Source: a virus. From it: a DNA stretch of 64,000 nt. Below the pieces are notes generated by a model that made no database searches, was not told the origin of the DNA, and saw only the letters and a list, made by a program, of their open reading frames with translations. Made by a program: the position numbers and the translations under genes. The DNA is taken from positions 23,089-87,088 of the IMG/VR virus record IMGVR_UViG_3300047557_002430. One strand, written 5' to 3'. Within the stretch, counting starts at the first letter, position 1. The number at the start of each line of letters is the position of its first letter. Positions 1-64,000 of this stretch are shown here, one piece after another.

Positions 1-1
1 C

Positions 2-727
2 GATGTTATTAAGGGCACATATCCTCGCCCTGATGGTAATACTCCGTTTGCTACGGGCGACCGCCAGATCGGTTCAAAAGTTGATGATCCTCGATTTGGT
101 ACAACTTATTACGCTGGTGAAGCTTACGGAACTCAGACTCCTGGATCTTTTATAAAAATTGATCCCACTCGGGCTACGTCTGACCCCCGTGAGCAAGCTA
201 TTTTCCGAACTGTACAACAGCAATTGCGGCAAAAACTTGCCGCCGAAAGTAAGGCTGCAACGACGGGAGGTTCCACGCGGGCTGGTACTAGCAGTGGTGG
301 GGCAAAAGCACCTTCGTCCGGTCCTGCACCTAAACCGGATACGCCTGCTGTGAGCACTGAAATCCCTCAGAAGGGGGATGCTCAGATGGACGCCATCCTT
401 AAAACAATTAAGGAATGGGGGAGTCCTGAAAACAGGGCTATTTTCACTCAGCAAGATTTAGAGGCTGAGGTTAAGCGAGCGCTTATAACCAACGCTCTTT
501 CGATGCGTCAGTCGCGAGAGAATACAAAACGCCAAGTTGAGTTAGAGAATATTAAAGCTTGGCGTGATTTAGAGTCCGCTCGAATCGAAGCTAACTCCCG
601 CCAAGCCGCTGCGTTAGGCGCCGCTGTGGCCATGTCGATGCAGCCGAATGTTTCGTACATGGATGCCATGCAAAAGACTTATGCTAGTGCTATGGCTCCT
701 TATACAAATTTCTCTCTGAAGGCATAG
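2..727 (+). CDS. Hypothetical virion/ejection-type protein (5' truncated by window edge)
   Basis: Frame is open from position 2 into the listed 224..727 ORF; Ala/Gly/Pro linker then coiled-coil-like C-terminus; followed 4 nt later by the next gene. Confidence 0.6.
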   Translation, partial: DVIKGTYPRPDGNTPFATGDRQIGSKVDDPRFGTTYYAGEAYGTQTPGSFIKIDPTRATSDPREQAIFRTVQQQLRQKLAAESKAATTGGSTRAGTSSGGAKAPSSGPAPKPDTPAVSTEIPQKGDAQMDAILKTIKEWGSPENRAIFTQQDLEAEVKRALITNALSMRQSRENTKRQVELENIKAWRDLESARIEANSRQAAALGAAVAMSMQPNVSYMDAMQKTYASAMAPYTNFSLKA

Positions 728-731
728 AAAT

Positions 732-1541
732 ATGGTTCTCCCTGTTGCAGCCGCTTTTACATTACCGATAATCCCCGGTCTTGCTTCTGCTGCCGGAATA
801 GGAACTGCTGCTGCGGGAGCTGCCGGAGCTGCGGGAGCAGGTTTAGGTACTGCCGGATTATTGTCTGGGGCCGGAGCTTTATTGGGCGGCGGCGCTTCTT
901 TAGCCAACGCTTTTATGGGCGGTGGTGGCGGAGGTTCGGCTGCTCCTGGGTATGACTACGCTTCCTTATATGCGTATCAGGCTCAGCCAGGTAATGTAGC
1001 GCTCACCACCGCTGGCTCAGAGTTAGCCAATTTAATGGCTGGTTATACAGGAACTAAAGGTATTGCTGCAAAAGTCTTAGGTCAGACAGCATACGATCAG
1101 TTTGATACCGCTAAACAACAACAGCAAACTTTATCTGGTCTACAGGCTGGTATTGCTTCTCAATACGCCAGTAGCGCTATCGGTCTTGGTGATTTAGCTG
1201 GTAAGGCTAAGATTGCCACGGAGATGATGGGGCCTGAGGTAGCCTCGGCATTAACAAAACAATACGCCGAAGGTGTCCAGCAGTTAGCTACCGAAGGTCT
1301 TAAGGGTCAAACGGCTTTATTAACTCCTGGGGCTACTGCCCTTGCTCAATCTTTCACAGATGCTCAGCGAGCAACAAATAAGTTAGCTGGAGATATCGCT
1401 TCGACTAACTTGCGCATTAAAGAGCAACAAGAAAATACGCGAAACCAAGCATTCTTAGCGCGGCAACAGTTTTCTAATTGGCAAGCGAAAAAACAAGTAG
1501 AAACTTCTCTTGCTATGGGGGCTCATCAAGCTTTTGCATGA
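732..1541 (+). CDS. Ala/Gly-rich putative internal virion (ejection/pilot-like) protein
   Basis: 269 aa; Gly/Ala-rich hydrophobic N-terminus then Gln/Ala helical region; lies in the virion module. Confidence 0.55.
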   Translation: MVLPVAAAFTLPIIPGLASAAGIGTAAAGAAGAAGAGLGTAGLLSGAGALLGGGASLANAFMGGGGGGSAAPGYDYASLYAYQAQPGNVALTTAGSELANLMAGYTGTKGIAAKVLGQTAYDQFDTAKQQQQTLSGLQAGIASQYASSAIGLGDLAGKAKIATEMMGPEVASALTKQYAEGVQQLATEGLKGQTALLTPGATALAQSFTDAQRATNKLAGDIASTNLRIKEQQENTRNQAFLARQQFSNWQAKKQVETSLAMGAHQAFA

Positions 1542-2068
1542 TTAAAGCACAGATTGGCGATTCTACAACTGTTGGAGATTGGTTAAATAGCTTAGATAAG
1601 TCTCAAAAGGACGCTTTTGTTTTTTACGCTAAGAACGCTACTAGCGATATTGAAGCTTACCTATACGCTCGGTTTTTAAAACCGTCGTACCAAGGGAGCA
1701 TCTCTGATTTAACCGCGTGGGTACAAGAAAAATACCCTAAAGAAGATCTTAGAAAGATCTTGTTAATAGAAATCGATAATATGAAGACAGACATTGATAA
1801 TGTCCGTAATATGACTGTGACTGGGATGTTAGATCATGCAACGGCTGCGACGAAGATCTCTGCTTTGCAAAAAGAACTTCGTTCGCATATTCAGGCTGTT
1901 CGGTCTATTTCAGATGGGCTTGATCGTCGCGGCCTTTTATTGGCTGGTGCTGATCGATGCCTCCGCGAACTAATGCAGACGTTTGATGGTCAGCCAACAA
2001 TACAGAGCCTTTTAGATGACTCTGCATTGCTGGTGTGGTCTACTTTGGAGCGAGAGGAGAAATCCTAA
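1538..2068 (+). CDS. Helical hypothetical protein, candidate terminase small subunit
   Basis: Likely start MIKAQIG at 1538 (ATGA overlap with upstream stop); helical; nearest + strand gene upstream of terL; function is inference only. Confidence 0.45.
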   Translation: MIKAQIGDSTTVGDWLNSLDKSQKDAFVFYAKNATSDIEAYLYARFLKPSYQGSISDLTAWVQEKYPKEDLRKILLIEIDNMKTDIDNVRNMTVTGMLDHATAATKISALQKELRSHIQAVRSISDGLDRRGLLLAGADRCLRELMQTFDGQPTIQSLLDDSALLVWSTLEREEKS

Positions 2069-3144
2069 TCAACAGGCTCTAAGAGCTTCGTGATATTTTC
2101 TAGCGGGCACCTGAAGATACCGATGAAGGCGTCATTGACCCCTAGGGACATTACTAGCTCTGTGTTGTCCACGAACGCGCCGAACGGAAGGATAACCGCG
2201 GGCTGATTTGATACCGGATTGCCTGTGTAGTCAGTCCATACGATTAATTTGTCGTTTAAGGAACCAGAGAACAGAGGTTTCTTGATTACATGAGTCACTT
2301 TCGTAAACTCTTTATCGATTAGGTAAGCACCAAGATGGTAGAGGAGATAACGCTGTCCGTTATTATCAAAAGCTACATGTTTCCAGTGGTAGAAAATTAA
2401 GTAGCCGTACTTAAGGTCGATCGGCGGAAGGGAGTTAAATGTTGCAGCTCCTTTTGTTACCTCTTCTAAAGCGTCTGTATTTATCTCGATCTTTTTGTTG
2501 CCCTCGCTTTCGATAATTAAGGGCCTTGTGGAATACAGGCAGCGCAACTCATCCTTATGAGAGAAGAAACACCAGTTCTTCTCTGGTACGCCTTTTTCTA
2601 AGTTTTTGCCGATCGGAGGGATTGCTGCCCTAACAGCTTCACCGAGAGGATCGATATAGCAAACAACTACTTTCGGTTGATCGAACAGTTTCTTATTACC
2701 TTTGTTGTACTTGCTTGCGTATGTAGACCCGACAAACTGTACATACAGTTCATCATCGGGACCGACAAACAGCCGTGGGTCTTCGTAGCTGAGCCTATGT
2801 TTATTCGGTCGGATCTTTTTAGCGCCGATGATGGTTTCATCGTCATGCAGGAGACCTAAGTAAATATCTGTTGGAGCATTATTCAGGTAGTTATAGTTTC
2901 CGTCATGTTTAAATCCAAAGGGTTCCGGCTGCGAACGCCAGGCAATATACGTTTTGTCTTTATGTCGTTGAATTGAGGGGCTGAAGTTAACCACGGAATC
3001 TTCTGGGAGACCTCGTGCAATTCGCGTAAAGGTTCCACCTAAAGCTTCCGCTTGGCCATACACATCTGGTATGCCTTTTTGCAGAGTCCGCACCGGATAC
3101 AGGCAGTGCGAATTGGTGTGATAAAAACGGTGCGTAGTTTGCAT
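2065..3144 (-). CDS. Five-bladed beta-propeller glycosidase/glycoside phosphorylase-like protein (GH130/GT108-like)
   Basis: Motifs NFSPSI, YEDPRLF, EKNWCFF, VILPFG, SLGVND typical of GH130-type propellers. Confidence 0.65.
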   Translation of the reverse strand: MQTTHRFYHTNSHCLYPVRTLQKGIPDVYGQAEALGGTFTRIARGLPEDSVVNFSPSIQRHKDKTYIAWRSQPEPFGFKHDGNYNYLNNAPTDIYLGLLHDDETIIGAKKIRPNKHRLSYEDPRLFVGPDDELYVQFVGSTYASKYNKGNKKLFDQPKVVVCYIDPLGEAVRAAIPPIGKNLEKGVPEKNWCFFSHKDELRCLYSTRPLIIESEGNKKIEINTDALEEVTKGAATFNSLPPIDLKYGYLIFYHWKHVAFDNNGQRYLLYHLGAYLIDKEFTKVTHVIKKPLFSGSLNDKLIVWTDYTGNPVSNQPAVILPFGAFVDNTELVMSLGVNDAFIGIFRCPLENITKLLEPVD

Positions 3145-3147
3145 GGT

Positions 3148-4320
3148 TCAGTTCAGGAGATCTTTTACAGCGTGAGAAAAACCGGCAGCTACGTTTTCCC
3201 AGCGATATTCATTTCGCTGCGTGACTGCGTAGCAAGAATCAGCGACTTCGTTGTAAACCTCTTTGTTGTGGTAAAGCTCATTTAGGTTTTCTACAGCATG
3301 GTCTACGTTAATAAGACCCCGCTCCACCCCAAGATCTTTATCGACAACCCACGTGGCGATATCGGTCAGAAGTGCTGCTTCCTCCCAGATGTCGGCGCAG
3401 GCGGTGTGATTCGGGACTACCTGAGGTTTGCGGCAGCTTGCGTGTTCAAACGAAACCAGACCCCAACCTTCGCCATCTGCGGTGTTGATGCCAACGTCAC
3501 AGGAGTTATAAATCCTGTTGAGCATTTCGTCGGAAGGCGCATCCAAGTAATTAAGTTCTGTAGAGGTAAGCACCAAACGTTTTACAGGGTCTAGGCCATA
3601 CTTCTGCATTTCCCTGTTAAACAGAGGAATCACATCCCACCCCATGTCCTTCGCCCCCATATGGAGGTAAAGCATGGTCTCTGGTTTATCTACAGCGAAT
3701 TTGGCGAAGGCTTGGATCGTCAGATCGATCCTCTTTCTCGGTTGATTTCGGTTTGCATTCAGAACGATAAATTTATCGTTCGGCAATCCGAGAGCTGCTC
3801 TGGCTTCTTCCTTAGGCATCGGCGTAAATTTACCGACATCAACCCCGTGGGGAAGAACACCTAAACGTTCGGCTTTGACACCGTGCTTTAAAATGCGGTG
3901 AGCGCAGTTAATCGTAAAGGTGATTGCCATATCCCAATGAGGGATATTGCGCAACATGTCAGAAAAATACGCTTCGCTATCAATTGGAAAGTAACAAACA
4001 AATTTAAACTTAAGCTCATCTTTCATGAACTGGATGCGCTCCCAAACTTGGTTGCAAATCCAGATATCCTGAAGGCAGATAAAAACGTCGGGTCTTACTT
4101 TCTGTAGGATCTCAGGAAGCCTGGGGATCCCAAAACGATCTCCGCAATGCACGTTAGTTGCGGGATACACAGTAAACGGGTAGTCGTGCGGGTCTCCCGA
4201 ATAATTCAGCCCCAGCACGTGGACTTCATGTTCCTTAGCTAAATGAGCTAGTACACTATGTGTTACCCGAGCGAACCCAGTATTACAACACGCATCACCG
4301 TACCAAAGAATTTTTGCCAT
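3148..4320 (-). CDS. GT-B glycosyltransferase (GT4-like)
   Basis: KILWYGD..TGFARV, PHGVD, NRNQPRKRID, EGWGLVSFEHASC (EX7E motif). Confidence 0.9.
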   Translation of the reverse strand: MAKILWYGDACCNTGFARVTHSVLAHLAKEHEVHVLGLNYSGDPHDYPFTVYPATNVHCGDRFGIPRLPEILQKVRPDVFICLQDIWICNQVWERIQFMKDELKFKFVCYFPIDSEAYFSDMLRNIPHWDMAITFTINCAHRILKHGVKAERLGVLPHGVDVGKFTPMPKEEARAALGLPNDKFIVLNANRNQPRKRIDLTIQAFAKFAVDKPETMLYLHMGAKDMGWDVIPLFNREMQKYGLDPVKRLVLTSTELNYLDAPSDEMLNRIYNSCDVGINTADGEGWGLVSFEHASCRKPQVVPNHTACADIWEEAALLTDIATWVVDKDLGVERGLINVDHAVENLNELYHNKEVYNEVADSCYAVTQRNEYRWENVAAGFSHAVKDLLN

Positions 4321-4373
4321 TCTTAATTGGCATTGAAGTACAGTTAATATAGCGGTACTGTCAACTTACTGAT

Positions 4374-5894
4374 ATGCCAAGTCGGGAAACGTTTGCGTAT
4401 CGGCGGGCAGCTCAGATGCGGGCGCTACGCGCAACAGAGGATACGTCAAATACAGTTGACACTATTTATTCTAAAGCCGCTAACGACTTCCATACGTTCT
4501 GTACGCTTCTGGATAAGCCTCCAGCAAAGCACATGTTGGAGTGGCACCAGCACCTAATTACAGGGGAATCGAACAAATACCTTTTAGATATCGCAGGGCA
4601 GAATCTCTCCATCCTGGCGCCGCGCGGCTCAGCAAAGTCCACAGTCCTTAACCTCTTTACCGCGTGGGTTATTGGCCGCCACACGACAGCTAAGCGCCCT
4701 TTACAGATTATTTACGTCTCTTACAACATCGCAACGGCTATTCCGAAGAGCAGAATTATCCGTCAGATCATCGATTCTCCTGAATTTAAAAAAGTTTTTC
4801 CGAAAGTTCAGCTAAGAGCAGGGATGCAGTCGGATATTGGTTGGTCGATTGATTTTGAATATGCAGGTATCCCTCGGATTGGTGACGAAGAATTTACTTT
4901 ACGAGCTGCTGGTCTACGAGGTTCGATTACGTCTAAACGTGCGCATCTCGTAATCGTGGATGACCCAATAAAATCGAGCGCGGATATTAAAAATCCGGCG
5001 ATTCGGGAGGAGATGAACAATAACTGGTCGTCTGTTATCGCTCCGATTATCTTCGAGGGCGGCCGAGCGCTCTGTTTGGGCACTCGATTCCACCCTCTCG
5101 ACATCCATAAAACGATGTTTGTGCCCGAAAAAGGGTGGAAGCAGGTTACGCAAGAGGCTATTACGTATAGCAACATGGGCGAACCGGTCAGTTATTGGCC
5201 CGAACAATGGTCTGCAGAGTATTTGTTGGGTCAAAAAGAGCTAGATCCTGTTGCTTTTGCCTTCCAGTATCAGCAACAGCCCGTTATGACGTCAGATTTA
5301 GTGGTTTCACCTGATTTATTGGTGAAAGGGGAAGTTGTAACCGAGTTCGATTCCCTCGCCGTGGGAATAGATCTCTCTGCAAGCAAAAATGAGACCAGTG
5401 ATTACACAGCTTTTGTGTTAGGAGGGCGTTTAAAAGATAAATACTACATAATTGACGCGCATCAGTGCCGTTCGATCGGAAATTTAGAGAAAATTGATCT
5501 CTTGTGCGACATGTTACTGGAATGGGGCATCCTTACGCAGCACGACGGTGTATTTTTACCCACATATTCGACTATTACGCTCGTTGTAGAGTCTGTCGCG
5601 TATCAAGCGTCTCTTGCGGCGGACTTAAAACGCGTTCTGATCAATGAACGTGAGCTGGGTAACCTTCATATTCATGAAGTTAAAGGTTTTAGAGGGGACA
5701 AGATCGCCCGGTTCCGTGGAACTTTAGGATTGCTAGAAAACAAGAAAATTACGTTCAATAAATACCGTAAATTCGACGCTTTGTTCGATCAGTTGATCAA
5801 CGTCGGCGCCACGGCTCACGATGACCTGCTGGACGCCTACACCTGGCTAATCCAGTTTTTACAAAGACGTGGTGAATTTTCGATTGAATACTGA
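4374..5894 (+). CDS. terL: Terminase large subunit
   Basis: Walker A APRGSAKST, Walker B LVIVDD, GTRFH motif, RNase H-like nuclease GIDLS ... HDDLLDA. Confidence 0.92.
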   Translation: MPSRETFAYRRAAQMRALRATEDTSNTVDTIYSKAANDFHTFCTLLDKPPAKHMLEWHQHLITGESNKYLLDIAGQNLSILAPRGSAKSTVLNLFTAWVIGRHTTAKRPLQIIYVSYNIATAIPKSRIIRQIIDSPEFKKVFPKVQLRAGMQSDIGWSIDFEYAGIPRIGDEEFTLRAAGLRGSITSKRAHLVIVDDPIKSSADIKNPAIREEMNNNWSSVIAPIIFEGGRALCLGTRFHPLDIHKTMFVPEKGWKQVTQEAITYSNMGEPVSYWPEQWSAEYLLGQKELDPVAFAFQYQQQPVMTSDLVVSPDLLVKGEVVTEFDSLAVGIDLSASKNETSDYTAFVLGGRLKDKYYIIDAHQCRSIGNLEKIDLLCDMLLEWGILTQHDGVFLPTYSTITLVVESVAYQASLAADLKRVLINERELGNLHIHEVKGFRGDKIARFRGTLGLLENKKITFNKYRKFDALFDQLINVGATAHDDLLDAYTWLIQFLQRRGEFSIEY

Positions 5895-5952
5895 TTAACT
5901 CGCTTTCAGCGTCATAGATTGTTCCTGTTCTCTCGGCGGTGCCGAGCTAAAA

Positions 5953-6825
5953 ATGTCTAAGAAAATCTGGGTCGCCATCACAGCACACAATCCTTTGGCG
6001 CGTTTAAACCCGCTTATTAATGTTCTAACTGAGTACCAAAAATATCCTCATGACGTTCACATTAATGTGTACGTTAATTATGAGGCTCAAGAGGACGTGC
6101 CAACACTAGAGGCGGTGTTGGAACCCTTTAGCGATCTGAACGTTCAGATAAAAGTAGCTTCGCCTGACTATAAAGGTTGGTTTCTCACGTGGGCGCATAA
6201 AACAGACTTAGCACTCGCAATCCTTAATCGCGAAGCAGACTATTACGTCTATCAAGAAAATGATGTCCTGATTCGTAAGGATAACTTTGATTATTACGTT
6301 AAGTGGAAGCCTGCTCTTAATCGTTACGGCTTGGAGCCTGGATTTGCTCTTTATGAAAGTTTCGAAGGTAAACGAGTACCAATCGGTAACTATGAAAAAT
6401 GGAGCCTAACCAAGGAGACACCTAAGGTTTGGCACGACTTTGGTTTTATGGTTCCAAAAATCCTCGTGGTTGATTATGAGGTTGACTTCTTTATCCAGTT
6501 GGGTAGCCCGTATTACTGCGGCATGATCTTGGATCAATTAGACGGAGAGCAGTATATTCGGTCTGACAGTTTTGACCCAGAAAAGAGTTATGTAAAAACT
6601 GGAATTAGGAACTGGCCTATTGCTGATCGCAGCTCCATGGGCTTGGCCTTTGAAGATCTTCCCCACGGGTATGAGCACAGGCGTTGTGTTCCGGTCTATA
6701 AAAACAAAACCCAGTATCAAATCCTTGAGTGTGGCCTAATTCGGCACGACGACGATAAATACTCTAAAAACCTAAAAGAGAGACACAACAAATTATTATG
6801 TGTTGAGGAGATGCTCGTCGTGTGA
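5953..6825 (+). CDS. Putative GT-A fold glycosyltransferase
   Basis: N-terminal KIWVAITAH strand, DYYVYQEND (DxD-like) and C-terminal IRHDD; weak family recognition. Confidence 0.5.
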   Translation: MSKKIWVAITAHNPLARLNPLINVLTEYQKYPHDVHINVYVNYEAQEDVPTLEAVLEPFSDLNVQIKVASPDYKGWFLTWAHKTDLALAILNREADYYVYQENDVLIRKDNFDYYVKWKPALNRYGLEPGFALYESFEGKRVPIGNYEKWSLTKETPKVWHDFGFMVPKILVVDYEVDFFIQLGSPYYCGMILDQLDGEQYIRSDSFDPEKSYVKTGIRNWPIADRSSMGLAFEDLPHGYEHRRCVPVYKNKTQYQILECGLIRHDDDKYSKNLKERHNKLLCVEEMLVV

Positions 6826-6886
6826 TTTAAAGTGCGGCATAGTGGGGCTGAATACGTCCACATTTGTTACTTCTACTTAGGGAAAC

Positions 6887-7189
6887 ATGAGTGCCAAACC
6901 CTTCCACGAAGCGACGCCTACCGATTACGACGATTTTTGGAACGATGCAATGGAACGATCTTCTGGTTCAATCCTGCAGGCTGATAAAGCGGTTAGACCA
7001 GATTACTACAAACGTAATGGTTTAGAATGTTATGACGTTCAGCGAGCTTCTATGGGGCTCGTAAAATATCAGGGCTATCTTGAAGGATGTGCCCAGAAAT
7101 ACCTGTGGCGTTGGGAACAGAAAAACGGGAAACAGGATCTGCAAAAAGCGGTCGAATATTTGAGTAAACTTATAGAAACACTCGATTGA
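6887..7189 (+). CDS. DUF3310 / T7 gp1.7-like nucleotide kinase family protein
   Basis: P.YY...GLEC.D...GYLEG...KYLWR...KNG.QDL.KA..YL signature. Confidence 0.8.
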   Translation: MSAKPFHEATPTDYDDFWNDAMERSSGSILQADKAVRPDYYKRNGLECYDVQRASMGLVKYQGYLEGCAQKYLWRWEQKNGKQDLQKAVEYLSKLIETLD

Positions 7190-7190
7190 T

Positions 7191-7478
7191 ATGGACGTAA
7201 GAGCTTTTGGCGGTTCGTTTTATCCGTATAGCGCCAACCTTCCTTATACGAGTGGGTTTTTAGTCACTGCCAGCGGGCAGTCCACAAATTTCCCTGCTTG
7301 CCGTGCTGTTTATATTGATGACGGAAACAGCAACCAGAATCTTCAAGTAATTTTGACGGATGCTCCCGGTACTCCGATTACCATCCGTAAGGTAACAGCA
7401 AACGCTCTCATTCCGATTTCAATCACAACCATCAGTGGTGCCGAAACAACCGTGGAAAAAGTTGTGGTGCTCTACTGA
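7191..7478 (+). CDS. Small beta-rich virion (spike/decoration-like) protein
   Basis: 95 aa; CRAVYI ... LIPISIT ... VVVLY pattern of small phage beta proteins; 3 SG dipeptides. Confidence 0.55.
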   Translation: MDVRAFGGSFYPYSANLPYTSGFLVTASGQSTNFPACRAVYIDDGNSNQNLQVILTDAPGTPITIRKVTANALIPISITTISGAETTVEKVVVLY

Positions 7479-7708
7479 TGGCCGAAATCGCTAAAAAAAG
7501 AGATCCGCAAAAGTGGGCTCGGGCTAAGGCTAAGGCCCGTGCCAAACTCGGCGGCCATAGTGCACGGGCGATGCAGCTTGCGACTAAGTATTATAAAGAA
7601 ATGGGAGGACGTTACGAAGGTAAAAAGTCCTCTGAAAATCGCCTTTCGCGGTGGTCTAAAGAAGACTGGCAGACACGAGAGGAGTACGAAAAATCTAAGG
7701 AAGACTGA
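7478..7708 (+). CDS. Basic protein, N-terminal half of DUF5872-like
   Basis: HSARAMQLA..YYKEMGGRY ... LSRWSKEDWQT. Confidence 0.65.
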   Translation: MAEIAKKRDPQKWARAKAKARAKLGGHSARAMQLATKYYKEMGGRYEGKKSSENRLSRWSKEDWQTREEYEKSKED

Positions 7709-7920
7709 TGGCTTACACAACGACTGACCTGTTAACCGCTCTCGGCGGCAAAAAAACTTTTTCTACCGAGGTTCTGCCAGAATCCAAGGATTTTGAGGCT
7801 TACTTAATAGGTTCAGATTACTCTTCGATTATGAAATCTCTTTTGGATAGAACTAAGGATGCCCTTCTTTTAAAAGCCTATGCTGATCGGAAACTTATAG
7901 ACCCCTCTGCGAGTATGTAA
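7708..7920 (+). CDS. Hypothetical protein
   Basis: 70 aa; coupled to flanking genes (TGATG overlap, 1-nt gap). Confidence 0.55.
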   Translation: MAYTTTDLLTALGGKKTFSTEVLPESKDFEAYLIGSDYSSIMKSLLDRTKDALLLKAYADRKLIDPSASM

Positions 7921-7921
7921 T

Positions 7922-8137
7922 ATGTCGGACTTAGCTAGGGAAAAGGGTCGGACTGAGCGGTATTTACCCCGAGCAGCTTGGGCAGCACTTTCTGCCGAAG
8001 AACGTCGCGCAACTGACGAAAAAAAGAAGGCCGCCACACGCGGGGATAAACCTGTGAATACTAGAGTACCTAATACCAATAAAGCTAGAGAAGCTCGTAA
8101 AAAGGCTTCCGAGTACATCAAGCGTAAAGCTCAATGA
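7922..8137 (+). CDS. Basic protein, C-terminal half of DUF5872-like
   Basis: TERYLPRAAWAALS.EE..AT..KK ... VPNT.KA..AR. Confidence 0.65.
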   Translation: MSDLAREKGRTERYLPRAAWAALSAEERRATDEKKKAATRGDKPVNTRVPNTNKAREARKKASEYIKRKAQ

Positions 8138-8460
8138 TTAATCCGCAGAGCCCTTTCGGTCAAGCAAGCCAGTTTTTTGGTTCTGCTTTCAATGACATGA
8201 AACAAGCGTCGGAGTTTCAGGAACGTGTTCAGGGCTCTAACAGCCCTAAAAATTTATATTCGGAAGAATATGACCGTTCTCATATGTACGGGTCTGTGCC
8301 TCCGCGAACTTCTGCGTATAGCCCGGATCAAACGAGTGTCAGTAGTGTCGAGTCACTGAAAGAAGAACTCCTATCGACCGCTCGCGCTCAACAGCGTTCC
8401 TCGAACGGAAGTATCGCAGTGCGGGCAGGCGGTGGTATTAATACTGCCATTCGACGCTAA
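8134..8460 (+). CDS. Hypothetical Ser-rich protein
   Basis: 108 aa; ATGA-coupled. Confidence 0.55.
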   Translation: MINPQSPFGQASQFFGSAFNDMKQASEFQERVQGSNSPKNLYSEEYDRSHMYGSVPPRTSAYSPDQTSVSSVESLKEELLSTARAQQRSSNGSIAVRAGGGINTAIRR

Positions 8461-8485
8461 TATACTGACAGTCGCGTGACTGTTT

Positions 8486-9328
8486 GTGCTGTTCGACTGC
8501 TTTTTATATTTCGACGAGAAGGAACTTCTTGAACTTCGCTACGAGTTGTTAAAAGACGTTGTAGACGGTTTTATTATCACAGACGGAAACAGGACGTTTA
8601 GAGGAGACCCTAAACCTTTTACCTGCGTAGATACAATCAGGGAGTTAGGTTTACCTGAGGATAAGATTCAGGTTCTACACGTTGAACTTCCCACGCCGGA
8701 AGAGTGCTCAATCCCGTGGTCGCGGGAATATGCGCAGAGGGATGCCTTAGGGGTCGGTATGCGTATGTGTCCTCCGGACTCCGTGTTCTTTTTTAGTGAT
8801 GTTGACGAGATTCCCAAACCAGAAAAACTTTTAGAAGCTGTCGAAGTAGCTAAACAGGATCCTTCGCGCTGTGTGCGACTTTCTATGCCTATGTTCTATG
8901 GGCGCGCGGATTTGCGAGTTAAGGATCCGAACGGAGATGACTCGAAAGCCCCAAATAATTGGACATGTGGGACGATCGTTTTATATGAGCATCTCGATCG
9001 CACACCCTCTCAGATTCGTATGAACCCTAACGATATCGTCTTAGGGAACTGTGACGCAGGGTGGCATTTCTCGTGGATGGGAGACTCATCCCGTATGAAA
9101 CGTAAGGTGACTTCGTTTTCTCATTGTTTCGATGACATCCCTAACTCAGTCGCACCGGCTTACAGCGAGGAAATGTTGGATCATTTAGACAACTATAAAG
9201 CACAAGCTGGTAATACAGACCCATTGGGACGTACGGATCATATTTTAGAGCTTTATCCGCATGACCTTTTACCGCCAGAATTGTTTAAACTTGAGAGAGT
9301 ACGCAAGTATTTGCTTCCCGATGGCTAG
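8486..9328 (+). CDS. Glycosyltransferase family 17-like (beta-1,4-GlcNAc transferase)
   Basis: DCFLYFDEKELLELR, TFRGDPKP, REYAQRD, FSDVDEIP, GWHFSW, KVTSFSH. Confidence 0.88.
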   Translation: MLFDCFLYFDEKELLELRYELLKDVVDGFIITDGNRTFRGDPKPFTCVDTIRELGLPEDKIQVLHVELPTPEECSIPWSREYAQRDALGVGMRMCPPDSVFFFSDVDEIPKPEKLLEAVEVAKQDPSRCVRLSMPMFYGRADLRVKDPNGDDSKAPNNWTCGTIVLYEHLDRTPSQIRMNPNDIVLGNCDAGWHFSWMGDSSRMKRKVTSFSHCFDDIPNSVAPAYSEEMLDHLDNYKAQAGNTDPLGRTDHILELYPHDLLPPELFKLERVRKYLLPDG

Positions 9329-9494
9329 TTCCATGCCCGAAGGGCTTCGCAAGCACATGGAATCGAAAGAAGAGCGTGGCGAACACGGTAAAAAAGACGA
9401 CGAAAAGTCAGAAATGAAGCGTCGCGAAGCTCTTCGTAAGGCCAAAAAAGCTAAGACTAAGCGTCACGCCGAAAAAGAAGCCGAAAAGCGTTGA
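9321..9494 (+). CDS. Small Lys/Glu-rich basic protein
   Basis: Likely start MASSMPEG at 9321 overlapping the upstream stop; highly charged. Confidence 0.6.
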   Translation: MASSMPEGLRKHMESKEERGEHGKKDDEKSEMKRREALRKAKKAKTKRHAEKEAEKR

Positions 9495-9525
9495 TTTTGG
9501 CTTAAAAAACCTGTATTAATAGGTC

Positions 9526-11760
9526 ATGGCAGATACTCTGGGCATCCGACAGCGCTTTAGCGAGATCCTTGAGGCTTCTCGTACGCAGGATCGGAGTAAA
9601 CAATCTGCCACGATGGTGGTTCTTAGTCATTTGCAGCAGATGACGCTGCTTATGATTAAGAAGGGCTTGTTTTTCTACTGTGAGCAGGACACTTACAAAG
9701 CCCGCACAAAATTCTTAGGATCTTTAATTACTCTAAATCGTCTGGACATCCGTTTTCCAGCGATTATTCGTAATTTCCTGATCGATGGGTGCGGGCTTTT
9801 TTATTTTCGTCCTGACCCAAAGCTCAAATATCAGATTTATTTCTTTCCTAAGAGTCAGTACCGCGTATATCACGATATAAACGGCAACATCGATGAAGTT
9901 GTAATCCTTTACAGCTATAAAGTTCGTAACTCTACGCTGGGTTTGCCTGCTGAGACCTACGGGCAGAACAAGCGGTACGTTCGAATTTCTATAACAGAAG
10001 AGCGTATTAACGAGTTCGAGTCCAACAGTGAACTCAGCTTTGAATTAGAACCCGGCACAATTCTTACACCTAAGAACAGCCGCAAAAACGAACTTGGGTT
10101 TATTCCCGCTGTAGAGGTTTTAAACAAACCCAACAGCAGCGGTACTGAGGGAGAAGGAGAGTTTGAACCGTTCATGGAGCAGATAGTGCTTCATGACAAC
10201 ATGATTAAAAATATCGCGAAGAATATTGAGTTCTTTGGCAATCCCACGCTGATTAGTTCTCGGCCTCGTTCCGATCTGGTCGAGGCTTCTGATTCGGATC
10301 GCACATTCCGCCCTACAATCAGCAGCCAAAGCGGTTTTGCTGGTCGCGATACACCTTCGACTCGCGTTTCTGAGCCTTTTGGCTCTTCCGCAATGATTGG
10401 TGGTTTGCGCGTTCCGCGCATTATCGCCAACGTTGAGCCTTCGGATCGTGTGGGTTACATGACCCCCGATCCGGTTAACGGGGACATGAACCGTTATGCC
10501 CTTCTACTGCGTGAAGAAATTCGCACGGCATTAGGGGGTGTTGACGAAATTTCTATTTCTGCTGGCGCTACCGCCACGGAAATTAAGGGTTTGATGGGTC
10601 GTGCACAAGCGACCGCTCTTCGAAAAAATAAGAGTTTCCTTACATACGGCTTCTGCCGTTTGCTGGAGATGATTATTTATCATCAAGAGCAAATTTTCCG
10701 CGAAAGTTTTATTCAAGTTATGGGGATGGAGCCCCCTAAACCTCCTAAAGAACAAACGGAAGAAGCTCAAGAGCGTTACCAAAAACGTCTCGCTAAATAC
10801 GAACGTGATGTTGACGCCGCAATGCAAGTGGCGTTGCAACAAAATAAAGTGCCGAGTGGTGTTTACGGACTTCCCCCGGATGGTGATCGTGAAGTCACCT
10901 ACCGATTCCAGGGCGATGTTTATGAGGACACTGCTTACGACATCAACCAAAAATCTATCGTTGTTCGAAACCTTCAGGAACTAGGTGTGGACAGCGTGGA
11001 AGCGCTTAAATACCTCTTCCCTGATAAAACTGATTCCGAACGTGCAGAAATGTTGAAGGGATTTCCCTTCCGAATGATTCAACAAACGCAGGGCGCTTTT
11101 CAGCAATTTCTATTATTATTGAATCAGATGTTGCAAGCGCCACATCCACTTGCGCCGAATCAACCCCTAGCGGCTGACCCTCGGCTAAACATAACGCCCT
11201 TGCTTTATAGGACGTTTGACCACCTTGCGCAAGAACTGACTTACTCGGGCAGCTATGAGCCAGCAGATCCAAGCTTCGATCCCGAGCCCGGTCTCCCCGG
11301 CGGTAGCGGCCCCGCAGGCAGCGCCTTCGGTAGACCAGGGTTCAACAGCCTACCCGCAGTGGGTAGCAACTACCCAGGCGGCACCTTCGGCAGCTATGCC
11401 CCAAGCGCCGTCGCCGGTAACACCGGTTACGGTCCCTTCTACCAACAACCAGTACAGCCAGTCTCCGTCAACGTCCTCCCCGTCCAACCCGTGGGAAGCG
11501 GCGATGGGCAGCCTGGAGCGGGTGGTTTCGCGTCTCTCCCCGTCCCCCAGCCAGACAGCATCGTATCCGCAGTACCTGACGGCGCCGCAGGATACTCAAC
11601 TTTACAGTCAGAGTTCACAGGCCCAACCGTATCTGTACCAAGCCCCTACGGCTCAGCCGATCTCGTACAGCAACGGATCTACAACCCAGACTTCTTATCC
11701 GATTTCTACGGAGCAACAGCAGCTCCCGCAGCTAAGCCCCGAAACCGCCGCCGTCGTTAA
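9526..11760 (+). CDS. Portal protein with low-complexity C-terminal extension
   Basis: Size and position between terL and scaffold/capsid; portal-like NELGFIP and ATATEIK motifs. Confidence 0.75.
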   Translation: MADTLGIRQRFSEILEASRTQDRSKQSATMVVLSHLQQMTLLMIKKGLFFYCEQDTYKARTKFLGSLITLNRLDIRFPAIIRNFLIDGCGLFYFRPDPKLKYQIYFFPKSQYRVYHDINGNIDEVVILYSYKVRNSTLGLPAETYGQNKRYVRISITEERINEFESNSELSFELEPGTILTPKNSRKNELGFIPAVEVLNKPNSSGTEGEGEFEPFMEQIVLHDNMIKNIAKNIEFFGNPTLISSRPRSDLVEASDSDRTFRPTISSQSGFAGRDTPSTRVSEPFGSSAMIGGLRVPRIIANVEPSDRVGYMTPDPVNGDMNRYALLLREEIRTALGGVDEISISAGATATEIKGLMGRAQATALRKNKSFLTYGFCRLLEMIIYHQEQIFRESFIQVMGMEPPKPPKEQTEEAQERYQKRLAKYERDVDAAMQVALQQNKVPSGVYGLPPDGDREVTYRFQGDVYEDTAYDINQKSIVVRNLQELGVDSVEALKYLFPDKTDSERAEMLKGFPFRMIQQTQGAFQQFLLLLNQMLQAPHPLAPNQPLAADPRLNITPLLYRTFDHLAQELTYSGSYEPADPSFDPEPGLPGGSGPAGSAFGRPGFNSLPAVGSNYPGGTFGSYAPSAVAGNTGYGPFYQQPVQPVSVNVLPVQPVGSGDGQPGAGGFASLPVPQPDSIVSAVPDGAAGYSTLQSEFTGPTVSVPSPYGSADLVQQRIYNPDFLSDFYGATAAPAAKPRNRRRR

Positions 11761-12166
11761 TCACTTCGGTGTTGAAGCTCCTGGCATCCTGAATCAGTAT
11801 GCCACCGTGCTTGAGGATGCTCTGATCCAACAGCACCAAGTTCTGGAGCAAACCGCTGCTCGCGGTATGGTTATGGAACAGATCCTGACGGATCCTGATC
11901 AACTCGCCGATTACACCAATCGGTTCTTTACCGAGGTTTACCCCGTGGACGCCGACGGCGAAACTCAGGGCTATCAGCCTCGTTATGATCAGCTTCCCGC
12001 TGTTCCTGCTTCTGCTTTAGCTGGCGCTCCTAGCGTTGACACTGACACTCAGTGGCAAGGTTTCAGCGAAGCTATGAACAAGAGCCCTGATCAGGCTTGG
12101 CGTTACCTGGCTCAGATGAGCCCCGATGCCTTCCGCGGCAAACTGCTGTTCATGGATTCGAACTGA
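11255..12166 (+). CDS. Probable capsid scaffolding protein
   Basis: Gln/Pro/Ser-rich N-terminus, helical C-terminus; between portal and MCP; followed by a terminator. Confidence 0.6.
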   Translation: MSQQIQASIPSPVSPAVAAPQAAPSVDQGSTAYPQWVATTQAAPSAAMPQAPSPVTPVTVPSTNNQYSQSPSTSSPSNPWEAAMGSLERVVSRLSPSPSQTASYPQYLTAPQDTQLYSQSSQAQPYLYQAPTAQPISYSNGSTTQTSYPISTEQQQLPQLSPETAAVVNHFGVEAPGILNQYATVLEDALIQQHQVLEQTAARGMVMEQILTDPDQLADYTNRFFTEVYPVDADGETQGYQPRYDQLPAVPASALAGAPSVDTDTQWQGFSEAMNKSPDQAWRYLAQMSPDAFRGKLLFMDSN

Positions 12167-12189
12167 AGCAGTAAAACCTGAGTAAGCTG

Positions 12190-12222
12190 AGACCCCGTTA
12201 ACGTGTAGCGGGGTCTTTTTTA
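12190..12222 (+). terminator. Rho-independent terminator
   Basis: agaccccgtta-acgtg-tagcggggtct stem followed by a T run. Confidence 0.85.
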
Positions 12223-12224
12223 TT

Positions 12225-12890
12225 ATGTGTGCTCGCCACGTCATCCAAGGTTCTTTTAGTTCATTAGATGACGACCCAGCAACGCAATCTTTTACAGATT
12301 ACGAATTAGTCGCTGAGGCGATCAAGTTTGCAGCAAGTGAACCTATACTCCCTGACTTTGAGTTTGCGAATGTATTTCCTGGCGAACATTATCGAATATT
12401 ATCTGGTCTTTTAAAGGTATTAAAACCTGCGTTTTTAATCGATATCGGAACCTACCGTGGGTGCTCAGCACGAGTCATGTTGGACTCCACCGGTAGTTAT
12501 TCAACGGTGTACACTTATGACCTTTATGATTACTTATCGTTTGATTGGACTGTTTTAAAAGAACAAGATTTTGCTTCTGGCAGATTACAGCAACATTTAG
12601 TTAATTTAATTAACCCTGATATTTTTGAGCAGCATAAAGTGTTGTTAAATAGAGCAGATTTTATTATGTTAGACGGACCTAAAGACGATCACTTTGAAAA
12701 AACTTTATTACATATGATGCAGACAGTTGAGTTTAGTGATAAACCGCGCTGGTTGTTCATTGACGATATTCGGTTCACAAACATGCAAGACCTGTGGCGC
12801 TCAATCAAATCTCCCAAACTAGACCTAAGCAGCTTCGGGCATTTTTCTGGGACGGGAATAGTTAACATACAAAAAGGTCTTCTGATTTAG
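12225..12890 (+). CDS. Class I SAM-dependent methyltransferase (Methyltransf_24-like, probably glycan-modifying)
   Basis: LIDIGTYRGCSA, TYD, DFIMLDGPKD, FIDDI, GHFSGTG; AT-rich. Confidence 0.8.
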   Translation: MCARHVIQGSFSSLDDDPATQSFTDYELVAEAIKFAASEPILPDFEFANVFPGEHYRILSGLLKVLKPAFLIDIGTYRGCSARVMLDSTGSYSTVYTYDLYDYLSFDWTVLKEQDFASGRLQQHLVNLINPDIFEQHKVLLNRADFIMLDGPKDDHFEKTLLHMMQTVEFSDKPRWLFIDDIRFTNMQDLWRSIKSPKLDLSSFGHFSGTGIVNIQKGLLI

Positions 12891-12892
12891 AG

Positions 12893-13066
12893 ATGCCCTT
12901 TGTGAGCGAGGCCCAGCGGCGTAAATTCTACGCAATGTCTGAGCGAGGTGAAATCTCAAAAGCAAAAGTTGCGGAGTATGAAAAAGAAACTAAGGGCGAC
13001 CTTCCCGAACGGGTAAAGGCAAAGAAAAAAGCACAGAAGTATACTGAATCTAAGAAAGGATCCTGA
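12893..13066 (+). CDS. Small basic protein (57 aa, below ORF-track cutoff)
   Basis: MPFVSEAQRRKFYAM...WEKE-like/DLPERVK pattern common in phage small basic proteins; fills the gap exactly. Confidence 0.7.
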   Translation: MPFVSEAQRRKFYAMSERGEISKAKVAEYEKETKGDLPERVKAKKKAQKYTESKKGS

Positions 13067-13067
13067 A

Positions 13068-13250
13068 ATGCCTAACTCTATTGGCCGCCGTCTTCGCAGC
13101 ACAAGCTCGACTGAGGTTGAACAGCTCAAGCAAGAGTTAGCTGTTCTAAAGGAAGCTTATGTGCGTGATATGCAAAATATAAGCACGGATATGAGTGCGC
13201 TCAGTCAAAAAATTGATGTAACTCCTTCTGGCGTAGAGCCCAGCGCTTAA
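13068..13250 (+). CDS. Small coiled-coil protein
   Basis: 60 aa heptad pattern; 1 nt after previous stop. Confidence 0.6.
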   Translation: MPNSIGRRLRSTSSTEVEQLKQELAVLKEAYVRDMQNISTDMSALSQKIDVTPSGVEPSA

Positions 13251-13283
13251 AACTTATACTAGGTGTATAGCCGCTAACATCTC

Positions 13284-14036
13284 GTGGTTTATACACCGTT
13301 ATCTAATTACAAATACGACAGCGGTTTTCACCGTATTCAGTCCGGCCCAAGCCACGAAGGTTTCGTCGTATTAAGTTCCGGCATTCGGGATACTGGTGCA
13401 GACCTTGGCGTAATAACTTCAGGCCCACCTAATAGTGGATCGTGGTACTTAACGACTGAATGGCGTACTGTTCCTCAGGCTGTTTCTGGCTATTGGACAG
13501 ATTATGAAAATTCAGATTATTTACCGAGCGGTTCTCTAAGTTCTTACAACGGTTACAGACCTTTATCTGTTACTACGATCGCGAATGCGAAGGTCGTAAC
13601 TTCCACAGGGCCTCAATACGGTTTACGTGACGAGGGGAAATATACGTATTACGGAGGTATCGCTCCGTCTAACCAAAGCTATAACCCGTATAACACCCCC
13701 GACGCAAACACAGCCGCCGAAGGTTCCACGGGCGGTGGTGTTACACACCGTAATTACGAAGGTACTTTATTAACTAATATTCTGGGTTCTCAGGGAACCG
13801 CTGATCGATCTCAGTGGGTCTATAACCCTCCTGTTTATTGCCAAACGTTTACAGAGACCGTTAGGTCTACAGCTCCGGGTTTAATGTCTTCTGCTCTTCG
13901 GTACGTTTATCGGGGTCGCTCTACTCGTTACGCCTACAACTACGGTTCCGTGTACTTACAGGGTTCTGAATCTGTACGGAATATGGTTCATCGGTTTAGT
14001 CCCACTGTTAACAGCAGCAATCAAAAATCGATTTAA
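13284..14036 (+). CDS. Putative virion structural protein (Tyr/Ser/Gly-rich)
   Basis: Immediately upstream of MCP; 7 SG dipeptides in the first ~85 aa. Confidence 0.55.
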   Translation: MVYTPLSNYKYDSGFHRIQSGPSHEGFVVLSSGIRDTGADLGVITSGPPNSGSWYLTTEWRTVPQAVSGYWTDYENSDYLPSGSLSSYNGYRPLSVTTIANAKVVTSTGPQYGLRDEGKYTYYGGIAPSNQSYNPYNTPDANTAAEGSTGGGVTHRNYEGTLLTNILGSQGTADRSQWVYNPPVYCQTFTETVRSTAPGLMSSALRYVYRGRSTRYAYNYGSVYLQGSESVRNMVHRFSPTVNSSNQKSI

Positions 14037-14115
14037 CGCTAAAAATGCGACAGCACAGTGTTCTCCTGGCTCTTTTTGTTTTAAACTAACCTTGTAGTTT
14101 TCGGAGATATCGACA

Positions 14116-15231
14116 GTGTTTGTCGATAACGATTTCCCGAAGCTGCTTGGTGCTGAGTTATATCGACCGCACCCTGCGTATGTAGTCGAAATGGCTGCAG
14201 AACCAGTGGTGGTCCATGACTTCTCCAAACAGCCCGGCCAGACAGTTCAGTTAGATCGTTACCGCTTCTGGGGCAACCCTGGTTCTAAGGAATCGCGGGA
14301 ACGTACAGCCGAACAGACAATCGGCACCGCTAACAGCAGGAATATTGTTAAGGACAAGGTGCTCGTGACTCTTCGCGAGTACACCGGTCCCGCTGACCCG
14401 ACTGATCCTACTCAGCCCAGCACCTTCAAAATCGCTCGCGAGACTCTGATCACCGCGCAGCGCTTACTGCTGGATACTGGCAACCTGACTGCGTTCCACC
14501 AGTCTATCGGTTCGTTAACTCTGCTTGACGACTACCGGCGGTGGCGTGATCGGGTGTTCATCAACGAACTCCTGAAAGCCGTTTCTAAGGGTAAGGCTTC
14601 CGACAGCCAGGGTGGCTACTACTACCCCGGCGACCTTGCCGTCGGCGGTCTGACCTACTCTAACGCAGAGCAGGCCAAGTTCGACGTTAAGGACGACCTG
14701 CTGCGCGTGGTGAAGAGCCTCCGTAAGCGGAACGTCCCCACCTACCAGGACGGGTTCTATCGCTGCGTCTGCGATCCTACCTTCCTGATGCACCTGCGTC
14801 AGAACAGCGACTTCCGCGAGGTTGCACGCTATCCTGGCAACGGCCAAATCAACCCCCTCATGTCGGCGATGCAGCCCAACGCTGCGCTGTACATGGGTCA
14901 AGGCTTCGGCCAAGCCACCTTCGTGGCTGGCGAGCCCATCATGCCGACTGGCTTTGTGTTTGAAGGTGTGCGGTTCTTCGAATCCACCAACATGCCTTCG
15001 CAGACTGCCACGGCGACTATCGGTGGCACCGCAGGTACATACGATACCGCCATCGGTATGTTCTTCGGTCCCCAAAGCGTTGGTGTCGGTATCGGCGGCA
15101 ACAACGCCCAGGTGCTGCTGAACAACAACGACGACTTCAGCCGTTTCATCATGATGATTTGGAGCCTGTACGCAGGTTTCGAACTTCTGAACGCTGACTT
15201 CGCCACCATCGCTTACTCCTTTAGCGTTTGA
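14116..15231 (+). CDS. Major capsid protein (HK97 fold, N4-gp56-like)
   Basis: 371 aa; position after scaffold; strong C-ending codon bias of a highly expressed gene; G.TV..DRY, VTL.EY, FEGVRFFES, FFG..SVG motifs. Confidence 0.8.
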   Translation: MFVDNDFPKLLGAELYRPHPAYVVEMAAEPVVVHDFSKQPGQTVQLDRYRFWGNPGSKESRERTAEQTIGTANSRNIVKDKVLVTLREYTGPADPTDPTQPSTFKIARETLITAQRLLLDTGNLTAFHQSIGSLTLLDDYRRWRDRVFINELLKAVSKGKASDSQGGYYYPGDLAVGGLTYSNAEQAKFDVKDDLLRVVKSLRKRNVPTYQDGFYRCVCDPTFLMHLRQNSDFREVARYPGNGQINPLMSAMQPNAALYMGQGFGQATFVAGEPIMPTGFVFEGVRFFESTNMPSQTATATIGGTAGTYDTAIGMFFGPQSVGVGIGGNNAQVLLNNNDDFSRFIMMIWSLYAGFELLNADFATIAYSFSV

Positions 15232-15248
15232 TAAGGAGGTAACTAACG

Positions 15249-16112
15249 ATGGCTATTAATCCTCAGCAAATCGCCGTTGCCAAAATCTATCCTGGCAACT
15301 ACACCAACGTTCTCCGTTACTGGCACTCCACCAGCAACTTCAGTTTTCTGAACGAGAACGGCACTAACGAGACCTACTCCAATCAGCCGATTGGCGGTCC
15401 CGTCGGCGTGGTGTTCCGTCCCGGTTGGATTGCCCAACAGGCTGTTGGTTATGTTGACCTGTCTTATCAGGCCAGCTCCAGCACTAACCAACTGGATTAC
15501 TACACCCAGCCTTATGGCTCGGGTCAAAACGGCACTAACCAGCCCTTCCGGGCTGCCGACATCATTATTCCGTCTCCTGACGCTTATAAGGATGTCCGTG
15601 CCGATATCACCGACGGTATCACCGTGCCTTCTGGCGCTTATGTGTACCGCGTGTCTGTGCGTCTTGATGGCGGCGATGTGATCTCCAGTGGTATCGCTGG
15701 TGCTCAGACCGCTCCCGCTCTCGGCGTGGGCCCCGCTCTGTCTTCGGGTCTCACCGTGGCCCCCAGCCCCAGCGGCTTCTTCGCGAACCTCGTGGGCTCC
15801 AACAGCCGCATTGAGAACGGCACGTGGAATTCCAGCAACGCCTGGAACGACGCCAACATGCACGTGGTGACTGCGGATACGAAGTACCGTCTGTACAGCA
15901 CCGCCACCGTTCCTGGCTCCGGTCTGGGTCTCGGTTCTGGTGTGTACGATCCCCGTGCTCAGGCCAACAAACTGGCCGGTCGCAACAAAGCCCTCGGCAT
16001 CTGCGAAGTGTGCTGGCTCATCCCCGATGAGGCTCCCAAGCGCGATGACCTGGCTCTGCAACCCGCTGGTCTGGTCGAGTCCAACGTGTACACCTCGACT
16101 GTTCCCTCCTGA
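15249..16112 (+). CDS. High-copy virion protein (capsid decoration/minor capsid-like)
   Basis: Directly after MCP; clear AAGGAGG RBS; same high-expression codon bias; followed by terminator. Confidence 0.65.
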   Translation: MAINPQQIAVAKIYPGNYTNVLRYWHSTSNFSFLNENGTNETYSNQPIGGPVGVVFRPGWIAQQAVGYVDLSYQASSSTNQLDYYTQPYGSGQNGTNQPFRAADIIIPSPDAYKDVRADITDGITVPSGAYVYRVSVRLDGGDVISSGIAGAQTAPALGVGPALSSGLTVAPSPSGFFANLVGSNSRIENGTWNSSNAWNDANMHVVTADTKYRLYSTATVPGSGLGLGSGVYDPRAQANKLAGRNKALGICEVCWLIPDEAPKRDDLALQPAGLVESNVYTSTVPS

Positions 16113-16133
16113 TAAACTCAGGCTGGAATGTTC

Positions 16134-16160
16134 AAGCCCCCTCTTCGGAGGGGGTTTTTT
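16134..16160 (+). terminator. Rho-independent terminator with UUCG tetraloop
   Basis: gccccctc-ttcg-gagggggt followed by T run. Confidence 0.9.
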
Positions 16161-16204
16161 ATTGTTTACTGTGCTATAACTAGCTTCAGAGCACTGTCTA
16201 CATA

Positions 16205-16639
16205 ATGACTGCTGTGACCACGAAGGAATACACCTACACTCCGAATGGTGTAAAAATTGAAGTAATTAGTGAGCACGATGAAGGTGAATATAAGATGGTG
16301 AAGTCCTTAACTACCGGGAAGGTTTTCTTTGCCCATCGAAATCAAATTGCTGAAGTCGAGAAAGAAGCTGAGCCCGAATCTAAAACTGCAAAACAGCGCC
16401 GTGGGCGACAAATTGTAAAACCGGAAGTTCAGGCTTTTAACCGCGTAAACATCAATAGCGCTACTCCCCAGTTACTGACTCAGGTTCTTAAAGGTGTTGG
16501 CCTTAAAACGGCTACTGAAATTAAAGAGCTTCAGCAGTCTATGCCTGGCGAGCGCTTTACTAAGTTGGAGCAACTGCGGGCGATCACCCGCGTGGATTGG
16601 GATTCTGTTCTTGAGGGTGACCATGTGTATGTGGAATGA
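16205..16639 (+). CDS. Helix-hairpin-helix (ComEA-like) DNA-binding protein
   Basis: RVNINSAT..LL...LKGVG.KTA.EI ... F..LEQL..I. Confidence 0.75.
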   Translation: MTAVTTKEYTYTPNGVKIEVISEHDEGEYKMVKSLTTGKVFFAHRNQIAEVEKEAEPESKTAKQRRGRQIVKPEVQAFNRVNINSATPQLLTQVLKGVGLKTATEIKELQQSMPGERFTKLEQLRAITRVDWDSVLEGDHVYVE

Positions 16640-17144
16640 TATTTAAAAACGCGAATTCACCAAAATATTTTTTAGCTGCTTCGTTATATGCGATAGCAGC
16701 TTTTTCTTCTGTGTCGTAACCTCCTAGGCTTATAGTTTTGTAATTTAATTTAATTCGACTATAGTATCTTCCGTCTCTTTTATCACAATATACGCCTTTA
16801 TACTTTTTTCCTTTTCTAGGTCTTTGGTTTGCTGTTTGCTGTGATCTATTAGCTAGTCGAAGTTTTCCTGTGTTCTCGTAATCATGATCTTCATGATCAA
16901 TTTCAAAATCACCTGGATCTTTATTATTTTTTAAAGCAAAGTATACTCTGTGATTTAAATAAGCTATATTATTAAGTGAGAATTCATAGTATGTTAAATT
17001 TTTTCTTTTGCATTTATTTCCTACAGGGTCTCCTATTTTTACTCTATTAGAAGGTCTTTTTGACCACCTTAGTTTTTGAGGAATAGTTTCGTCTATTTCG
17101 ATCCATTGCTTTAAAAATCCTATATCTAAGCGTTTTGGTTTCAC
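16584..17144 (-). mobile_element. Free-standing HNH-AP2 homing endonuclease gene
   Basis: HRVYF..EIDH..LRLA HNH part; AP2 domain YKGV..GRY..I..LG.YDTEE.AA.AYN.AA..YFGEFA.LN; very AT-rich, antisense to operon. Confidence 0.85.
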
Positions 17145-17177
17145 GTAGACTAAAAGGTAGGGTATGGAGTCTAGAAC

Positions 17178-17798
17178 ATGGCTCAGCTAAGCACACAAGA
17201 GCTAGAGCAGATTCAGTCATATTTAGCCGGACAAGGGGTTGTTTTTCAACCAGATGTCACAGACGCTACTAAAAGAGAAGTAGTTTATGCGGCGATTAAT
17301 CAGCTTACACGTAATCCAGCAAGCGTATTTGGATACAGACTTGATGATTTTAACTTTAGCCGTGTAGCGTATCATTTAGGTTACAATATCGCTACTGTTC
17401 CTGCAGGTGACTATGCTCGCCTAATGGAAGCGTGTAATAGTATTCCTTCTGAATTTTATTACGACAAGATTGTTCAGCAGATCGAACGCTGCGAAGAAGC
17501 TGAGCGTTTGACTGAATTAGCTACTGGTCGAGCAACTAGCCGTCAGGAAACAATTCTGGGTGATGTTAGTCGCTCCATTAATATTCAGGACAAGCGTGAA
17601 ACAGCCAGGATTTGGCGTGAAAACTATTCGTACGAATGCGATCGACTGGCTCATATGTTGTATGTTCCGAATTATCGGGATCCTGTTACTGCTCGTTATC
17701 GTTTTGAACGCAGTGGTGGTGAGTTTATTCAGGCCATCCCTGGTCCGCCAGATACGTCGCGAGCGGACCGCTTGTACTTCTATGCAAACTGGCGCTAA
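17178..17798 (+). CDS. Putative head-tail adaptor/virion protein
   Basis: Position after the capsid genes; helical 206 aa; RVAYHLGY motif. Confidence 0.5.
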   Translation: MAQLSTQELEQIQSYLAGQGVVFQPDVTDATKREVVYAAINQLTRNPASVFGYRLDDFNFSRVAYHLGYNIATVPAGDYARLMEACNSIPSEFYYDKIVQQIERCEEAERLTELATGRATSRQETILGDVSRSINIQDKRETARIWRENYSYECDRLAHMLYVPNYRDPVTARYRFERSGGEFIQAIPGPPDTSRADRLYFYANWR

Positions 17799-17828
17799 CA
17801 TACATTTAGTTATTCCGTAAGGTTATAC

Positions 17829-19370
17829 ATGGCTCCACGGATAGACGCAAATCTTTTGCGGAGGTTTGCGGAGAGTGCTCTCTCTGCGCTGGGGGATACA
17901 GGTGAGCAGATGCTGCGCCAAGCGGGATATTCGATTCCGGATGTAACGGGCGCAACCTTACGGAAAGCTGCGCAAAAACCTGCAGGAATTTTCAAAGCCC
18001 CCGTGGCTGAAGCAGGTGAGCGAGCTGTACAAGGCACATATCGCTTAGGTCGAGAAGCTGCGCAAAAAGCAGCTCCTAAAGCGCAAGAAGTTTTAGAACA
18101 AACTATTCGTGCGGTTGCCCCTGCGCGCCGAGCTGAACCTCCGGTTATGGGTGTGTTCACTCCCCCCGCGAGCCCCGCTGTTCGTTCCGTTGTAGAAGCT
18201 GCCCCTGATATTGCACGCACTCCTACCGGTGCTCCTGAGGCTCCTGTCCCTTTGGACGGACGTCAGCTCGATCTCTTTTCCGGTTTTAACCGTTTAACTT
18301 ACCCCAAAGGGACTGTTACCGCTGAAGGCACAAAGGTCGGGGGCTTAACTTATAACCCCGCAGACGTAATGCCTGAGGGCGAGTCCACGCAGTTTGTTCG
18401 TGAGCTTGCTCGTAAGTACGGAATTGACGAAGATTTAGCGCTGCAACAAATGCGCAACCCAGGCCCAAGCTTGGCTGACGAAATGTACGGACAAGAGATC
18501 CCGCGTGGTACAGGGCTCTTCTCAAGTCCGACACGATTTGGTGTATATCAAGCACGGAACTTAATTGGCAGCAAAGTAGCAGATCTTGCTCAATTAGCTC
18601 GCGAGAATCCTGATTTAGTAGCAGGGGGAGCTGCTGGTCTGGCTGGTTTAGGTTTGGGCACTTACGCTCTTACACGCCCCTCTTCTCCTGCCGCACCTGA
18701 GACCCCTGCGGAAACTCCGATGGGTCCGACCACAGAAACTGTGGATGCCGGTGGATTAATTAACGACCCGGAAGCTGCCCAAAATCGAATCCGCGCTATC
18801 CAGCAGGTTGCAGCAGCTCAAGAACCGGGCGCTCGTGCTCAGTTAGAGACTCCGACTTATCGAGGTGCTGACGGCCAGACCGTCATTGTCACCCGTGGCG
18901 AGAATGAAGCGCTGCGTTCAGCTAAGCAGCAGTACGCTAAACCTTCTCAGGGTCAGGAAGCGTTACAGAAGTATTACCGTCAGCGTCAGGCTTACGCTAC
19001 ATACCCTCAGTATCGCGAAGAAGTTATTTCTGAGCTTACTAAGCGTAATGTCTTAGATACTCCTGAACTCGTCACCTGGGCTAAGTCCAATCCGACTTTG
19101 GCCTACGAGTTGTTACGAAAAGCTACTGGATCTACCACATTACCTAGTCAGCAATCTGCTCAAGTTAAGCAGACTGTTATTGGTACTCCTATGGGTACTA
19201 ACACAACCAATAATGCTGTAGGTAACGCCACTGCTGCTGGTTTAAACGCCGCTACAGGGACTCAGGCAGCGTCTGAGCTTACGGATGCTACAAGGCCACA
19301 GGTTTATGAGCAGATTCAGCCGTTAGATCCTCGCTTGATCTATGGTTCCTCTTTAAACCTCTTACGTTAA
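17829..19370 (+). CDS. Ala/Pro-rich putative internal virion protein
   Basis: 513 aa with central hydrophobic GGAAGLAGLGLG segment typical of ejection proteins. Confidence 0.55.
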   Translation: MAPRIDANLLRRFAESALSALGDTGEQMLRQAGYSIPDVTGATLRKAAQKPAGIFKAPVAEAGERAVQGTYRLGREAAQKAAPKAQEVLEQTIRAVAPARRAEPPVMGVFTPPASPAVRSVVEAAPDIARTPTGAPEAPVPLDGRQLDLFSGFNRLTYPKGTVTAEGTKVGGLTYNPADVMPEGESTQFVRELARKYGIDEDLALQQMRNPGPSLADEMYGQEIPRGTGLFSSPTRFGVYQARNLIGSKVADLAQLARENPDLVAGGAAGLAGLGLGTYALTRPSSPAAPETPAETPMGPTTETVDAGGLINDPEAAQNRIRAIQQVAAAQEPGARAQLETPTYRGADGQTVIVTRGENEALRSAKQQYAKPSQGQEALQKYYRQRQAYATYPQYREEVISELTKRNVLDTPELVTWAKSNPTLAYELLRKATGSTTLPSQQSAQVKQTVIGTPMGTNTTNNAVGNATAAGLNAATGTQAASELTDATRPQVYEQIQPLDPRLIYGSSLNLLR

Positions 19371-19384
19371 ACTTAATAAAAACG

Positions 19385-19696
19385 ATGAACTCTTTTCCTG
19401 ACTATAGTTTCGTCTTCAATCCCAGTCCCTCGGCAGCTCCTGCTACCAAACCAGGGACTGATTGGACGGCAATTGGTTTAGGTGCCCAAGATTTTCTTAC
19501 AGGAATTGGGGATGTTGTTCGGGCTGTTCGTGGCGTGCCCGAATCACCTTATCGTGTCGCCGGTTCGCGTCTGCAAGAGTATCTGAAATCTCAAAAGGAG
19601 GATGACTACCTCCAGCGGTTGTTAGGCACAATCCTAAGTTCTAGGTCAAAAGAATCGTCTTCTTTTGATCCTAAAGCTGGTAAACCCGTAATTTAA
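19385..19696 (+). CDS. Hypothetical protein (RVAG motif)
   Basis: 103 aa ORF in the virion operon. Confidence 0.55.
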   Translation: MNSFPDYSFVFNPSPSAAPATKPGTDWTAIGLGAQDFLTGIGDVVRAVRGVPESPYRVAGSRLQEYLKSQKEDDYLQRLLGTILSSRSKESSSFDPKAGKPVI

Positions 19697-19718
19697 TCTA
19701 AAGCATTAGGTAAGCATC

Positions 19719-20273
19719 ATGGCCTCGACGAGCACTAACAAACAACCTTGCTTAATCGATCGCCCCTTTCTTAGGGGTGCTCGCGTTACATCGGCTACGC
19801 AGAAGTGCGATCCCACTAACCCAAACCTCACCGATCTAATTCAATTAGTCCGCGTGGGGGATCTTCCTTCTGAAGATGCTGCGCTTGTAGAGGACATCAC
19901 AATCGTCAGTAATGAGGATTATCCGAATAACGCTGGCGTTCGTACAGCCGATATAGGACTTTACGTGTATGCGCCTAACCAGGCGGCACCTTCAACATCG
20001 TCGGCTTTAATGGTTGGCCGTTTTGAGGTTGGCCTGAGCGGCGATACATTTGGTTATCCTCTTCCTGTTCAACTTTTTGCTGTTAATGCTCCTGTTCCCA
20101 AAGTAGGAGACACGTCCATAGTGGCTCCCATACAAGTTGGTAAGGGAGAGGGTTTGTACCTCGAAAAAGGTTACATCCTCTGTGCTGGATACATCGGTAA
20201 CGGCCCTTCATCTGTATCGGGTGGCCTTAGTTCGTCCGGTATTACAATCTGGTGTCAAGGAGGGTTCTATTGA
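19719..20273 (+). CDS. Putative beta-rich structural protein
   Basis: 184 aa; GLYLEKG..L ... QGGFY C-terminus typical of small virion proteins. Confidence 0.55.
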   Translation: MASTSTNKQPCLIDRPFLRGARVTSATQKCDPTNPNLTDLIQLVRVGDLPSEDAALVEDITIVSNEDYPNNAGVRTADIGLYVYAPNQAAPSTSSALMVGRFEVGLSGDTFGYPLPVQLFAVNAPVPKVGDTSIVAPIQVGKGEGLYLEKGYILCAGYIGNGPSSVSGGLSSSGITIWCQGGFY

Positions 20274-20785
20274 TAAAGAGTGGGCTCAACATGAGCCCAT
20301 TTTTTGTTCCTTTTTATTAAAGAAATACATACTTGAGAAACACCATATTTATTAGCTAAAGATAGCTGTGTTTCGTTTGTAGTTGCGAGCAGTAGTTTTA
20401 TCTCAGCTACTTCTCTTTCAGTAAGTTTGCTTGCTCTATTTTTAGATCCAGTATTATTAGGTTGATTAAACTTTCTTTTATTTTTTTGTTGTTCTGATCT
20501 AGAAGACCATTTACAGTTTGAGGGTTCGTAGTTTCCGTCATTATTTATACGATCCAAGGAATATTCTTGGGAGGGTTTTTCTCCCATATCGGTTATAAAA
20601 TTTAGAAAACCTTCTTTCTGGTATTTTTTTGTTTTATCTGGCAGCCACCGGTCACATATTGTTATTCCTCTTCCTCCGTATCTGGGATAAGCCGAATGAT
20701 TTTTTCTGTAGCAACGATCTACCATAGATTTATAAGTATTCCAGAGAGGATGCGCACACAAACATACATTTGTCATAATGTTCAC
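20267..20785 (-). mobile_element. Free-standing HNH homing endonuclease with C-terminal HTH
   Basis: HPL...Y.SM..RC ... YGGRGI.IC.RW ... F..DMG..P ... SLDRINNDGNYEPSNC.W; KLTE..V..I + HTH; AT-rich, antisense. Confidence 0.88.
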
Positions 20786-20806
20786 AGAAACTTATTCTAA
20801 GGTATC

Positions 20807-22339
20807 ATGGCCAGAAAAAAAGGGTCCGACAATTTTGGGTTTCGTGATTTCAAGGCATCAAAACCTGTAGAGCAACCGAAAACGATACGGGGCTCGGACA
20901 ATCGTTTAGAGTTGTCCAGCCCTTTGCCGTTTAAGCGGAGATTTCGTCCAGCTACGGGGACGAAAGATTTTAGTGTTATAAGCGAGTATGACTACGCTTC
21001 GCTCTGGGTGCGTTGGCGCCGTGGCTATGAGCTTGCGATGTACTCTCAGCAAGCTTATGACGGATTAACTTACTCTTTTAAATATTTTCCTCAGGGAAAC
21101 CCAGGAACAGGTGTCTTCGTCCCTGGTGCTTGCTTTATGTATCCCACAACGCGTTCTGACATGCGTATGTGGATGGTTGGGGTCAGACCTCGTGACTCTT
21201 TTAACTTTCTAAATTTCGGTTACTCCGTATCGTCTGTAACTAAGTACAACGAAGACACTTATGCTGTTCAATTAAATACTCGGTTTGGTGCCCCTATATC
21301 CTTCTTTACAGGAGAGGTTTTATCTAATCGATTTAATGCAGATGGATCTGAAAAACAGTACGGGTATAACAACTACACGGTCACAGCCGTGGGTTTTAAT
21401 AACGTCCCTCTAACACCTACGTTTGCCCCTATTTTTAATACACTGTTTTTATCAATAAGCAGAGATAAAAGTTGGTCTGTTGTTGACGCAACGACACTTG
21501 CTGTTCCCGCGTCTGGTCCGCCAGCTATTGGCGAGTATCTGACAACTGAAATGCGGGCACAATGCACATGCCCTGATTTCCTCAATCGTGAGAATTTAAA
21601 TTTATGGGATGTGTCTCTGCGTCAGCGGTATCCATACACGCGTGTTCAGAACATGGATCCGGGTTTTTATGACGCTGGTCCAAACCAAGCACAGCGGCTT
21701 AATAACTCCTCAGATGATCCCGGCTATGCACGGGCCTTCGGATTTATCTACTTAAACGAAATTTATAACATAGCAAGTTACTCTGAAGCTAGTTATTCAG
21801 ACCCTAACTTGTATTACTTTCAGCCCAAATGGTGTAAGCATATATACGCTGCTATGTGGGATATGCAGTTGAGATACAACCAGACGACAACGACTTCACC
21901 GTGGGTTCTTCATCAGCCGAATGATGAGCCTATGAACGAATACTACAGGGAGAAATTCGATAGAGATTTAGAGAAACAGTTTACGTTCTTGAAGCGCGAG
22001 AAAGATCTGGTGTGGTGGCAACGATATAGCCCGACAAAGGACGGTATGCCTGACCGCATCATGTTGCCTGATATGTACAACATGATGGCGAAAACATTAA
22101 ATGTTGGGGGGTTAGACAGCGCCACGCCTATGCGTCCGCAGGCGTTTGACATGTTTACGTTTGATACCTTTGATCCCTTTGCTCCTGTAAGTCCAGAAAA
22201 CCTACAGGTTTACGACGGCGGTACGTATGCGTACGGTTCCCCGGTATCAATGCCGGTTAACATACTGGACGGAACAACGTATAAAAACGGTACACAAGCT
22301 TTTGTACCTGCTTTTGCTTTAAACGGAGGAACTTATTAA
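20807..22339 (+). CDS. Large putative tail-associated protein with SWIM-type Zn finger
   Basis: CTCPDF ... WCKHIYA; C-terminal DGGTY/DGTTY/NGGTY repeats. Confidence 0.55.
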   Translation: MARKKGSDNFGFRDFKASKPVEQPKTIRGSDNRLELSSPLPFKRRFRPATGTKDFSVISEYDYASLWVRWRRGYELAMYSQQAYDGLTYSFKYFPQGNPGTGVFVPGACFMYPTTRSDMRMWMVGVRPRDSFNFLNFGYSVSSVTKYNEDTYAVQLNTRFGAPISFFTGEVLSNRFNADGSEKQYGYNNYTVTAVGFNNVPLTPTFAPIFNTLFLSISRDKSWSVVDATTLAVPASGPPAIGEYLTTEMRAQCTCPDFLNRENLNLWDVSLRQRYPYTRVQNMDPGFYDAGPNQAQRLNNSSDDPGYARAFGFIYLNEIYNIASYSEASYSDPNLYYFQPKWCKHIYAAMWDMQLRYNQTTTTSPWVLHQPNDEPMNEYYREKFDRDLEKQFTFLKREKDLVWWQRYSPTKDGMPDRIMLPDMYNMMAKTLNVGGLDSATPMRPQAFDMFTFDTFDPFAPVSPENLQVYDGGTYAYGSPVSMPVNILDGTTYKNGTQAFVPAFALNGGTY

Positions 22340-22914
22340 TGACATCAACCCCTGTTGTCTTTCTCTTAAAAAGATCTGGTCTCTCCTCAGACCGTCCTAG
22401 CGGCGTTATTCTGCAGGGAGGCGAGCCTGCGCTTTGTTTTGGTGCTGCAGACCCAGGACTTTACTTTGAAGATTCTGCGGGTTCTGTTCGCAAAATAGGT
22501 CCGGCTCATTACGGAACGACGGCGCCTAACTCTTCTCCGCAGGGATTAGCGGGAAACTCTACCGGTGAGTTATGGACCGATAGCTCAACTTCAGAGTATT
22601 ACTTAAAAGTTTGGACAGGATCAGCGTGGCAGAAAGTAGGGGCTGCGTTTTCCGACTCCGCCACCATAGCTACCTCGGCTGCTACTGCGGGTTCCGCTGT
22701 ATTAGCGTCTGGCGCTGTTTTGGCGTCCGGAGCTATTTTGGCCTCCGGAGCAATCCTTGCGTCAGGTGCTATTAAATGCGCAGACATTGGAGTGAGTGGA
22801 TTACCCGCCCCCAGCAGCTATGCTTCCGGGTCGCTCTTCTACCAAATACAGCCTTCAGGATCCTTTGGTGCGGGACTGTTTGTTAGGGCCTCAAATACTT
22901 GGCTTCAGGCCTGA
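22339..22914 (+). CDS. Tail fibre-like protein
   Basis: N-terminal LKRS..RP..L..GE fibre domain, GELW.D...LKVW.G.AW motif, 4x (A[VI]LASG). Confidence 0.7.
   Translation: MTSTPVVFLLKRSGLSSDRPSGVILQGGEPALCFGAADPGLYFEDSAGSVRKIGPAHYGTTAPNSSPQGLAGNSTGELWTDSSTSEYYLKVWTGSAWQKVGAAFSDSATIATSAATAGSAVLASGAVLASGAILASGAILASGAIKCADIGVSGLPAPSSYASGSLFYQIQPSGSFGAGLFVRASNTWLQA
22696..22767 (+). repeat. Four 18-nt coding repeats encoding A[VI]LASG
   Basis: Peptide unit conserved while synonymous codon positions differ between units. Confidence 0.85.
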
Positions 22915-23444
22915 TCGCGCAGCGTGGCCTTTAAAAACCACGCGGCTTTGAACATCATTTTGACAAGATCCGCCATGTAGTTTTCTACATCGGGTGCTTG
23001 TGCTTCGCGAGCGAGAACGCCGGTTTCCTTCGCCATCATGCCTGCGTTCTCTAAATTCTTTACGTAGGTCGTCAACGCCTCGCGGGCGGTGTAAGATTTA
23101 ACATGTTTGAAACCTTTGTACGCTCCTGTTAAACCTCGTGCACACATAGGCATGAGGTAATCCATGGAGCGAACAAACTCAGCAACACTGTCGAATTGAT
23201 CGATGTGATCTTCGTACTGTTGTTTTAAAAACTCGTGAATAGGTAAAAACAGAGGGCCTTCAATATTTAAGTGAATGAGGTGAGCTTGTAAGTACAGTTG
23301 ATTTAAATAAGACCCAACGACTACAAGTTGATCGATAAGTTCGCCAACTGTAGCCGTCGGTTTTTGCTCCGGCGCCTCGGACTGCATAAATCCCCCAGCG
23401 TGGGGCATCTCTGCGGGTGTTTCGAAAGCGCCGGAGAGAGTCAT
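22905..23444 (-). CDS. dps: Dps / ferritin-like DNA protection protein
   Basis: AHLIHLNIEGPLF..IHE....QYE....FD..AE.VR ... K.AWFL.A. Confidence 0.88.
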   Translation of the reverse strand: MTLSGAFETPAEMPHAGGFMQSEAPEQKPTATVGELIDQLVVVGSYLNQLYLQAHLIHLNIEGPLFLPIHEFLKQQYEDHIDQFDSVAEFVRSMDYLMPMCARGLTGAYKGFKHVKSYTAREALTTYVKNLENAGMMAKETGVLAREAQAPDVENYMADLVKMMFKAAWFLKATLRDQA

Positions 23445-23445
23445 A

Positions 23446-23715
23446 TCAGAATTGGCAGGCCGAAGGCGCCGCCACGGTTTCTTCAGCCTCTACTTTAGCG
23501 GTAGAAGAACTTTGAAGATACTCTTCGAGTGCTGTTTTATTCACTCGGTACAGCGATTTAGCACCGTTGGGCTGGAGGTTAACGTAAACGGATTTAGGCC
23601 AACCGCCAGGCTGATTAGCCTCCGACAGAGCAATACGCTTACGAACAAAACCGGAGCTGCAGTTTAAAAGCTCAGCAGTTTCTGCAATGGTCAGGAGTGT
23701 CTTACCGTCCGGCAT
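23446..23715 (-). CDS. Excisionase/HTH_17-like DNA-binding protein
   Basis: Likely start MPDGK; LLTIAETAELLNCS..FV.K ... YRV....LEEY. Confidence 0.7.
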   Translation of the reverse strand: MPDGKTLLTIAETAELLNCSSGFVRKRIALSEANQPGGWPKSVYVNLQPNGAKSLYRVNKTALEEYLQSSSTAKVEAEETVAAPSACQF

Positions 23716-23842
23716 TGTATATGCGGAGAAAAAGCAACGCATTTATATTAGCTCTATTTGTTCTGTGCACAGCGGGACTTGTGCGACTAAAGGAGTTCTT
23801 AAGATTTGTTTGAGCTAGCATGAATTCACAAAGGTAAGACTC

Positions 23843-24091
23843 ATGACGATCCGGCTCGCTGGTGAAATTTTTAAAGGATACAACGTCCCTAAGCGAGATG
23901 TTCAAGGCGGAAAAGAGTTCGCCGTGGCGGCTAAGGAGGGAGATCAGGTTCGTTTAGTGCGGTTCGGAGACCCCAATATGGAAAATAAGAGCGACGATCC
24001 TAAACGACGTGCTGCATTTCGCTCTAGGCACAGTTGTGACGAGAAAAAGAGTAAGTTAACACCAGGCTACTGGAGTTGCAAATCATGGTAG
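23843..24091 (+). CDS. Small basic phage protein (DUF6321-like), N-terminal RLAG motif
   Basis: VRFGDPNM ... RR.AFRSRH.C ... GYWSC..W. Confidence 0.75.
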   Translation: MTIRLAGEIFKGYNVPKRDVQGGKEFAVAAKEGDQVRLVRFGDPNMENKSDDPKRRAAFRSRHSCDEKKSKLTPGYWSCKSW

Positions 24092-24176
24092 TATATAACT
24101 ATTAAGTAATTCTGTGTTCCGCCTTAGTTTGTTTGTTTTCTGCTAGAGCTAGACTTGAATTAGCTGGCTTAGGAAC

Positions 24177-24428
24177 ATGGCTTCGCGTAAGTCTGATGAG
24201 TCTCAGAATATAAACTGTCAGCTTACACTTGAAGACGAGTTTGTTCTGACCCGAATCAGAGCAAAGGCGTACTCTTTATCTAATAAAGATCGAGACCAGT
24301 ATTTGTGGTCTACCGTTTTCAAATTAATTTGCCGCGAACGTGCCTATAAAGCTGTTATGGCTGAAGTAGGAATAGCGATGGACACTAACATGAACCTGTT
24401 CGATGATGACCTTGAATTAGAAGAATAA
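24177..24428 (+). CDS. nblA: NblA-like phycobilisome degradation protein (divergent)
   Basis: LTLEDEF.L......A.SLS.......L.....KL..RE.AYK resembles the NblA pattern L[ST]LEQ.F...MS.EQ...L...RE..Y. Confidence 0.6.
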   Translation: MASRKSDESQNINCQLTLEDEFVLTRIRAKAYSLSNKDRDQYLWSTVFKLICRERAYKAVMAEVGIAMDTNMNLFDDDLELEE

Positions 24429-24484
24429 ACCGCCCGCGTGGTTTTACAATAGGTAATAAGAAACGTTTAGCGGTTTTTGCTGGC

Positions 24485-25819
24485 ATGGCTACGGATTACA
24501 GAGAGCTAGCTCGGCAAAAAGCTGCTAAATATGGGTTAATACCCGAGGTTTTTGAGCGGCAAATACAAGCTGAATCTGGGTTTAGCCCTGATGTAATTTC
24601 GGGTCAAAGGAAGTCTAGTGCCGGTGCTTTAGGTATTGCCCAAATAATGCCTTCCACGGCGGCTTCGTGGGGAGTTAATCCCTTAGATCCTGTCGCAGCC
24701 TTAGATGCGGCAGCCAAAAATATGGCCGCATATGTTAAGACATTCGGAGGAGTGGGAACAACAGATCCTGTAAAAGTTCGTACAGCGTATGAAAAAGCTT
24801 TACAGGCATATAACGCTGGGCCAGGCAGCGTAGGTAAATATCTGCCAGCGGAGACTAAAAGCTACATCAGCAAAATTGTAGGCCCCGACAAGTTCAGCTT
24901 TACCGAAGCTGTTCAACGCGGTGTGGGCGCTACTGTTAGTTCTCCAGACACTGCACCCGCTCCAACTCCTGTTGAGCCTATTAAGTTACCTCGGTTTGAT
25001 TTCAAGGGAGCATTAACCGATATCGTCTCAAGTTTTGCTCAGAAAGTTAACGCACCGTCAGAAAGCTCGAATGCTTTTAAATATTTAGAGCTAGCTAATG
25101 CTCTTGATCAATCTGGTAATCCGGAAAGTTCCGCTCTCGCTGAGGCGTATAGGGCAAAAGCTTTAGAAGCTTCTATGCAACCTATATCAAAAAATAGACC
25201 AGAACCTACAGATTTGTTAGGTCAGATTTTGCAAGCAAAAGTAAAAGAATCGCAGCATAACGCTGAGGCCGCAGCATTAGAACAACAGATAAATAAATCC
25301 ATAGGAGCTACTCAGACTGCAACTACGGCTCCGACACAATTAACTCCGGGTAAAGGATTAGCTCTAAAAGGGGTGACGATAACCTCCCCCGTAGATACTT
25401 CAGGTGAACCTGGGTTTGACTTTGTTATTCCCGGCGGACGTGGTGCCACTTTTACAACTCCGTTTAAAGCTCAGGTTCTTAAAGTTGTTAATGATCCTTG
25501 GGAAACCAATTTAGAGAAAGGGCCTGGTCGTAGGGGTTACGGAAACTACGTTGATGTACGAGGGGTTGACCCCATAACAGGGCGTCAATTTGATGTTCGG
25601 TTAGCGCATTTTGATAAACTGAACCCAGCCTTAAAGCCCGGTGCCGTAATCGAAGCGGGTACACCTATTGGTACTCAGGGAAGGTCAGGTTCTACAACCG
25701 GAGCGCACGTATCCGCCGATTTCTACGACCCAGGAAAAAACACAGCGAGTGCAGATATACTTAAATTACGTGACAGAATTCGCGATAGACTGGCTAAAGG
25801 ACTTCCAGTTTTCGAGTAA
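24485..25819 (+). CDS. Virion-associated lytic transglycosylase + M23 peptidase
   Basis: SLT motifs AESG, SSAGALGIAQIMP.TA, AYNAGPG; M23 motifs GYGNYV, LAH, G.SG.TTG.H. Confidence 0.85.
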   Translation: MATDYRELARQKAAKYGLIPEVFERQIQAESGFSPDVISGQRKSSAGALGIAQIMPSTAASWGVNPLDPVAALDAAAKNMAAYVKTFGGVGTTDPVKVRTAYEKALQAYNAGPGSVGKYLPAETKSYISKIVGPDKFSFTEAVQRGVGATVSSPDTAPAPTPVEPIKLPRFDFKGALTDIVSSFAQKVNAPSESSNAFKYLELANALDQSGNPESSALAEAYRAKALEASMQPISKNRPEPTDLLGQILQAKVKESQHNAEAAALEQQINKSIGATQTATTAPTQLTPGKGLALKGVTITSPVDTSGEPGFDFVIPGGRGATFTTPFKAQVLKVVNDPWETNLEKGPGRRGYGNYVDVRGVDPITGRQFDVRLAHFDKLNPALKPGAVIEAGTPIGTQGRSGSTTGAHVSADFYDPGKNTASADILKLRDRIRDRLAKGLPVFE

Positions 25820-26379
25820 TGGGTGCCCCTAAGTCACAAACATTAAACGTACAAACTCCTAACTTTAATGAGGGGCTTGCGCAGCGTATTATTCAAGACG
25901 CTATTCAAAAGCAGTCTGAAACCGAAGGTAAATTACTCTCTCGTGGCGATTACTACAAAGGTCTTGAAAAAGAAGCACAATTTCAATTAGGTAGCCTATT
26001 TGGTCGTAGTGGAGAAGAAGCCCGGAAAAGTTATGAGGAAGCTTTTGCTGCAGGGATTCCAAATATTAAGTCGGAGTTTGAAACGAGGCAAAGCTTTTTT
26101 AATCCTAGAGTAATAAAGTCTTCTTCTTATGCTGATTTAGCAGACTCTTTAAAGGGCTCCGCTCAAGAGTACACCGCTGGTATGCGCGGAGCTACTGAGG
26201 AAGCTAGTTCTCGGCTATACCAAGCTTTAATGGCTCCCTCCGTTGCTTTTGATGCTGTAGCGCAAACACCTACGTTTAATAAGTTATACGATCCTCGGTT
26301 TATGTCGCTAGCTACAAAGCCTCCCACAGTGCAAAGTGATGTTGACTCTATGAAGAGTCTGTATACATACAATGTCTGA
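25819..26379 (+). CDS. Putative internal virion protein
   Basis: 186 aa helical, MGAPK start, coupled to the SLT gene. Confidence 0.5.
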   Translation: MGAPKSQTLNVQTPNFNEGLAQRIIQDAIQKQSETEGKLLSRGDYYKGLEKEAQFQLGSLFGRSGEEARKSYEEAFAAGIPNIKSEFETRQSFFNPRVIKSSSYADLADSLKGSAQEYTAGMRGATEEASSRLYQALMAPSVAFDAVAQTPTFNKLYDPRFMSLATKPPTVQSDVDSMKSLYTYNV

Positions 26380-26671
26380 CTCTATTAGAGAGTCAAAACA
26401 CGAACGTAAGGTTCGCTTTCATGGCGAAGCCCCGTTTGCGAAACACGATTACCGCTATCGGAGTCGTGGTGTAATACGTATGGCGGGGCAAGTCTGGGCT
26501 GAAAGTGCTCAGGAGCGCCAAAACAGGCTGTTGAGAGAGCGGACCTTAAAAAAGACGCGCCAAACCCCCGTGGGAATCGGATTCGGTGACGACGATTCCT
26601 TCGGCCCCGACGACACGTATAAATCTGTGCGATTTATTAGCAATAGACCCGCCCCAGCGACGTATACATAG
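26372..26671 (+). CDS. Small basic protein (RMAG motif)
   Basis: 99 aa, Arg-rich, overlaps upstream stop. Confidence 0.55.
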   Translation: MSDSIRESKHERKVRFHGEAPFAKHDYRYRSRGVIRMAGQVWAESAQERQNRLLRERTLKKTRQTPVGIGFGDDDSFGPDDTYKSVRFISNRPAPATYT

Positions 26672-27215
26672 TTTTAAATTGTGCAATATGTTGTTCTGTA
26701 TTTAAATAATGAGGAAGATATAGAATAAACCCTAGACAACGAGTTCCACCTAGTTTGGGTAGCCCAGGACTGTCTATGAGCAGATCAGGATGATTTTTTA
26801 GAACGCAGATCGGTAAATCTATATCTAATTTTTGAGTGACTAATAAAGCGACTTCGGTAGACGTCAAGAAAATTATGGCTTGCTCGAACTCTCCTCTCCT
26901 GTACTTACGTAAACACTCTTCTAGCCACACTCGTTGAGCAGACTTTTGAAATCGTCTGCGACGAGTAAATAATAAGGTTTCTTTAGGTTGCTCCGTGGCA
27001 GTTAAAAAGTCTCTAGGAGGATAAAGGTAGACGTTTTTAGCCTTCCAAGTTTGCGCTAAACCATTCTCTTTAATCGTGAAGTATCTGTATGCGTTAATTA
27101 AAGTATTAGCCTCTGAGCTTGATGCAGGATCTAGATCAATCTGACCATCAAAAAAAGAGGTTGTTACTCCCACGACGTTCGCAGGAGAGACAAAATCAAT
27201 CTCGGATAATGGCAT
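26637..27215 (-). CDS. Phage Dam-like N6-adenine methyltransferase homologue with degenerate catalytic motif
   Basis: IDLDPASS..AN, NGLAQ.W, EQAI.. pattern; motif IV reads YPPR instead of NPPY. Confidence 0.6.
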   Translation of the reverse strand: MPLSEIDFVSPANVVGVTTSFFDGQIDLDPASSSEANTLINAYRYFTIKENGLAQTWKAKNVYLYPPRDFLTATEQPKETLLFTRRRRFQKSAQRVWLEECLRKYRRGEFEQAIIFLTSTEVALLVTQKLDIDLPICVLKNHPDLLIDSPGLPKLGGTRCLGFILYLPHYLNTEQHIAQFKTMYTSLGRVYC

Positions 27216-27642
27216 TAGAGAATTCGTTTAGTCGCTCTTCTGCAGCATTTAAATCGATTAAATGAATACTCATAGCTTCTCTATTAACCAAGACGACTAC
27301 GGCAACCTCATTTTTTTGTTCTTTATCCACTACAACTAAAAGCTTCTCTAGGAATTGTTTGAGCTGATCATCCATTATTTCCTCTGCGAGAGCTATGTCC
27401 TTCCTGATGTCGGACACAGACATATAGGTACTGGCTTCAGGAGCCGAGGGGTTAAAGAAGAGTGCACCCGCTCCTTCAGCTTTTTTAAACTCGTCGTGGA
27501 GAGTAACGATATCTCCCACGATCATCTTTACAGCATTTAAAGCTATACGATTTTGTACTTCGCTTTTTCCGAAAATACTGTTAGCTAATTTAGAAGCGGG
27601 CTGACTCTTGCTCATAATTAATACCCTGTGAAAGAAGTCCAA
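27196..27642 (-). CDS. Hypothetical protein
   Basis: About 139-148 aa; probable start MSKSQP; coupled to neighbours. Confidence 0.6.
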   Translation of the reverse strand: MDFFHRVLIMSKSQPASKLANSIFGKSEVQNRIALNAVKMIVGDIVTLHDEFKKAEGAGALFFNPSAPEASTYMSVSDIRKDIALAEEIMDDQLKQFLEKLLVVVDKEQKNEVAVVVLVNREAMSIHLIDLNAAEERLNEFSNAIIRD

Positions 27643-27926
27643 GCGTCCTTGAGCACTTTAGCGGCATCGAACAAGAAATTACTTGTGTTGGTTTCCGTAG
27701 GATCTAATTTGCAGTAGTGTCTGCCTTCGACTAAACCAGATGTTCCCTTAGAAGTTACTCCCTGATAAATTAACTTATCTACAGTTACTGGGGAGACACC
27801 TAAACGCGCAGCGATCGCCTTCTTGTTAACAAATGCTGTAGTGACTCCGCCCGCATTTGTGTTGGCGATGATCTGGAGGCTTGTGTCGATGTTCTTTAGA
27901 ACATCCAGCAGTTCTTTCGGAAACAT
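27618..27926 (-). CDS. HTH DNA-binding protein (excisionase/MerR-like)
   Basis: Likely start MFPKELL; IAARLGVS..TV ... LVEGRHY. Confidence 0.65.
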   Translation of the reverse strand: MFPKELLDVLKNIDTSLQIIANTNAGGVTTAFVNKKAIAARLGVSPVTVDKLIYQGVTSKGTSGLVEGRHYCKLDPTETNTSNFLFDAAKVLKDAWTSFTGY

Positions 27927-28065
27927 AAAAAAAGATGTGGAGGCTGCCAAAGCACTTGACGTCAAGCACTTCGGTTCACTTACGGCAGATCGGAAACGGT
28001 AAAAACGATCTGCGCCCCCACGGTACTAGCTCACGACCGTTCTTGCTAGAGCTAGTAGCCTTATT

Positions 28066-28491
28066 CTAAGGTTGTCGTAACCATTGAGCATCAGATAAAT
28101 CCGATATCGGTGTGGTTTTACGGGTGTACCCTACTCGCACAGATTTAAATATATCTGATGATTCAAACCGTGACCTATGATGCGCTGGGTTCACGCAACC
28201 AACTGTGCGACAAATTCGCTTCAGCTTAAAGTTTCCTACGTCTCCTTTATAAAAGGCATATAGAACGTTTTCTATTCGCATTTTCTTTTTATTGAGTCTC
28301 AGCGTCGTATAGTTTGACTTCCAACAATCCGCTAAGTCTCTATTTTGCAGCGTTAGCTGACTGAATAAGGCCCTTAGTTCTGGTGTGATTTGGTTTAGAT
28401 CAGGTTCAAAAGGCGGATTGTCTATCTCTTTAAGACAATCCGCGCACACTGTATCTGTTTTGTTGTGAAAACGATTCCGAATGCAGGTCAA
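28066..28491 (-). CDS. His-Me finger Zn-loop (HNH-derived) protein lacking catalytic His
   Basis: DCW ... KRICRTVGCVNPAH. Confidence 0.6.
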   Translation of the reverse strand: MTCIRNRFHNKTDTVCADCLKEIDNPPFEPDLNQITPELRALFSQLTLQNRDLADCWKSNYTTLRLNKKKMRIENVLYAFYKGDVGNFKLKRICRTVGCVNPAHHRSRFESSDIFKSVRVGYTRKTTPISDLSDAQWLRQP

Positions 28492-28907
28492 AGGAGAGAC
28501 TCTAGTTGCTCCACAAAATCCTTAGGTTCGTCGATCAGCAGTTGGATGACCTTGTTAACTTTGACGCCCACATCAATCGTGTTGGCTTTGCGTTTATTAA
28601 GCAAAAGCCAATACTTATATGCGTTAAGCATGTAAAGATGCGTTTGTTTTGCTCGAAGTGCCTGTGCTTTCCAGCGTTCGAATTCAAAACTAGATGAATG
28701 CCGACTGCTGCCGGTCTTTAATTCGAGTTCTCGAACCTCAATTTGAAGGTCAATATCGCGGATCGTGTACTCTGTCGCAGAGATCTTGGCCTCACACTCG
28801 TGGAGAGAAGTCGGCTCAGGGTTGTCCGAATAAATCCACGTGGGGAGATTTTCAATGATGTACTCTTTAGACCAGAGACACGGTTTTGTTTCCTGCTCGT
28901 AAGTCAT
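28488..28907 (-). CDS. Coiled-coil hypothetical protein
   Basis: 139 aa; ATGA-coupled on both sides. Confidence 0.6.
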   Translation of the reverse strand: MTYEQETKPCLWSKEYIIENLPTWIYSDNPEPTSLHECEAKISATEYTIRDIDLQIEVRELELKTGSSRHSSSFEFERWKAQALRAKQTHLYMLNAYKYWLLLNKRKANTIDVGVKVNKVIQLLIDEPKDFVEQLESLL

Positions 28908-29236
28908 AGATCTAGAACTGAGCGAATAACTGTATTGAAATTGCCGTTTATGACATAAAGAACATGTGACTCAAACGAGACCTTAATGACCAGCCCGTAT
29001 TTTTGGAGCTGTTTTAAATCCCGTAAGAGTTTTTGTTTAGAGAAACCAATTTCACTAAGAAGTTCTTTTGTCGATAAAGGCTGACGGAAGTTTAGCAGGT
29101 GTATCAACTCCGCGTGAAACCTTATGCAAGCAGTGATTTTTTTAAATTGGTGATCGTTCTTAGAGAAAGCGAACAGTTGTATTTTATTTCGAGCATTTGC
29201 TTCATGATTTTGGGGTTCACGTTGTTCATAGTCCAT
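28904..29236 (-). CDS. Winged-helix HTH protein
   Basis: PLS.KEL..EIG.SK..L.R.LK.L...GLV. Confidence 0.7.
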   Translation of the reverse strand: MDYEQREPQNHEANARNKIQLFAFSKNDHQFKKITACIRFHAELIHLLNFRQPLSTKELLSEIGFSKQKLLRDLKQLQKYGLVIKVSFESHVLYVINGNFNTVIRSVLDL

Positions 29237-29781
29237 TTGTAGACATCCTTTTTCATTTCGGGTGTTACTTTTGCCGCCGGGCTTGCGGCCAGCATCATAT
29301 GGTAAGGATTAACGCATAAGGGATCACTGCATGTAGAAAGAATCTTATCAGAGCGCTTCAGCTCGACGTTAAAGAATTTGGAATAAACGAAGCGCCGTGG
29401 ACGCATTACTGTGTTTTTATCTGTGTCAACCAATCGGCAGAAGTCTTTAGGAAGGTGCAGGTGCGCTTCCTTAGTTATCGAAGGTTTGTTTTGCGTGAAC
29501 CAGACGCCGATTTTATCGGAGGGTGTTTTTGCGTTTTTAAGTTCTTGTAAACATGTCTGGCACGCGTATAAACCTGAGGATGGGTGAATTTTACGTAAAT
29601 CAGAAAGCGCAATTAGATAAGGGGCTGACCGTTGACACTTACAAGTAAACCGAACTGTCTCTGTAAATACCTCAACCTTGAAGGAATCAAGGGTATAGCA
29701 CTCCTGTACTACCGAATCGGGGGGCTTAGCGGGGTGCGGCTCAAGCAGACCGAAGACTGCGATCAGGTTCATGGGGCTCAT
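29122..29781 (-). CDS. Zn-finger + degenerate His-Me finger + C-terminal HTH protein
   Basis: CKC..CQTC; ILSTCSDPLCVNPYH; AKVT ... SLSLRTI. Confidence 0.6.
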   Translation of the reverse strand: MSPMNLIAVFGLLEPHPAKPPDSVVQECYTLDSFKVEVFTETVRFTCKCQRSAPYLIALSDLRKIHPSSGLYACQTCLQELKNAKTPSDKIGVWFTQNKPSITKEAHLHLPKDFCRLVDTDKNTVMRPRRFVYSKFFNVELKRSDKILSTCSDPLCVNPYHMMLAASPAAKVTPEMKKDVYKWTMNNVNPKIMKQMLEIKYNCSLSLRTITNLKKSLLA

Positions 29782-30152
29782 GTAGTGACACCTAGTGCTC
29801 TAGTGCTCACACAAGGATAGCACGGTCCAACTGGCTTTAAAAAGAAACTTTTTTCTGACTGGATCTGGTTAACGCGTTTTGCCACCTTATTGGAGTTTTT
29901 AAATCTGTTGGGTAACTGGGCTATTTAAAAATCCAGCCGGGCTGGAAACTTAGAAACGCGTTGTATTATATAATTTAATTTTAAATTAATTTAAATAACC
30001 CTGCTTACACGCAATTCACGTTAAGTGAAGCGGCCGAATAAAAAGTTTTTTCGACTCAGTTTGCCAGGAGAAGCGGCGTGGTAGTACGCAATTTAAGCAT
30101 TCCTTTAGATGCTGTGTTACTGTTGGTTCAGTAGAGCCCTTAAAGGTCCGCC
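29782..30152. promoter_or_regulatory. Large noncoding strand-switch region with AT tract (divergent promoters; candidate origin)
   Basis: About 370 nt without ORFs between divergent blocks; 35-nt pure A/T run at 29964-29998; palindromes aacgcgtt (x2) and tccagccgggctgga. Confidence 0.5.
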
Positions 30153-30317
30153 ATGACTTCAATACCCACTAAGGACTCAGCATTCGTAGAGACTCCAGAA
30201 ACCGATTTTTGGCAAGAGTGTCGTAAGCGCGCTCAGGAACTGGGTATCCCTGCCTGGAAACTCGCTGAGGAGGGCTTCACTCATTGGGGTGTTGACAAGG
30301 AGACACCGGTTCGGTAG
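30153..30317 (+). CDS. Small hypothetical protein (54 aa)
   Basis: MTSIPTKDS...FWQECRKRAQELGIPAWKLAEE; below ORF-track cutoff; RHH-like appearance. Confidence 0.55.
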   Translation: MTSIPTKDSAFVETPETDFWQECRKRAQELGIPAWKLAEEGFTHWGVDKETPVR

Positions 30318-30345
30318 TCTAGTCCTGCATTTTTTGAATTTTTAA

Positions 30346-30693
30346 ATGCAGGAAGCTGGGACTCTAGAGGACCGGACTGACCGGTTTCGCCAGGTATACG
30401 AACTTTATCTAGATGGGATGTCGTTTCGTGAAATCGGGGCAAAGTTTGGTGTTTCGCACGAATGTATTAGACAGTTGCTTAAGCGGGGTTCAACAGTTGA
30501 GGAATATAAGGTTCTGAAACTGTACGCTGATAAAAGGCGCGGCAGAACCTGGCAGACTACAGAAGCTATAAATCTGCTTAACGAAGGAAACTCCTGTTCT
30601 CAGGTAGCTAAAATCCTTGGTGTTTCGCTTAGCGCTGTAAAACGTCTTTCGACTGAGTACAACAAAAAGAAAAAGTTAGAGCAAATTAGCTAG
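30346..30693 (+). CDS. Double HTH (sigma region 4-like) DNA-binding protein
   Basis: GMSFREIG.KFGVS.E.IRQ and GNS.SQVA.ILGVS.S.VKR. Confidence 0.8.
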   Translation: MQEAGTLEDRTDRFRQVYELYLDGMSFREIGAKFGVSHECIRQLLKRGSTVEEYKVLKLYADKRRGRTWQTTEAINLLNEGNSCSQVAKILGVSLSAVKRLSTEYNKKKKLEQIS

Positions 30694-30753
30694 AGTTCTT
30701 CTTAAAAGAGCTAAACTTAACTCTAGGAGGCTCTCAGTTACTCAGGGACTACA

Positions 30754-31677
30754 ATGGGAGCTTGTCCACATTACCCTAGTCGTCACAGTTTTCATACACC
30801 GAATTTTGAAGGGGCTATTGCGGCCCTTGTACAATGTATTTATACGGTCAGCGGCGTGGGCACAACCTCTTTCACGATTGATCCCTCGGGGTATGCCTCT
30901 AACTTCGAGGGCTTAGTTCAGTGCATCGAGGACTTAAATTTTACGCTTAGTGGAGTTAGCGCTGGCGGAGGTGTTTCCTCTATTCAGGCTGGTTCCGGCA
31001 TTTATTTCAGCAGCAGCGGCACAGCTACCGTAATTAATGCCTCTGTTACTTCGGCCTCTGGTATTTCCTTTACAGCAGGGTCTGGCCTTTATTTAGTTGG
31101 TAGCCAGTTCAACATCAACTATGACAATGTATTTCAGGGTTCAGTCTCTGGTCATATCCTTGGCGCTGGTGATAACACTGTTAGCTATAGCGGCAACACC
31201 GTAACGATTAGCGGAAGCGGAACAACCGGAGGCGGTGGCGGCGGAGGAGTGTCCGTTGTGGTCTCCGGTTCGCCTGGCGTTGGGTACACGAACGGTTCGC
31301 TTTGGTTCGATACTAACCAGGGGCGGATGTTTGTGTACGCCAGTGGCAATGGCGTTACTTCAGCGCCTGACTGGTATCAGACGAACGCCGAGGCTCTTGC
31401 CTACAAGAGCGAGCAGCCGCCCTCTGGAACCGGCGCCAATGCTCCCGCTCGCGACGGTAGCCTCTGGTTTAACACCCTGCTGGGCTCGCTCTTCGTCTAC
31501 GACGCGACAACCAGCGGTTGGTACGAAACCGGACCTAGCCGGGGTATTAGCTACAGCGTCGCCGCACCTGCTCCCAGCACTGAGGGTGCTATCTGGGTTC
31601 AGTCTTCTACGAGTCTGGTCAAGGTTTGGAACGGCTCTTCGTGGGCTGACATTAACATTGATGGAGGGGTTTACTAA
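30754..31677 (+). CDS. Fibre/appendage protein, SG-rich
   Basis: Repeated GSLWF.T..G.[ML]FVY and KVWNG..W fibre motifs; ends IDGGVY; 15 SG. Confidence 0.75.
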   Translation: MGACPHYPSRHSFHTPNFEGAIAALVQCIYTVSGVGTTSFTIDPSGYASNFEGLVQCIEDLNFTLSGVSAGGGVSSIQAGSGIYFSSSGTATVINASVTSASGISFTAGSGLYLVGSQFNINYDNVFQGSVSGHILGAGDNTVSYSGNTVTISGSGTTGGGGGGGVSVVVSGSPGVGYTNGSLWFDTNQGRMFVYASGNGVTSAPDWYQTNAEALAYKSEQPPSGTGANAPARDGSLWFNTLLGSLFVYDATTSGWYETGPSRGISYSVAAPAPSTEGAIWVQSSTSLVKVWNGSSWADINIDGGVY

Positions 31678-31679
31678 TC

Positions 31680-32321
31680 ATGCCTAACAGACAGCTTTGT
31701 AAGCGTACGGCGTCTGGTGTCCTTACAGGGCAGCCCTTAGTTGGTGAACTGGTTTTAAATACTGCTTCTGGTTATTTATATACAACTAGGGATGACGGCA
31801 GTTTAGTCTTAATTAACGGCTTAATTCCCGGCCCCAGTGGAGTACAAGGTCCAACAGGCAGCGGTCTTGTGCCGTTTTATGGCAATTTTTATGACACAAC
31901 TACACAGACTAATGCTTCGGGTACTGCTGTAAATAAAATTTCCTATAATACCACTGTTGAAGCTAACGGTGTCTCTGTTGTTTCGGGGTCTTTAATACAA
32001 GTTTCTAATTCTGGCGTATATAACATTCAGTTTTCGGCTCAGGTAGATAAAACTAACGCTAGTTCTGAAGATGTTTTTATTTGGCTTGCCAAAAACAATT
32101 CCAATGTTTCTAACTCGAATACTTCATTAACTATTCAAGGTAACAACACTCGTTTAGTTGCTAGCTGGAACTGGTTTTTAACTATGGACCGCAATGAACA
32201 CGCCGAGTTGCGATGGCATTCGACGGACACAACAGTTCGTTTGTTGTATTCTGGCGGTGCTAATTTACCTACCCGTCCTGCAATTCCTTCTGTTATTCTT
32301 ACAGTTAACCGAGTTGCTTGA
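31680..32321 (+). CDS. Fibre protein with short collagen stretch and C1q/BclA-like C-terminal domain
   Basis: KRT..P..GEL N-domain, GPSGVQGPTG, GVYNIQFSAQ ... IWL.KN ... PAIPSVILTV. Confidence 0.75.
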   Translation: MPNRQLCKRTASGVLTGQPLVGELVLNTASGYLYTTRDDGSLVLINGLIPGPSGVQGPTGSGLVPFYGNFYDTTTQTNASGTAVNKISYNTTVEANGVSVVSGSLIQVSNSGVYNIQFSAQVDKTNASSEDVFIWLAKNNSNVSNSNTSLTIQGNNTRLVASWNWFLTMDRNEHAELRWHSTDTTVRLLYSGGANLPTRPAIPSVILTVNRVA

Positions 32322-32365
32322 CGTTTCTGGATTTGCCGTTACACTAACCGGGTTGCTTTTGCTCC

Positions 32366-32491
32366 ATGGCAAAACCCAAATCTAACGTCGTCAAAATCGA
32401 ATCCAAGCCTAAGACAACTTCGATTGGGCACGGGATTAACTCGCGCCCGGCCCGCCGAGGCAAAAAAAGATATCGCGGCCAGGGGCGTTAA
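32366..32491 (+). CDS. Small basic cyanophage-type protein (KRYRGQG, 41 aa)
   Basis: MAKPKS...PKTTSIG.G ... KKRYRGQGR; below ORF-track cutoff. Confidence 0.7.
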   Translation: MAKPKSNVVKIESKPKTTSIGHGINSRPARRGKKRYRGQGR

Positions 32492-32515
32492 ACTTTAAGT
32501 AGATCTAAGGTCGAG

Positions 32516-32998
32516 ATGTCGTTAGTCACTTTTAGGCCAGGCGAAAACATCTCGACCGGTGATGTCGTCTTCGTTGGTGTAAGCGGGCTCGCTTTTAAAG
32601 CCAACGCTATTTATTCGGATCAAGCCTCTGCTGTCGGTATCGCTACAACTCCCGGCACGTTCGGCTCTGGTTTCCGCGTGGACACCGACGGTGTTTACGC
32701 CAATTACTCGGGGTTAACTCCATCGGATAATCAGTATGTTGCTCTTACACCTTCGGGTGGTATTGCAACGTATAGCGGTTTTGTTGATCAGTTAAGTCTT
32801 TCGTTTATTCCTGGCGCTTACCTAACCGTTATTGGACGCGCTCTTTCTGCATCAGGAGTTTCCATTGAGCGTGGGCGACCTATTTTCATTAACAACACAG
32901 CGTCTCGACTTTTTCTTGAGTCAGGTACTGTTATTGTTGGGGATGCTATGCTTTTAGAGGATGGTTCCTTTATTGATTTAGAAACCAACACTCCGTAA
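32516..32998 (+). CDS. Capsid cement/head-fibre-like (DUF2190-like) protein
   Basis: GENI..GD.V.V..SG...KA.A ... AVGIA ... G.LTP pattern. Confidence 0.6.
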   Translation: MSLVTFRPGENISTGDVVFVGVSGLAFKANAIYSDQASAVGIATTPGTFGSGFRVDTDGVYANYSGLTPSDNQYVALTPSGGIATYSGFVDQLSLSFIPGAYLTVIGRALSASGVSIERGRPIFINNTASRLFLESGTVIVGDAMLLEDGSFIDLETNTP

Positions 32999-33003
32999 TT
33001 GCA

Positions 33004-33771
33004 ATGCCTAATCAGAAGATATCTCAGTTAGCTGCAATTACAACGTTAGTAAGCGGTGATTATTTTCCCGTTGTACAAGCTTCTGGAACCACAAATAAAC
33101 GTGTTGGCGTAGACGTTCTTGACGGTCGTTATTATTCGACCGCAAGCGGTGCCGCTGCTTTAAGTCGGGCTAATGAGGCTTTAGCTTCTGGTAACGCCGG
33201 TATTTTAAATGCTGGTCTTGCGCAGGCGTCTGGTAACGCTGCTTTAGCTTCTGGTAACGCCGCTTTAGTTCTGGGATCCCTAGCTTTAGCGTCTGGAAAC
33301 CTCGGTATTGCTAATGCTGCGACAGCTTTAGCTTCGGGTAACGCTGCGCTCGTTTCTGCGGCTTCTAGGCTGAGTCTTGGCGGCGGTACTCTTTCTGGCG
33401 CCCTAAATATTTCTGGATCGCTTGACGCTTCCGGTGTCATTCGTGATCAAATCGGAAACGTTCGCGCTATTCCTCAAACCTCCGTGGGGACGAGCACATA
33501 TACACTCGTTTCTGGTGATATTGGTAAGCATATTTCTATTGCTTCCGGCGTAGTTACAGTTCCCAGCGGTGTGTTCACTGTTGGCGCTGCCGTTTCTATT
33601 TTCAACAACTCCTCTGGTACTCAGGTCGTAAGCGGTCAGGCTGGTATTACTCTTCGTCAAGCTGGTACTACAAATACAGGCCAGCGTTCCGTTGCAGCAT
33701 ACGGTTTAACAACAGTACTTTGTGTTGATAACACGCAAATTTTTGTTATTACTGGCGCTGGAATTAGCTGA
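33004..33771 (+). CDS. Fibre protein with LASGNAA repeats
   Basis: KISQL N-motif, LSLGGGTLSG fibre motif, YTLV..D.GKHI C-domain; 16 SG. Confidence 0.75.
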   Translation: MPNQKISQLAAITTLVSGDYFPVVQASGTTNKRVGVDVLDGRYYSTASGAAALSRANEALASGNAGILNAGLAQASGNAALASGNAALVLGSLALASGNLGIANAATALASGNAALVSAASRLSLGGGTLSGALNISGSLDASGVIRDQIGNVRAIPQTSVGTSTYTLVSGDIGKHISIASGVVTVPSGVFTVGAAVSIFNNSSGTQVVSGQAGITLRQAGTTNTGQRSVAAYGLTTVLCVDNTQIFVITGAGIS

Positions 33772-34616
33772 TGGGGATACTGCAGGCTTTACTAGCATCT
33801 GGCGGTTCGGCTGCACCTAGTACAGTCGAATACCTTGTCGTTGCTGGCGGCGGCGGTGGGGGTGGGCGCTATTACGCTGGTGGCGGCGGTGCTGGCGGCT
33901 ATCGAACAGCTACAGGGCTTGCGGTTACTACAGGAACACCCTTAACCGTAACTGTTGGAGGAGGCGGTCCTGGCGGTGCCGGTAGTGCCACACGCGGAAC
34001 GCAAGGCACTGACTCAGTATTTAGTTCGATTACATCGACCGGCGGCGGCGGCGGCGGTTCTTATAGCACGGCAGCTAAAGGCGGCAGCGGCGGTTCTGGC
34101 GGTGGTAATAGTGGTTACGATACAGGGACAGCGGGCGCAGGGACTGTTGGACAAGGCAACAACGGCGGCTCCGGCGGAACCTATGGCGGCGGCGGTGGTG
34201 GTGGTGCGGGAGGCGCAGGTAGTAATGGTCCCGGTAACTCCATAGGCGGCACAGGAGGAATTGGTCTCCAATCCTCGATTACAGGTACGGCAACTTATTA
34301 CGCTGGCGGTGGTGGTGGCGCTAACGGCCAATTAGGAACAGGAAACGGCGCAGCGGGCGGTTTAGGCGGCGGTGGCCGAGGATCCAGCACAAACGTCACA
34401 GGCACCGCAGGTACTGCAAACACAGGCGGCGGCGGTGGCGGCGCTAATGGTATTGATGGTGTATTTAACGGCCAAAACGGAGGATCCGGTATCGTTATTA
34501 TTCGGTATCCATCGACTTTCGGCGCCGCCGCAGCCACCACAGGAAGCCCCACCGTGGTCGTCTCTGGAGGTTTCCGTATTTACACTTGGACAAGCAGCGG
34601 GAGCATTACGTTCTGA
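33771..34616 (+). CDS. Glycine-rich (polyglycine) fibre/receptor-binding protein
   Basis: VEYLVVAGGGGGG ... GGSGIVIIRYP ... IYTWTSSGSITF. Confidence 0.8.
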   Translation: MGILQALLASGGSAAPSTVEYLVVAGGGGGGGRYYAGGGGAGGYRTATGLAVTTGTPLTVTVGGGGPGGAGSATRGTQGTDSVFSSITSTGGGGGGSYSTAAKGGSGGSGGGNSGYDTGTAGAGTVGQGNNGGSGGTYGGGGGGGAGGAGSNGPGNSIGGTGGIGLQSSITGTATYYAGGGGGANGQLGTGNGAAGGLGGGGRGSSTNVTGTAGTANTGGGGGGANGIDGVFNGQNGGSGIVIIRYPSTFGAAAATTGSPTVVVSGGFRIYTWTSSGSITF

Positions 34617-34984
34617 TGGCACACTTTGCAGAACTTGATTCCACTAATATTGTTCTGCGCGTAGTCGTCGTCGGTAATTCCGATTGTTTAGACAGCTCTG
34701 GTGCGGAATCTGAAGCTGTTGGCGTTGCTTTCTGCCAAAGCCTTTTTGGCGCTGAGACACGGTGGAAGCAGACAAGTTACAACAACAGATTCCGGAAGCG
34801 TTATGCCGGGATTGGCTATACCTACGACGAAACCTTAGACGCTTTTATTCCTCCAAAACCGTACCCGAGCTGGGGGTTAAATTCTGATACCTGTGATTGG
34901 GAGGCGCCTGTTCCGTATCCTAATGATGGCAATCTTTATAGTTGGAATGAGGAAACCCTTAGTTGGGTTCCTGTTCCAATCTAA
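34616..34984 (+). CDS. Partner of glycine-rich fibre (putative assembly chaperone)
   Basis: Start MAHFAELD (TGATG-coupled); WKQTSYN ... YAGIGY.YD..LDAFI.P.P.PSW ... W.APV..P. Confidence 0.75.
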   Translation: MAHFAELDSTNIVLRVVVVGNSDCLDSSGAESEAVGVAFCQSLFGAETRWKQTSYNNRFRKRYAGIGYTYDETLDAFIPPKPYPSWGLNSDTCDWEAPVPYPNDGNLYSWNEETLSWVPVPI

Positions 34985-35031
34985 ACCTCCCGCTCTGTTT
35001 ATAATTTAAGTAGCAATTTGAGATACATATT

Positions 35032-35535
35032 GTGACTGATCGGGCGATATTTAACCGAAAATATACCGACTATACACCTGCATCTACTCAGGTCTGGTTA
35101 GTTAACGGGGCTGGTGTTACAACACTTCCTGTAAAAAGCCAGACTTTTGTCGCAGGCACTAACTTGATTCAAGGTGACGCCGTTTATGTCAGCGGCACAC
35201 AAGTTTTCCCCGCCACCGCTGCTAGCGGAGACGCTTCATTCAAGGTAAATGCGGTTGGGTTTACGACGACTTCCGCTACCGTCACAAGCGGAGTCAGCGT
35301 GGTGTTCGATGATATTGCTTTAATTAGTTCATCGAATTTGGTTGGTGAGACCCAGATGGTTCCCGGCCAGTATTACTATCTGTCTAAATTTGCCGGAAAG
35401 ATAACACAGTACGTTACAGCTTCTGGTTCTGTTACAGCGTCTGGGGGGTACTCTAACTTAGTTTCGTTAGGAGTTGCTTTAAGTCCTTCTGAGTTAGCTG
35501 TGATGATTGCTCAACCCGTTAATTTGTACGGTTAA
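35032..35535 (+). CDS. Capsid cement/head-fibre-like protein
   Basis: AG..L.QGDAVYV ... AVGF ... PG.YYYLS ... LGVALS; paralogous pattern to 32516. Confidence 0.6.
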   Translation: MTDRAIFNRKYTDYTPASTQVWLVNGAGVTTLPVKSQTFVAGTNLIQGDAVYVSGTQVFPATAASGDASFKVNAVGFTTTSATVTSGVSVVFDDIALISSSNLVGETQMVPGQYYYLSKFAGKITQYVTASGSVTASGGYSNLVSLGVALSPSELAVMIAQPVNLYG

Positions 35536-35561
35536 TCGTATAATTTAGAAAAGGGTATGTC

Positions 35562-35930
35562 ATGGCGCTCCGTAAACCTCTAGTCATTATCAGCGGGCTT
35601 CAGTCGGAGCTTCCCCCTGGTGATTTCGTAGAGGGCGTTCAGCTCACCTTAGTTTCAAACCCCAGCGGCCTTTATTTAGACGGTACAAACCTAGGGTTTG
35701 ATGGTGTTGCTCAGCGCACTGCAAGTAGTGCTTTAGCTAGCGGTAACGCGGCTTTAACGATTCTTGCAAGTGGAGTCCCATTCGTTGCTCCTAATGCAGT
35801 AACAACTGTTAGTATTAGTGGGAAACAGGTTACTACTGAGAAAATAGCTGATGGTGCTATAACTTCCGGTCTTTTAGCTCCGTCGCTCGCTATTTTAGTT
35901 AACCCGAACAACTTCATCGATCTCCTTTGA
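35562..35930 (+). CDS. Small fibre-like protein
   Basis: RKPLV..SG..SEL..GD; LASGNAAL; VTTEKIADGAIT repeat. Confidence 0.65.
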   Translation: MALRKPLVIISGLQSELPPGDFVEGVQLTLVSNPSGLYLDGTNLGFDGVAQRTASSALASGNAALTILASGVPFVAPNAVTTVSISGKQVTTEKIADGAITSGLLAPSLAILVNPNNFIDLL

Positions 35931-35933
35931 GCT

Positions 35934-37520
35934 ATGTCTTACCAGACTGATCTTGTAGATAAGCTCAACAACGTTAACGTCAACACTGCGAGCACAGACG
36001 ACTTATATGTTTTAACTAAGGCTTTTTTTGAGAGCCCGATTGGTCTTGAGTATATTCCTAAAACTTTTGTAAAAGCTCTTAAATCGCGGCTTCTAGACGC
36101 GGGTACTACAGCGGCTCGCGATATCGGTCTTCTTCAAAAGTCGATTAACTATTTGAATTTTGCCGCGTTCCGCGTGGCAAGTACCAACACATTTACACCT
36201 AGTGTAAACGCTATTATTTCACCTGCTCTTGATGATACCGATTTAGATTACCCTATTTTTACTGCAGTTTATGCACCCCGTCTTCCTGACGGGATGCTTA
36301 TGAAAGCTGTTAATATCCCTTCTAATACAAATACTACTATTGGTAACACCATTCGTTTAGCACCCACATATCCCGGTGCTACTTTATTTAGCACATCTAA
36401 TCGACAGAATCGCTTTCAAAGTGAAATCCCCTTTCAGTTGGGCGATAAGTTAACTATTTCGTTTAATGGTTCTCGGGCTTCTATTGGAGCTACAAATAAT
36501 CTTCCTGACAATAATTCTGGGTATGCTGCTCAGAACGGACCTAATCCAACAACTTCAGATAACTTTTTCACAGTTCTATCTCGTTCCTCGGCGCCTAATT
36601 CTTTTGATACGTCTCTTGGTTATTCAAAAGACTGGATTGTTGTACAAGACAACTCCAAAGTTGCTACAACAAATGTGACTTGTTTTGCTTATGTGCTTCC
36701 TGTATATAACTTTTTAAAAGATAATGCAGCTTACTTCTCTAAATTTGGGATCCCTAAAGTTTTCCGCGTACGGATGTGGGGAGCTGGAGGAGGTGGCGGT
36801 GGTGGAACCGCATCCTACGGTGGCGTCCCTGGCGGCGGCGGCGCTTATACAGAAGCCTATGTTACATACGGGGATATAGTTAAAAATCCTTGGGTTTGTG
36901 CTGGGGCTGGTGGGTGCCCTGCTGACTACTACACAAGCCCTAATGATTGCGGTGGAGACGGACAAGCATCTCGTTTTGCCGGGATTGTAGCAAATGGAGG
37001 GTTTGGAGGAAAAAGTTATAACATCGGTGGTTATGGCGGCGCTGCTCAACCTATAGGAGGGCAGATTTTATTTTCTGCCTCTGGCGGTTATTGTACGTCT
37101 GCTGGGCGCGGCACTGATTCATATAAAGGTGGGTCTTCTGCGGGCGGTCCTTGGGGCCCAGGATTTGCTGGCGCGACCGCCAACAGCGCCTGTGGAGGTG
37201 GGGGCATCGCAGGCTCGGGTTTCGGAGTGGCTGGCGGAAGCGGAACAGTAAATATCAGCGGATGGTTCACTCCAATTCTTAGTGGTTGGGTAGGCGCACA
37301 GAACATTAGTGGAATAAATCAAGGTGGTGGTGCCGGAGGCTCAGCAATCGCAGGATATTATTCTGGAGGATTTTTCGCAGGAGGCGCTGCTGGCGGCTTC
37401 ACCACAGCGTTTAGCGCAGAAGGATACGGAACTTTCGGAGGCGGCGGCGCAGGCTCGGTGCCAGGCTACGGCGTGGGCGCCTTCGGTGGTAACGGCGTAG
37501 TTATTATTGAGTGGTTTTAA
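35934..37520 (+). CDS. Fibre/receptor-binding protein with glycine-rich C-terminal domain
   Basis: VRMWGAGGGGG ... GGNGVVIIEW. Confidence 0.7.
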   Translation: MSYQTDLVDKLNNVNVNTASTDDLYVLTKAFFESPIGLEYIPKTFVKALKSRLLDAGTTAARDIGLLQKSINYLNFAAFRVASTNTFTPSVNAIISPALDDTDLDYPIFTAVYAPRLPDGMLMKAVNIPSNTNTTIGNTIRLAPTYPGATLFSTSNRQNRFQSEIPFQLGDKLTISFNGSRASIGATNNLPDNNSGYAAQNGPNPTTSDNFFTVLSRSSAPNSFDTSLGYSKDWIVVQDNSKVATTNVTCFAYVLPVYNFLKDNAAYFSKFGIPKVFRVRMWGAGGGGGGGTASYGGVPGGGGAYTEAYVTYGDIVKNPWVCAGAGGCPADYYTSPNDCGGDGQASRFAGIVANGGFGGKSYNIGGYGGAAQPIGGQILFSASGGYCTSAGRGTDSYKGGSSAGGPWGPGFAGATANSACGGGGIAGSGFGVAGGSGTVNISGWFTPILSGWVGAQNISGINQGGGAGGSAIAGYYSGGFFAGGAAGGFTTAFSAEGYGTFGGGGAGSVPGYGVGAFGGNGVVIIEWF

Positions 37521-37523
37521 ATC

Positions 37524-38204
37524 ATGTCTTTATCTATTCGAGACACACAAGCTTTTACTAACGTTCCTAATAGTAGGAATATCGGCGAATTAGCTTCGCT
37601 TTATGAGACCGAATCTTTAATTCAAGATCAGTTAATTCCTAATGGTGCTCAGGGTATTACTAATCTCTCGTCTCTTGTAATACCTTCTACTGATGTTTTA
37701 TTAAACGCTATTCAGCCCGGTTCTTCTGGCGCAACTACGATCCGTTTTCCGTATAACAGAGATTTGTATGAAGTTTATAAAATTCTTTTTTTAGGGTGTT
37801 TTCAGACTGGCGGCACAGGTGCACTTAATCTAAAGTTTAATGATGATACGGGGTCTAATTACAACCACACATATGCTTTTTGGTCTGGTACAACAAGTAG
37901 TGCTACACAAGCAAGTGCAGCCACTACCAATCCTGTTCTTATAAATTCTCAAGCTTCTAGTATTCCTTTTAATGCTTTTCTAACTATATATACCCCTAAT
38001 TATCAGACTATTGCTGCGCAGGATTACCCTGTCTGGTCCTACCAGCACTTTTCTACTGTGCAAGGTTTTGCTTCTGGTTATATGACAGCTACAGAACCTG
38101 AATATATTCAGATAACTACAACGTATGCGTTTACTCGCGGCCAGATTTTATGCTACGCAACTCCCCAAGTTGCTACCACTAACGTTCCCCCAGCTAACGG
38201 TTGA
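37524..38204 (+). CDS. Putative fibre-associated protein
   Basis: Y..YKI.F ... L.FN.DTGSNY beta domain common in phage fibres. Confidence 0.55.
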   Translation: MSLSIRDTQAFTNVPNSRNIGELASLYETESLIQDQLIPNGAQGITNLSSLVIPSTDVLLNAIQPGSSGATTIRFPYNRDLYEVYKILFLGCFQTGGTGALNLKFNDDTGSNYNHTYAFWSGTTSSATQASAATTNPVLINSQASSIPFNAFLTIYTPNYQTIAAQDYPVWSYQHFSTVQGFASGYMTATEPEYIQITTTYAFTRGQILCYATPQVATTNVPPANG

Positions 38205-38206
38205 CT

Positions 38207-38551
38207 ATGACTGGCAAAATAATCGACGGTATCTTTTACGAGTACACTCCCGAAGAGCAGGCGGAACACGACGCCAAGGTAGTTGCTCAGCTTGAGTACG
38301 AAAAAGATCTTGCGTGGTACTACCTGCGCTCAAAGAGAAATTATCTTTTAACGGCGTCTGATTGGGTTGTTACACGCTCTGTAGAGTTTGGCACTCCCAT
38401 TCCGGACGACGTTATTTCATTCCGCGAAGCTCTTCGTACTATAACCGTTGGGCTTACTGATCCTTCTCAGGCTGTTTGGCCGCCCATACCTGAGATTGTC
38501 GCTAAGTCTTTATTAGACCAGCCTGCTTATCCTTCGGATCCCGTTCTTTAA
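38207..38551 (+). CDS. Tail fibre assembly chaperone
   Basis: LRSKRNYLL..SDW ... FREALR.I ... WP. Confidence 0.8.
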   Translation: MTGKIIDGIFYEYTPEEQAEHDAKVVAQLEYEKDLAWYYLRSKRNYLLTASDWVVTRSVEFGTPIPDDVISFREALRTITVGLTDPSQAVWPPIPEIVAKSLLDQPAYPSDPVL

Positions 38552-38557
38552 AGTCTA

Positions 38558-39430
38558 TTAGATACAGAGTTTATTATAAAGATTCGTAGCTTCTTGTTTC
38601 CATATAAGTTTCCACTTAGCCCAGAATAACTTGCATTCTTCTTGCAGTTGTTTTGTTTCAGTTTCGCTCATATTTTTTACTCTTTCAAAGCATTCCTGCC
38701 ACGATTCCTCTAACACAAAAGGCAACGTGCTTTCTCCATAGAACACGCCGTGCCAATACGAAGGATAAATTTTAAACTGATTTGAGTATTTCACGGTAAT
38801 AGGGATACACCCTGCTTCTAGTGCTTCATATAACCTAAAAGAGTCCATGCTGTCCTGCCCTGCGGGACACAGAGCGAACACACTGTCCCTCATTAACTGG
38901 GAGTATTTCTGAGTCTCTAATCCGTCTGCGGCTCCGAATCCGCTGCACTCTTTATGTATATAGGGCTTTAATGGTTTGAACAAATCGAGCAGTTGTTTGC
39001 GCTCACCGTGGGGAGTACCCATAAAACACCACACGTGATCTCTTACAGATTTAGTAGGCTCCTCGCAAAATCCTCTCTTATAGCCCAACCCAAAAACAGT
39101 TACTTTTGGGTGCTTTAACTGCATTGGATTTAAGTAGTTTCTTAGAAGTCTTACACAATTAGGATCGTGCAGCCATTCACAGGGATCCCTGAGGTTTTCA
39201 TCACTAAGGAGAACAATTGCGTATTTCTTTCCTTCTGCCCTCAGCTCATCTAAAACAAACCTATAAGGGACTGCATGATTGCAGATAATGATGCTGTCCG
39301 TAATATTTACTGCTATGCCTTCGACTACAGGTTTTATAGGTGTCCCACAATCTTTAAATAGGTGTGTAAGCCAGTCAAGCTCAAATAGAGTTTTATCCTG
39401 AGTTAGCCATTGTATCTCAGGGGTTTTCAT
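38558..39430 (-). CDS. Exostosin-like glycosyltransferase (GT47)
   Basis: WCFMG....R, Y..LM..SVFALCPAG...DSFRLYEALEAGCIP, LP. Confidence 0.85.
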   Translation of the reverse strand: MKTPEIQWLTQDKTLFELDWLTHLFKDCGTPIKPVVEGIAVNITDSIIICNHAVPYRFVLDELRAEGKKYAIVLLSDENLRDPCEWLHDPNCVRLLRNYLNPMQLKHPKVTVFGLGYKRGFCEEPTKSVRDHVWCFMGTPHGERKQLLDLFKPLKPYIHKECSGFGAADGLETQKYSQLMRDSVFALCPAGQDSMDSFRLYEALEAGCIPITVKYSNQFKIYPSYWHGVFYGESTLPFVLEESWQECFERVKNMSETETKQLQEECKLFWAKWKLIWKQEATNLYNKLCI

Positions 39431-39474
39431 GTAACTCCAGTCTCTTCGGGCGCTATCGTAGCAGCGAATGTCAT

Positions 39475-40281
39475 TTGCGGTTTCACAAAGTTTTGGATAA
39501 GTTAAATTTTCTTACTGGTTTACCTCGTTCTGGTAACACACTGATTGCTTCCATATTAAACCAAAATCCTGCTATTTACGCTGGCCCACACAGTCCTCTA
39601 GTTGAACTTCTTTGGCGGGCTCAAACTTTATTAACTGGCGAGGAACTCAAAATGTTTCCTCATACCGCTCCTTTAATACACACGCTTAAGTCCATACCTA
39701 AAGCGTATTACAGCCATTGTTCGGCTGATTTAATCCTTGATCGAGGCACGTGGGGATGCCCAGAGAACTTAACGATGATTACAGAGTATATAACCCCAAC
39801 GCCAAAATTTCTTGTTCTAGTTCGTCCTATTGAAGAAGTTATTGTTTCGTTTTTACGGTTGGCTCAGAGGAACCCCGATTCTCCTCTTGCTTCTATTTCA
39901 TCAGTCACGGAGCAGTTTGAATATATCGTTAATAACCTAACGATGTTTAGGAAAGGATTACTAGCAGTTTTATCTTTACATGCGAACCGTGATCGTTACC
40001 AATCTCTGTTTATTGATTACAACAACTTTGTTTCAGATCCAGTTAAAGAATTAGAAAGAATATATGCGTTCTTCGAACTTCCTTTATTTACTCATTCACT
40101 TACAAATATACAACAGCTAACAATTGACTCTATTACTTATGATGATTCTGGGTTTGAATTTACTGATTTACATACGCTCAGGGAGCATAATATTTCTAAA
40201 ACAGAATGTGTTGTAGAGGACTATTTACCTTTTGAAATCATTCAAGAGTGTCGAGACTTTAATGTCTGGCTTAAGGAATAA
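39475..40281 (+). CDS. Sulfotransferase family protein
   Basis: PAPS-binding GLPRSGNTL..SILNQNP; 3'PB VR...E...S; Y...V.DP...L..IY.F. Confidence 0.85.
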   Translation: MRFHKVLDKLNFLTGLPRSGNTLIASILNQNPAIYAGPHSPLVELLWRAQTLLTGEELKMFPHTAPLIHTLKSIPKAYYSHCSADLILDRGTWGCPENLTMITEYITPTPKFLVLVRPIEEVIVSFLRLAQRNPDSPLASISSVTEQFEYIVNNLTMFRKGLLAVLSLHANRDRYQSLFIDYNNFVSDPVKELERIYAFFELPLFTHSLTNIQQLTIDSITYDDSGFEFTDLHTLREHNISKTECVVEDYLPFEIIQECRDFNVWLKE

Positions 40282-40332
40282 AGTGTGTTGTTCAGCGCTT
40301 TAACAACTTTATAATTAACTGTCGCTGCGGTA

Positions 40333-40704
40333 TTGGCGTTGGATTGTCGGCATTACGTTGCAGAGCTGTACAACGCTGATTCGGCAAAACTAAACGACGA
40401 GAGTTTAATCCGAGAGTTTCTTATTTGCGCTGCTGAGCAGGCTAACTCTTCGTTGATTGACGTAAAAACTCATTCATTTTCACCTCAGGGTATAACTGGG
40501 TTTGCTCTGCTGGCCGAGTCTCATATTTCTATTCACACTTGGCCCGAGCATAACTTTGCAGCCGTGGATGCCTTTACGTGCGGAGAACACACAGATCCTG
40601 AAAAAGCCTGTTTATACTTAGCTTTAATGCTGGATGCTAAAGGACACTCAGTTACATACGTTGAGCGTATGATACCTGAATTCTTAAGTAAATCTAATGC
40701 TTAA
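40333..40704 (+). CDS. speD: S-adenosylmethionine decarboxylase proenzyme
   Basis: H.FSPQG.TG..LLAESHISIHTWPE ... AAVD.FTCG (E-SH cleavage site). Confidence 0.93.
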   Translation: MALDCRHYVAELYNADSAKLNDESLIREFLICAAEQANSSLIDVKTHSFSPQGITGFALLAESHISIHTWPEHNFAAVDAFTCGEHTDPEKACLYLALMLDAKGHSVTYVERMIPEFLSKSNA

Positions 40705-40743
40705 TATAAACCGCTAAAATAGATACATATTCGCGCACTCTTT

Positions 40744-41136
40744 GTGAGCGAGTCCGATCTTGTTTTTAGTCTTCAGTGTTTACAACGTCGGACTGCTCGC
40801 AAAAGATTTAGAAAAGATATTTTAGATGCTTGGAATAACGTATGTGCTTATTGCGGTTCTGATCGCGCACATACTTTAGATCATATTGTAGCGCGGGCAA
40901 AAGGCGGTCCTACCAAACGAGGTAATTTGTTAGCTGCTTGCCCAACATGCAATTTAGCTAAATCAGATGCTGATTGGTTTGTTTGGTATCGTCAACAAAA
41001 CTTTTGGACGTTAGATAAAGAAGAAGCTATTTGGACTTGGTTAAGTTATAACCATGATTGTAGTATTGCAGCAAGAGAATACGAAGAAGCTTGCCGGGAA
41101 CCTTTAAAGCTCCCGGCATCATTTGAGGACGAATGA
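40744..41136 (+). CDS. HNH endonuclease
   Basis: CAYCG...TLDHI...KGG....NL...CPTCN..K. Confidence 0.85.
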   Translation: MSESDLVFSLQCLQRRTARKRFRKDILDAWNNVCAYCGSDRAHTLDHIVARAKGGPTKRGNLLAACPTCNLAKSDADWFVWYRQQNFWTLDKEEAIWTWLSYNHDCSIAAREYEEACREPLKLPASFEDE

Positions 41137-41313
41137 TTACTTCTTCGCAAGCCGGGTAACGATACCGGCCAGGATTTCGATTGCGCGGTAAATCTTGCTC
41201 ACCGCTTCATCGTCCTTGGGCGTAGGCGTGAGGTTTACGATTGCCAACGCCAGAGCATGACTGGCCAGTAGAACAACGAGCAATTGCTGCGCGTGGTCTA
41301 AAAAAGAAGCCAT
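41137..41313 (-). CDS. Small membrane protein, holin-like (58 aa)
   Basis: Hydrophobic helix then IVNLTPTPKDD; close to the endolysin; below ORF-track cutoff. Confidence 0.6.
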   Translation of the reverse strand: MASFLDHAQQLLVVLLASHALALAIVNLTPTPKDDEAVSKIYRAIEILAGIVTRLAKK

Positions 41314-41401
41314 GGTAATTCCTTCTCACATATAGATTGTACGTCGGTGAGTGTCCTCAAGAGTTAAAGCTCAATAAATGTTTTTAATACCTTTGTTTGT
41401 C

Positions 41402-41671
41402 TTACTCTCTTTCGTTTAATTTACTCAGTATTAATTGATCTAATTTATCGTTTATGTGATTAAGGCGATCTTTAATTTCAGATAAACCAAAGTTCAAGTC
41501 AGTTTTCGACGCATAAATATGTGGGAAGTCTGAGATAATTTTTTCTACATCATCCAGACGCTTTTTTACCGAGCTAAATCTGTCATTTAAAACCGTTTGT
41601 CTTTGTTGATGGGACCATGTACCCAGACCAACCATGGTCGCTATGACAGCCACAATTGCTTCTGCGCCCAC
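41402..41671 (-). CDS. Membrane-anchored coiled-coil protein (holin/spanin-like)
   Basis: N-terminal TM helix then heptad repeats ending I.DKLD. Confidence 0.55.
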   Translation of the reverse strand: MGAEAIVAVIATMVGLGTWSHQQRQTVLNDRFSSVKKRLDDVEKIISDFPHIYASKTDLNFGLSEIKDRLNHINDKLDQLILSKLNERE

Positions 41672-41766
41672 GAATCAGTCCTTTAACTAAACTAATTTTA
41701 GATAATTAGCCCTGACGACTTCGTGAGGTTTTCTGCTTAAAATATTAATATCGAGTGGATTACGTC

Positions 41767-42204
41767 GTGGCCCAGTACACAAAGAATCTTGAACTTGACG
41801 GCGTTATCAATAGCGGTATTACTGATCCTACGCGGCGAACAGAATCGACACACTTTGATCAGCGTCGTACCTTAGATGCCAGCGGCGTGGTTGTTGTAAC
41901 CTCTGCTAATCGGGAATATGCCGCTGATGGTATTTATGGTATCTCTGATTATTATCAGTTAACCTTTAATGCCACAGGCATTCTTCGTGTCGATATTCGT
42001 AATCAAAATTCCTGCGGCAACGTCGTAATCCTCAACGCTGCTGGGCAAGAAGTTTTAAATGCAGCTCCTTCCAAATTCAGCTCGCGTGCTACCGCAACTA
42101 CATCTACAACCATTAATACTTCCGGCACTTACTTCACTTACATTCAATTAAAAGGCCGCAGCGGAGCTGAGTACCGCGTGGGCATCAACGTTACGAGTGC
42201 GTGA
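41767..42204 (+). CDS. PPC-like beta-sandwich protein
   Basis: Probable GTG start (MAQYTK); DYYQ.T...G.L.V ... L.A.G ... GTY..I ... Y.V. Confidence 0.5.
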   Translation: MAQYTKNLELDGVINSGITDPTRRTESTHFDQRRTLDASGVVVVTSANREYAADGIYGISDYYQLTFNATGILRVDIRNQNSCGNVVILNAAGQEVLNAAPSKFSSRATATTSTTINTSGTYFTYIQLKGRSGAEYRVGINVTSA

Positions 42205-43445
42205 TGAACGTCTCCCAACGCGGAGTTGATCTAATAAAAACATTTGAGGGGTTAGAACTAACCTCGTATCAGTGTCAGGCTGGGGTCTGGACCATCGGCT
42301 ATGGCTCGACTGGTCCGGACATCGGTCCACGGATGCGTATTACTGAAGCGCAGGCAGAAAACCTGTTGAGAAAGGATATTGCCGCGTTTGAAACAGTCGT
42401 TAGTGATTCTCTTTCTGTTCGAGTTAATCAAAACGAATTTGACGCTTTAGTTAGTTTTGCTTTTAACGTCGGTCCCACAGCTTTTAGGAATTCGACGTTA
42501 CGCAAACTTTTAAATGACGGAGCTGATCGGACTGTTGTAGCGGCTGAGTTTTTACGTTGGGTAAAAGTCGGTCAGGGAAAGGTGAGTGAAGGATTAAAAA
42601 ACAGGCGGCAGAAGGAAAGGGAGCTATTTTTAACAAAGCCTCTGAACGCTGCTTTGGCCCACTCGATCGTCGCTCAGCGAGATACGTGGCTTAAGCGTAA
42701 GCCCGAGCAAGCAGCCTCTCTTAAACCGGAGGAAAAGCTGTATGTTCCCAAGGGCTCGGCTCACGTCTGGGAAACCATCAGCATGGTTCCTGGTGAGACG
42801 GACTACAAAGTTGTGTTGGAGGCTCAGCCTGACTCAGCGTGGTGGTTTTACCCCAGTCATTGGAAGATCATCAACGATCCAAAGCCTGAACCCGCCACAG
42901 ATTTTGTCCATCCACAGTCTTTAGTTTTAGACGTTCCTTATTACTCGCAGCTCGATAATGCTCGCGATCCGCAGCGCACTTGTTTCTCAAGTTCCTGCGC
43001 AATGTTGCTCAAATATCTGAAACCGTCCAGTATAAAATCTGACGATGAGTACATTAATACTGTCTTCCGGTATGGAGATACGACATCCGCTACGGCTCAG
43101 TTATCAGCCTTAGAAAGTTACGGGGTTAAAGCTGAGTTCCTCCAGTCTGGCGGCTGGTCTGATATCGATTCGTTGCTTACTCGCGGTATTCCCGTCCCGA
43201 TTGGCATCCTTCATAAAGGTCCTAATACGAGTCCGACTGGCGGAGGCCATTGGATTATTGTTATAGGACGTTCGAAGGATAACAAGAGCTACATTGTTAA
43301 TGATCCGTACGGTGATCTTAACTTAGTCCAGGGAGGATACATTAGCTCTAACGGAAAGGGTTTATCCTATTCAAAGGCCAACTTGGCCCCTCGGTGGATG
43401 GTCGAGGGAGCTGGGTCTGGTTGGTTTATTCGAGCTTCTAAATGA
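42201..43445 (+). CDS. Endolysin: GH24 lysozyme + peptidase C39-like domain
   Basis: LIK.FEG.L..Y.C.AGVWTIGYG.T, QNEFDALVSF.FN.G; VPYYSQ.DN..C.SSSCAM ... GGHW ... VNDPYG. Confidence 0.9.
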   Translation: MMNVSQRGVDLIKTFEGLELTSYQCQAGVWTIGYGSTGPDIGPRMRITEAQAENLLRKDIAAFETVVSDSLSVRVNQNEFDALVSFAFNVGPTAFRNSTLRKLLNDGADRTVVAAEFLRWVKVGQGKVSEGLKNRRQKERELFLTKPLNAALAHSIVAQRDTWLKRKPEQAASLKPEEKLYVPKGSAHVWETISMVPGETDYKVVLEAQPDSAWWFYPSHWKIINDPKPEPATDFVHPQSLVLDVPYYSQLDNARDPQRTCFSSSCAMLLKYLKPSSIKSDDEYINTVFRYGDTTSATAQLSALESYGVKAEFLQSGGWSDIDSLLTRGIPVPIGILHKGPNTSPTGGGHWIIVIGRSKDNKSYIVNDPYGDLNLVQGGYISSNGKGLSYSKANLAPRWMVEGAGSGWFIRASK

Positions 43446-43615
43446 TTGTCGATTGGGATAATATCGCTCGCTGTGCCCAACAACGTGCTGACGCTAAAAC
43501 GTTTAACTGGGACGAAGAGCTGAATCCCTTGGGGGAGCTAGAGACTCGCGAAATGGCTCGGATGATGCGTTACAGACAGCGACTTCTGCAGGCATTACAA
43601 AAAGAGGGCGTTTAA
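43442..43615 (+). CDS. Small hypothetical protein (57 aa)
   Basis: MIVDWDNIARCAQQ...; ATGA-coupled to endolysin. Confidence 0.5.
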   Translation: MIVDWDNIARCAQQRADAKTFNWDEELNPLGELETREMARMMRYRQRLLQALQKEGV

Positions 43616-43631
43616 AATAATCCTTCAGACC

Positions 43632-43877
43632 TTGGCTCCCGTGGCATTCGATCTCGAAAAGATTCTGACAACTTGGGATTCTGCTTGGGAGCAAGAAAAA
43701 GCAGAGTTTCTGGACGAGCTTTATGAGTTTTATTCCCCCAGTGACCACTGTTATACAGGGCTTTTTCTCCGGTATCAAAAAGATCTGGTCGAATTTGTTA
43801 GGGACTTTAATCGGCTGGATCCCGAAGACGTGCGATTTGGTAAGCCATGGTTATTCCCTGTACCTACAATTAACTAA
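43632..43877 (+). CDS. Hypothetical protein
   Basis: FLDELY ... H.YTGL motif of small cyanophage proteins. Confidence 0.55.
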   Translation: MAPVAFDLEKILTTWDSAWEQEKAEFLDELYEFYSPSDHCYTGLFLRYQKDLVEFVRDFNRLDPEDVRFGKPWLFPVPTIN

Positions 43878-43891
43878 GAAAGATTAACCCC

Positions 43892-44116
43892 GTGGCCGAT
43901 AGAGATTACGATAAAGAATATAAAGATTATCACGGTAAACCAGAACAAATAAAGCGGCGGGCTGCTCGTAATAAAGCTCGCCGTCATTTAGAACGTGAGG
44001 GTCGTGTACACAAAGGTGATGGGAAGGAAGTGGATCACAAAGATCACAATCCCTTAAATAACAGTCCTGCTAACATACGTGTAAGGGACCGTTCGGCTAA
44101 CAGGAGAGATCAGTAA
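43892..44116 (+). CDS. Small basic HNH-like protein
   Basis: RDY.KEY ... RA.RN.ARR ... GDGK.VDH ... N...N.RV ... NR. Confidence 0.8.
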   Translation: MADRDYDKEYKDYHGKPEQIKRRAARNKARRHLEREGRVHKGDGKEVDHKDHNPLNNSPANIRVRDRSANRRDQ

Positions 44117-44610
44117 TGGCTATTTTGCCGGGAAGCGCTCCGGGTAAACAGCCCGAAAGCACTCCCACGCTTAAGTTTCCTCCCGGCATTGCAGGGCTCA
44201 ATCAGGAGCCTTATCTGGGCCTTCGGCGCGTCTTCACGACGGACAGCGCAACCCGCGTGGCAGCTCAGTTAGAGCACGATCGAGGCGCTTATGTTCGCCC
44301 TCCTGTCGGCCCTGTCGAGTACTCCGAAGGGAATATCAAAAAAAGTACCGAGTTAACCGGGGTTGCTGGATACAACCAGCGGGCTATTCCGATTAAGGAT
44401 AGTCCAGATGATATGAGTCAAGAGCAATATATGATGTCTATGCTGCAAAATTCTCCTGCTCAGCGAGCCCGCCTTCAGGCTTCTTTGGTGGGCCAGCGTC
44501 AGAACTTCTTAAATACTCGTCTTGCTCAGACTGAGTATCCTTTAAATACGCACAATATGGTCGATAATCTTATGAGCCTCGCTAAAGCTAAGCTGCAATC
44601 CAAAAAATGA
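44116..44610 (+). CDS. Hypothetical protein
   Basis: 164 aa; TAATG-coupled. Confidence 0.6.
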   Translation: MAILPGSAPGKQPESTPTLKFPPGIAGLNQEPYLGLRRVFTTDSATRVAAQLEHDRGAYVRPPVGPVEYSEGNIKKSTELTGVAGYNQRAIPIKDSPDDMSQEQYMMSMLQNSPAQRARLQASLVGQRQNFLNTRLAQTEYPLNTHNMVDNLMSLAKAKLQSKK

Positions 44611-44738
44611 GAGACACTGATTTCCCGGTTCGCATGGCAGGCCAGCGCCTTGGTCTGGATGCTTATAAAATGGTTGGTATAACTCCGACAGAGATTACTC
44701 GTCGGTTGCGTTATCAGGAAGCTTTCCCCCGGACTTGA
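44607..44738 (+). CDS. Small protein (43 aa) with RMAG motif
   Basis: MRDTDFPVRMAGQRLGLD...; ATGA-coupled; below ORF-track cutoff. Confidence 0.6.
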   Translation: MRDTDFPVRMAGQRLGLDAYKMVGITPTEITRRLRYQEAFPRT

Positions 44739-44740
44739 TC

Positions 44741-44914
44741 ATGCGTTTTGCTGGCCCCGCAATGTTTACCGATCCCGCTTCGATTCCGAAAGTTTCGGAT
44801 CGTAAAGCTGGTGAAGTCGCGAAGAAGAATCCTGCCCTGGTAGAGCGGATTACTAACGCTATTATGATTGGGCCGGAAAGCTTGAAGCCACATGGAGGCC
44901 AGCCCTCTGCATAA
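44741..44914 (+). CDS. Small protein (57 aa) starting MRFAG
   Basis: MRFAGPAMFTDP...; 2 nt after previous stop, overlaps thyX start. Confidence 0.55.
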   Translation: MRFAGPAMFTDPASIPKVSDRKAGEVAKKNPALVERITNAIMIGPESLKPHGGQPSA

Positions 44915-45602
44915 GGTCTGCCTTGATTGGCTAACTCCTGAGTCTGAAAAAATTGTCGCGAAACATGCTCGGGTGTCCACAAAGGATCCTGAGCGTGGTG
45001 AGGTAGAAAAGTTACTTAAATACTGTATTAAGCACGGACACTGGAGCGTCTTTGAGCAGGTCTGTGCTTCTTTTGAGATCGTAACGACACGGGCTATTTC
45101 GCCTCAGATCTTACGCCACCGTAGTTTTACCTTTCAGGAGACAAGTCAGCGCTACTGCGATCCGCTCGATGTACTTGAGCAGGTGACTTTGCAGTGTCCG
45201 CTGTTTGATCTCCGAAAGCAGGACACAAAAAATCGTCAAAACAGTTTGGAGTTTGACGACGACTCCATTGAGGAGAAGTTCAGGTCTCGCATTGTTGAGT
45301 TGTTTGACCTGTCGCAAGAGCTTTACCACGATCTCTTAGAAGCAGGCGTGGCGAAAGAGTGTGCTCGCAATGCTCTCCTGATGTGCTCACCGACAAAACT
45401 TCACATGATGGGCACTGTGCGCAGTTGGATTTTTTATGTTGGTCTACGTAGCGCTCCCGGAACTCAAACAGAGCACCGTCTGATTTCAAACGCCATTGGG
45501 AACGTTTTGCGCGAAGAGCTTCCCATGATTATTGGCTCGGTTATCGAATGCGCTTACGATAATCCGAGCCTTTTAGGCTGGAAGTTTATTAACGCTGCAT
45601 AA
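44892..45602 (+). CDS. thyX: Flavin-dependent thymidylate synthase
   Basis: ARVS, HGHWSVFE, QILRHRSFTFQE.SQRY, GVAKECAR, TQ.EHR. Confidence 0.95.
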   Translation: MEASPLHKVCLDWLTPESEKIVAKHARVSTKDPERGEVEKLLKYCIKHGHWSVFEQVCASFEIVTTRAISPQILRHRSFTFQETSQRYCDPLDVLEQVTLQCPLFDLRKQDTKNRQNSLEFDDDSIEEKFRSRIVELFDLSQELYHDLLEAGVAKECARNALLMCSPTKLHMMGTVRSWIFYVGLRSAPGTQTEHRLISNAIGNVLREELPMIIGSVIECAYDNPSLLGWKFINAA

Positions 45603-45604
45603 GG

Positions 45605-45636
45605 CAAAACCGGGCTTGATTAGGCCCGGCTTCTCT
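45605..45636. terminator. Probable bidirectional terminator between convergent blocks
   Basis: ccgggctt-gatt-aggcccgg hairpin flanked by aaaa and ttctct. Confidence 0.6.
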
Positions 45637-45655
45637 GCCCATGCGCATTTACTAA

Positions 45656-46243
45656 CTATAAGAGATTATTCCAGGGGTCGTTAGGTTCTTTAGGAATATT
45701 TAAGGTTCCTACAGGAGGCTGAGGCACTGGCTGCGGTGGTTGACCTGCAGCCATCTGTAAACGCGCTAGTTCTGCTTTTAGGATCGCGTTCTGCTGCAGA
45801 ATCGGATCCGTTTGGCTTTTAGCCCACGCTTGGGCGTTGCTTGTCAGCTTGTCTAAAACGTTGGCAGGGTGCGGGAAATTGAAAACGTGACCTTGTTCGG
45901 TATTGATGTCCGCCGCTTTCTGGTCTTCGGCCAGGGCTTCCAGGAAACGCAAAGCCTGTTCCAGAGGAATATCCGATTCGATGCTGAGCTGCTGCGGACT
46001 AACTACGCCTCTATTTGCTTCATACAATTTTTTAAATGCTGCCGCTACACGAAAGGATTCGCGCATGTTCTCCTCTCGTTTTCGGGCAAGTTCACTCATT
46101 AAGGAGACGCCTGTTAGAGCACCTCCCATTGATGCCAGGGTGGGAGCAAACGCTGATGGTGCTGCAATCCCAGTTACAACCCCTGCAGTTAATCCGATTC
46201 CGAGGATACCGGCATACATGTTTCTAATTGTTTTGATCGTCAT
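45656..46243 (-). CDS. Membrane protein with winged-helix-like domain
   Basis: Two N-terminal hydrophobic segments; Pro/Gln-rich tail. Confidence 0.6.
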   Translation of the reverse strand: MTIKTIRNMYAGILGIGLTAGVVTGIAAPSAFAPTLASMGGALTGVSLMSELARKREENMRESFRVAAAFKKLYEANRGVVSPQQLSIESDIPLEQALRFLEALAEDQKAADINTEQGHVFNFPHPANVLDKLTSNAQAWAKSQTDPILQQNAILKAELARLQMAAGQPPQPVPQPPVGTLNIPKEPNDPWNNLL

Positions 46244-48992
46244 TAGTTTTTGGTGTGTCGTGCGTAGCGAAAGCTGGTTCCCAAATAGTCGGGTTCGACG
46301 CGTATTCTATAGGTGAAGGTAAACGCGTGTCTCCGCTTGCAGCTCGATCCGTGGAAACGTCATAGGGCTTGAGTCGCAGACCTTTAACGACAGCCTTACC
46401 GTTAATGAACTTAGGTTCGATGCCTTGGATCTTGAGAACGTTGTTCACAGTTTCTTTAAGGCGATCGACGAAGCGAGGCTTCGCTGCAGCTTTATAGCCA
46501 TTTGATTTGGCAAAGTTTGCGTAGGACGCATAGATTTCATGGTATGCGTTCTTAACGTATAGACCCCTTTCTTGTTCGTCAATGCTGGGACGGAAAGCAC
46601 CACCACCCAACACCGTGGAGCTATTGGGAGCGTAGAGGCAGCATTCTGCAAGCCAAGCACAAATAGGGTTATTGAAAATAAGAGCTTCTAAGTTTGTGAC
46701 GTTAAGATGCGGGCAGTATTTAACGGGATTAGCGAGTACATCACGCATCTCCTCATACTTCATGCTGAGGCACCAGGCTGCAATCCCTGGCAGTTCTTTT
46801 GCGAACTCCCCTTCGATCCGATCGCTATATACGCTGATCAGGTCGCGCCTCTGTGATGCTGGGATCACGTTGTTCATGATGATCGTCAGGCGACGACGCT
46901 CCAGACCACTACTAATGTCGGAAGAGCTGATGTGTTCGTTACTAGCAATAGAAACAAGAAGCTCAGGCTTGAAGTTGATTACCTGAGTTCCGTACTTACG
47001 CTCAGCCCTAAGTGTGTCGGATGCTGAAGTCAGCTTCTTCAGTGTGTCGAGTCGCTTGCTGAACGATGCCTCGTCCGTCAGGAGCAACAGGCGCTTGCCG
47101 ATCAGACTGTGCGCCTCGAACCGGTTGGTTTCGATCGTTTCTAGATCGCTTGTATGGGTTCCGCTGTAGCCAGCGAGCGCAATCAGTACCTGCTGCAGCG
47201 TGGATTTACCGGAGCCACCAGCACCAATGAGGTGCAGGAATCGCTCACCTGTTGTGTATCCCGTCAGAACTGCTCGGCAGAAGGCTTGAATCAGGATTAC
47301 TTTGTCGGGTTCAACAGCCCAACTAAGCCACTTAAGAAACTCTGGGCATGAAGCGTTTAGATCAAAGTCGTAAGCAAGTTTCGTTTGGAAGTAAAGGTCT
47401 TTTTGGTTTCCTTGTGTGAACTCCTGAGTCTTCGTGTTCAGCACACCGTTGTTAAAGGCAACCAGCCCTCGATTCGCTTGCCAAATAGAGTTACGACCAC
47501 CGTTTACAGACTTAAGCAGTTTGGCTTTAAGAATGTGAAATACGGAGCTTACGGTTGCAGAGTTGTATCTGTTTAGAACACCAGCATTAATAAAAGTGTC
47601 GAGCGTTTTTACGATGCGCTTTTTGATGTGTTGCTCATCGTTGATGTACCAAATGCCTTCGTCTTCGTCGTATGTAAAGAACTCGTCTAAACCGGAATCG
47701 AACAGAAAGCGATCCCCGTAGTTATTTACAATTACGTCCGCAATATCGTTCTCGGAGAACTGTCTATTGTTTGATTGAATCTGAACCAATTGAGCGGGAG
47801 TGCTCGGCGTGGGAGAAGGAGCCATTTGAGGTGTTGATCTTGAAGTTGGATTTGGATTTGATGGAGCTGTTGGATCTTCGATGACCAGCACCGAATTGAT
47901 CGGCTGAGGTTTGTTCTGTTTGAGCGAGTCGAGAACAGACTGAGGGCAGTATGTCTCGAAGATCACCTTATTTACAGACTTTATCTTTTTCCAGACAGCA
48001 GCCTCGCCGTTTTCGGACGCGATTGCGATGGCCGGTTGCAGCTCTGCTGGATCACTGATGCTGTTCAGGATGCGATCGAATTTGCCATCAAGCTCTGGGG
48101 CGTAGTCGTAGATATTCTCGAACACATGGTTCGCTGTGTCAAGGGGGTTCCTTTGTACTGGTATGCCTCGCTCGTTAAGCCAGTTGCACCAACCAATGAT
48201 TTCCTTGAATGCCGCCGCCATAGCTGACGAACGATCGGCTACCTCCTCTCCTTCCAAGATGGCCCGTACCGAGCCGCTAACCACCCGGTCCAGTCGAACC
48301 CCCGTGGGATCGACAGTAGCTGTCAGGGCCTCTGCTGGAGCGCTTTCACCATCTGCCTGTTTTGGTATCGATAAATAAGTTTTGTACGCTTCATCAACTT
48401 TCTCTGCCGGGATGAAGTTTTCGCTTATGTAAATTGTTTGCTTTTGCTCTGTAGATCCGTAAGCTCCGTAAAACAAGTTTGGAACTTGTGTTGCCCGAAT
48501 ATCACTGCCGGGAATTTGTGCCGATATCTGACGAGTAAACCACTGGTAAAAGCCAGTATCGAGTATGGGCTTTTCTAAGCCGAAAACTAATCTAAACCTT
48601 GGCCAATCTTTAGTGTGACTAGGAGAGTAGTAACTAAAGCTCAGGTACTTTTTACAGATATCTAGTTCTAGTGCTTGGTGTTCGTCTAGTTCTTGTTTTT
48701 GGATTTTATTTCCGTCCTCATCTTTTCCGTCTGCTTGATTATCTATGTCGATTATTATTAAGCCTGCTTTTATACAACCTGTTTCGTTTTTAGTACGCTT
48801 ACCTTCAATTAGGTGCCACGCACAGAGCCCATAACTTTCGCTTACGTTATGCGCTATTTCTTCAATGGTGCCTTCAAGAGCTTCCCAGTTCTCATTGAAG
48901 GCTTTGAAGTTCCCGCCGACACCTATTTTTCCCGTTCGGGGATTTAGATGTTTGGAGACCTCTTGATTCCGGCTGAAGAAAAAACGCATCAC
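46224..48992 (-). CDS. Primase-polymerase / D5-like SF3 helicase
   Basis: N-terminal IIIDID and SPSH...PRFRL; D5_N AF.NG.L; Walker A GAGGSGKS, LLTDE, ASN, RR. Confidence 0.9.
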   Translation of the reverse strand: MMRFFFSRNQEVSKHLNPRTGKIGVGGNFKAFNENWEALEGTIEEIAHNVSESYGLCAWHLIEGKRTKNETGCIKAGLIIIDIDNQADGKDEDGNKIQKQELDEHQALELDICKKYLSFSYYSPSHTKDWPRFRLVFGLEKPILDTGFYQWFTRQISAQIPGSDIRATQVPNLFYGAYGSTEQKQTIYISENFIPAEKVDEAYKTYLSIPKQADGESAPAEALTATVDPTGVRLDRVVSGSVRAILEGEEVADRSSAMAAAFKEIIGWCNWLNERGIPVQRNPLDTANHVFENIYDYAPELDGKFDRILNSISDPAELQPAIAIASENGEAAVWKKIKSVNKVIFETYCPQSVLDSLKQNKPQPINSVLVIEDPTAPSNPNPTSRSTPQMAPSPTPSTPAQLVQIQSNNRQFSENDIADVIVNNYGDRFLFDSGLDEFFTYDEDEGIWYINDEQHIKKRIVKTLDTFINAGVLNRYNSATVSSVFHILKAKLLKSVNGGRNSIWQANRGLVAFNNGVLNTKTQEFTQGNQKDLYFQTKLAYDFDLNASCPEFLKWLSWAVEPDKVILIQAFCRAVLTGYTTGERFLHLIGAGGSGKSTLQQVLIALAGYSGTHTSDLETIETNRFEAHSLIGKRLLLLTDEASFSKRLDTLKKLTSASDTLRAERKYGTQVINFKPELLVSIASNEHISSSDISSGLERRRLTIIMNNVIPASQRRDLISVYSDRIEGEFAKELPGIAAWCLSMKYEEMRDVLANPVKYCPHLNVTNLEALIFNNPICAWLAECCLYAPNSSTVLGGGAFRPSIDEQERGLYVKNAYHEIYASYANFAKSNGYKAAAKPRFVDRLKETVNNVLKIQGIEPKFINGKAVVKGLRLKPYDVSTDRAASGDTRLPSPIEYASNPTIWEPAFATHDTPKTNDDQNN

Positions 48993-49049
48993 AGAAGCCC
49001 GCCGGGATATTGTGGCACGGCTGCCCCGGCGTGGCGACCGAAGAAAGCC

Positions 49050-49829
49050 TTAAGGCGCGGTTTGAAGATTGTAGAACTTTTTAAGGACTTCCATCCACTG
49101 TTCTTCATGTTTTTCGATGTCATTTTTACCAAAAGTGAAAACTTGAACTGAAAATTCCGGAATAGCTGTTGAGACGATGATTTGTGTTTTATCGATCGAA
49201 ATGCCTAAGCATTTTTCCGCCGCTAACTTATACGCGGCTAATTGAAGTTGTGTTTTCTTTAGTTTGAATACTCCTGAGATTAAGGCTCTCCTCAGCTTGT
49301 CATCGATGTTTGAACCAGCTCGTGGGAACTTGTAACTATAAGGTCCAACCGACGTTTTAAAGTCACCTAAAACTGTTTCTCCGTTTCCGTCTATGTAAAT
49401 AATGTCGCAGCATCCTGCGTATCCATAACCTGTTATTTCGTCGTAATAATGAATACGTCCTACACCATCGTCCCCTACATATTTAGACCACTGAGGTTGG
49501 TTATAAGGTTTTTCTGACCATAATACTTTTCCGTTGCCTAGAAGCTCTTCTAGCTTCTCAGGCATACCATCCCAGTAAGGTTTGTACTCCTTCGGAGGTT
49601 CTACTTGTAATCCACGGATCCAGTTCTCTGTAGCAGAGTGGATCCACGTCCCACGCTCTGCCGCTTTCTCGGCAACGCCAGGATTCAGGATGTTCCAATG
49701 CGCCAGTTTTTTCTGTGTTTCCTCTGTCTGTGTAGCCGAGAGGACACTCGTTACCGAAGGCAGTGGTTTAGAAACACCAGCGCATTGGTAATGACGTAAG
49801 CCGTTAAGGGTTAACCGTGTTTGGGACAC
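49050..49829 (-). CDS. PD-(D/E)XK exonuclease
   Basis: LPSVT.VL, RGT.IH, AG..D ... DFKTS, QLAAY. Confidence 0.85.
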   Translation of the reverse strand: MSQTRLTLNGLRHYQCAGVSKPLPSVTSVLSATQTEETQKKLAHWNILNPGVAEKAAERGTWIHSATENWIRGLQVEPPKEYKPYWDGMPEKLEELLGNGKVLWSEKPYNQPQWSKYVGDDGVGRIHYYDEITGYGYAGCCDIIYIDGNGETVLGDFKTSVGPYSYKFPRAGSNIDDKLRRALISGVFKLKKTQLQLAAYKLAAEKCLGISIDKTQIIVSTAIPEFSVQVFTFGKNDIEKHEEQWMEVLKKFYNLQTAP

Positions 49830-49868
49830 AATTTTGTGTCGAATTAAACAAATGCTAACCCTTTTTCA

Positions 49869-50228
49869 TTAAAACGTCAGGGAAGGATGGCTTTGGGACG
49901 GGCCTTCATCATCGTCATCATCTGACTCATAATTGTTTTGACTATCGTCTTCGTCATCATCCACAAAAAATTCAGATCGTTGGTAATCGAATTCCTTGCT
50001 GTGTGCGTTCAGATCTTCTGATAAGCACATGCCTGCACAGAAACTCTCTGTAACAATCTCTGCGCACTCAATGGCAGTGCGTGGCTGCCCTTCGGGTGAC
50101 ACACACTCCTGCAGGAGTTGATTAGAAATCAACAGAGAGCAAACTTTGTCAAGCTTTGCGTTCGTAATGATTAGCTGCTCAAGAATAGACTTCTGGAACG
50201 CCTCGAACTTCTGTGATTTTGATGACAT
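49869..50228 (-). CDS. Acidic-tailed hypothetical protein
   Basis: Probable start MSSKSQ, TAATG-coupled; Asp-rich C-terminus. Confidence 0.55.
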   Translation of the reverse strand: MSSKSQKFEAFQKSILEQLIITNAKLDKVCSLLISNQLLQECVSPEGQPRTAIECAEIVTESFCAGMCLSEDLNAHSKEFDYQRSEFFVDDDEDDSQNNYESDDDDDEGPSQSHPSLTF

Positions 50229-50767
50229 TACTCTAGGGGCGGCAGGGGGTCTACGCGGTCCCAATTTAAGCCGAAGGACACTTGTGTGCCATCCCGCCAC
50301 TTGTCGGGGTGCTGAAAAACAAACCAGCAGCTTGTTACCGAATCCTTCGTGGAACCAATCGCCCTGAACTTAGGGCGCGGGTTCAGCACGATCATGTTCG
50401 ATAGTTTGTTCTTTAGTAAAAAGGTTTTTCTCCTGGCCACTGGTTCGATGAAGGACAACCGATCCAGAACTGCGATGCCTTCCTTAGCAATCTGCATTCC
50501 GTATTCCAGAATGTACTCGGTGTATTGACCGAGACCCATGGTCGAGGCAATAACCCAGTCGTAGTTCTTTTGTTTTTCAGATACCCACCAAATGGGATCC
50601 GTAAGGTTCTCCTCGACTTCGTTTCGAGTCACCTGGAAATTATGAGATCGAAGATGATCACTTAAAATTCCTAAAGGATCATGCGGGACGAGAATCGATC
50701 CGGTGATGTAGCTGTGCTTGATCAGCGCGTGGGTCACGCCCTTAGGGATGCTGTAGAACGTTGTCAA
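50228..50767 (-). CDS. DNA methyltransferase homologue with both key motifs degenerate
   Basis: FY..P...T.AL ... G.IL.P ... DWVI ... L.RLSF.E...R ... R..F ... D.VT..WFV.; lacks the EPxxGxG and NPP[FY] motifs. Confidence 0.6.
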   Translation of the reverse strand: MTTFYSIPKGVTHALIKHSYITGSILVPHDPLGILSDHLRSHNFQVTRNEVEENLTDPIWWVSEKQKNYDWVIASTMGLGQYTEYILEYGMQIAKEGIAVLDRLSFIEPVARRKTFLLKNKLSNMIVLNPRPKFRAIGSTKDSVTSCWFVFQHPDKWRDGTQVSFGLNWDRVDPLPPLE

Positions 50768-50858
50768 AACCTTTGATGATGAGGGTTTGCTGAGCTTAGC
50801 GATTATTTCCGAATCTGGCTGGTATTAGCATTTATAGTAAGCACACACGCTCTAAAGA

Positions 50859-51428
50859 TTATGTTAAATCTTGAGTGGACAACACCTGAACAGAATTTTC
50901 TGCATCAACGAGTGTTGATGGATGCGAAGAAGTTAGATAAGGAGCAGCTTCTTGAGATTTTTGAGATTGTGCATAAGCAGTATTTAATTCGGGGGCATCT
51001 ATTTGCATGTTTGTCCAAATGGTGTGCTCAAAATGGCGTAACATTGCCTGCCTTTTCTGAGCTGTTAGAACCCAAAAAAGTTGACCATCCTGCGGAATAC
51101 AATCAAAACCCAGTCTCTCCACGTACCTCGACAGATTCTGAGCTTTTTTGAAGTCATTTTTAATGAGTATGTGGTGATCGTTTGGGGCTCGAAATATTGC
51201 CTTAGCTACTAAGACGTAGCAAGCTCTTAGCTGTTTTAGTGTCTTCTTTTTTTGTTCTTTTAAAGCTCTGCGCCTGCGTTTGTTGTTTCGACTTTCGCAC
51301 CAATCGTTCGATGCTCGCTTGGATTTATTCACGATGAGAGCCAGGTTTAAAACTCGTGGAGCTATGAGGTGCAGGTAAAGCGAGCACCAGAAGGAGTCTG
51401 ATTTAGTCCGGAATAGAATTCGCTTCAT
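50859..51428 (-). CDS. Basic hypothetical protein (3' part antisense to nblA)
   Basis: First ~120 aa look protein-like (..KSKRA.NDW ... RY..RLGF); tail overlaps nblA. Confidence 0.45.
   Translation of the reverse strand: MKRILFRTKSDSFWCSLYLHLIAPRVLNLALIVNKSKRASNDWCESRNNKRRRRALKEQKKKTLKQLRACYVLVAKAIFRAPNDHHILIKNDFKKAQNLSRYVERLGFDCIPQDGQLFWVLTAQKRQAMLRHFEHTIWTNMQIDAPELNTAYAQSQKSQEAAPYLTSSHPSTLVDAENSVQVLSTQDLT
50861..51151 (+). CDS. nblA: NblA-like phycobilisome degradation protein
   Basis: TPEQNF....V...AK.LDKEQL....E...KQY..R..LF..L; lone + strand gene with its own -10-like TATAGT. Confidence 0.7.
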   Translation: MLNLEWTTPEQNFLHQRVLMDAKKLDKEQLLEIFEIVHKQYLIRGHLFACLSKWCAQNGVTLPAFSELLEPKKVDHPAEYNQNPVSPRTSTDSELF

Positions 51429-51457
51429 AAAAAAAGAGACCGGCAGTGCCGATCTCT
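51429..51457 (-). terminator. Rho-independent terminator (minus strand)
   Basis: agagaccggc-agt-gccgatctct preceded by an A run on +. Confidence 0.7.
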
Positions 51458-51480
51458 AGCTCCCCAATGTTCAATGTCCC

Positions 51481-52302
51481 TCAGAATTCTAACCCAAGGG
51501 CCTTTGCCTGTTCTTCCGTCAGTTGGACTGCTTTCTTAGGCTTGGCCGACGGAGGTTCGTCAGTTGCACCCGCATCATCCACACCAGCAGACTGCAGAGA
51601 CTTAGTAGCAACGTAGCCTCCCGCCAGAGGTTTCTGGTCTTGCCTTGGATTCGCTTCCGCAAACTGGGCCTTGATCTGCGCATGATCTGAGCCAAGAGGT
51701 AGCTCAACCAGATTCGATCCAGGAATGTGAGACTTGAGCGCCGCCGTGGCAAGCGATGTTCCTGTCGTTGCAAGCCAGTCATTTACGTCTGTAATTAAGG
51801 AAGCCTCCTCTTCATTTGCAGGGGGACGGTCTGTAAATTCAAGTGCGTTGAAGTTGATCTTTGCGCCATCTGCTCCGGTGAGCGGATCGCGTTCGTTGAA
51901 GCTACGCGTTACGAACTTGCTTGAGGTGATTACGGATGCGCAGTTAATACGATTGTTGTACAGCGTTTGGAAGTAGCTGATAAAGTTCTTCTGAGATGAT
52001 TTACCAGAAATCATCGAGGTTGTTACACAGCGAGGAGGCAACAACCTATGGTTCGGAGTGACTCCGATGTAGGCGATGCGAATAAATTCCTCGTGGTTGC
52101 GCAGACCTAAATTGCCGAAGAACGGAGTGAAACCCAGCAAAATAAATTCGATGGGAATCCCGTTATCGTTCCTGTCAACAATTGCGCTGTCCGGATCAAC
52201 GTCAGACTTCCAGCGTCGTGCTTGTAGATCAATCCGAAGCGTGTGAGGAGGAAGATTGCAGAGGATTTCGTCAGCCGAGAATTGTCCAGCGATGAAGACC
52301 AT
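51481..52302 (-). CDS. Replication-module protein (possible ssDNA-binding/annealing protein)
   Basis: Next to SSB; flexible C-terminus ending LGLEF; followed by terminator; function inferred. Confidence 0.5.
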   Translation of the reverse strand: MVFIAGQFSADEILCNLPPHTLRIDLQARRWKSDVDPDSAIVDRNDNGIPIEFILLGFTPFFGNLGLRNHEEFIRIAYIGVTPNHRLLPPRCVTTSMISGKSSQKNFISYFQTLYNNRINCASVITSSKFVTRSFNERDPLTGADGAKINFNALEFTDRPPANEEEASLITDVNDWLATTGTSLATAALKSHIPGSNLVELPLGSDHAQIKAQFAEANPRQDQKPLAGGYVATKSLQSAGVDDAGATDEPPSAKPKKAVQLTEEQAKALGLEF

Positions 52303-52314
52303 GATTAGTCAGAA

Positions 52315-52959
52315 TCAGAGAGAGAAATCAATCGAACCGAGAGCTGCTGCCGCCACACGACCCTTCTCAGGATCTGCAGCTTTTTTTGGAGCAGACTTAG
52401 AAGTTTTGGGAAGGTAGAGAACCTTATCCAGGTTGTAGTTTAGATAGAACTTTTCGTCTTTCTCACTGGTCGAGACCTTACCGACAGCGATGGTCGGTGT
52501 TCCCGGAGCGAGTTCAGAAAGTTGCTTAGAAAGTTCAGCCCAGGCAGTCAGCTTGAACCACGCTGTCTCTCCGTTATCAGCTTGCCAAGCAAGAGAACGG
52601 TTAGTAACAGTAGTGTCTGAGAGTTCAACCTCTTCGGACTTAGGCCCAAGTCCACCCGTGGCGATGAACAGGTTTATGGCAAGGAGATCATCAAAGTTCT
52701 CTTTAGTTACAACCAACATTGGTTGCATCTGAAGAACCCCGTCGATGGTGGGCCGGGTCGGACCTAAAGCTAGGACCGTATCGTTTTCGTTCAGTTCCTT
52801 TAAGAGTTTGCCGACGTAGTGAGTTGAACTTTGAAGAAGCTGAACCTTGGTCGGGACTCGTTTGTCGTTCGACGGTAGAGATTCCGCCAGGACGTTCAGG
52901 ATTCCCTCGTCTTCTTGCGCTGCCGCAGTGACGCGGAGACCGAGGATGAACACGTTCAT
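52315..52959 (-). CDS. ssb: Tandem OB-fold single-stranded DNA-binding protein
   Basis: Two SSB-like units: MN..ILG ... L...D.V...G and IN...TG.LG ... T.WF.LTAW..L...L..G..I.VG; C-terminal DFSL. Confidence 0.7.
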   Translation of the reverse strand: MNVFILGLRVTAAAQEDEGILNVLAESLPSNDKRVPTKVQLLQSSTHYVGKLLKELNENDTVLALGPTRPTIDGVLQMQPMLVVTKENFDDLLAINLFIATGGLGPKSEEVELSDTTVTNRSLAWQADNGETAWFKLTAWAELSKQLSELAPGTPTIAVGKVSTSEKDEKFYLNYNLDKVLYLPKTSKSAPKKAADPEKGRVAAAALGSIDFSL

Positions 52960-53489
52960 CGTTTTAAGTTTCTGTAGATCGTTGAGCGGTGGACGTTGAG
53001 GGCCAAAGCGGTCTGGGCGACCCCAGTGCCTTGGCCCCGATAGGCTAGGAGCAATTTCAGATCTCCGCTAGTCAGTTTGGAATTTTTTTCAGGCAGATAT
53101 TTAAAGTGATATGGGTTTATGCAATTTTTATTATTACAAGATGGTTTTATCACGTTATCTTCTGGTATGTCTAAGTAACTTAAAATTATTTTTCTTATGT
53201 AAAAACGTTGACCTAACACGTACGTGCATGGCACCCCGTTAGCTACGGGGTAATCCCACTCATCGCAACAGTCATGTGTAAATTTATTGAACGCTAGACG
53301 CTCAAATAAGTCAGATAGCGTACTGTGTTTTTTAGAGGAGTAAGTGAGTAAATATTTATCCGCTTTCAGCGCCCGATGTATATCCTTAGCTTGAGCCTGA
53401 GCGTGGTTGTTGTCATGCGCAGCTAAGGATAGCCAGCAGTGTTTGTTTGCTTTAACTACCTTTAGTCCGTAGTTCTGAGTAATGCTCAC
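52956..53489 (-). CDS. Degenerate His-Me finger + C-terminal HTH protein
   Basis: IKPSCNNKNCINPYH; NSKLT..D ... A.ALNVHRSTIYR. Confidence 0.65.
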   Translation of the reverse strand: MSITQNYGLKVVKANKHCWLSLAAHDNNHAQAQAKDIHRALKADKYLLTYSSKKHSTLSDLFERLAFNKFTHDCCDEWDYPVANGVPCTYVLGQRFYIRKIILSYLDIPEDNVIKPSCNNKNCINPYHFKYLPEKNSKLTSGDLKLLLAYRGQGTGVAQTALALNVHRSTIYRNLKR

Positions 53490-53521
53490 ATAAAACTGTT
53501 GTTTACGTGAGCATATCAGGT

Positions 53522-54496
53522 TCAGCGCCGGGCGCTTGCGTACTCAGGGCTGGATTGGAAACCGGAGATTAGCTGACTCCATTCAGATGAAGTTAAGCCT
53601 TTATCGGCGAACACAGGGTTTGCGGTCCAGCTAGAAACCTCGGAAGAGGAAGGAGTACGTCCCAGTTGAGTTTGGTACAGGTACTTAACAGCTTCCTCAG
53701 GGGTCTGAGGATTCGGGTTTTCTGGGGTAAAGCTACGTGTAGGAGCTGGAGCCGGTGCAGGAGCGGGAGTAGAAGCAGGAGCCGGTGCAGGCGTGGGAGT
53801 CGCGGCACTGACCGGCTCTTGAGTACGAGCAGGTAAGCCGCCTTTCGGCACGGTGTATGTGCTGCCCGGTGTGTTTCTCTTAAGTCCTAAATATTCTGTG
53901 CTTGTTTCAAACCCTCGGTTCAGTTGCTCCCATTCCCCTGCGGTTAAGCCTTTATCCTCAAACACGGGGTTAGTTAACCAGCTTTGAATTTCAGATTCTG
54001 CTGGAGTTCGGCCGAGTTTACTTTCGTAAAGCGCTGTAATTGCTTCCCTAGGTGATTGCGGGTTGGGATTCAGAGCTTTAAACACACGCTCCTGCCCTTG
54101 GAACAGATCTCTGGTGTCTTCGACGGGTTTAGTTGTTTGATCCTCTTTCTTCGGACTCGTCGTTTCGGTTGTGCTTTGACTCTTCTTCCATTCGTCTAAG
54201 AATTTTTGCATCGACTGATTAAGTAAGTCACCAACATTGGTTTGCTGCGTCGGCTGTGCCGTTGGTTGTGTTGTCGGCTGCGTCGTTGGCTGTGGTTTAG
54301 GTGCAGGAGCTGTAAATGCCTGCATTGCAGGGCTACCGCTACCGCGACCTAAACGTCCGCCACGCCCTCCTTTACCACCAAGTTTGCTGTATAACTGAAG
54401 TTCAGGGAAATACTGAGCTAGCGCTGACTTGCTTTCCTCTTTGTCTTCTACGGGAAAACCAAACCCGAAAACATCCCCAGCTAACCGGTCGTCCAT
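53522..54496 (-). CDS. Protein with two DUF4214/PBS-linker-like repeats and Pro/Thr linkers; N-terminal RLAG
   Basis: Two ~60-aa repeats NPNPQ.P.EA...LY...LGRTP..SE..SW..NPVF.DKGLT..EW.QL..GF..S.EY. Confidence 0.65.
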   Translation of the reverse strand: MDDRLAGDVFGFGFPVEDKEESKSALAQYFPELQLYSKLGGKGGRGGRLGRGSGSPAMQAFTAPAPKPQPTTQPTTQPTAQPTQQTNVGDLLNQSMQKFLDEWKKSQSTTETTSPKKEDQTTKPVEDTRDLFQGQERVFKALNPNPQSPREAITALYESKLGRTPAESEIQSWLTNPVFEDKGLTAGEWEQLNRGFETSTEYLGLKRNTPGSTYTVPKGGLPARTQEPVSAATPTPAPAPASTPAPAPAPAPTRSFTPENPNPQTPEEAVKYLYQTQLGRTPSSSEVSSWTANPVFADKGLTSSEWSQLISGFQSSPEYASARR

Positions 54497-54571
54497 CTTA
54501 TAGGTGGGTAAGCGCGCTTTAAAATTATATTAGCAACGGATCTATAATCCCGACCTTACTCTCCACACACA

Positions 54572-55069
54572 TCACTTAACTTCCATAAAAAACCTACGCA
54601 GGAAATGTCCATTACGTACAGTTAAATTTAAAGTCTTCTGATTTGTACTGGCATCTTCGTATGTGTTAAAGATTAACGCGTCTTCTGGTTTTTTAGAATA
54701 GTCTACGACTTTATTATTTGTTAGCATAGTTTTTACATATCCTCCTGCAGGAGCTACGATTATCCAAGCTTCCCGAAACCTTAAATGGGTTAGTGAGGCC
54801 ACTTCGGTTTCGGAATAAAGCTTTTTGACTTTGTTTATTTTAGTCTGGCTGGTAGAATAGCTAGGATTACTATTTTTCTTAATAGTTCTTACGATTTTAT
54901 TTTCACGTTTCAGTTTTCTCGCGGTGTTTGCTGCCTTTAATGGGGAGTCAAACTCTTCGTCAGTAAGATACAGAGTGTTATCACCTACGATAACCCCTCG
55001 GTAACTGTTACCTACTTTTACGGTATAAACCTCTTTATCGAGATTAATTTCAAGTTTTACAAGTGACAC
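54572..55069 (-). CDS. Hypothetical protein
   Basis: 165 aa; AT-rich, basic. Confidence 0.55.
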   Translation of the reverse strand: MSLVKLEINLDKEVYTVKVGNSYRGVIVGDNTLYLTDEEFDSPLKAANTARKLKRENKIVRTIKKNSNPSYSTSQTKINKVKKLYSETEVASLTHLRFREAWIIVAPAGGYVKTMLTNNKVVDYSKKPEDALIFNTYEDASTNQKTLNLTVRNGHFLRRFFMEVK

Positions 55070-55138
55070 AGTTTTTGTGATGCTGGCCGGAGTTTAGCTT
55101 GTATTTGGTCAGGGCGCTCGCAGGGAAACCGCCATTCG

Positions 55139-57034
55139 TTATTTAGCTGCCCACGAGTCGCCGACACTTGCATCGGCTGAGGCAGGCACCGTGGATAACA
55201 CAGTTTCTGCAGCATTAATCATAGTTGTTTCTAGTATTGTTTTATATTCTTCTGCTTGCTCTTGTTTAACTTCGAGCACCAGTTCGTCGTGTACACATGC
55301 AACGAGCCTTACGTCCTCATTTAAGTGCTGATTTAGGTTCGAAATCGCAATCTTCAAAATGTCAGCTCCTGAGCCTTGGATGAGTGTGTTTGCGCTACAC
55401 ATCATGGTTGCATCGTCGTAGCTGAGAAGTCTCCTTCTACCACAGGCTGTTCTGGTGTATGCCCAACCGTCTGCAACCAGGGCTGCCCTCTCTTGGTGCC
55501 ACTGTTTAAGCCTCGGATACGCAGCGTGGAAGGCGGTGTGTGCTACTTTTGCTTCCGATAGGGTGATGATCTTACCGCTTTGTGCGGCATAAGTTTTATA
55601 TTTTCTGTAGCCCATTCCATACAACAACGCAAAATTAAGTGTCTTTCCGTCCTGTCGCTCGTCCTTTGTAACGGCGTCGATCGGTTTTTTGTAGATGAGG
55701 CTTGCCGTTAGTGTGTGCAGGTCTATATCTTCTGTAAAAGCTTTTTTCATTTGAGGGATGTTGATTAACTCTGCGCCCAAACGAAGCTCAATCTGAGCCC
55801 AGTCGCAGATGACGAGTTTGTAGCCAGGGCTCGCCACGAAAACCTCTCGGAATTCTTTCGAGCGTGGAACCTGCTGAATGTTGATTCCGTAAACAGTTTT
55901 TTGTTTTGTCTTAGCTGTTTTTGGTGCTCCGCTGCTGGTAAACCTTCCTGAGTTAGCCCCGCATTGGTTATAACCCGAGTGTATTCTGTGTGATACAGGG
56001 TTTATGTTATCGATTAGTTTAGTTACGTGTTCTAGTTGAGTTTCGATTTTTGCTCTTTCTCTGTAGAGCATTAGTGTCGGGTCGTCGCTATCGAACTCCG
56101 CAAGAGCAACTTGATTTAGCGTCGGCTTTTTCGTTTGTTGATCGATAGGGATATCGATGCCGCTGGCTTCGAATGCCGCAATCAGTTGCGCCGTGGAGCT
56201 GGGGTTGAACTCCTTTAAGCGTTTTTTACCGATAGCAATGGTTCCGTCTGGGTTTCTTGGAAGCTTCCTATCAACAAATTGGATGCGAGAATCTAGATCT
56301 TTTACGAACTCTTCTGTCTTACGGTTCAGTGTTTCTTCGATTTTTACTTTTAGCTTTTTGAGTTTTTCTACGTCGATTGCAAACCCTGTTCGGCACATCA
56401 AAGCCACAGGGCGGATGCACTTGCTCTCGATTGAGTAAAGCCCCAGTAGGTTCTCTTCTTTTAATTCTTCGAACTGTTGTTTTGCAATCAGCGGAAGTAT
56501 CTTTACGTCCTTTGCGGCGTAAACAAGTTGGCTCTCTGTTAGGTCTTCTGAAGACCAGTCGCTTGTTTGTTCCTCTTTAGAAATCTCGATCTCCAATCTC
56601 CTTTCGGCGACTGCCTTGAGACCACAGGAGACGTCGGCAAAGTAGGGCTTTCTTGTTTTAGGCGCGATCTTTTTCTCTTTAAAGCCTGCTCTTAGGATTC
56701 GCTCTGCGATGTATGTGCAGAAAACGTTTCCTTTAAAATCGCAACCTATTGAGTACAGGAACTGTAAGTCGAAGTTAGCGTTGTGGCATACCATAGTCTT
56801 TCGTGTGACTATGTAGTCCACTAAGGGAGCTACGTTTATTCTCCACGCGTCGAATATATAAACAGGATCCTCCAAATCGTCCGTCGAAGCTGAGCAAATC
56901 TGAATAAGGCGAAGCTTAGCGATCCACGAGTCGAGCCCCGTGGTCTCGGTATCAAGCACAATCTTTTCGTAGCGCTCGATCTTGTTTAAAGCTTGCGCAC
57001 ACTTTTCGTTGGAATCGACAAGAACGAAGTTCAT
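55139..57034 (-). CDS. polA: DNA polymerase family A with 3'-5' exonuclease
   Basis: ExoI LDTETTGL, ExoII HNANFD, ExoIII YAAKD; motif A DWAQIELR, motif B R...K..NF...YG (Phe762 type), motif C VHDE. Confidence 0.95.
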   Translation of the reverse strand: MNFVLVDSNEKCAQALNKIERYEKIVLDTETTGLDSWIAKLRLIQICSASTDDLEDPVYIFDAWRINVAPLVDYIVTRKTMVCHNANFDLQFLYSIGCDFKGNVFCTYIAERILRAGFKEKKIAPKTRKPYFADVSCGLKAVAERRLEIEISKEEQTSDWSSEDLTESQLVYAAKDVKILPLIAKQQFEELKEENLLGLYSIESKCIRPVALMCRTGFAIDVEKLKKLKVKIEETLNRKTEEFVKDLDSRIQFVDRKLPRNPDGTIAIGKKRLKEFNPSSTAQLIAAFEASGIDIPIDQQTKKPTLNQVALAEFDSDDPTLMLYRERAKIETQLEHVTKLIDNINPVSHRIHSGYNQCGANSGRFTSSGAPKTAKTKQKTVYGINIQQVPRSKEFREVFVASPGYKLVICDWAQIELRLGAELINIPQMKKAFTEDIDLHTLTASLIYKKPIDAVTKDERQDGKTLNFALLYGMGYRKYKTYAAQSGKIITLSEAKVAHTAFHAAYPRLKQWHQERAALVADGWAYTRTACGRRRLLSYDDATMMCSANTLIQGSGADILKIAISNLNQHLNEDVRLVACVHDELVLEVKQEQAEEYKTILETTMINAAETVLSTVPASADASVGDSWAAK

Positions 57035-57044
57035 TTTTAGAGAT

Positions 57045-57076
57045 AAAAAAGGTGCGCCGTTTTGAGCGACGCACCT
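57045..57076 (-). terminator. Rho-independent terminator (minus strand)
   Basis: aggtgcg...cgcacct stem preceded by an A run on +. Confidence 0.65.
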
Positions 57077-57109
57077 GGAGTTTACCTTGGAACGGATGAA
57101 GCTAAACCT

Positions 57110-57904
57110 TCAGGAAACCTTCGCGGGGATTTGTGCTGCGAAGTTGCGGACGATGTACCGATCCAGATCCGCCCACATCTCCGCGAGCTGCTTCCCTCGC
57201 TCGGTGGCGCGAATCTTGTAGTAGACGCGCCGAGTAGCTTGCACAGACGGCGTGGGCTGGTCGACGTAGGGAGCTCCCACTGACAGGACGCGAACTTGCT
57301 CTAGCAGCTCGTTCCGAGTGCAGTACACAAGACCTTCACGTAAAGCTATATACATGGGGGATACGTGAAACGTTTTCTTGCGTTCGATCTTTCCGTTGTA
57401 ATCAATAGGGCTCAGCTTCCCATCGACATACTCAAAACCTCTAAAGAACTTAGAAGTAATCAACATGCGATCTTCGGCAAAGATAGTGTTTGCGAAATGA
57501 ATTGCCGTTTCCCTCAAGGTGAACCATTCTTTTCCTGCTGACATCTTCAGCAGCATCGCGACACCTGTTGAAGTGTACGAACTTGTTTTATTAAGGTAAT
57601 CAATGATGCTGTCGAGATCCTGTAGTTTCTTCGCAGGAGTTACAAGCGTAAGTTTTGGAGTTTCTTTTACCGGTTGAGGTTCAGTCTTTTTAGAGACTGA
57701 GATTTTCCAAGCCAGTGAAGCGAGGTTTTGGTCCCCCGTGGCAACAGCAGTTTGGAACAAGACATTTGCATCAAGTTCATTGATGTCAATGATTCGCTCC
57801 AGTTCGATTACTGAGTTAGAGCCTTTTCCTTTTGTGCTTTCGAGGAGGGCAAGAGCCTCCTCGGAATTGAGAGCAGTGCCTGCCAGGGAGAATTGGATGT
57901 TCAT
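57110..57904 (-). CDS. Hypothetical protein (possible winged-helix C-terminus)
   Basis: 264 aa; RRVYY...TERG.QL wing-like motif. Confidence 0.55.
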   Translation of the reverse strand: MNIQFSLAGTALNSEEALALLESTKGKGSNSVIELERIIDINELDANVLFQTAVATGDQNLASLAWKISVSKKTEPQPVKETPKLTLVTPAKKLQDLDSIIDYLNKTSSYTSTGVAMLLKMSAGKEWFTLRETAIHFANTIFAEDRMLITSKFFRGFEYVDGKLSPIDYNGKIERKKTFHVSPMYIALREGLVYCTRNELLEQVRVLSVGAPYVDQPTPSVQATRRVYYKIRATERGKQLAEMWADLDRYIVRNFAAQIPAKVS

Positions 57905-57981
57905 GTCAAAATGACGCGACTTGTCAAGGATAGAAAAGAGAAGGAGATAGGCAAGAGCCTACGGAGTATCTTAATGTTTCT

Positions 57982-58428
57982 TTAAGTTTTCTGCGTGACT
58001 TTAGAGATGCTTTTAAAAACTACATCTACGTTTAAGCACCAAGTATCTACGTCTCTACTTATTGCTGCGCTTAGCTCAGCAAAGTCAGCCTCTTCTAAAG
58101 ATATTGTTTCTTGTATAGACGTCATTTCGTCTGTGCCATAGAGCGTTTTTAAGTAAGGCTTTACGCTTATACCGATGTCATAAATAACACCTTGGTCTAT
58201 ATATTCTGATGTTCTTTCTGTTTTCGTTATTGAGAATAGGAGTTGCCTACTTAAGAATTCGATATGACAATCTTTAAAACGGTGAGTGTACTTACTCTCG
58301 TCACCTTTTTGTAAGTAAAGGTTTTGTATGCAGCGCTTTATCCATGTACTTAATACGTCTACTGAATCATTGTATCCACAGTACGCAGACTCGATTAATT
58401 TAATTTTTGTAGCTGCGTCGTTTTTCAT
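57982..58428 (-). CDS. Hypothetical protein
   Basis: 148 aa; AT-rich. Confidence 0.55.
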   Translation of the reverse strand: MKNDAATKIKLIESAYCGYNDSVDVLSTWIKRCIQNLYLQKGDESKYTHRFKDCHIEFLSRQLLFSITKTERTSEYIDQGVIYDIGISVKPYLKTLYGTDEMTSIQETISLEEADFAELSAAISRDVDTWCLNVDVVFKSISKVTQKT

Positions 58429-58465
58429 TGAATCAAGATCAGTAGGCGTGTCTAAGGGGCACTAC

Positions 58466-60016
58466 CTACCGGATGCAACGTTGAATAGCATCAATTGTAG
58501 CATCAGGGCTGTAGAGGTTTACAGAGTAAACTTCATCACTAAACTGTTTACAGACACTGGGTACTTCTGTATTGATACAGATTGTGTTCCATTGTGTTCC
58601 CGTTGTTTGTTTGAAGTGGTTTAGACGTCGAATAAAATTTTCGTGAACGTCGCTGTGCCCATCTGTAATCATCAGCACATCGGTGTGAGCATCCAGTTTG
58701 GCGCAATCCAGAGCGTGGGCGACCACAGCGTTAAAGCTGGTTCCTCCTCCTAGTGTCCAAGTTCCTACAAAGTTAAGTAACTCTGCGTTGTTCTTTCGGT
58801 CTCCCAGTAGTTCCACGGAGCCGTTGATACGGGTATCAAACAAGTGAATCTGTACTGCCCTGTTCTCTTTAAGAGCTTCCTCAGCAATTACAAAAGCAAT
58901 TGCTTTGCTCCATAATTCTGATTCTCCGTTCATCGAACCAGACACATCGATGTACATAACAATCGGACCCTTACCTACATCTTTTCTGTGCGCTGTGTAG
59001 TCTTTTGTGAGCAGTGTTTTTTGAGCATACTTCAGAGCGAACAAAGCTCTACCCTCTGGGCTGCCTGCGAGAGCAATTTCCGCAGGGAATGCCTTAGTGA
59101 TGTTGTCGCCGAACTGTGCTCCAGTGATCGATTCGTATTGATCTCGGATCTTTCGAGCCCTCTTTCTTTCGTTCCAAATCCGTCGGAGAGCACCCAGTTT
59201 CTTGATGAGCTTTTTAAGTTCTGGGTTTCTAGAAATTTTTTTAGCTAGCTCCCGCTTCTCCTGGAGGTTTGCTATATGCGAACCTTTCCCTTCCTGGTCT
59301 CCGTGCAGCGTGGACAAACCTTCTTGCGTCTCGTCGTTTGCTTTTACAGCCTTGTCGATAATTTTATGTGACTGGCTCTGAATTTTTTCCTTAGCTTCTT
59401 GAATAGCATCTGCGATTGCTTGGTTAAGTGCCTTTCCTTCTCGCCGAGCTTTATCCGCTGCTTCGCTGTCACCAGATTCAACAGCTTTCTTAAAACGTTC
59501 TCTGAGTTCCTGTAGCTTTTGTCCTGCTGCTGTTAATAGCTGAACGTTGAACTGGTTTTCTTCTATGGCTTCTTCGATTACTTTCGACAGCTCGTTCAGG
59601 ATGTTTACGGCATTGTTGCCTGCATTGAATTGATTCCCAACGCTTCGACGCAGTAGCTCAGGCCACGCCGCTGCTTGAGATAGATCTGACATTATGGAAT
59701 ACCAGATCCCGTTCTCTGGTTTATAACCCTCGGGGATTGCCGTTTTATCCCCGTCACACATCTTTCGAAAGTAATCCTCGAAGGCTTGTTCTGTAACTAA
59801 CCACTGAACATTGTCCGCGTTATACAGACGTTCGAACAGTTCCTTCCCGAAACGAGAAAGTTGTTTGATCTTGTAGTGGTCGATCAAGTATGTGACGCAG
59901 GGTCTTGCATCACGGATGAAGTCATTCCATAAGAAGTCAGCGAGCGCAGAACACGCAATGGTCAAAGGCTCATTCTCAACGAGCCGAATAATCTCGGTGT
60001 GTGTCGTGGTGTTCAT
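58466..60016 (-). CDS. VWA domain protein (ViaA-like)
   Basis: MIDAS YIDVSGSM, GGGTSF, MITDG; KGPIV; coiled-coil N-terminal region. Confidence 0.88.
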   Translation of the reverse strand: MNTTTHTEIIRLVENEPLTIACSALADFLWNDFIRDARPCVTYLIDHYKIKQLSRFGKELFERLYNADNVQWLVTEQAFEDYFRKMCDGDKTAIPEGYKPENGIWYSIMSDLSQAAAWPELLRRSVGNQFNAGNNAVNILNELSKVIEEAIEENQFNVQLLTAAGQKLQELRERFKKAVESGDSEAADKARREGKALNQAIADAIQEAKEKIQSQSHKIIDKAVKANDETQEGLSTLHGDQEGKGSHIANLQEKRELAKKISRNPELKKLIKKLGALRRIWNERKRARKIRDQYESITGAQFGDNITKAFPAEIALAGSPEGRALFALKYAQKTLLTKDYTAHRKDVGKGPIVMYIDVSGSMNGESELWSKAIAFVIAEEALKENRAVQIHLFDTRINGSVELLGDRKNNAELLNFVGTWTLGGGTSFNAVVAHALDCAKLDAHTDVLMITDGHSDVHENFIRRLNHFKQTTGTQWNTICINTEVPSVCKQFSDEVYSVNLYSPDATIDAIQRCIR

Positions 60017-60258
60017 GGGTGGATCGGATACATCCGAAGAAGTTGAACCTTTCGTTCTTCAACGAGATGAGCTGACGATACTGTAGAAGACACGCCGTTA
60101 CTCAGATGAACTTGGTAACAGTCGTGTCCTCTATCGTCCTGCTTATAAATAACGGCTACGCCGTCGGAATCAAAGCTCAGAGAATCATTTACTAAGTTCG
60201 CTGATTGCTCGGGCGAGGGTGTCACAGTGTGTTTGCAGGCTCTGCTGGAGTTTGACAC
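60013..60258 (-). CDS. Small hypothetical protein (start uncertain)
   Basis: VSSAHLVEE.K.QL motif; fills the gap between the AAA and VWA genes. Confidence 0.4.
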   Translation of the reverse strand: MSNSSRACKHTVTPSPEQSANLVNDSLSFDSDGVAVIYKQDDRGHDCYQVHLSNGVSSTVSSAHLVEERKVQLLRMYPIHP

Positions 60259-61372
60259 CAGTTGAGCGAGTTGTCACCGACATCCTGAAACGAGTGCCGT
60301 CAAGGATTTCTCCAACCTTATCCCTAACTGTTTGCATGTCCTTGTGATACTTACGGAGGTTGATAACAAAATCGTTCAGCTCTCCGATGCCTTTAGCCTT
60401 ATACCGATGAGCGTGAGCGTTGTACTCAGACATAATGCCTGCTGCAGCTCTCTTCGCATCATTAAACACGCGATCCGCCGTGGGTATTTCCTGCTCAAGG
60501 ACTTCGATGATCACTTCCTGATCTTCGCGTGTTTGGTAAACAATGTGCACCAAGCTATTGTGCATGTGATCAGGGAACAGTTCGTCGTCGCCCTGTACTA
60601 CAGCCCAAGCTTTTAAGAACTTGAGAATTTGAATACGTCGCCGGTCGCTGATTGTGATGTTTCGGCTGGCCAGCATCTCCCACACACTGTTAAATCGATC
60701 CAAGAACTCTTCAGATACTTTTAGGTTGTTTGCAGCAACCTGAAGCTCGGTAAGTTCTTCCAGGGAAAGGTGCTCGCCTACCGTGGGTCGCTCTACCAAA
60801 CCCAAGCCCCACTCATCTAGTTTCCGTTTTGAAACTGGTTTCTTCAGCAGATCTACAGTCGGACGAAACAGAAAGCGGTCAGCAAATGCCTGGAGCGACT
60901 CTTCATCAGGCCAGCTATTTGTAGCGGCTACGATGGATTGAATAGGAGTTTGAATAAGTTCTTTTCCGTTATTAAAGGTGCGTTCGTTTAGCAGAGTCAG
61001 TAGCGAATTTAAGATTGCGGAACTGCCTCGGAACAGCTCATCCAAGAAACCAATGTGTGCGTTAGGCAGATACCCGTCTGTGTCTCTTGTGTACTCGTCA
61101 TTAAGCAGTTTGGTTACTGCTACAGGCCCGAACACTTCGGATGGGTCTGTCGTCGGGGTCAGCAGATAACCGAAGTAATTTGCTTTGCTGATTCCGTTGC
61201 AGATGTTGCGCACCAGATCAGATTTACCTGTTCCGGGTACACCAAGCAGGAATGCGTTCTGCTTGCTTAGGAGTGTGGCGAGGAGTCCGTCGATTACGTG
61301 CTCCCTTTCCAAAGTGGCGTTATTAAGTGCGCCACGGAAGTTTTGAAGCTTGGCGAAGAGTTGGTCGTTCAT
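60185..61372 (-). CDS. ravA: MoxR-family AAA+ ATPase (RavA-like)
   Basis: GVPGTGKS, T.PSEVFGP, FLDELF, SSAILNSLL..LNER.F.NG, ATN, DRF..R, ISDRR. Confidence 0.9.
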   Translation of the reverse strand: MNDQLFAKLQNFRGALNNATLEREHVIDGLLATLLSKQNAFLLGVPGTGKSDLVRNICNGISKANYFGYLLTPTTDPSEVFGPVAVTKLLNDEYTRDTDGYLPNAHIGFLDELFRGSSAILNSLLTLLNERTFNNGKELIQTPIQSIVAATNSWPDEESLQAFADRFLFRPTVDLLKKPVSKRKLDEWGLGLVERPTVGEHLSLEELTELQVAANNLKVSEEFLDRFNSVWEMLASRNITISDRRRIQILKFLKAWAVVQGDDELFPDHMHNSLVHIVYQTREDQEVIIEVLEQEIPTADRVFNDAKRAAAGIMSEYNAHAHRYKAKGIGELNDFVINLRKYHKDMQTVRDKVGEILDGTRFRMSVTTRSTGVKLQQSLQTHCDTLARAISELSK

Positions 61373-62061
61373 TTTGAGTAAGCCTGCAGGATGGTTGAAA
61401 GATCTTGGTCTGAGGTTGTTGCTGTAGTGGGCGTAGGTGTCAAGCTATTGCAAAACTCTTTCCATTTCGCTTTAACTTCTTTTTCGTACTGCTCCTTATG
61501 GCAGTTAAATAACATTCCTTTAGCTGCGTCTGCTACATCTCCTAGTTCTGTTTTTAGTTGTGCATATCTTTCTTCGTCATCTACTTTCGTGTAGTTTCTT
61601 TTTATGTAATCAAGTTCGTCTAAAAAAACCAGTCTCCTTTTACTTCCTTCTTTAGATTCAGTTTTAAAAACCGAACCGTCGGACCCCGTGGCCAAATAAA
61701 GGTGATTGAGACTAGGCAGCGGCCGATCGTAATTAACTACCTGATACACGGAAGGGACTTCTATGTATTCTGGTTCTGTAGTCTTTACATACAAGCAGAA
61801 GTTTAGTTTTTCCTCGGTTATGTGCTGCTCTACACTTTTTCTAATGCGTTCACAAAGCTCCTTTACATCTGTATGTTTCAGTTGAGGTACGGGTATCTTT
61901 TGGTCATCTATAATTACCATTTCGGGCTCTATTAAAAAGTGGCCCGGACTGGAACCAGCTTTCTTGTAGTAAACCTGTATCTCTATAACTGTGTGCGATC
62001 CGTTTGCTTTCTTAATAGGGATGTCCACCAAATGAAACTTTGAAACCGTTTCCCTAGGCAT
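61369..62061 (-). CDS. Hypothetical protein
   Basis: 230 aa; coupled to neighbours. Confidence 0.55.
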   Translation of the reverse strand: MPRETVSKFHLVDIPIKKANGSHTVIEIQVYYKKAGSSPGHFLIEPEMVIIDDQKIPVPQLKHTDVKELCERIRKSVEQHITEEKLNFCLYVKTTEPEYIEVPSVYQVVNYDRPLPSLNHLYLATGSDGSVFKTESKEGSKRRLVFLDELDYIKRNYTKVDDEERYAQLKTELGDVADAAKGMLFNCHKEQYEKEVKAKWKEFCNSLTPTPTTATTSDQDLSTILQAYSK

Positions 62062-62278
62062 TGCTTCCCTCCTTTAAAAGAGAGTTCGGCCGTGGGAATG
62101 GAAGATACCCAAGCCCAATCCAGCATTCATTTTTAAGCAGTTTGTTAATCTCCATTAGTTTTCGGTGAGCTGTTTCAAAGTCAGTAAAGGTTACAGCCTG
62201 CACAATGTCATTTGTGTAGCTTTCTATATCTTTTAAGTACCCTACAGTGCATTCTATGGTGTGCACGAGACGATCCAT
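62054..62278 (-). CDS. Hypothetical protein
   Basis: 74 aa; TGATG-coupled. Confidence 0.5.
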   Translation of the reverse strand: MDRLVHTIECTVGYLKDIESYTNDIVQAVTFTDFETAHRKLMEINKLLKNECWIGLGYLPFPRPNSLLKEGSNA

Positions 62279-63492
62279 CAGAAGTCTGCCTCCTCAGTCG
62301 TGTTAGTTTCGTTGTTCTCGTTTACGTCAGTGATCTCCGCCAGGAGATCGTCAAGGTTGTCTCCAGCTGCGCCGATAAGCTCTTTGCGCTGATTGATTAG
62401 TTTCTTAAGTTGCTTAGACCGCTGTGCATAAACATCTAGCTCAAGGTTTGCATCCTTGATTAAAAGGTTTAGTGAGTTTGAGTTCTCGGCGTTTTTAATC
62501 CGGTCACACAATGTTTTGTATGTGGAGGAAAGAGCCAGAGATTGCTTGAGCGTGTCTAGTCCTTTAGATTGATCCCTAGAGTTAACTAGATTCTCAAGCT
62601 CATTCCTGATTTCATCTTGCACAGCAAAGAATTCTGTAGTCGCATTGTCCCTTACAGTTCGATCGGGCGACTGGATGTCACAACCTGATTTGTACAGTCG
62701 GTTAGAAAGATCTGCCAGGTTTTCGAAGCCAGGAACACTGTCGCTAATCAGCTTGAGTTTCTGAGCAGTTATCTGCCAGCTTCCGCGTTTCTTGTTGCCG
62801 CCTGTTTGCTGCCTCCCAATCTTCGACACGTGGCGAACATCAAGATCATCCAGAAGCTCAGCACTGATTTGCAGTGCTCTGTCTGCAGCGTTTGCTCTTG
62901 CGGCTTCTAAAACTTGCTGAGTGTTAATTTGATTCTCATACATCAGCAGCGAATTGAGATCACCGTCAATGGGTTTCTCCACACGCTCCATGGAAACAGG
63001 AAGTGGACCCAGAACAGAGACTCGGATGGGTGTTTTGTACTCATCTTTCGTCGGGAAGAATTTCATATAGGCATCAAAAGCCAACTTGAATTCATCTGAA
63101 TCGTTAAAGAGCGGTCGCAAAATACCTTCTGCTGTAGCTTGCCACGCCTCAAACTCCTGCTCCCACAGGTCTTTGAGTTTGTCGTTCGCATCCTGAGCAG
63201 CTTTCCGAATCTTCTTAATTAAGTCATTAGCCAAATGAAAGTAGGAAGAAGTGACAAAGTGAGAGTCACCACTATGAATGCAATAGCTGTCATAAAGTTC
63301 GCGCTGCATAACGCGAAGCGAATCAAGTTCTGCTTTAAGCGCATTCGAAAGGTTGGGACGCAGGCTTACCGTATTGTTGCGCTCAAGCGTATCAACGACA
63401 GATTGAGGAAGCTTCAGATCATTAAATTTGATCTGCACAGATTGTCGAACATCCGCAGAGATCGAGCAGGAAAGCAGATAGTGAGAAGTCAT
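62278..63492 (-). CDS. DUF3150-like coiled-coil protein
   Basis: N-terminal layout (LL...I ... DL.LP ... L..LR) and context upstream of MoxR/VWA. Confidence 0.5.
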   Translation of the reverse strand: MTSHYLLSCSISADVRQSVQIKFNDLKLPQSVVDTLERNNTVSLRPNLSNALKAELDSLRVMQRELYDSYCIHSGDSHFVTSSYFHLANDLIKKIRKAAQDANDKLKDLWEQEFEAWQATAEGILRPLFNDSDEFKLAFDAYMKFFPTKDEYKTPIRVSVLGPLPVSMERVEKPIDGDLNSLLMYENQINTQQVLEAARANAADRALQISAELLDDLDVRHVSKIGRQQTGGNKKRGSWQITAQKLKLISDSVPGFENLADLSNRLYKSGCDIQSPDRTVRDNATTEFFAVQDEIRNELENLVNSRDQSKGLDTLKQSLALSSTYKTLCDRIKNAENSNSLNLLIKDANLELDVYAQRSKQLKKLINQRKELIGAAGDNLDDLLAEITDVNENNETNTTEEADF

Positions 63493-63524
63493 TTGTGTTA
63501 GTTAAACAATTTGTTGTGATGGAT

Positions 63525-63559
63525 AAAAGAAGGAAACCCCTTCCTTTAAGGGGAAGGGG
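63525..63559 (-). terminator. Terminator/attenuator-like hairpin
   Basis: Minus strand ccccttcc-ccttaaa-ggaagggg followed by tttccttctttt. Confidence 0.6.
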
Positions 63560-63593
63560 TCGCGCTTCCAACTTGGGCTCCTCGCAGCCCACG

Positions 63594-63638
63594 AAAACGA
63601 TACAGGACTCGAACCCGTGGCACAAGCCCGGACCGTTT
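63594..63638 (-). ncRNA. Miniature tRNA-like element (acceptor stem + T arm, no D/anticodon arms)
   Basis: AAACGGT-CCG-GGCTTGTGCC-ACGGG-TTCGAGT-CCTGT-ATCGTTT: 7-bp acceptor-like stem and canonical 5-bp/7-nt T arm. Confidence 0.5.
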
Positions 63639-63670
63639 AAGATATCTAATACGTTGTATGTCTTTAGAGT

Positions 63671-63964
63671 TTACTTACGGAGTCGAGTAAAAGCTAGAAC
63701 GATGCGCTCTGTTTGTTCGTCACATTCGCCAGAGATAACCAGTTGCTCTGCCATGTGCTTGAGCTGTGTCTTTGCGAGCTTAAGCTCCTGCTCAAGTCGC
63801 TGGACTTTACTGGAGAGCTTTTCGAGCTTTTCGTGTGGAGTCGGTTTCTTGTGTACGCGTACAACGATGTTTGTATCGAACTCTGGAAACTTAAATCGAC
63901 TTTCGTTTCCGGCGAATATTCTCAGATCTAGTCCTTGGGATTCTGCGATGGTGACGTCACGCAA
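63671..63964 (-). CDS. Coiled-coil hypothetical protein (probably 5' truncated by window edge)
   Basis: Heptad region LEKL..KV.RLE.ELK; frame appears to continue towards the window end. Confidence 0.55.
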   Translation of the reverse strand: MRDVTIAESQGLDLRIFAGNESRFKFPEFDTNIVVRVHKKPTPHEKLEKLSSKVQRLEQELKLAKTQLKHMAEQLVISGECDEQTERIVLAFTRLRK

Positions 63965-64000
63965 AAGATTATCCTTGGCAGCTTCGTAAGGTACGCCAAA

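Follow-up and report, generated by a model that had tools for sequence, protein, structure and literature searches.

Gene content of the fibre cassette

The window, a stretch of 64,000 nucleotides, comes from an 87-kb freshwater cyanophage of the S-EIV1 type, and positions 30754-38551 are its host-recognition fibre cassette. The genes of this block lie on the + strand, and several encode proteins rich in Ser-Gly (SG). We counted SG and the reverse dipeptide (GS) in 72 ORFs of the window, with 2000 shuffles of each. The hand counts of an earlier note were all exact, and SG in the fibre ORFs lies above composition when observed/expected values and shuffles are computed per protein.

At the head of the block is a gene for a small HTH or sigma-70 region-4-like regulator (30346-30693; Pfam HTH_23, E 2.4e-12; Sigma70_r4, E 3.8e-11). 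The first fibre protein (30754-31677, 307 aa; 15 SG, 10 GS, 7.3 SG expected, shuffle p 0.001) has orthologues in all four complete relatives. The second (31680-32321, 213 aa; 8 SG, 3 GS, 2.1 expected, p 0.0005; phrog_30509 "collagen like minor tail", E 6.9e-6) is a variable gene of the cassette and is missing in all four. A 160-aa protein (32516-32998; 7 SG, 2 GS, 2.2 expected, p 0.0015) weakly resembles cement or decoration proteins (Phage_cement_2, E 9.5e-4, below cut-off). It is followed by a 255-aa fibre or spike protein (ORF 33004, 33004-33771), where 16 SG and 2 GS occur among 31 serines; 4.3 SG are expected, and 16 were reached in none of 2000 shuffles. The next gene encodes a glycine-rich protein (33771-34616; 103 Gly in 281 aa; Gly_rich_2, E 1.9e-22) that is not enriched in SG (8 SG, 11 GS, 9.9 expected), and then comes a small conserved partner (34586-34984; phrog_7759, E 8.7e-48), whose homologues adjoin the same fibre and Gly-rich pair in three other loci (L005, L006 and L007). 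Two shorter proteins are SG-rich: a 167-aa fibre-block protein (35032-35535; 5 SG, 1 GS, 1.8 expected, p 0.023) and a 122-aa fibre protein with one ALASGNAAL unit (35562-35930; 6 SG, no GS, 1.2 expected, 0/2000 shuffles; phrog_892 tail fiber, E 5.2e-5). The block continues with a 528-aa glycine-rich fibre or adhesin-like protein (35934-37520; phrog_863, E 1.8e-4) lacking SG enrichment (8 SG, 6 GS, 8.1 expected), a 226-aa protein without a match in the family search (37524-38204), and a tail-fibre assembly chaperone (38201-38551; Phage_tail_APC, E 3.7e-8; phrog_4912, E 2.6e-14).

Elsewhere on the + strand, SG is frequent in a 287-aa protein immediately 3' of the MCP gene (15249-16112; 7 SG, 4 GS, 2.9 expected, p 0.015) and in a minor-tail-like protein with L-A-S-G-A-I hexad repeats (22339-22914; 9 SG, 5 GS, p 0.0095; phrog_356, E 2.4e-20). 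A 250-aa protein upstream of the MCP gene has a marginal excess (13284-14036; 7 SG, 6 GS, 3.6 expected, p 0.054), and a 149-aa protein encoded ahead of the lysozyme gene has 4 SG and no GS (41755-42204; p 0.01); the latter is kept in 22 of 24 GT47-centred loci.

Glycan-enzyme genes

As the earlier note had seen, genes for a GT47-like enzyme and a sulfotransferase close the fibre block, both with Pfam matches above cut-off. The first encodes a soluble GT-B glycosyltransferase of GT47/RXYLT1-like type (38558-39430, - strand; Exostosin_GT47, 41.4 bits, cut-off 33.4; RXYLT1_C, 34.3 bits, cut-off 27) and is core to the lineage, being present in all five records that are at least 90% complete. In Foldseek its AF2 model (pLDDT 87.1) matches chlorovirus A075L best (E 1.1e-6). 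Small GT-B enzymes with many different specificities make up the nearest solved folds (TM-scores 0.44-0.65), and Gtf3/GtfC are among the fold neighbours. The PAPS-type sulfotransferase (39475-40281, +; Sulfotransfer_3, 51.9 bits, cut-off 27; phrog_27463, E 1.5e-49) is an accessory gene, with a homologue in none of the four complete relatives and in one of the 24 loci. An S-adenosylmethionine decarboxylase gene (40333-40704, +; AdoMet_dc, E 8.9e-38) lies divergent to the GT47-like gene as its conserved neighbour, adjoining it in 19 of the 24 loci.

The head module was said to hold five more glycan enzymes, and three have solid matches. These are a GH130-like protein of mannoside phosphorylase/transferase fold (2065-3144, -; Glyco_hydro_130, 33.9 bits, cut-off 26), core to the lineage at 66-74% identity in all four relatives; a GT4 glycosyltransferase divergent from the terminase gene (3148-4320, -; Glycos_transf_1/4; phrog_2170, E 2.7e-46), which matches a single PDB sequence, chlorovirus B736L (E 9.1e-20); and a GT17-like glycosyltransferase immediately upstream of the portal gene (8486-9328, +; Glyco_transf_17, E 3.4e-16), at 81-84% identity in four of four relatives. 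These three, like the GT47/RXYLT1_C and sulfotransferase matches, exceed Pfam gathering cut-offs. The rest of the claim comes down to a probable methyltransferase encoded between portal and capsid (12225-12890, +; Methyltransf_24, E 0.0014, below cut-off), present in two of four relatives, and a weak atlas lead to GT2 at 5953-6825.

The complete set is nevertheless larger than the earlier note saw. Immediately ahead of the window, genome positions 17007-21199 encode RmlD, RmlB, RmlA, an FkbM methyltransferase and a GT2, and the three Rml proteins score above NCBIfam equivalog cut-offs. All four complete relatives share six glycan genes as a syntenic core; the GT4, GH130-like, GT17-like, GT47-like, GT2 and FkbM genes are mostly core, while the sulfotransferase and RmlA/B/D behave as accessory genes that vary among relatives. 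Since the highest Kyte-Doolittle 19-residue mean among the 11 glycan enzymes is 1.58, none has a clear membrane helix. Pfam scans of the window and the upstream genes gave no flippase, polymerase, ligase, oligosaccharyltransferase or initiating phosphoglycosyltransferase, and no member of the known protein O-GT families (GT41, TibC-like, GtfA/B). The glycan genes within the window are interspersed with structural ones. A similar arrangement occurs in S-CBS4, where GT genes also lie among head genes (portal, GT, GT, MT, protease, MCP). The chloroviruses offer a further likeness, B736L resembling the GT4 of this phage in sequence and A075L its GT47-like enzyme in predicted fold. PMC11571054 reports that A075L builds the glycan of the chlorovirus capsid protein.

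Excess and conservation of Ser-Gly

The six SG-rich fibre ORFs at 30754-35930 together hold 57 SG and 18 GS, against 18.9 expected, whereas no excess is seen in the window's remaining 62 ORFs (75 SG and 97 GS, 82.1 expected). Neither the MCP (14116-15231) nor the terminase (4374-5894) has any SG, as claimed before, and each has 2 GS. Across a pool of ten fibre-like ORFs (2101 aa), SG exceeds expectation more than any other dipeptide (84 against 29.5 expected, 2.85x). The values are 1.12x for GS (33 occurrences), 0.68x for NG, 0.65x for TG, 0.81x for AG and 1.38x for DG, and the asymmetry of SG over GS is genuine (binomial p 2.7e-6). Dropping the 12 SG in ASG[NA] repeats from this pool leaves 72, or 2.37x. 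The excess lies at the protein level, because 21 different SG hexamers are in use, and it spans unrelated folds in at least six non-homologous proteins.

The excess is found across the S-EIV1-type lineage (2.4-3.7x), where SG serines are conserved at 83-100% and other serines at 21-52%. In ORF 30754 the figures are 50/60 for SG serines and 39/124 for the others; in ORF 22339, 26 of 27 SG serines are conserved, and the G002 orthologue of ORF 35032 keeps all five SG. In the N-terminal part and stalk of ORF 33004, Thr or Ala almost never replaces an SG serine (S17, 50/50; S27, 52/56; S62, 52/55; S97, 47/48; S111, 55/55).

ORF 33004 consists of an N-terminal anchor motif, a stalk of L-A-S-G-N-A-A heptad repeats and a C-terminal beta domain common to other phages; it has 764 homologues at E<=0.001. 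Its AF2 monomer model (mean pLDDT 74.9; low confidence outside stalk and knob) has a helix at 49-122 with block pLDDT means of 79-94, and fold matches to the Pa223 capsid spike and the N-terminal part of CBA120 TSP4. The heptad register is regular over these residues, with L/I at position a in 9 of 10 repeats, G/A at d in 11 of 11, and Ser at c. In 57 sequences, A108, A110, S111, G112, N113, A114 and A115 are each at least 90% conserved, and because these flanks are as invariant as the SG itself, the motif looks more like a structural unit than a minimal sequon. Position c is, however, expected to face the solvent, and core packing does not account for an invariant Ser there.

Thirteen out-group fibres with the same C-terminal domain have 126 SG and 103 GS, with 101.2 expected; without the collagen-like L006, SG stands at 1.53x and GS at 0.97x. 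No GT family was found among 101 ORFs scanned in these phages. The homologous domains from phages without detectable GTs are much less SG-rich (1.25-1.5x). Many out-group proteins share two of the knob SG positions (VPSG and one close to the C-terminus), and at a third the out-group residues are TG. Three knob positions are SG in the in-group but TG, TQ or AS in GT-free homologues, which looks like lineage-specific selection for Ser in front of Gly.

The earlier note suggested comparing SG with the GT repertoire. All SG-rich genomes examined (G000, G001, G002, G003, G005 and S-EIV1) carry GT4. S-EIV1 has a 562-aa fibre with 25 SG and 7 GS (7.4 expected), SG-rich like the fibres described here and with repeats filled with [S/T]-G, and its homologue of ORF 15249 (62041-62832) has 9 SG and 3 GS. 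Of 11 glycan-gene queries, however, GT4 alone matched in S-EIV1 (42% identity), and Pfam searches of 44 further ORFs of that phage added one weak Methyltransf_24 match. Conversely, S-CBS4 and TJE1 carry GT4 (44% and 31.5% identity) but are hardly SG-rich, with pooled SG of 1.32x (2 of 36 ORFs at p<0.01) and 1.26x (0 of 35). No single GT family tracks the SG excess. The SG-rich genomes all belong to one lineage and therefore form a single evolutionary observation, in which co-variation and shared ancestry are not separable.

Interpretation of the two features

The earlier note proposed a proteoglycan-like system, which in its strict form would place xylose-primed, exostosin-extended and sulfated glycosaminoglycan-type chains on SG. 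At the end of the fibre block a GT47/RXYLT1-type domain does indeed adjoin a sulfotransferase, and human exostosin-1 gives a weak sequence match (E 0.005). However, the analogy fails for want of acidic flanks, a xylosyltransferase and a GT64 domain. The eukaryotic glycosaminoglycan attachment site is acidic, whereas D/E are depleted around SG (4.1% against 6.0% in the background), and neither a GT14-type xylosyltransferase nor a GT64 domain appeared in any Pfam scan of the window and upstream genes. Moreover, the GT47 match is limited to the C-terminal half (model positions 164-260 of 293), the varied specificities of the nearest folds give the analogy no help, and the sulfotransferase, missing from 23 of 24 loci, does not follow the lineage-wide excess. 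Such a system is very improbable. Without the proteoglycan analogy, the SG serines could still be acceptors of phage-encoded cytoplasmic O-glycosylation of fibres: exposed Ser-Gly in folded or folding fibres would be primed by a soluble GT, for which the lineage-wide GT4 is the likeliest candidate, and the remaining GTs and methyltransferases would extend and cap the glycan. The Ser-specific, directional, protein-level excess, the standing of SG serines as the best-conserved fibre residues, near-invariant at a predicted exposed heptad position, the in-group gains of SG, the presence of GT4 in each SG-rich genome and the soluble enzymes lacking detectable lipid-carrier machinery all suit this idea, as does the action of Gtf3/GtfC on serine-rich adhesin glycans. 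There is also a precedent for cytoplasmic, Ser-only O-glycosylation of repeat proteins, since excerpts of PMC4358343 describe TibC as heptosylating Ser-313 (in NSGG) and Ser-322 of TibA, and not Thr. Against it stand the single lineage, the GT4-bearing but hardly SG-rich S-CBS4 and TJE1, the lack of matches to ten of 11 glycan genes in S-EIV1, a stalk motif invariant well beyond SG, turn positions shared with GT-free phages, and the known protein O-GT families that Pfam did not detect. We infer a link between SG and glycosylation only with reserve, and consider this acceptor role unlikely.

The glycan genes may instead be auxiliary host-takeover genes that remodel host LPS, EPS or cell wall, for example in superinfection exclusion or grazing protection, with no involvement of the virion and no relation to the SG excess. 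RmlA, RmlB and RmlD are classic O-antigen genes, and they are, like the sulfotransferase, accessory and variable, as is usual for such islands; passages of PMC12801897 likewise read cyanophage GT clusters as host-surface remodelling genes. On the other hand, six glycan genes are core and syntenic, they sit among terminase, portal, capsid and fibre genes, the initiating, flipping, polymerizing and ligating functions went undetected, and chlorovirus enzymes are the nearest structurally solved relatives of two GTs, one of them building a capsid-protein glycan. We regard this explanation as possible, though not the leading one; it competes with a virion role over the target of the enzymes and is compatible with a structural SG.

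The explanation that we favour, and to which we give about an even chance, is that the SG excess is an architectural signature of the fibre modules of this lineage and that the glycan genes form a separate conserved module. In the stalk, an invariant A-x-A-S-G-N-A-A unit would place its Ser and Gly at heptad positions c and d, where d is Gly/Ala and position a is Leu/Ile; the residue pair immediately ahead of the stalk helix would also be an SG, and in the C-terminal knob SG pairs would lie at or beside turns and loops between beta strands. The regular heptad with its invariant flanks speaks for this architecture, as do the milder bias of SG over GS already seen in out-group fibres, where no GT was found, the knob SG/TG turn positions common to GT-free phages, and the failure of any single GT family to follow the excess. 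Others speak against it: the in-group excess far above that of the out-group, its restriction to Ser although Thr, Ala or Asn often suit a turn glycine equally well, the near-invariant Ser at position c, and its spread over unrelated folds. The separate module would comprise soluble, cytoplasmic enzymes (B736L-like GT4, GH130-like, GT17-like, GT47/A075L-like, GT2 and methyltransferases), to which this phage adds RmlA/B/D and the sulfotransferase, and it could use nucleotide sugars directly to assemble a glycan that is methylated and contains deoxyhexose. By analogy with chloroviruses and mycobacteriophages, it is quite conceivable that this glycan is destined for a virion component, and host envelope glycans are a somewhat less probable target.

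Genome context and gene order

The whole virus record spans 87,088 bp and has direct terminal repeats. It encodes a portal protein with 46% identity to its counterpart in the Synechococcus phage S-EIV1, and relatives of this portal are encoded in 388 IMG/VR stretches, from which we kept 80 loci (identity 79-93%). The S-EIV1-type lineage has hundreds of relatives in freshwater viromes, and a search of isolate phages for DNA nearly identical to the window returned none. The genes follow the order terminase, portal, capsid, tail and short fibre genes (30754-38551). As described in the earlier note, the fibre block ends with a GT47-like gene and a sulfotransferase gene; the former is on the opposite strand. 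Then come a SAM decarboxylase, HNH and lysozyme genes and the replication genes. Within the structural module, an AP2-domain protein (16584-17144, minus strand) and a ferritin-like protein (22905-23444, minus strand) are encoded on the opposite strand. The replication arm has a MoxR-VWA pair, in which a bpMoxR AAA+ ATPase (E 2.1e-55) adjoins a VWA-domain protein (58466-61372, minus strand).

The terminase of S-EIV1 (KJ410740.1, 54080-56620; 14080-16620 in L121, a piece of this record) has 846 aa versus 506 aa in the window phage, and matches the latter in two blocks about 1 kb apart. The greater length and the split match make an intein or another insertion likely. The S-EIV1 ORF annotated as 'sulfate adenylyltransferase' (KJ410740.1, 17153-18619, in the piece L120) has no Pfam match at E<=0.001, which makes the annotation doubtful.

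Ser-Gly dipeptides are in excess in fibre proteins

We analyzed the frequency of Ser-Gly (SG) and Gly-Ser (GS) dipeptides in the 72 ORFs of the window, using 2000 shuffles of each. The hand counts of the earlier note were all exact. ORF 33004 (33004-33771, plus strand; ORFs are named by their start), a 255-aa fibre or spike protein, has 31 Ser, 16 SG and 2 GS, when 4.3 SG are expected from its composition, and none of the 2000 shuffles reached 16. The SG and GS counts are respectively 6 and 0 in ORF 35562, 7 and 2 in ORF 32516, 8 and 3 in ORF 31680, and 15 and 10 in ORF 30754. The capsid protein and the terminase lack SG, also as previously noted. The six ORFs from 30754 to 35930 have 57 SG and 18 GS for 18.9 SG expected, which bears out the claims that SG exceeds what composition predicts and outnumbers GS. 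When the ten fibre-like ORFs are pooled, SG is the most over-represented of all dipeptides (84 versus 29.5 expected), the number of GS (33) is as expected, and NG, TG and AG occur less often than predicted. The only non-structural outlier is the family-A DNA polymerase (55139-57034, minus strand; 6 SG, 1 GS, 1.5 expected, p 0.0025), whose excess is probably due to chance, since 72 ORFs were tested.

Several other causes were rejected. A bias of the whole genome towards SG is incompatible with the counts in the remaining 62 ORFs, which have 75 SG and 97 GS for 82.1 SG expected (0.91x). The 84 SG are encoded by 21 different hexamers that use both Ser codon families, which excludes a motif at the DNA level and implies selection for the amino acids themselves. 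Periodic repeats are not the sole cause, since only 12 of the 84 dipeptides lie within ASG[N/A] units and the excess without them is still 2.37x. Finally, a preference for any small or polar residue before a turn glycine fails as a full explanation, given the values for NG (0.68x), TG (0.65x), AG (0.81x) and DG (1.38x).

The excess extends to the relatives of the phage. We compared four complete ones, of 79-87 kb and with portals 84-88% identical, and in each of them a significant SG excess is nearly confined to ORFs of the fibre block or tail. These include proteins that are not homologous to those of the window, e.g., a 283-aa protein with 18 SG and 1 GS. In alignments of orthologues, the Ser of SG is conserved at 83%, 96% and 100%, compared with 31%, 52% and 21% for the other Ser and 58-68% for all other residues. 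The best 120 of 764 homologues of ORF 33004 have 1402 SG, for 381 expected, and 304 GS. S-EIV1 itself encodes a 562-aa fibre ORF with 25 SG and 7 GS (7.4 SG expected), as well as four further SG-rich ORFs; its fibre ORFs lie at record positions 78221..731, 768-2573, 62041-62832 and 66674-67453. Hence, the original observation is confirmed, and is stronger than could be known from one sequence: the SG excess is a property of the S-EIV1-type lineage.

A conserved, soluble set of glycan enzymes

The window encodes a GH130-like protein (2065-3144), a GT4 (3148-4320, minus strand) and a GT17-like protein (8486-9328), all above the Pfam cut-offs, and a methyltransferase (12225-12890) that falls below them. 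The GT47/RXYLT1-like protein (38558-39430) matches Exostosin_GT47 (41.4 bits, cut-off 33.4) and RXYLT1_C (34.3 bits, cut-off 27), and the sulfotransferase (39475-40281) matches Sulfotransfer_3 (51.9 bits, cut-off 27) and Sulfotransfer_1 (36.4 bits, cut-off 22). Just upstream of the window (genome positions 17007-21199, loci L017 and L018) are the genes for RmlD, RmlB, RmlA, an FkbM methyltransferase and a GT2. RmlA, RmlB and RmlD pass the NCBIfam equivalog cut-offs (369.9, 394.1 and 251.4 bits for thresholds of 360.65, 365.1 and 224.05, respectively), and a six-frame search of the whole 87-kb record did not reveal RmlC (PF00908). The four-enzyme set for dTDP-L-rhamnose is thus incomplete; the host may supply the missing enzyme, or the product may be another 6-deoxyhexose.

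None of the 11 glycan enzymes has a clear membrane segment, and Pfam scans of the 72 window and 22 upstream ORFs revealed no lipid-carrier, flippase, polymerase or oligosaccharyltransferase family. The GH130, GT4, GT17, GT47, FkbM and GT2 genes are present in all four complete relatives, and the GT47-like gene in all five records at least 90% complete. It divergently adjoins the SAM decarboxylase gene in 19 of 24 related loci (38558-40704 in the window); in S-EIV1, the SAM decarboxylase gene adjoins GT4 instead. The sulfotransferase, RmlA and RmlB are found in none of the four relatives, and RmlD in one. Only one of the 24 loci centred on the GT47-like gene has a homologue of the sulfotransferase (30% identity), which is therefore neither integral to the set nor conserved. 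Residues 8-42 of this protein match the phosphosulfate-binding loops of NoeE and TPST, and together with the Pfam scores they identify it as a predicted PAPS-dependent sulfotransferase.

For two of the glycosyltransferases, the top matches are chlorovirus proteins. The only PDB sequence match of GT4 is B736L of chlorovirus NY-2A (E 9.1e-20, residues 10-348). The GT47-like protein has 290 aa in a single domain, and its Pfam match covers only positions 164-260 of the 293 of the GT47 model. In Foldseek, its AlphaFold2 (AF2) model (pLDDT 87.1) matched best the chlorovirus protein A075L (GT114), then EXTL3, and nearly as well SenB, Gtf3/GtfC and EXT1/2, all with E near 1e-6. The match to A075L (TM 0.44-0.46, 15-19% identity) is at the level of the fold and barely ahead of many GT-B enzymes. 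Sequence searches of the PDB with GT2, GT17-like and GH130-like proteins gave nothing useful, and a pattern-based scan of short reach for the GT47-like and GT4 proteins outside the lineage returned only close relatives (24 and 80 loci, respectively). Directly after the terminase, a 290-aa ORF (5953-6825, plus strand) lacks Pfam and PHROG matches; it may be one more glycosyltransferase, as suggested by a weak atlas lead to a viral cluster with Glycos_transf_2 in 55% of its members (score 0.92, 127 shared features).

A B736L-like GT4 is also paired with a methyltransferase in phages S-CBS4 (NC_016766.1, 9916-12282) and TJE1 (NC_019930.1, 8193-10731). In the siphovirus S-CBS4 the pair lies inside the head module, in the order portal, GT, GT, methyltransferase, protease and major capsid protein (MCP), and in the Tetrasphaera phage TJE1 it is upstream of, and adjoins, the terminase genes. 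Such a pair of GT4 and methyltransferase genes near those for head assembly thus recurs in phage lineages that are unrelated.

Does the excess follow the glycosyltransferases?

The earlier note had proposed a comparison with homologous fibre domains from phages lacking glycosyltransferases. We used as out-group thirteen fibre proteins from phages of other types that share the C-terminal domain of ORF 33004 (loci L003-L009 and L011, S-B28, SnaP-R1). A scan of 101 ORFs from this group, including the unannotated ORFs of two complete T7-like genomes, revealed no glycosyltransferase family. The pooled out-group fibres have 126 SG and 103 GS for 101.2 SG expected. In the aligned C-terminal domain, the SG signal is indeed weaker in the thirteen out-group sequences (24 versus 16.8 expected) than in ten of the S-EIV1-type in-group (41 versus 18.1), and at three positions SG in the in-group is replaced by TG, TQ or AS in the out-group.

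The lower SG content of these fibres and the three in-group-only positions argue for a link between SG and glycosyltransferases, and all S-EIV1-type genomes, which are SG-rich, carry GT4. However, the SG-rich genomes all belong to one lineage, and co-variation with a transferase rests on effectively one positive lineage. Several other facts also weigh against the link. S-EIV1 matched only GT4 among the 11 glycan-gene queries, and Pfam searches of 44 further ORFs added one weak methyltransferase and no more. The GT4-bearing S-CBS4 and TJE1 have pooled SG ratios of just 1.32x and 1.26x, with large tail fibres at expectation. Furthermore, the out-group fibres already show a mild bias of SG over GS and share two SG positions of the knob, i.e., the C-terminal beta domain, with the in-group.

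Position of the dipeptides in the fibre

The AF2 model of ORF 33004 (57-sequence alignment, mean pLDDT 74.9) has one long helix (49-122) and a C-terminal beta domain, with a fold similar to those of a phage capsid spike and of tailspike TSP4 (N-terminal part). Five SG lie inside the helix of the stalk, and another is the residue pair immediately before its start. In the knob, one SG is between two strands and four are at strand ends or adjoining loops; the remaining five are in low-confidence coil. The heptad register of the stalk is regular, with L/I at a, Ser at c, G/A at d and Asn at e. We had considered that the ASGN repeats form a beta-roll, as hinted by weak, below-cut-off matches of two homologues to Pfam LbR_Ice_bind (E 0.0012 and 0.078), and dropped this reading because AF2 predicts the long helix.

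ORF 33004 is part of a three-gene cassette encoding a fibre with its C-terminal domain of about 100 aa, a Gly_rich_2 protein and a small phrog_7759 protein. The cassette occurs in the window (33004-34984) and in loci L005 (6715-8958), L006 (5885-11609) and L007 (6533-8138), on contigs of unrelated phages, some of them SU10-like podoviruses. It has the appearance of a mobile unit for host recognition, with a layout similar to that of a fibre with its adhesin or chaperone.

Comparison with known glycosylation systems

The attachment of glycosaminoglycans in eukaryotes uses a Ser-Gly acceptor flanked by acidic residues, a GT14 xylosyltransferase for priming and a polymerase with two domains, GT47 and GT64. 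The phage shares with proteoglycan assembly the dipeptide, a GT47-type domain and a PAPS-type sulfotransferase fold, which had led to the proposal of a proteoglycan-like system. This analogy does not hold. Acidic residues are depleted around the 84 SG (4.1% of D/E from -3 to +5 versus 6.0% in the background); 48 of these dipeptides have A, V or P at -1, and the commonest residues at +1 are V, L, T and S. Neither a GT14 xylosyltransferase nor a GT64 domain was found by Pfam in the 72 window and 22 upstream ORFs, the GT47 match is confined to the C-terminal half of the model, the sulfotransferase is accessory, and the compartment is cytoplasmic.

Prokaryotic and viral systems offer closer parallels. 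Mycobacteriophages glycosylate their virions with phage-encoded glycosyltransferases (Freeman et al. 2023, as cited in PMC12582341 and PMC11256854). These are also tailed phages with their own soluble enzymes beside structural genes, and in both cases the virion is the (here proposed) target. Yet, their hosts and lineages differ, and an SG motif is no part of the available excerpts of these citing accounts.

Capsid glycosylation in chloroviruses (PBCV-1, NY-2A), freshwater viruses like this phage, is encoded by the virus, according to excerpts of PMC11571054 and PMC4691112, and involves A075L, B736L and A064R, the latter with a methyltransferase domain. A075L is the beta-xylosyltransferase (GT114) of the capsid N-glycan core (PMC11571054), and B736L a putative capsid-glycan enzyme (PMC4691112). 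As there described, a rhamnose-containing, methylated glycan is built in the cytoplasm by soluble viral glycosyltransferases and a methyltransferase, a gene set like that of the phage. However, the glycans of chloroviruses are N-linked to their MCP, whereas the MCP of the phage lacks SG and the virion target of the phage enzymes is putative.

The TibC/AAH enzymes, as presented in part of PMC4358343, O-glycosylate Ser but not Thr, in the cytoplasm, on the repetitive fibrous adhesins TibA/AIDA-I, one mapped site lying in N-S-G-G. The two systems differ in the sugar and in the fold of the enzyme, the TibC/AAH substrates are beta-helices, in contrast to the predicted helix of the phage stalk, and Pfam scans of the 72 window and 22 upstream ORFs found no TibC-family transferase. 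The cyanomyoviruses P-SSM2, S-SCSM1 and S-SCSM2R have cell-surface/LPS gene clusters (PMC12801897, in excerpt) and resemble this cyanophage in their many glycosyltransferases, nucleotide-sugar enzymes and rhamnose-pathway genes. Their clusters are hypervariable islands of T4-like genomes, read there as serving host-surface or DNA modification, whereas six glycan genes are core in this different lineage and interleaved with structural genes. Our literature search, which covered work other than the original descriptions of mycobacteriophage glycosylation and of S-EIV1, found no published report of virion glycosylation in cyanophages or of an SG sequon in phages.

Interpretation and significance

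The enzymes of the glycan module form a real and conserved set, are soluble and have relatives in chloroviruses. Virus-encoded, soluble and conserved glycosyltransferases among structural genes are a feature of virion-glycosylating viruses, and this phage has them; the module is plausibly aimed at the virion, for which we see a nearly even chance. That SG is where the sugar is attached is rather unlikely, and a structural role explains the dipeptide at least as well. Invariance in the stalk unit extends far beyond SG (A108, A110, S111, G112, N113, A114 and A115 are each conserved in at least 90%), which argues for a structural unit. The serines of the stalk and N-terminal SG are almost never replaced by Thr or Ala (Ser in 55 of 55 sequences at S111 and in 52 of 55 at S62), which is odd at a surface position and fits a Ser-specific role. 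Such a role could reflect an unusual local structure or a modification.

The O-glycosylation reading is, taken as a whole, improbable in our estimate: S-EIV1-type cyanophages would O-glycosylate invariant, exposed SG serines of their fibres, at coiled-coil sites recurring every 7 or 14 residues of the stalk, with a glycan of the methylated deoxyhexose type, which soluble glycosyltransferases like those of chloroviruses would make in the cytoplasm and which would be sulfated in some strains. Since S-EIV1, whose host is Synechococcus sp. PCCC-A2c, is a cultured isolate with both SG-rich fibre ORFs and GT4, the question is directly testable. Two results do not depend on a link between SG and sugar: this tailed phage has, interspersed among its structural genes, a conserved module of soluble glycan-building enzymes with relatives in chloroviruses, and its outer virion proteins bear a strong, lineage-specific and Ser-specific dipeptide signal. 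O-glycosylation of the fibres, if true, would make these cyanophages the first with glycosylated virions, and would be the first case in any phage to have a readable sequon. Sugars on the SG serines would amount to a glycosylation code for phage fibres that can be read from the sequence. An abundant lineage of freshwater cyanophages would then have sugar-coated determinants of host range, which would matter for receptor binding, for resistance to proteases and grazers, and for the prediction and engineering of fibres.
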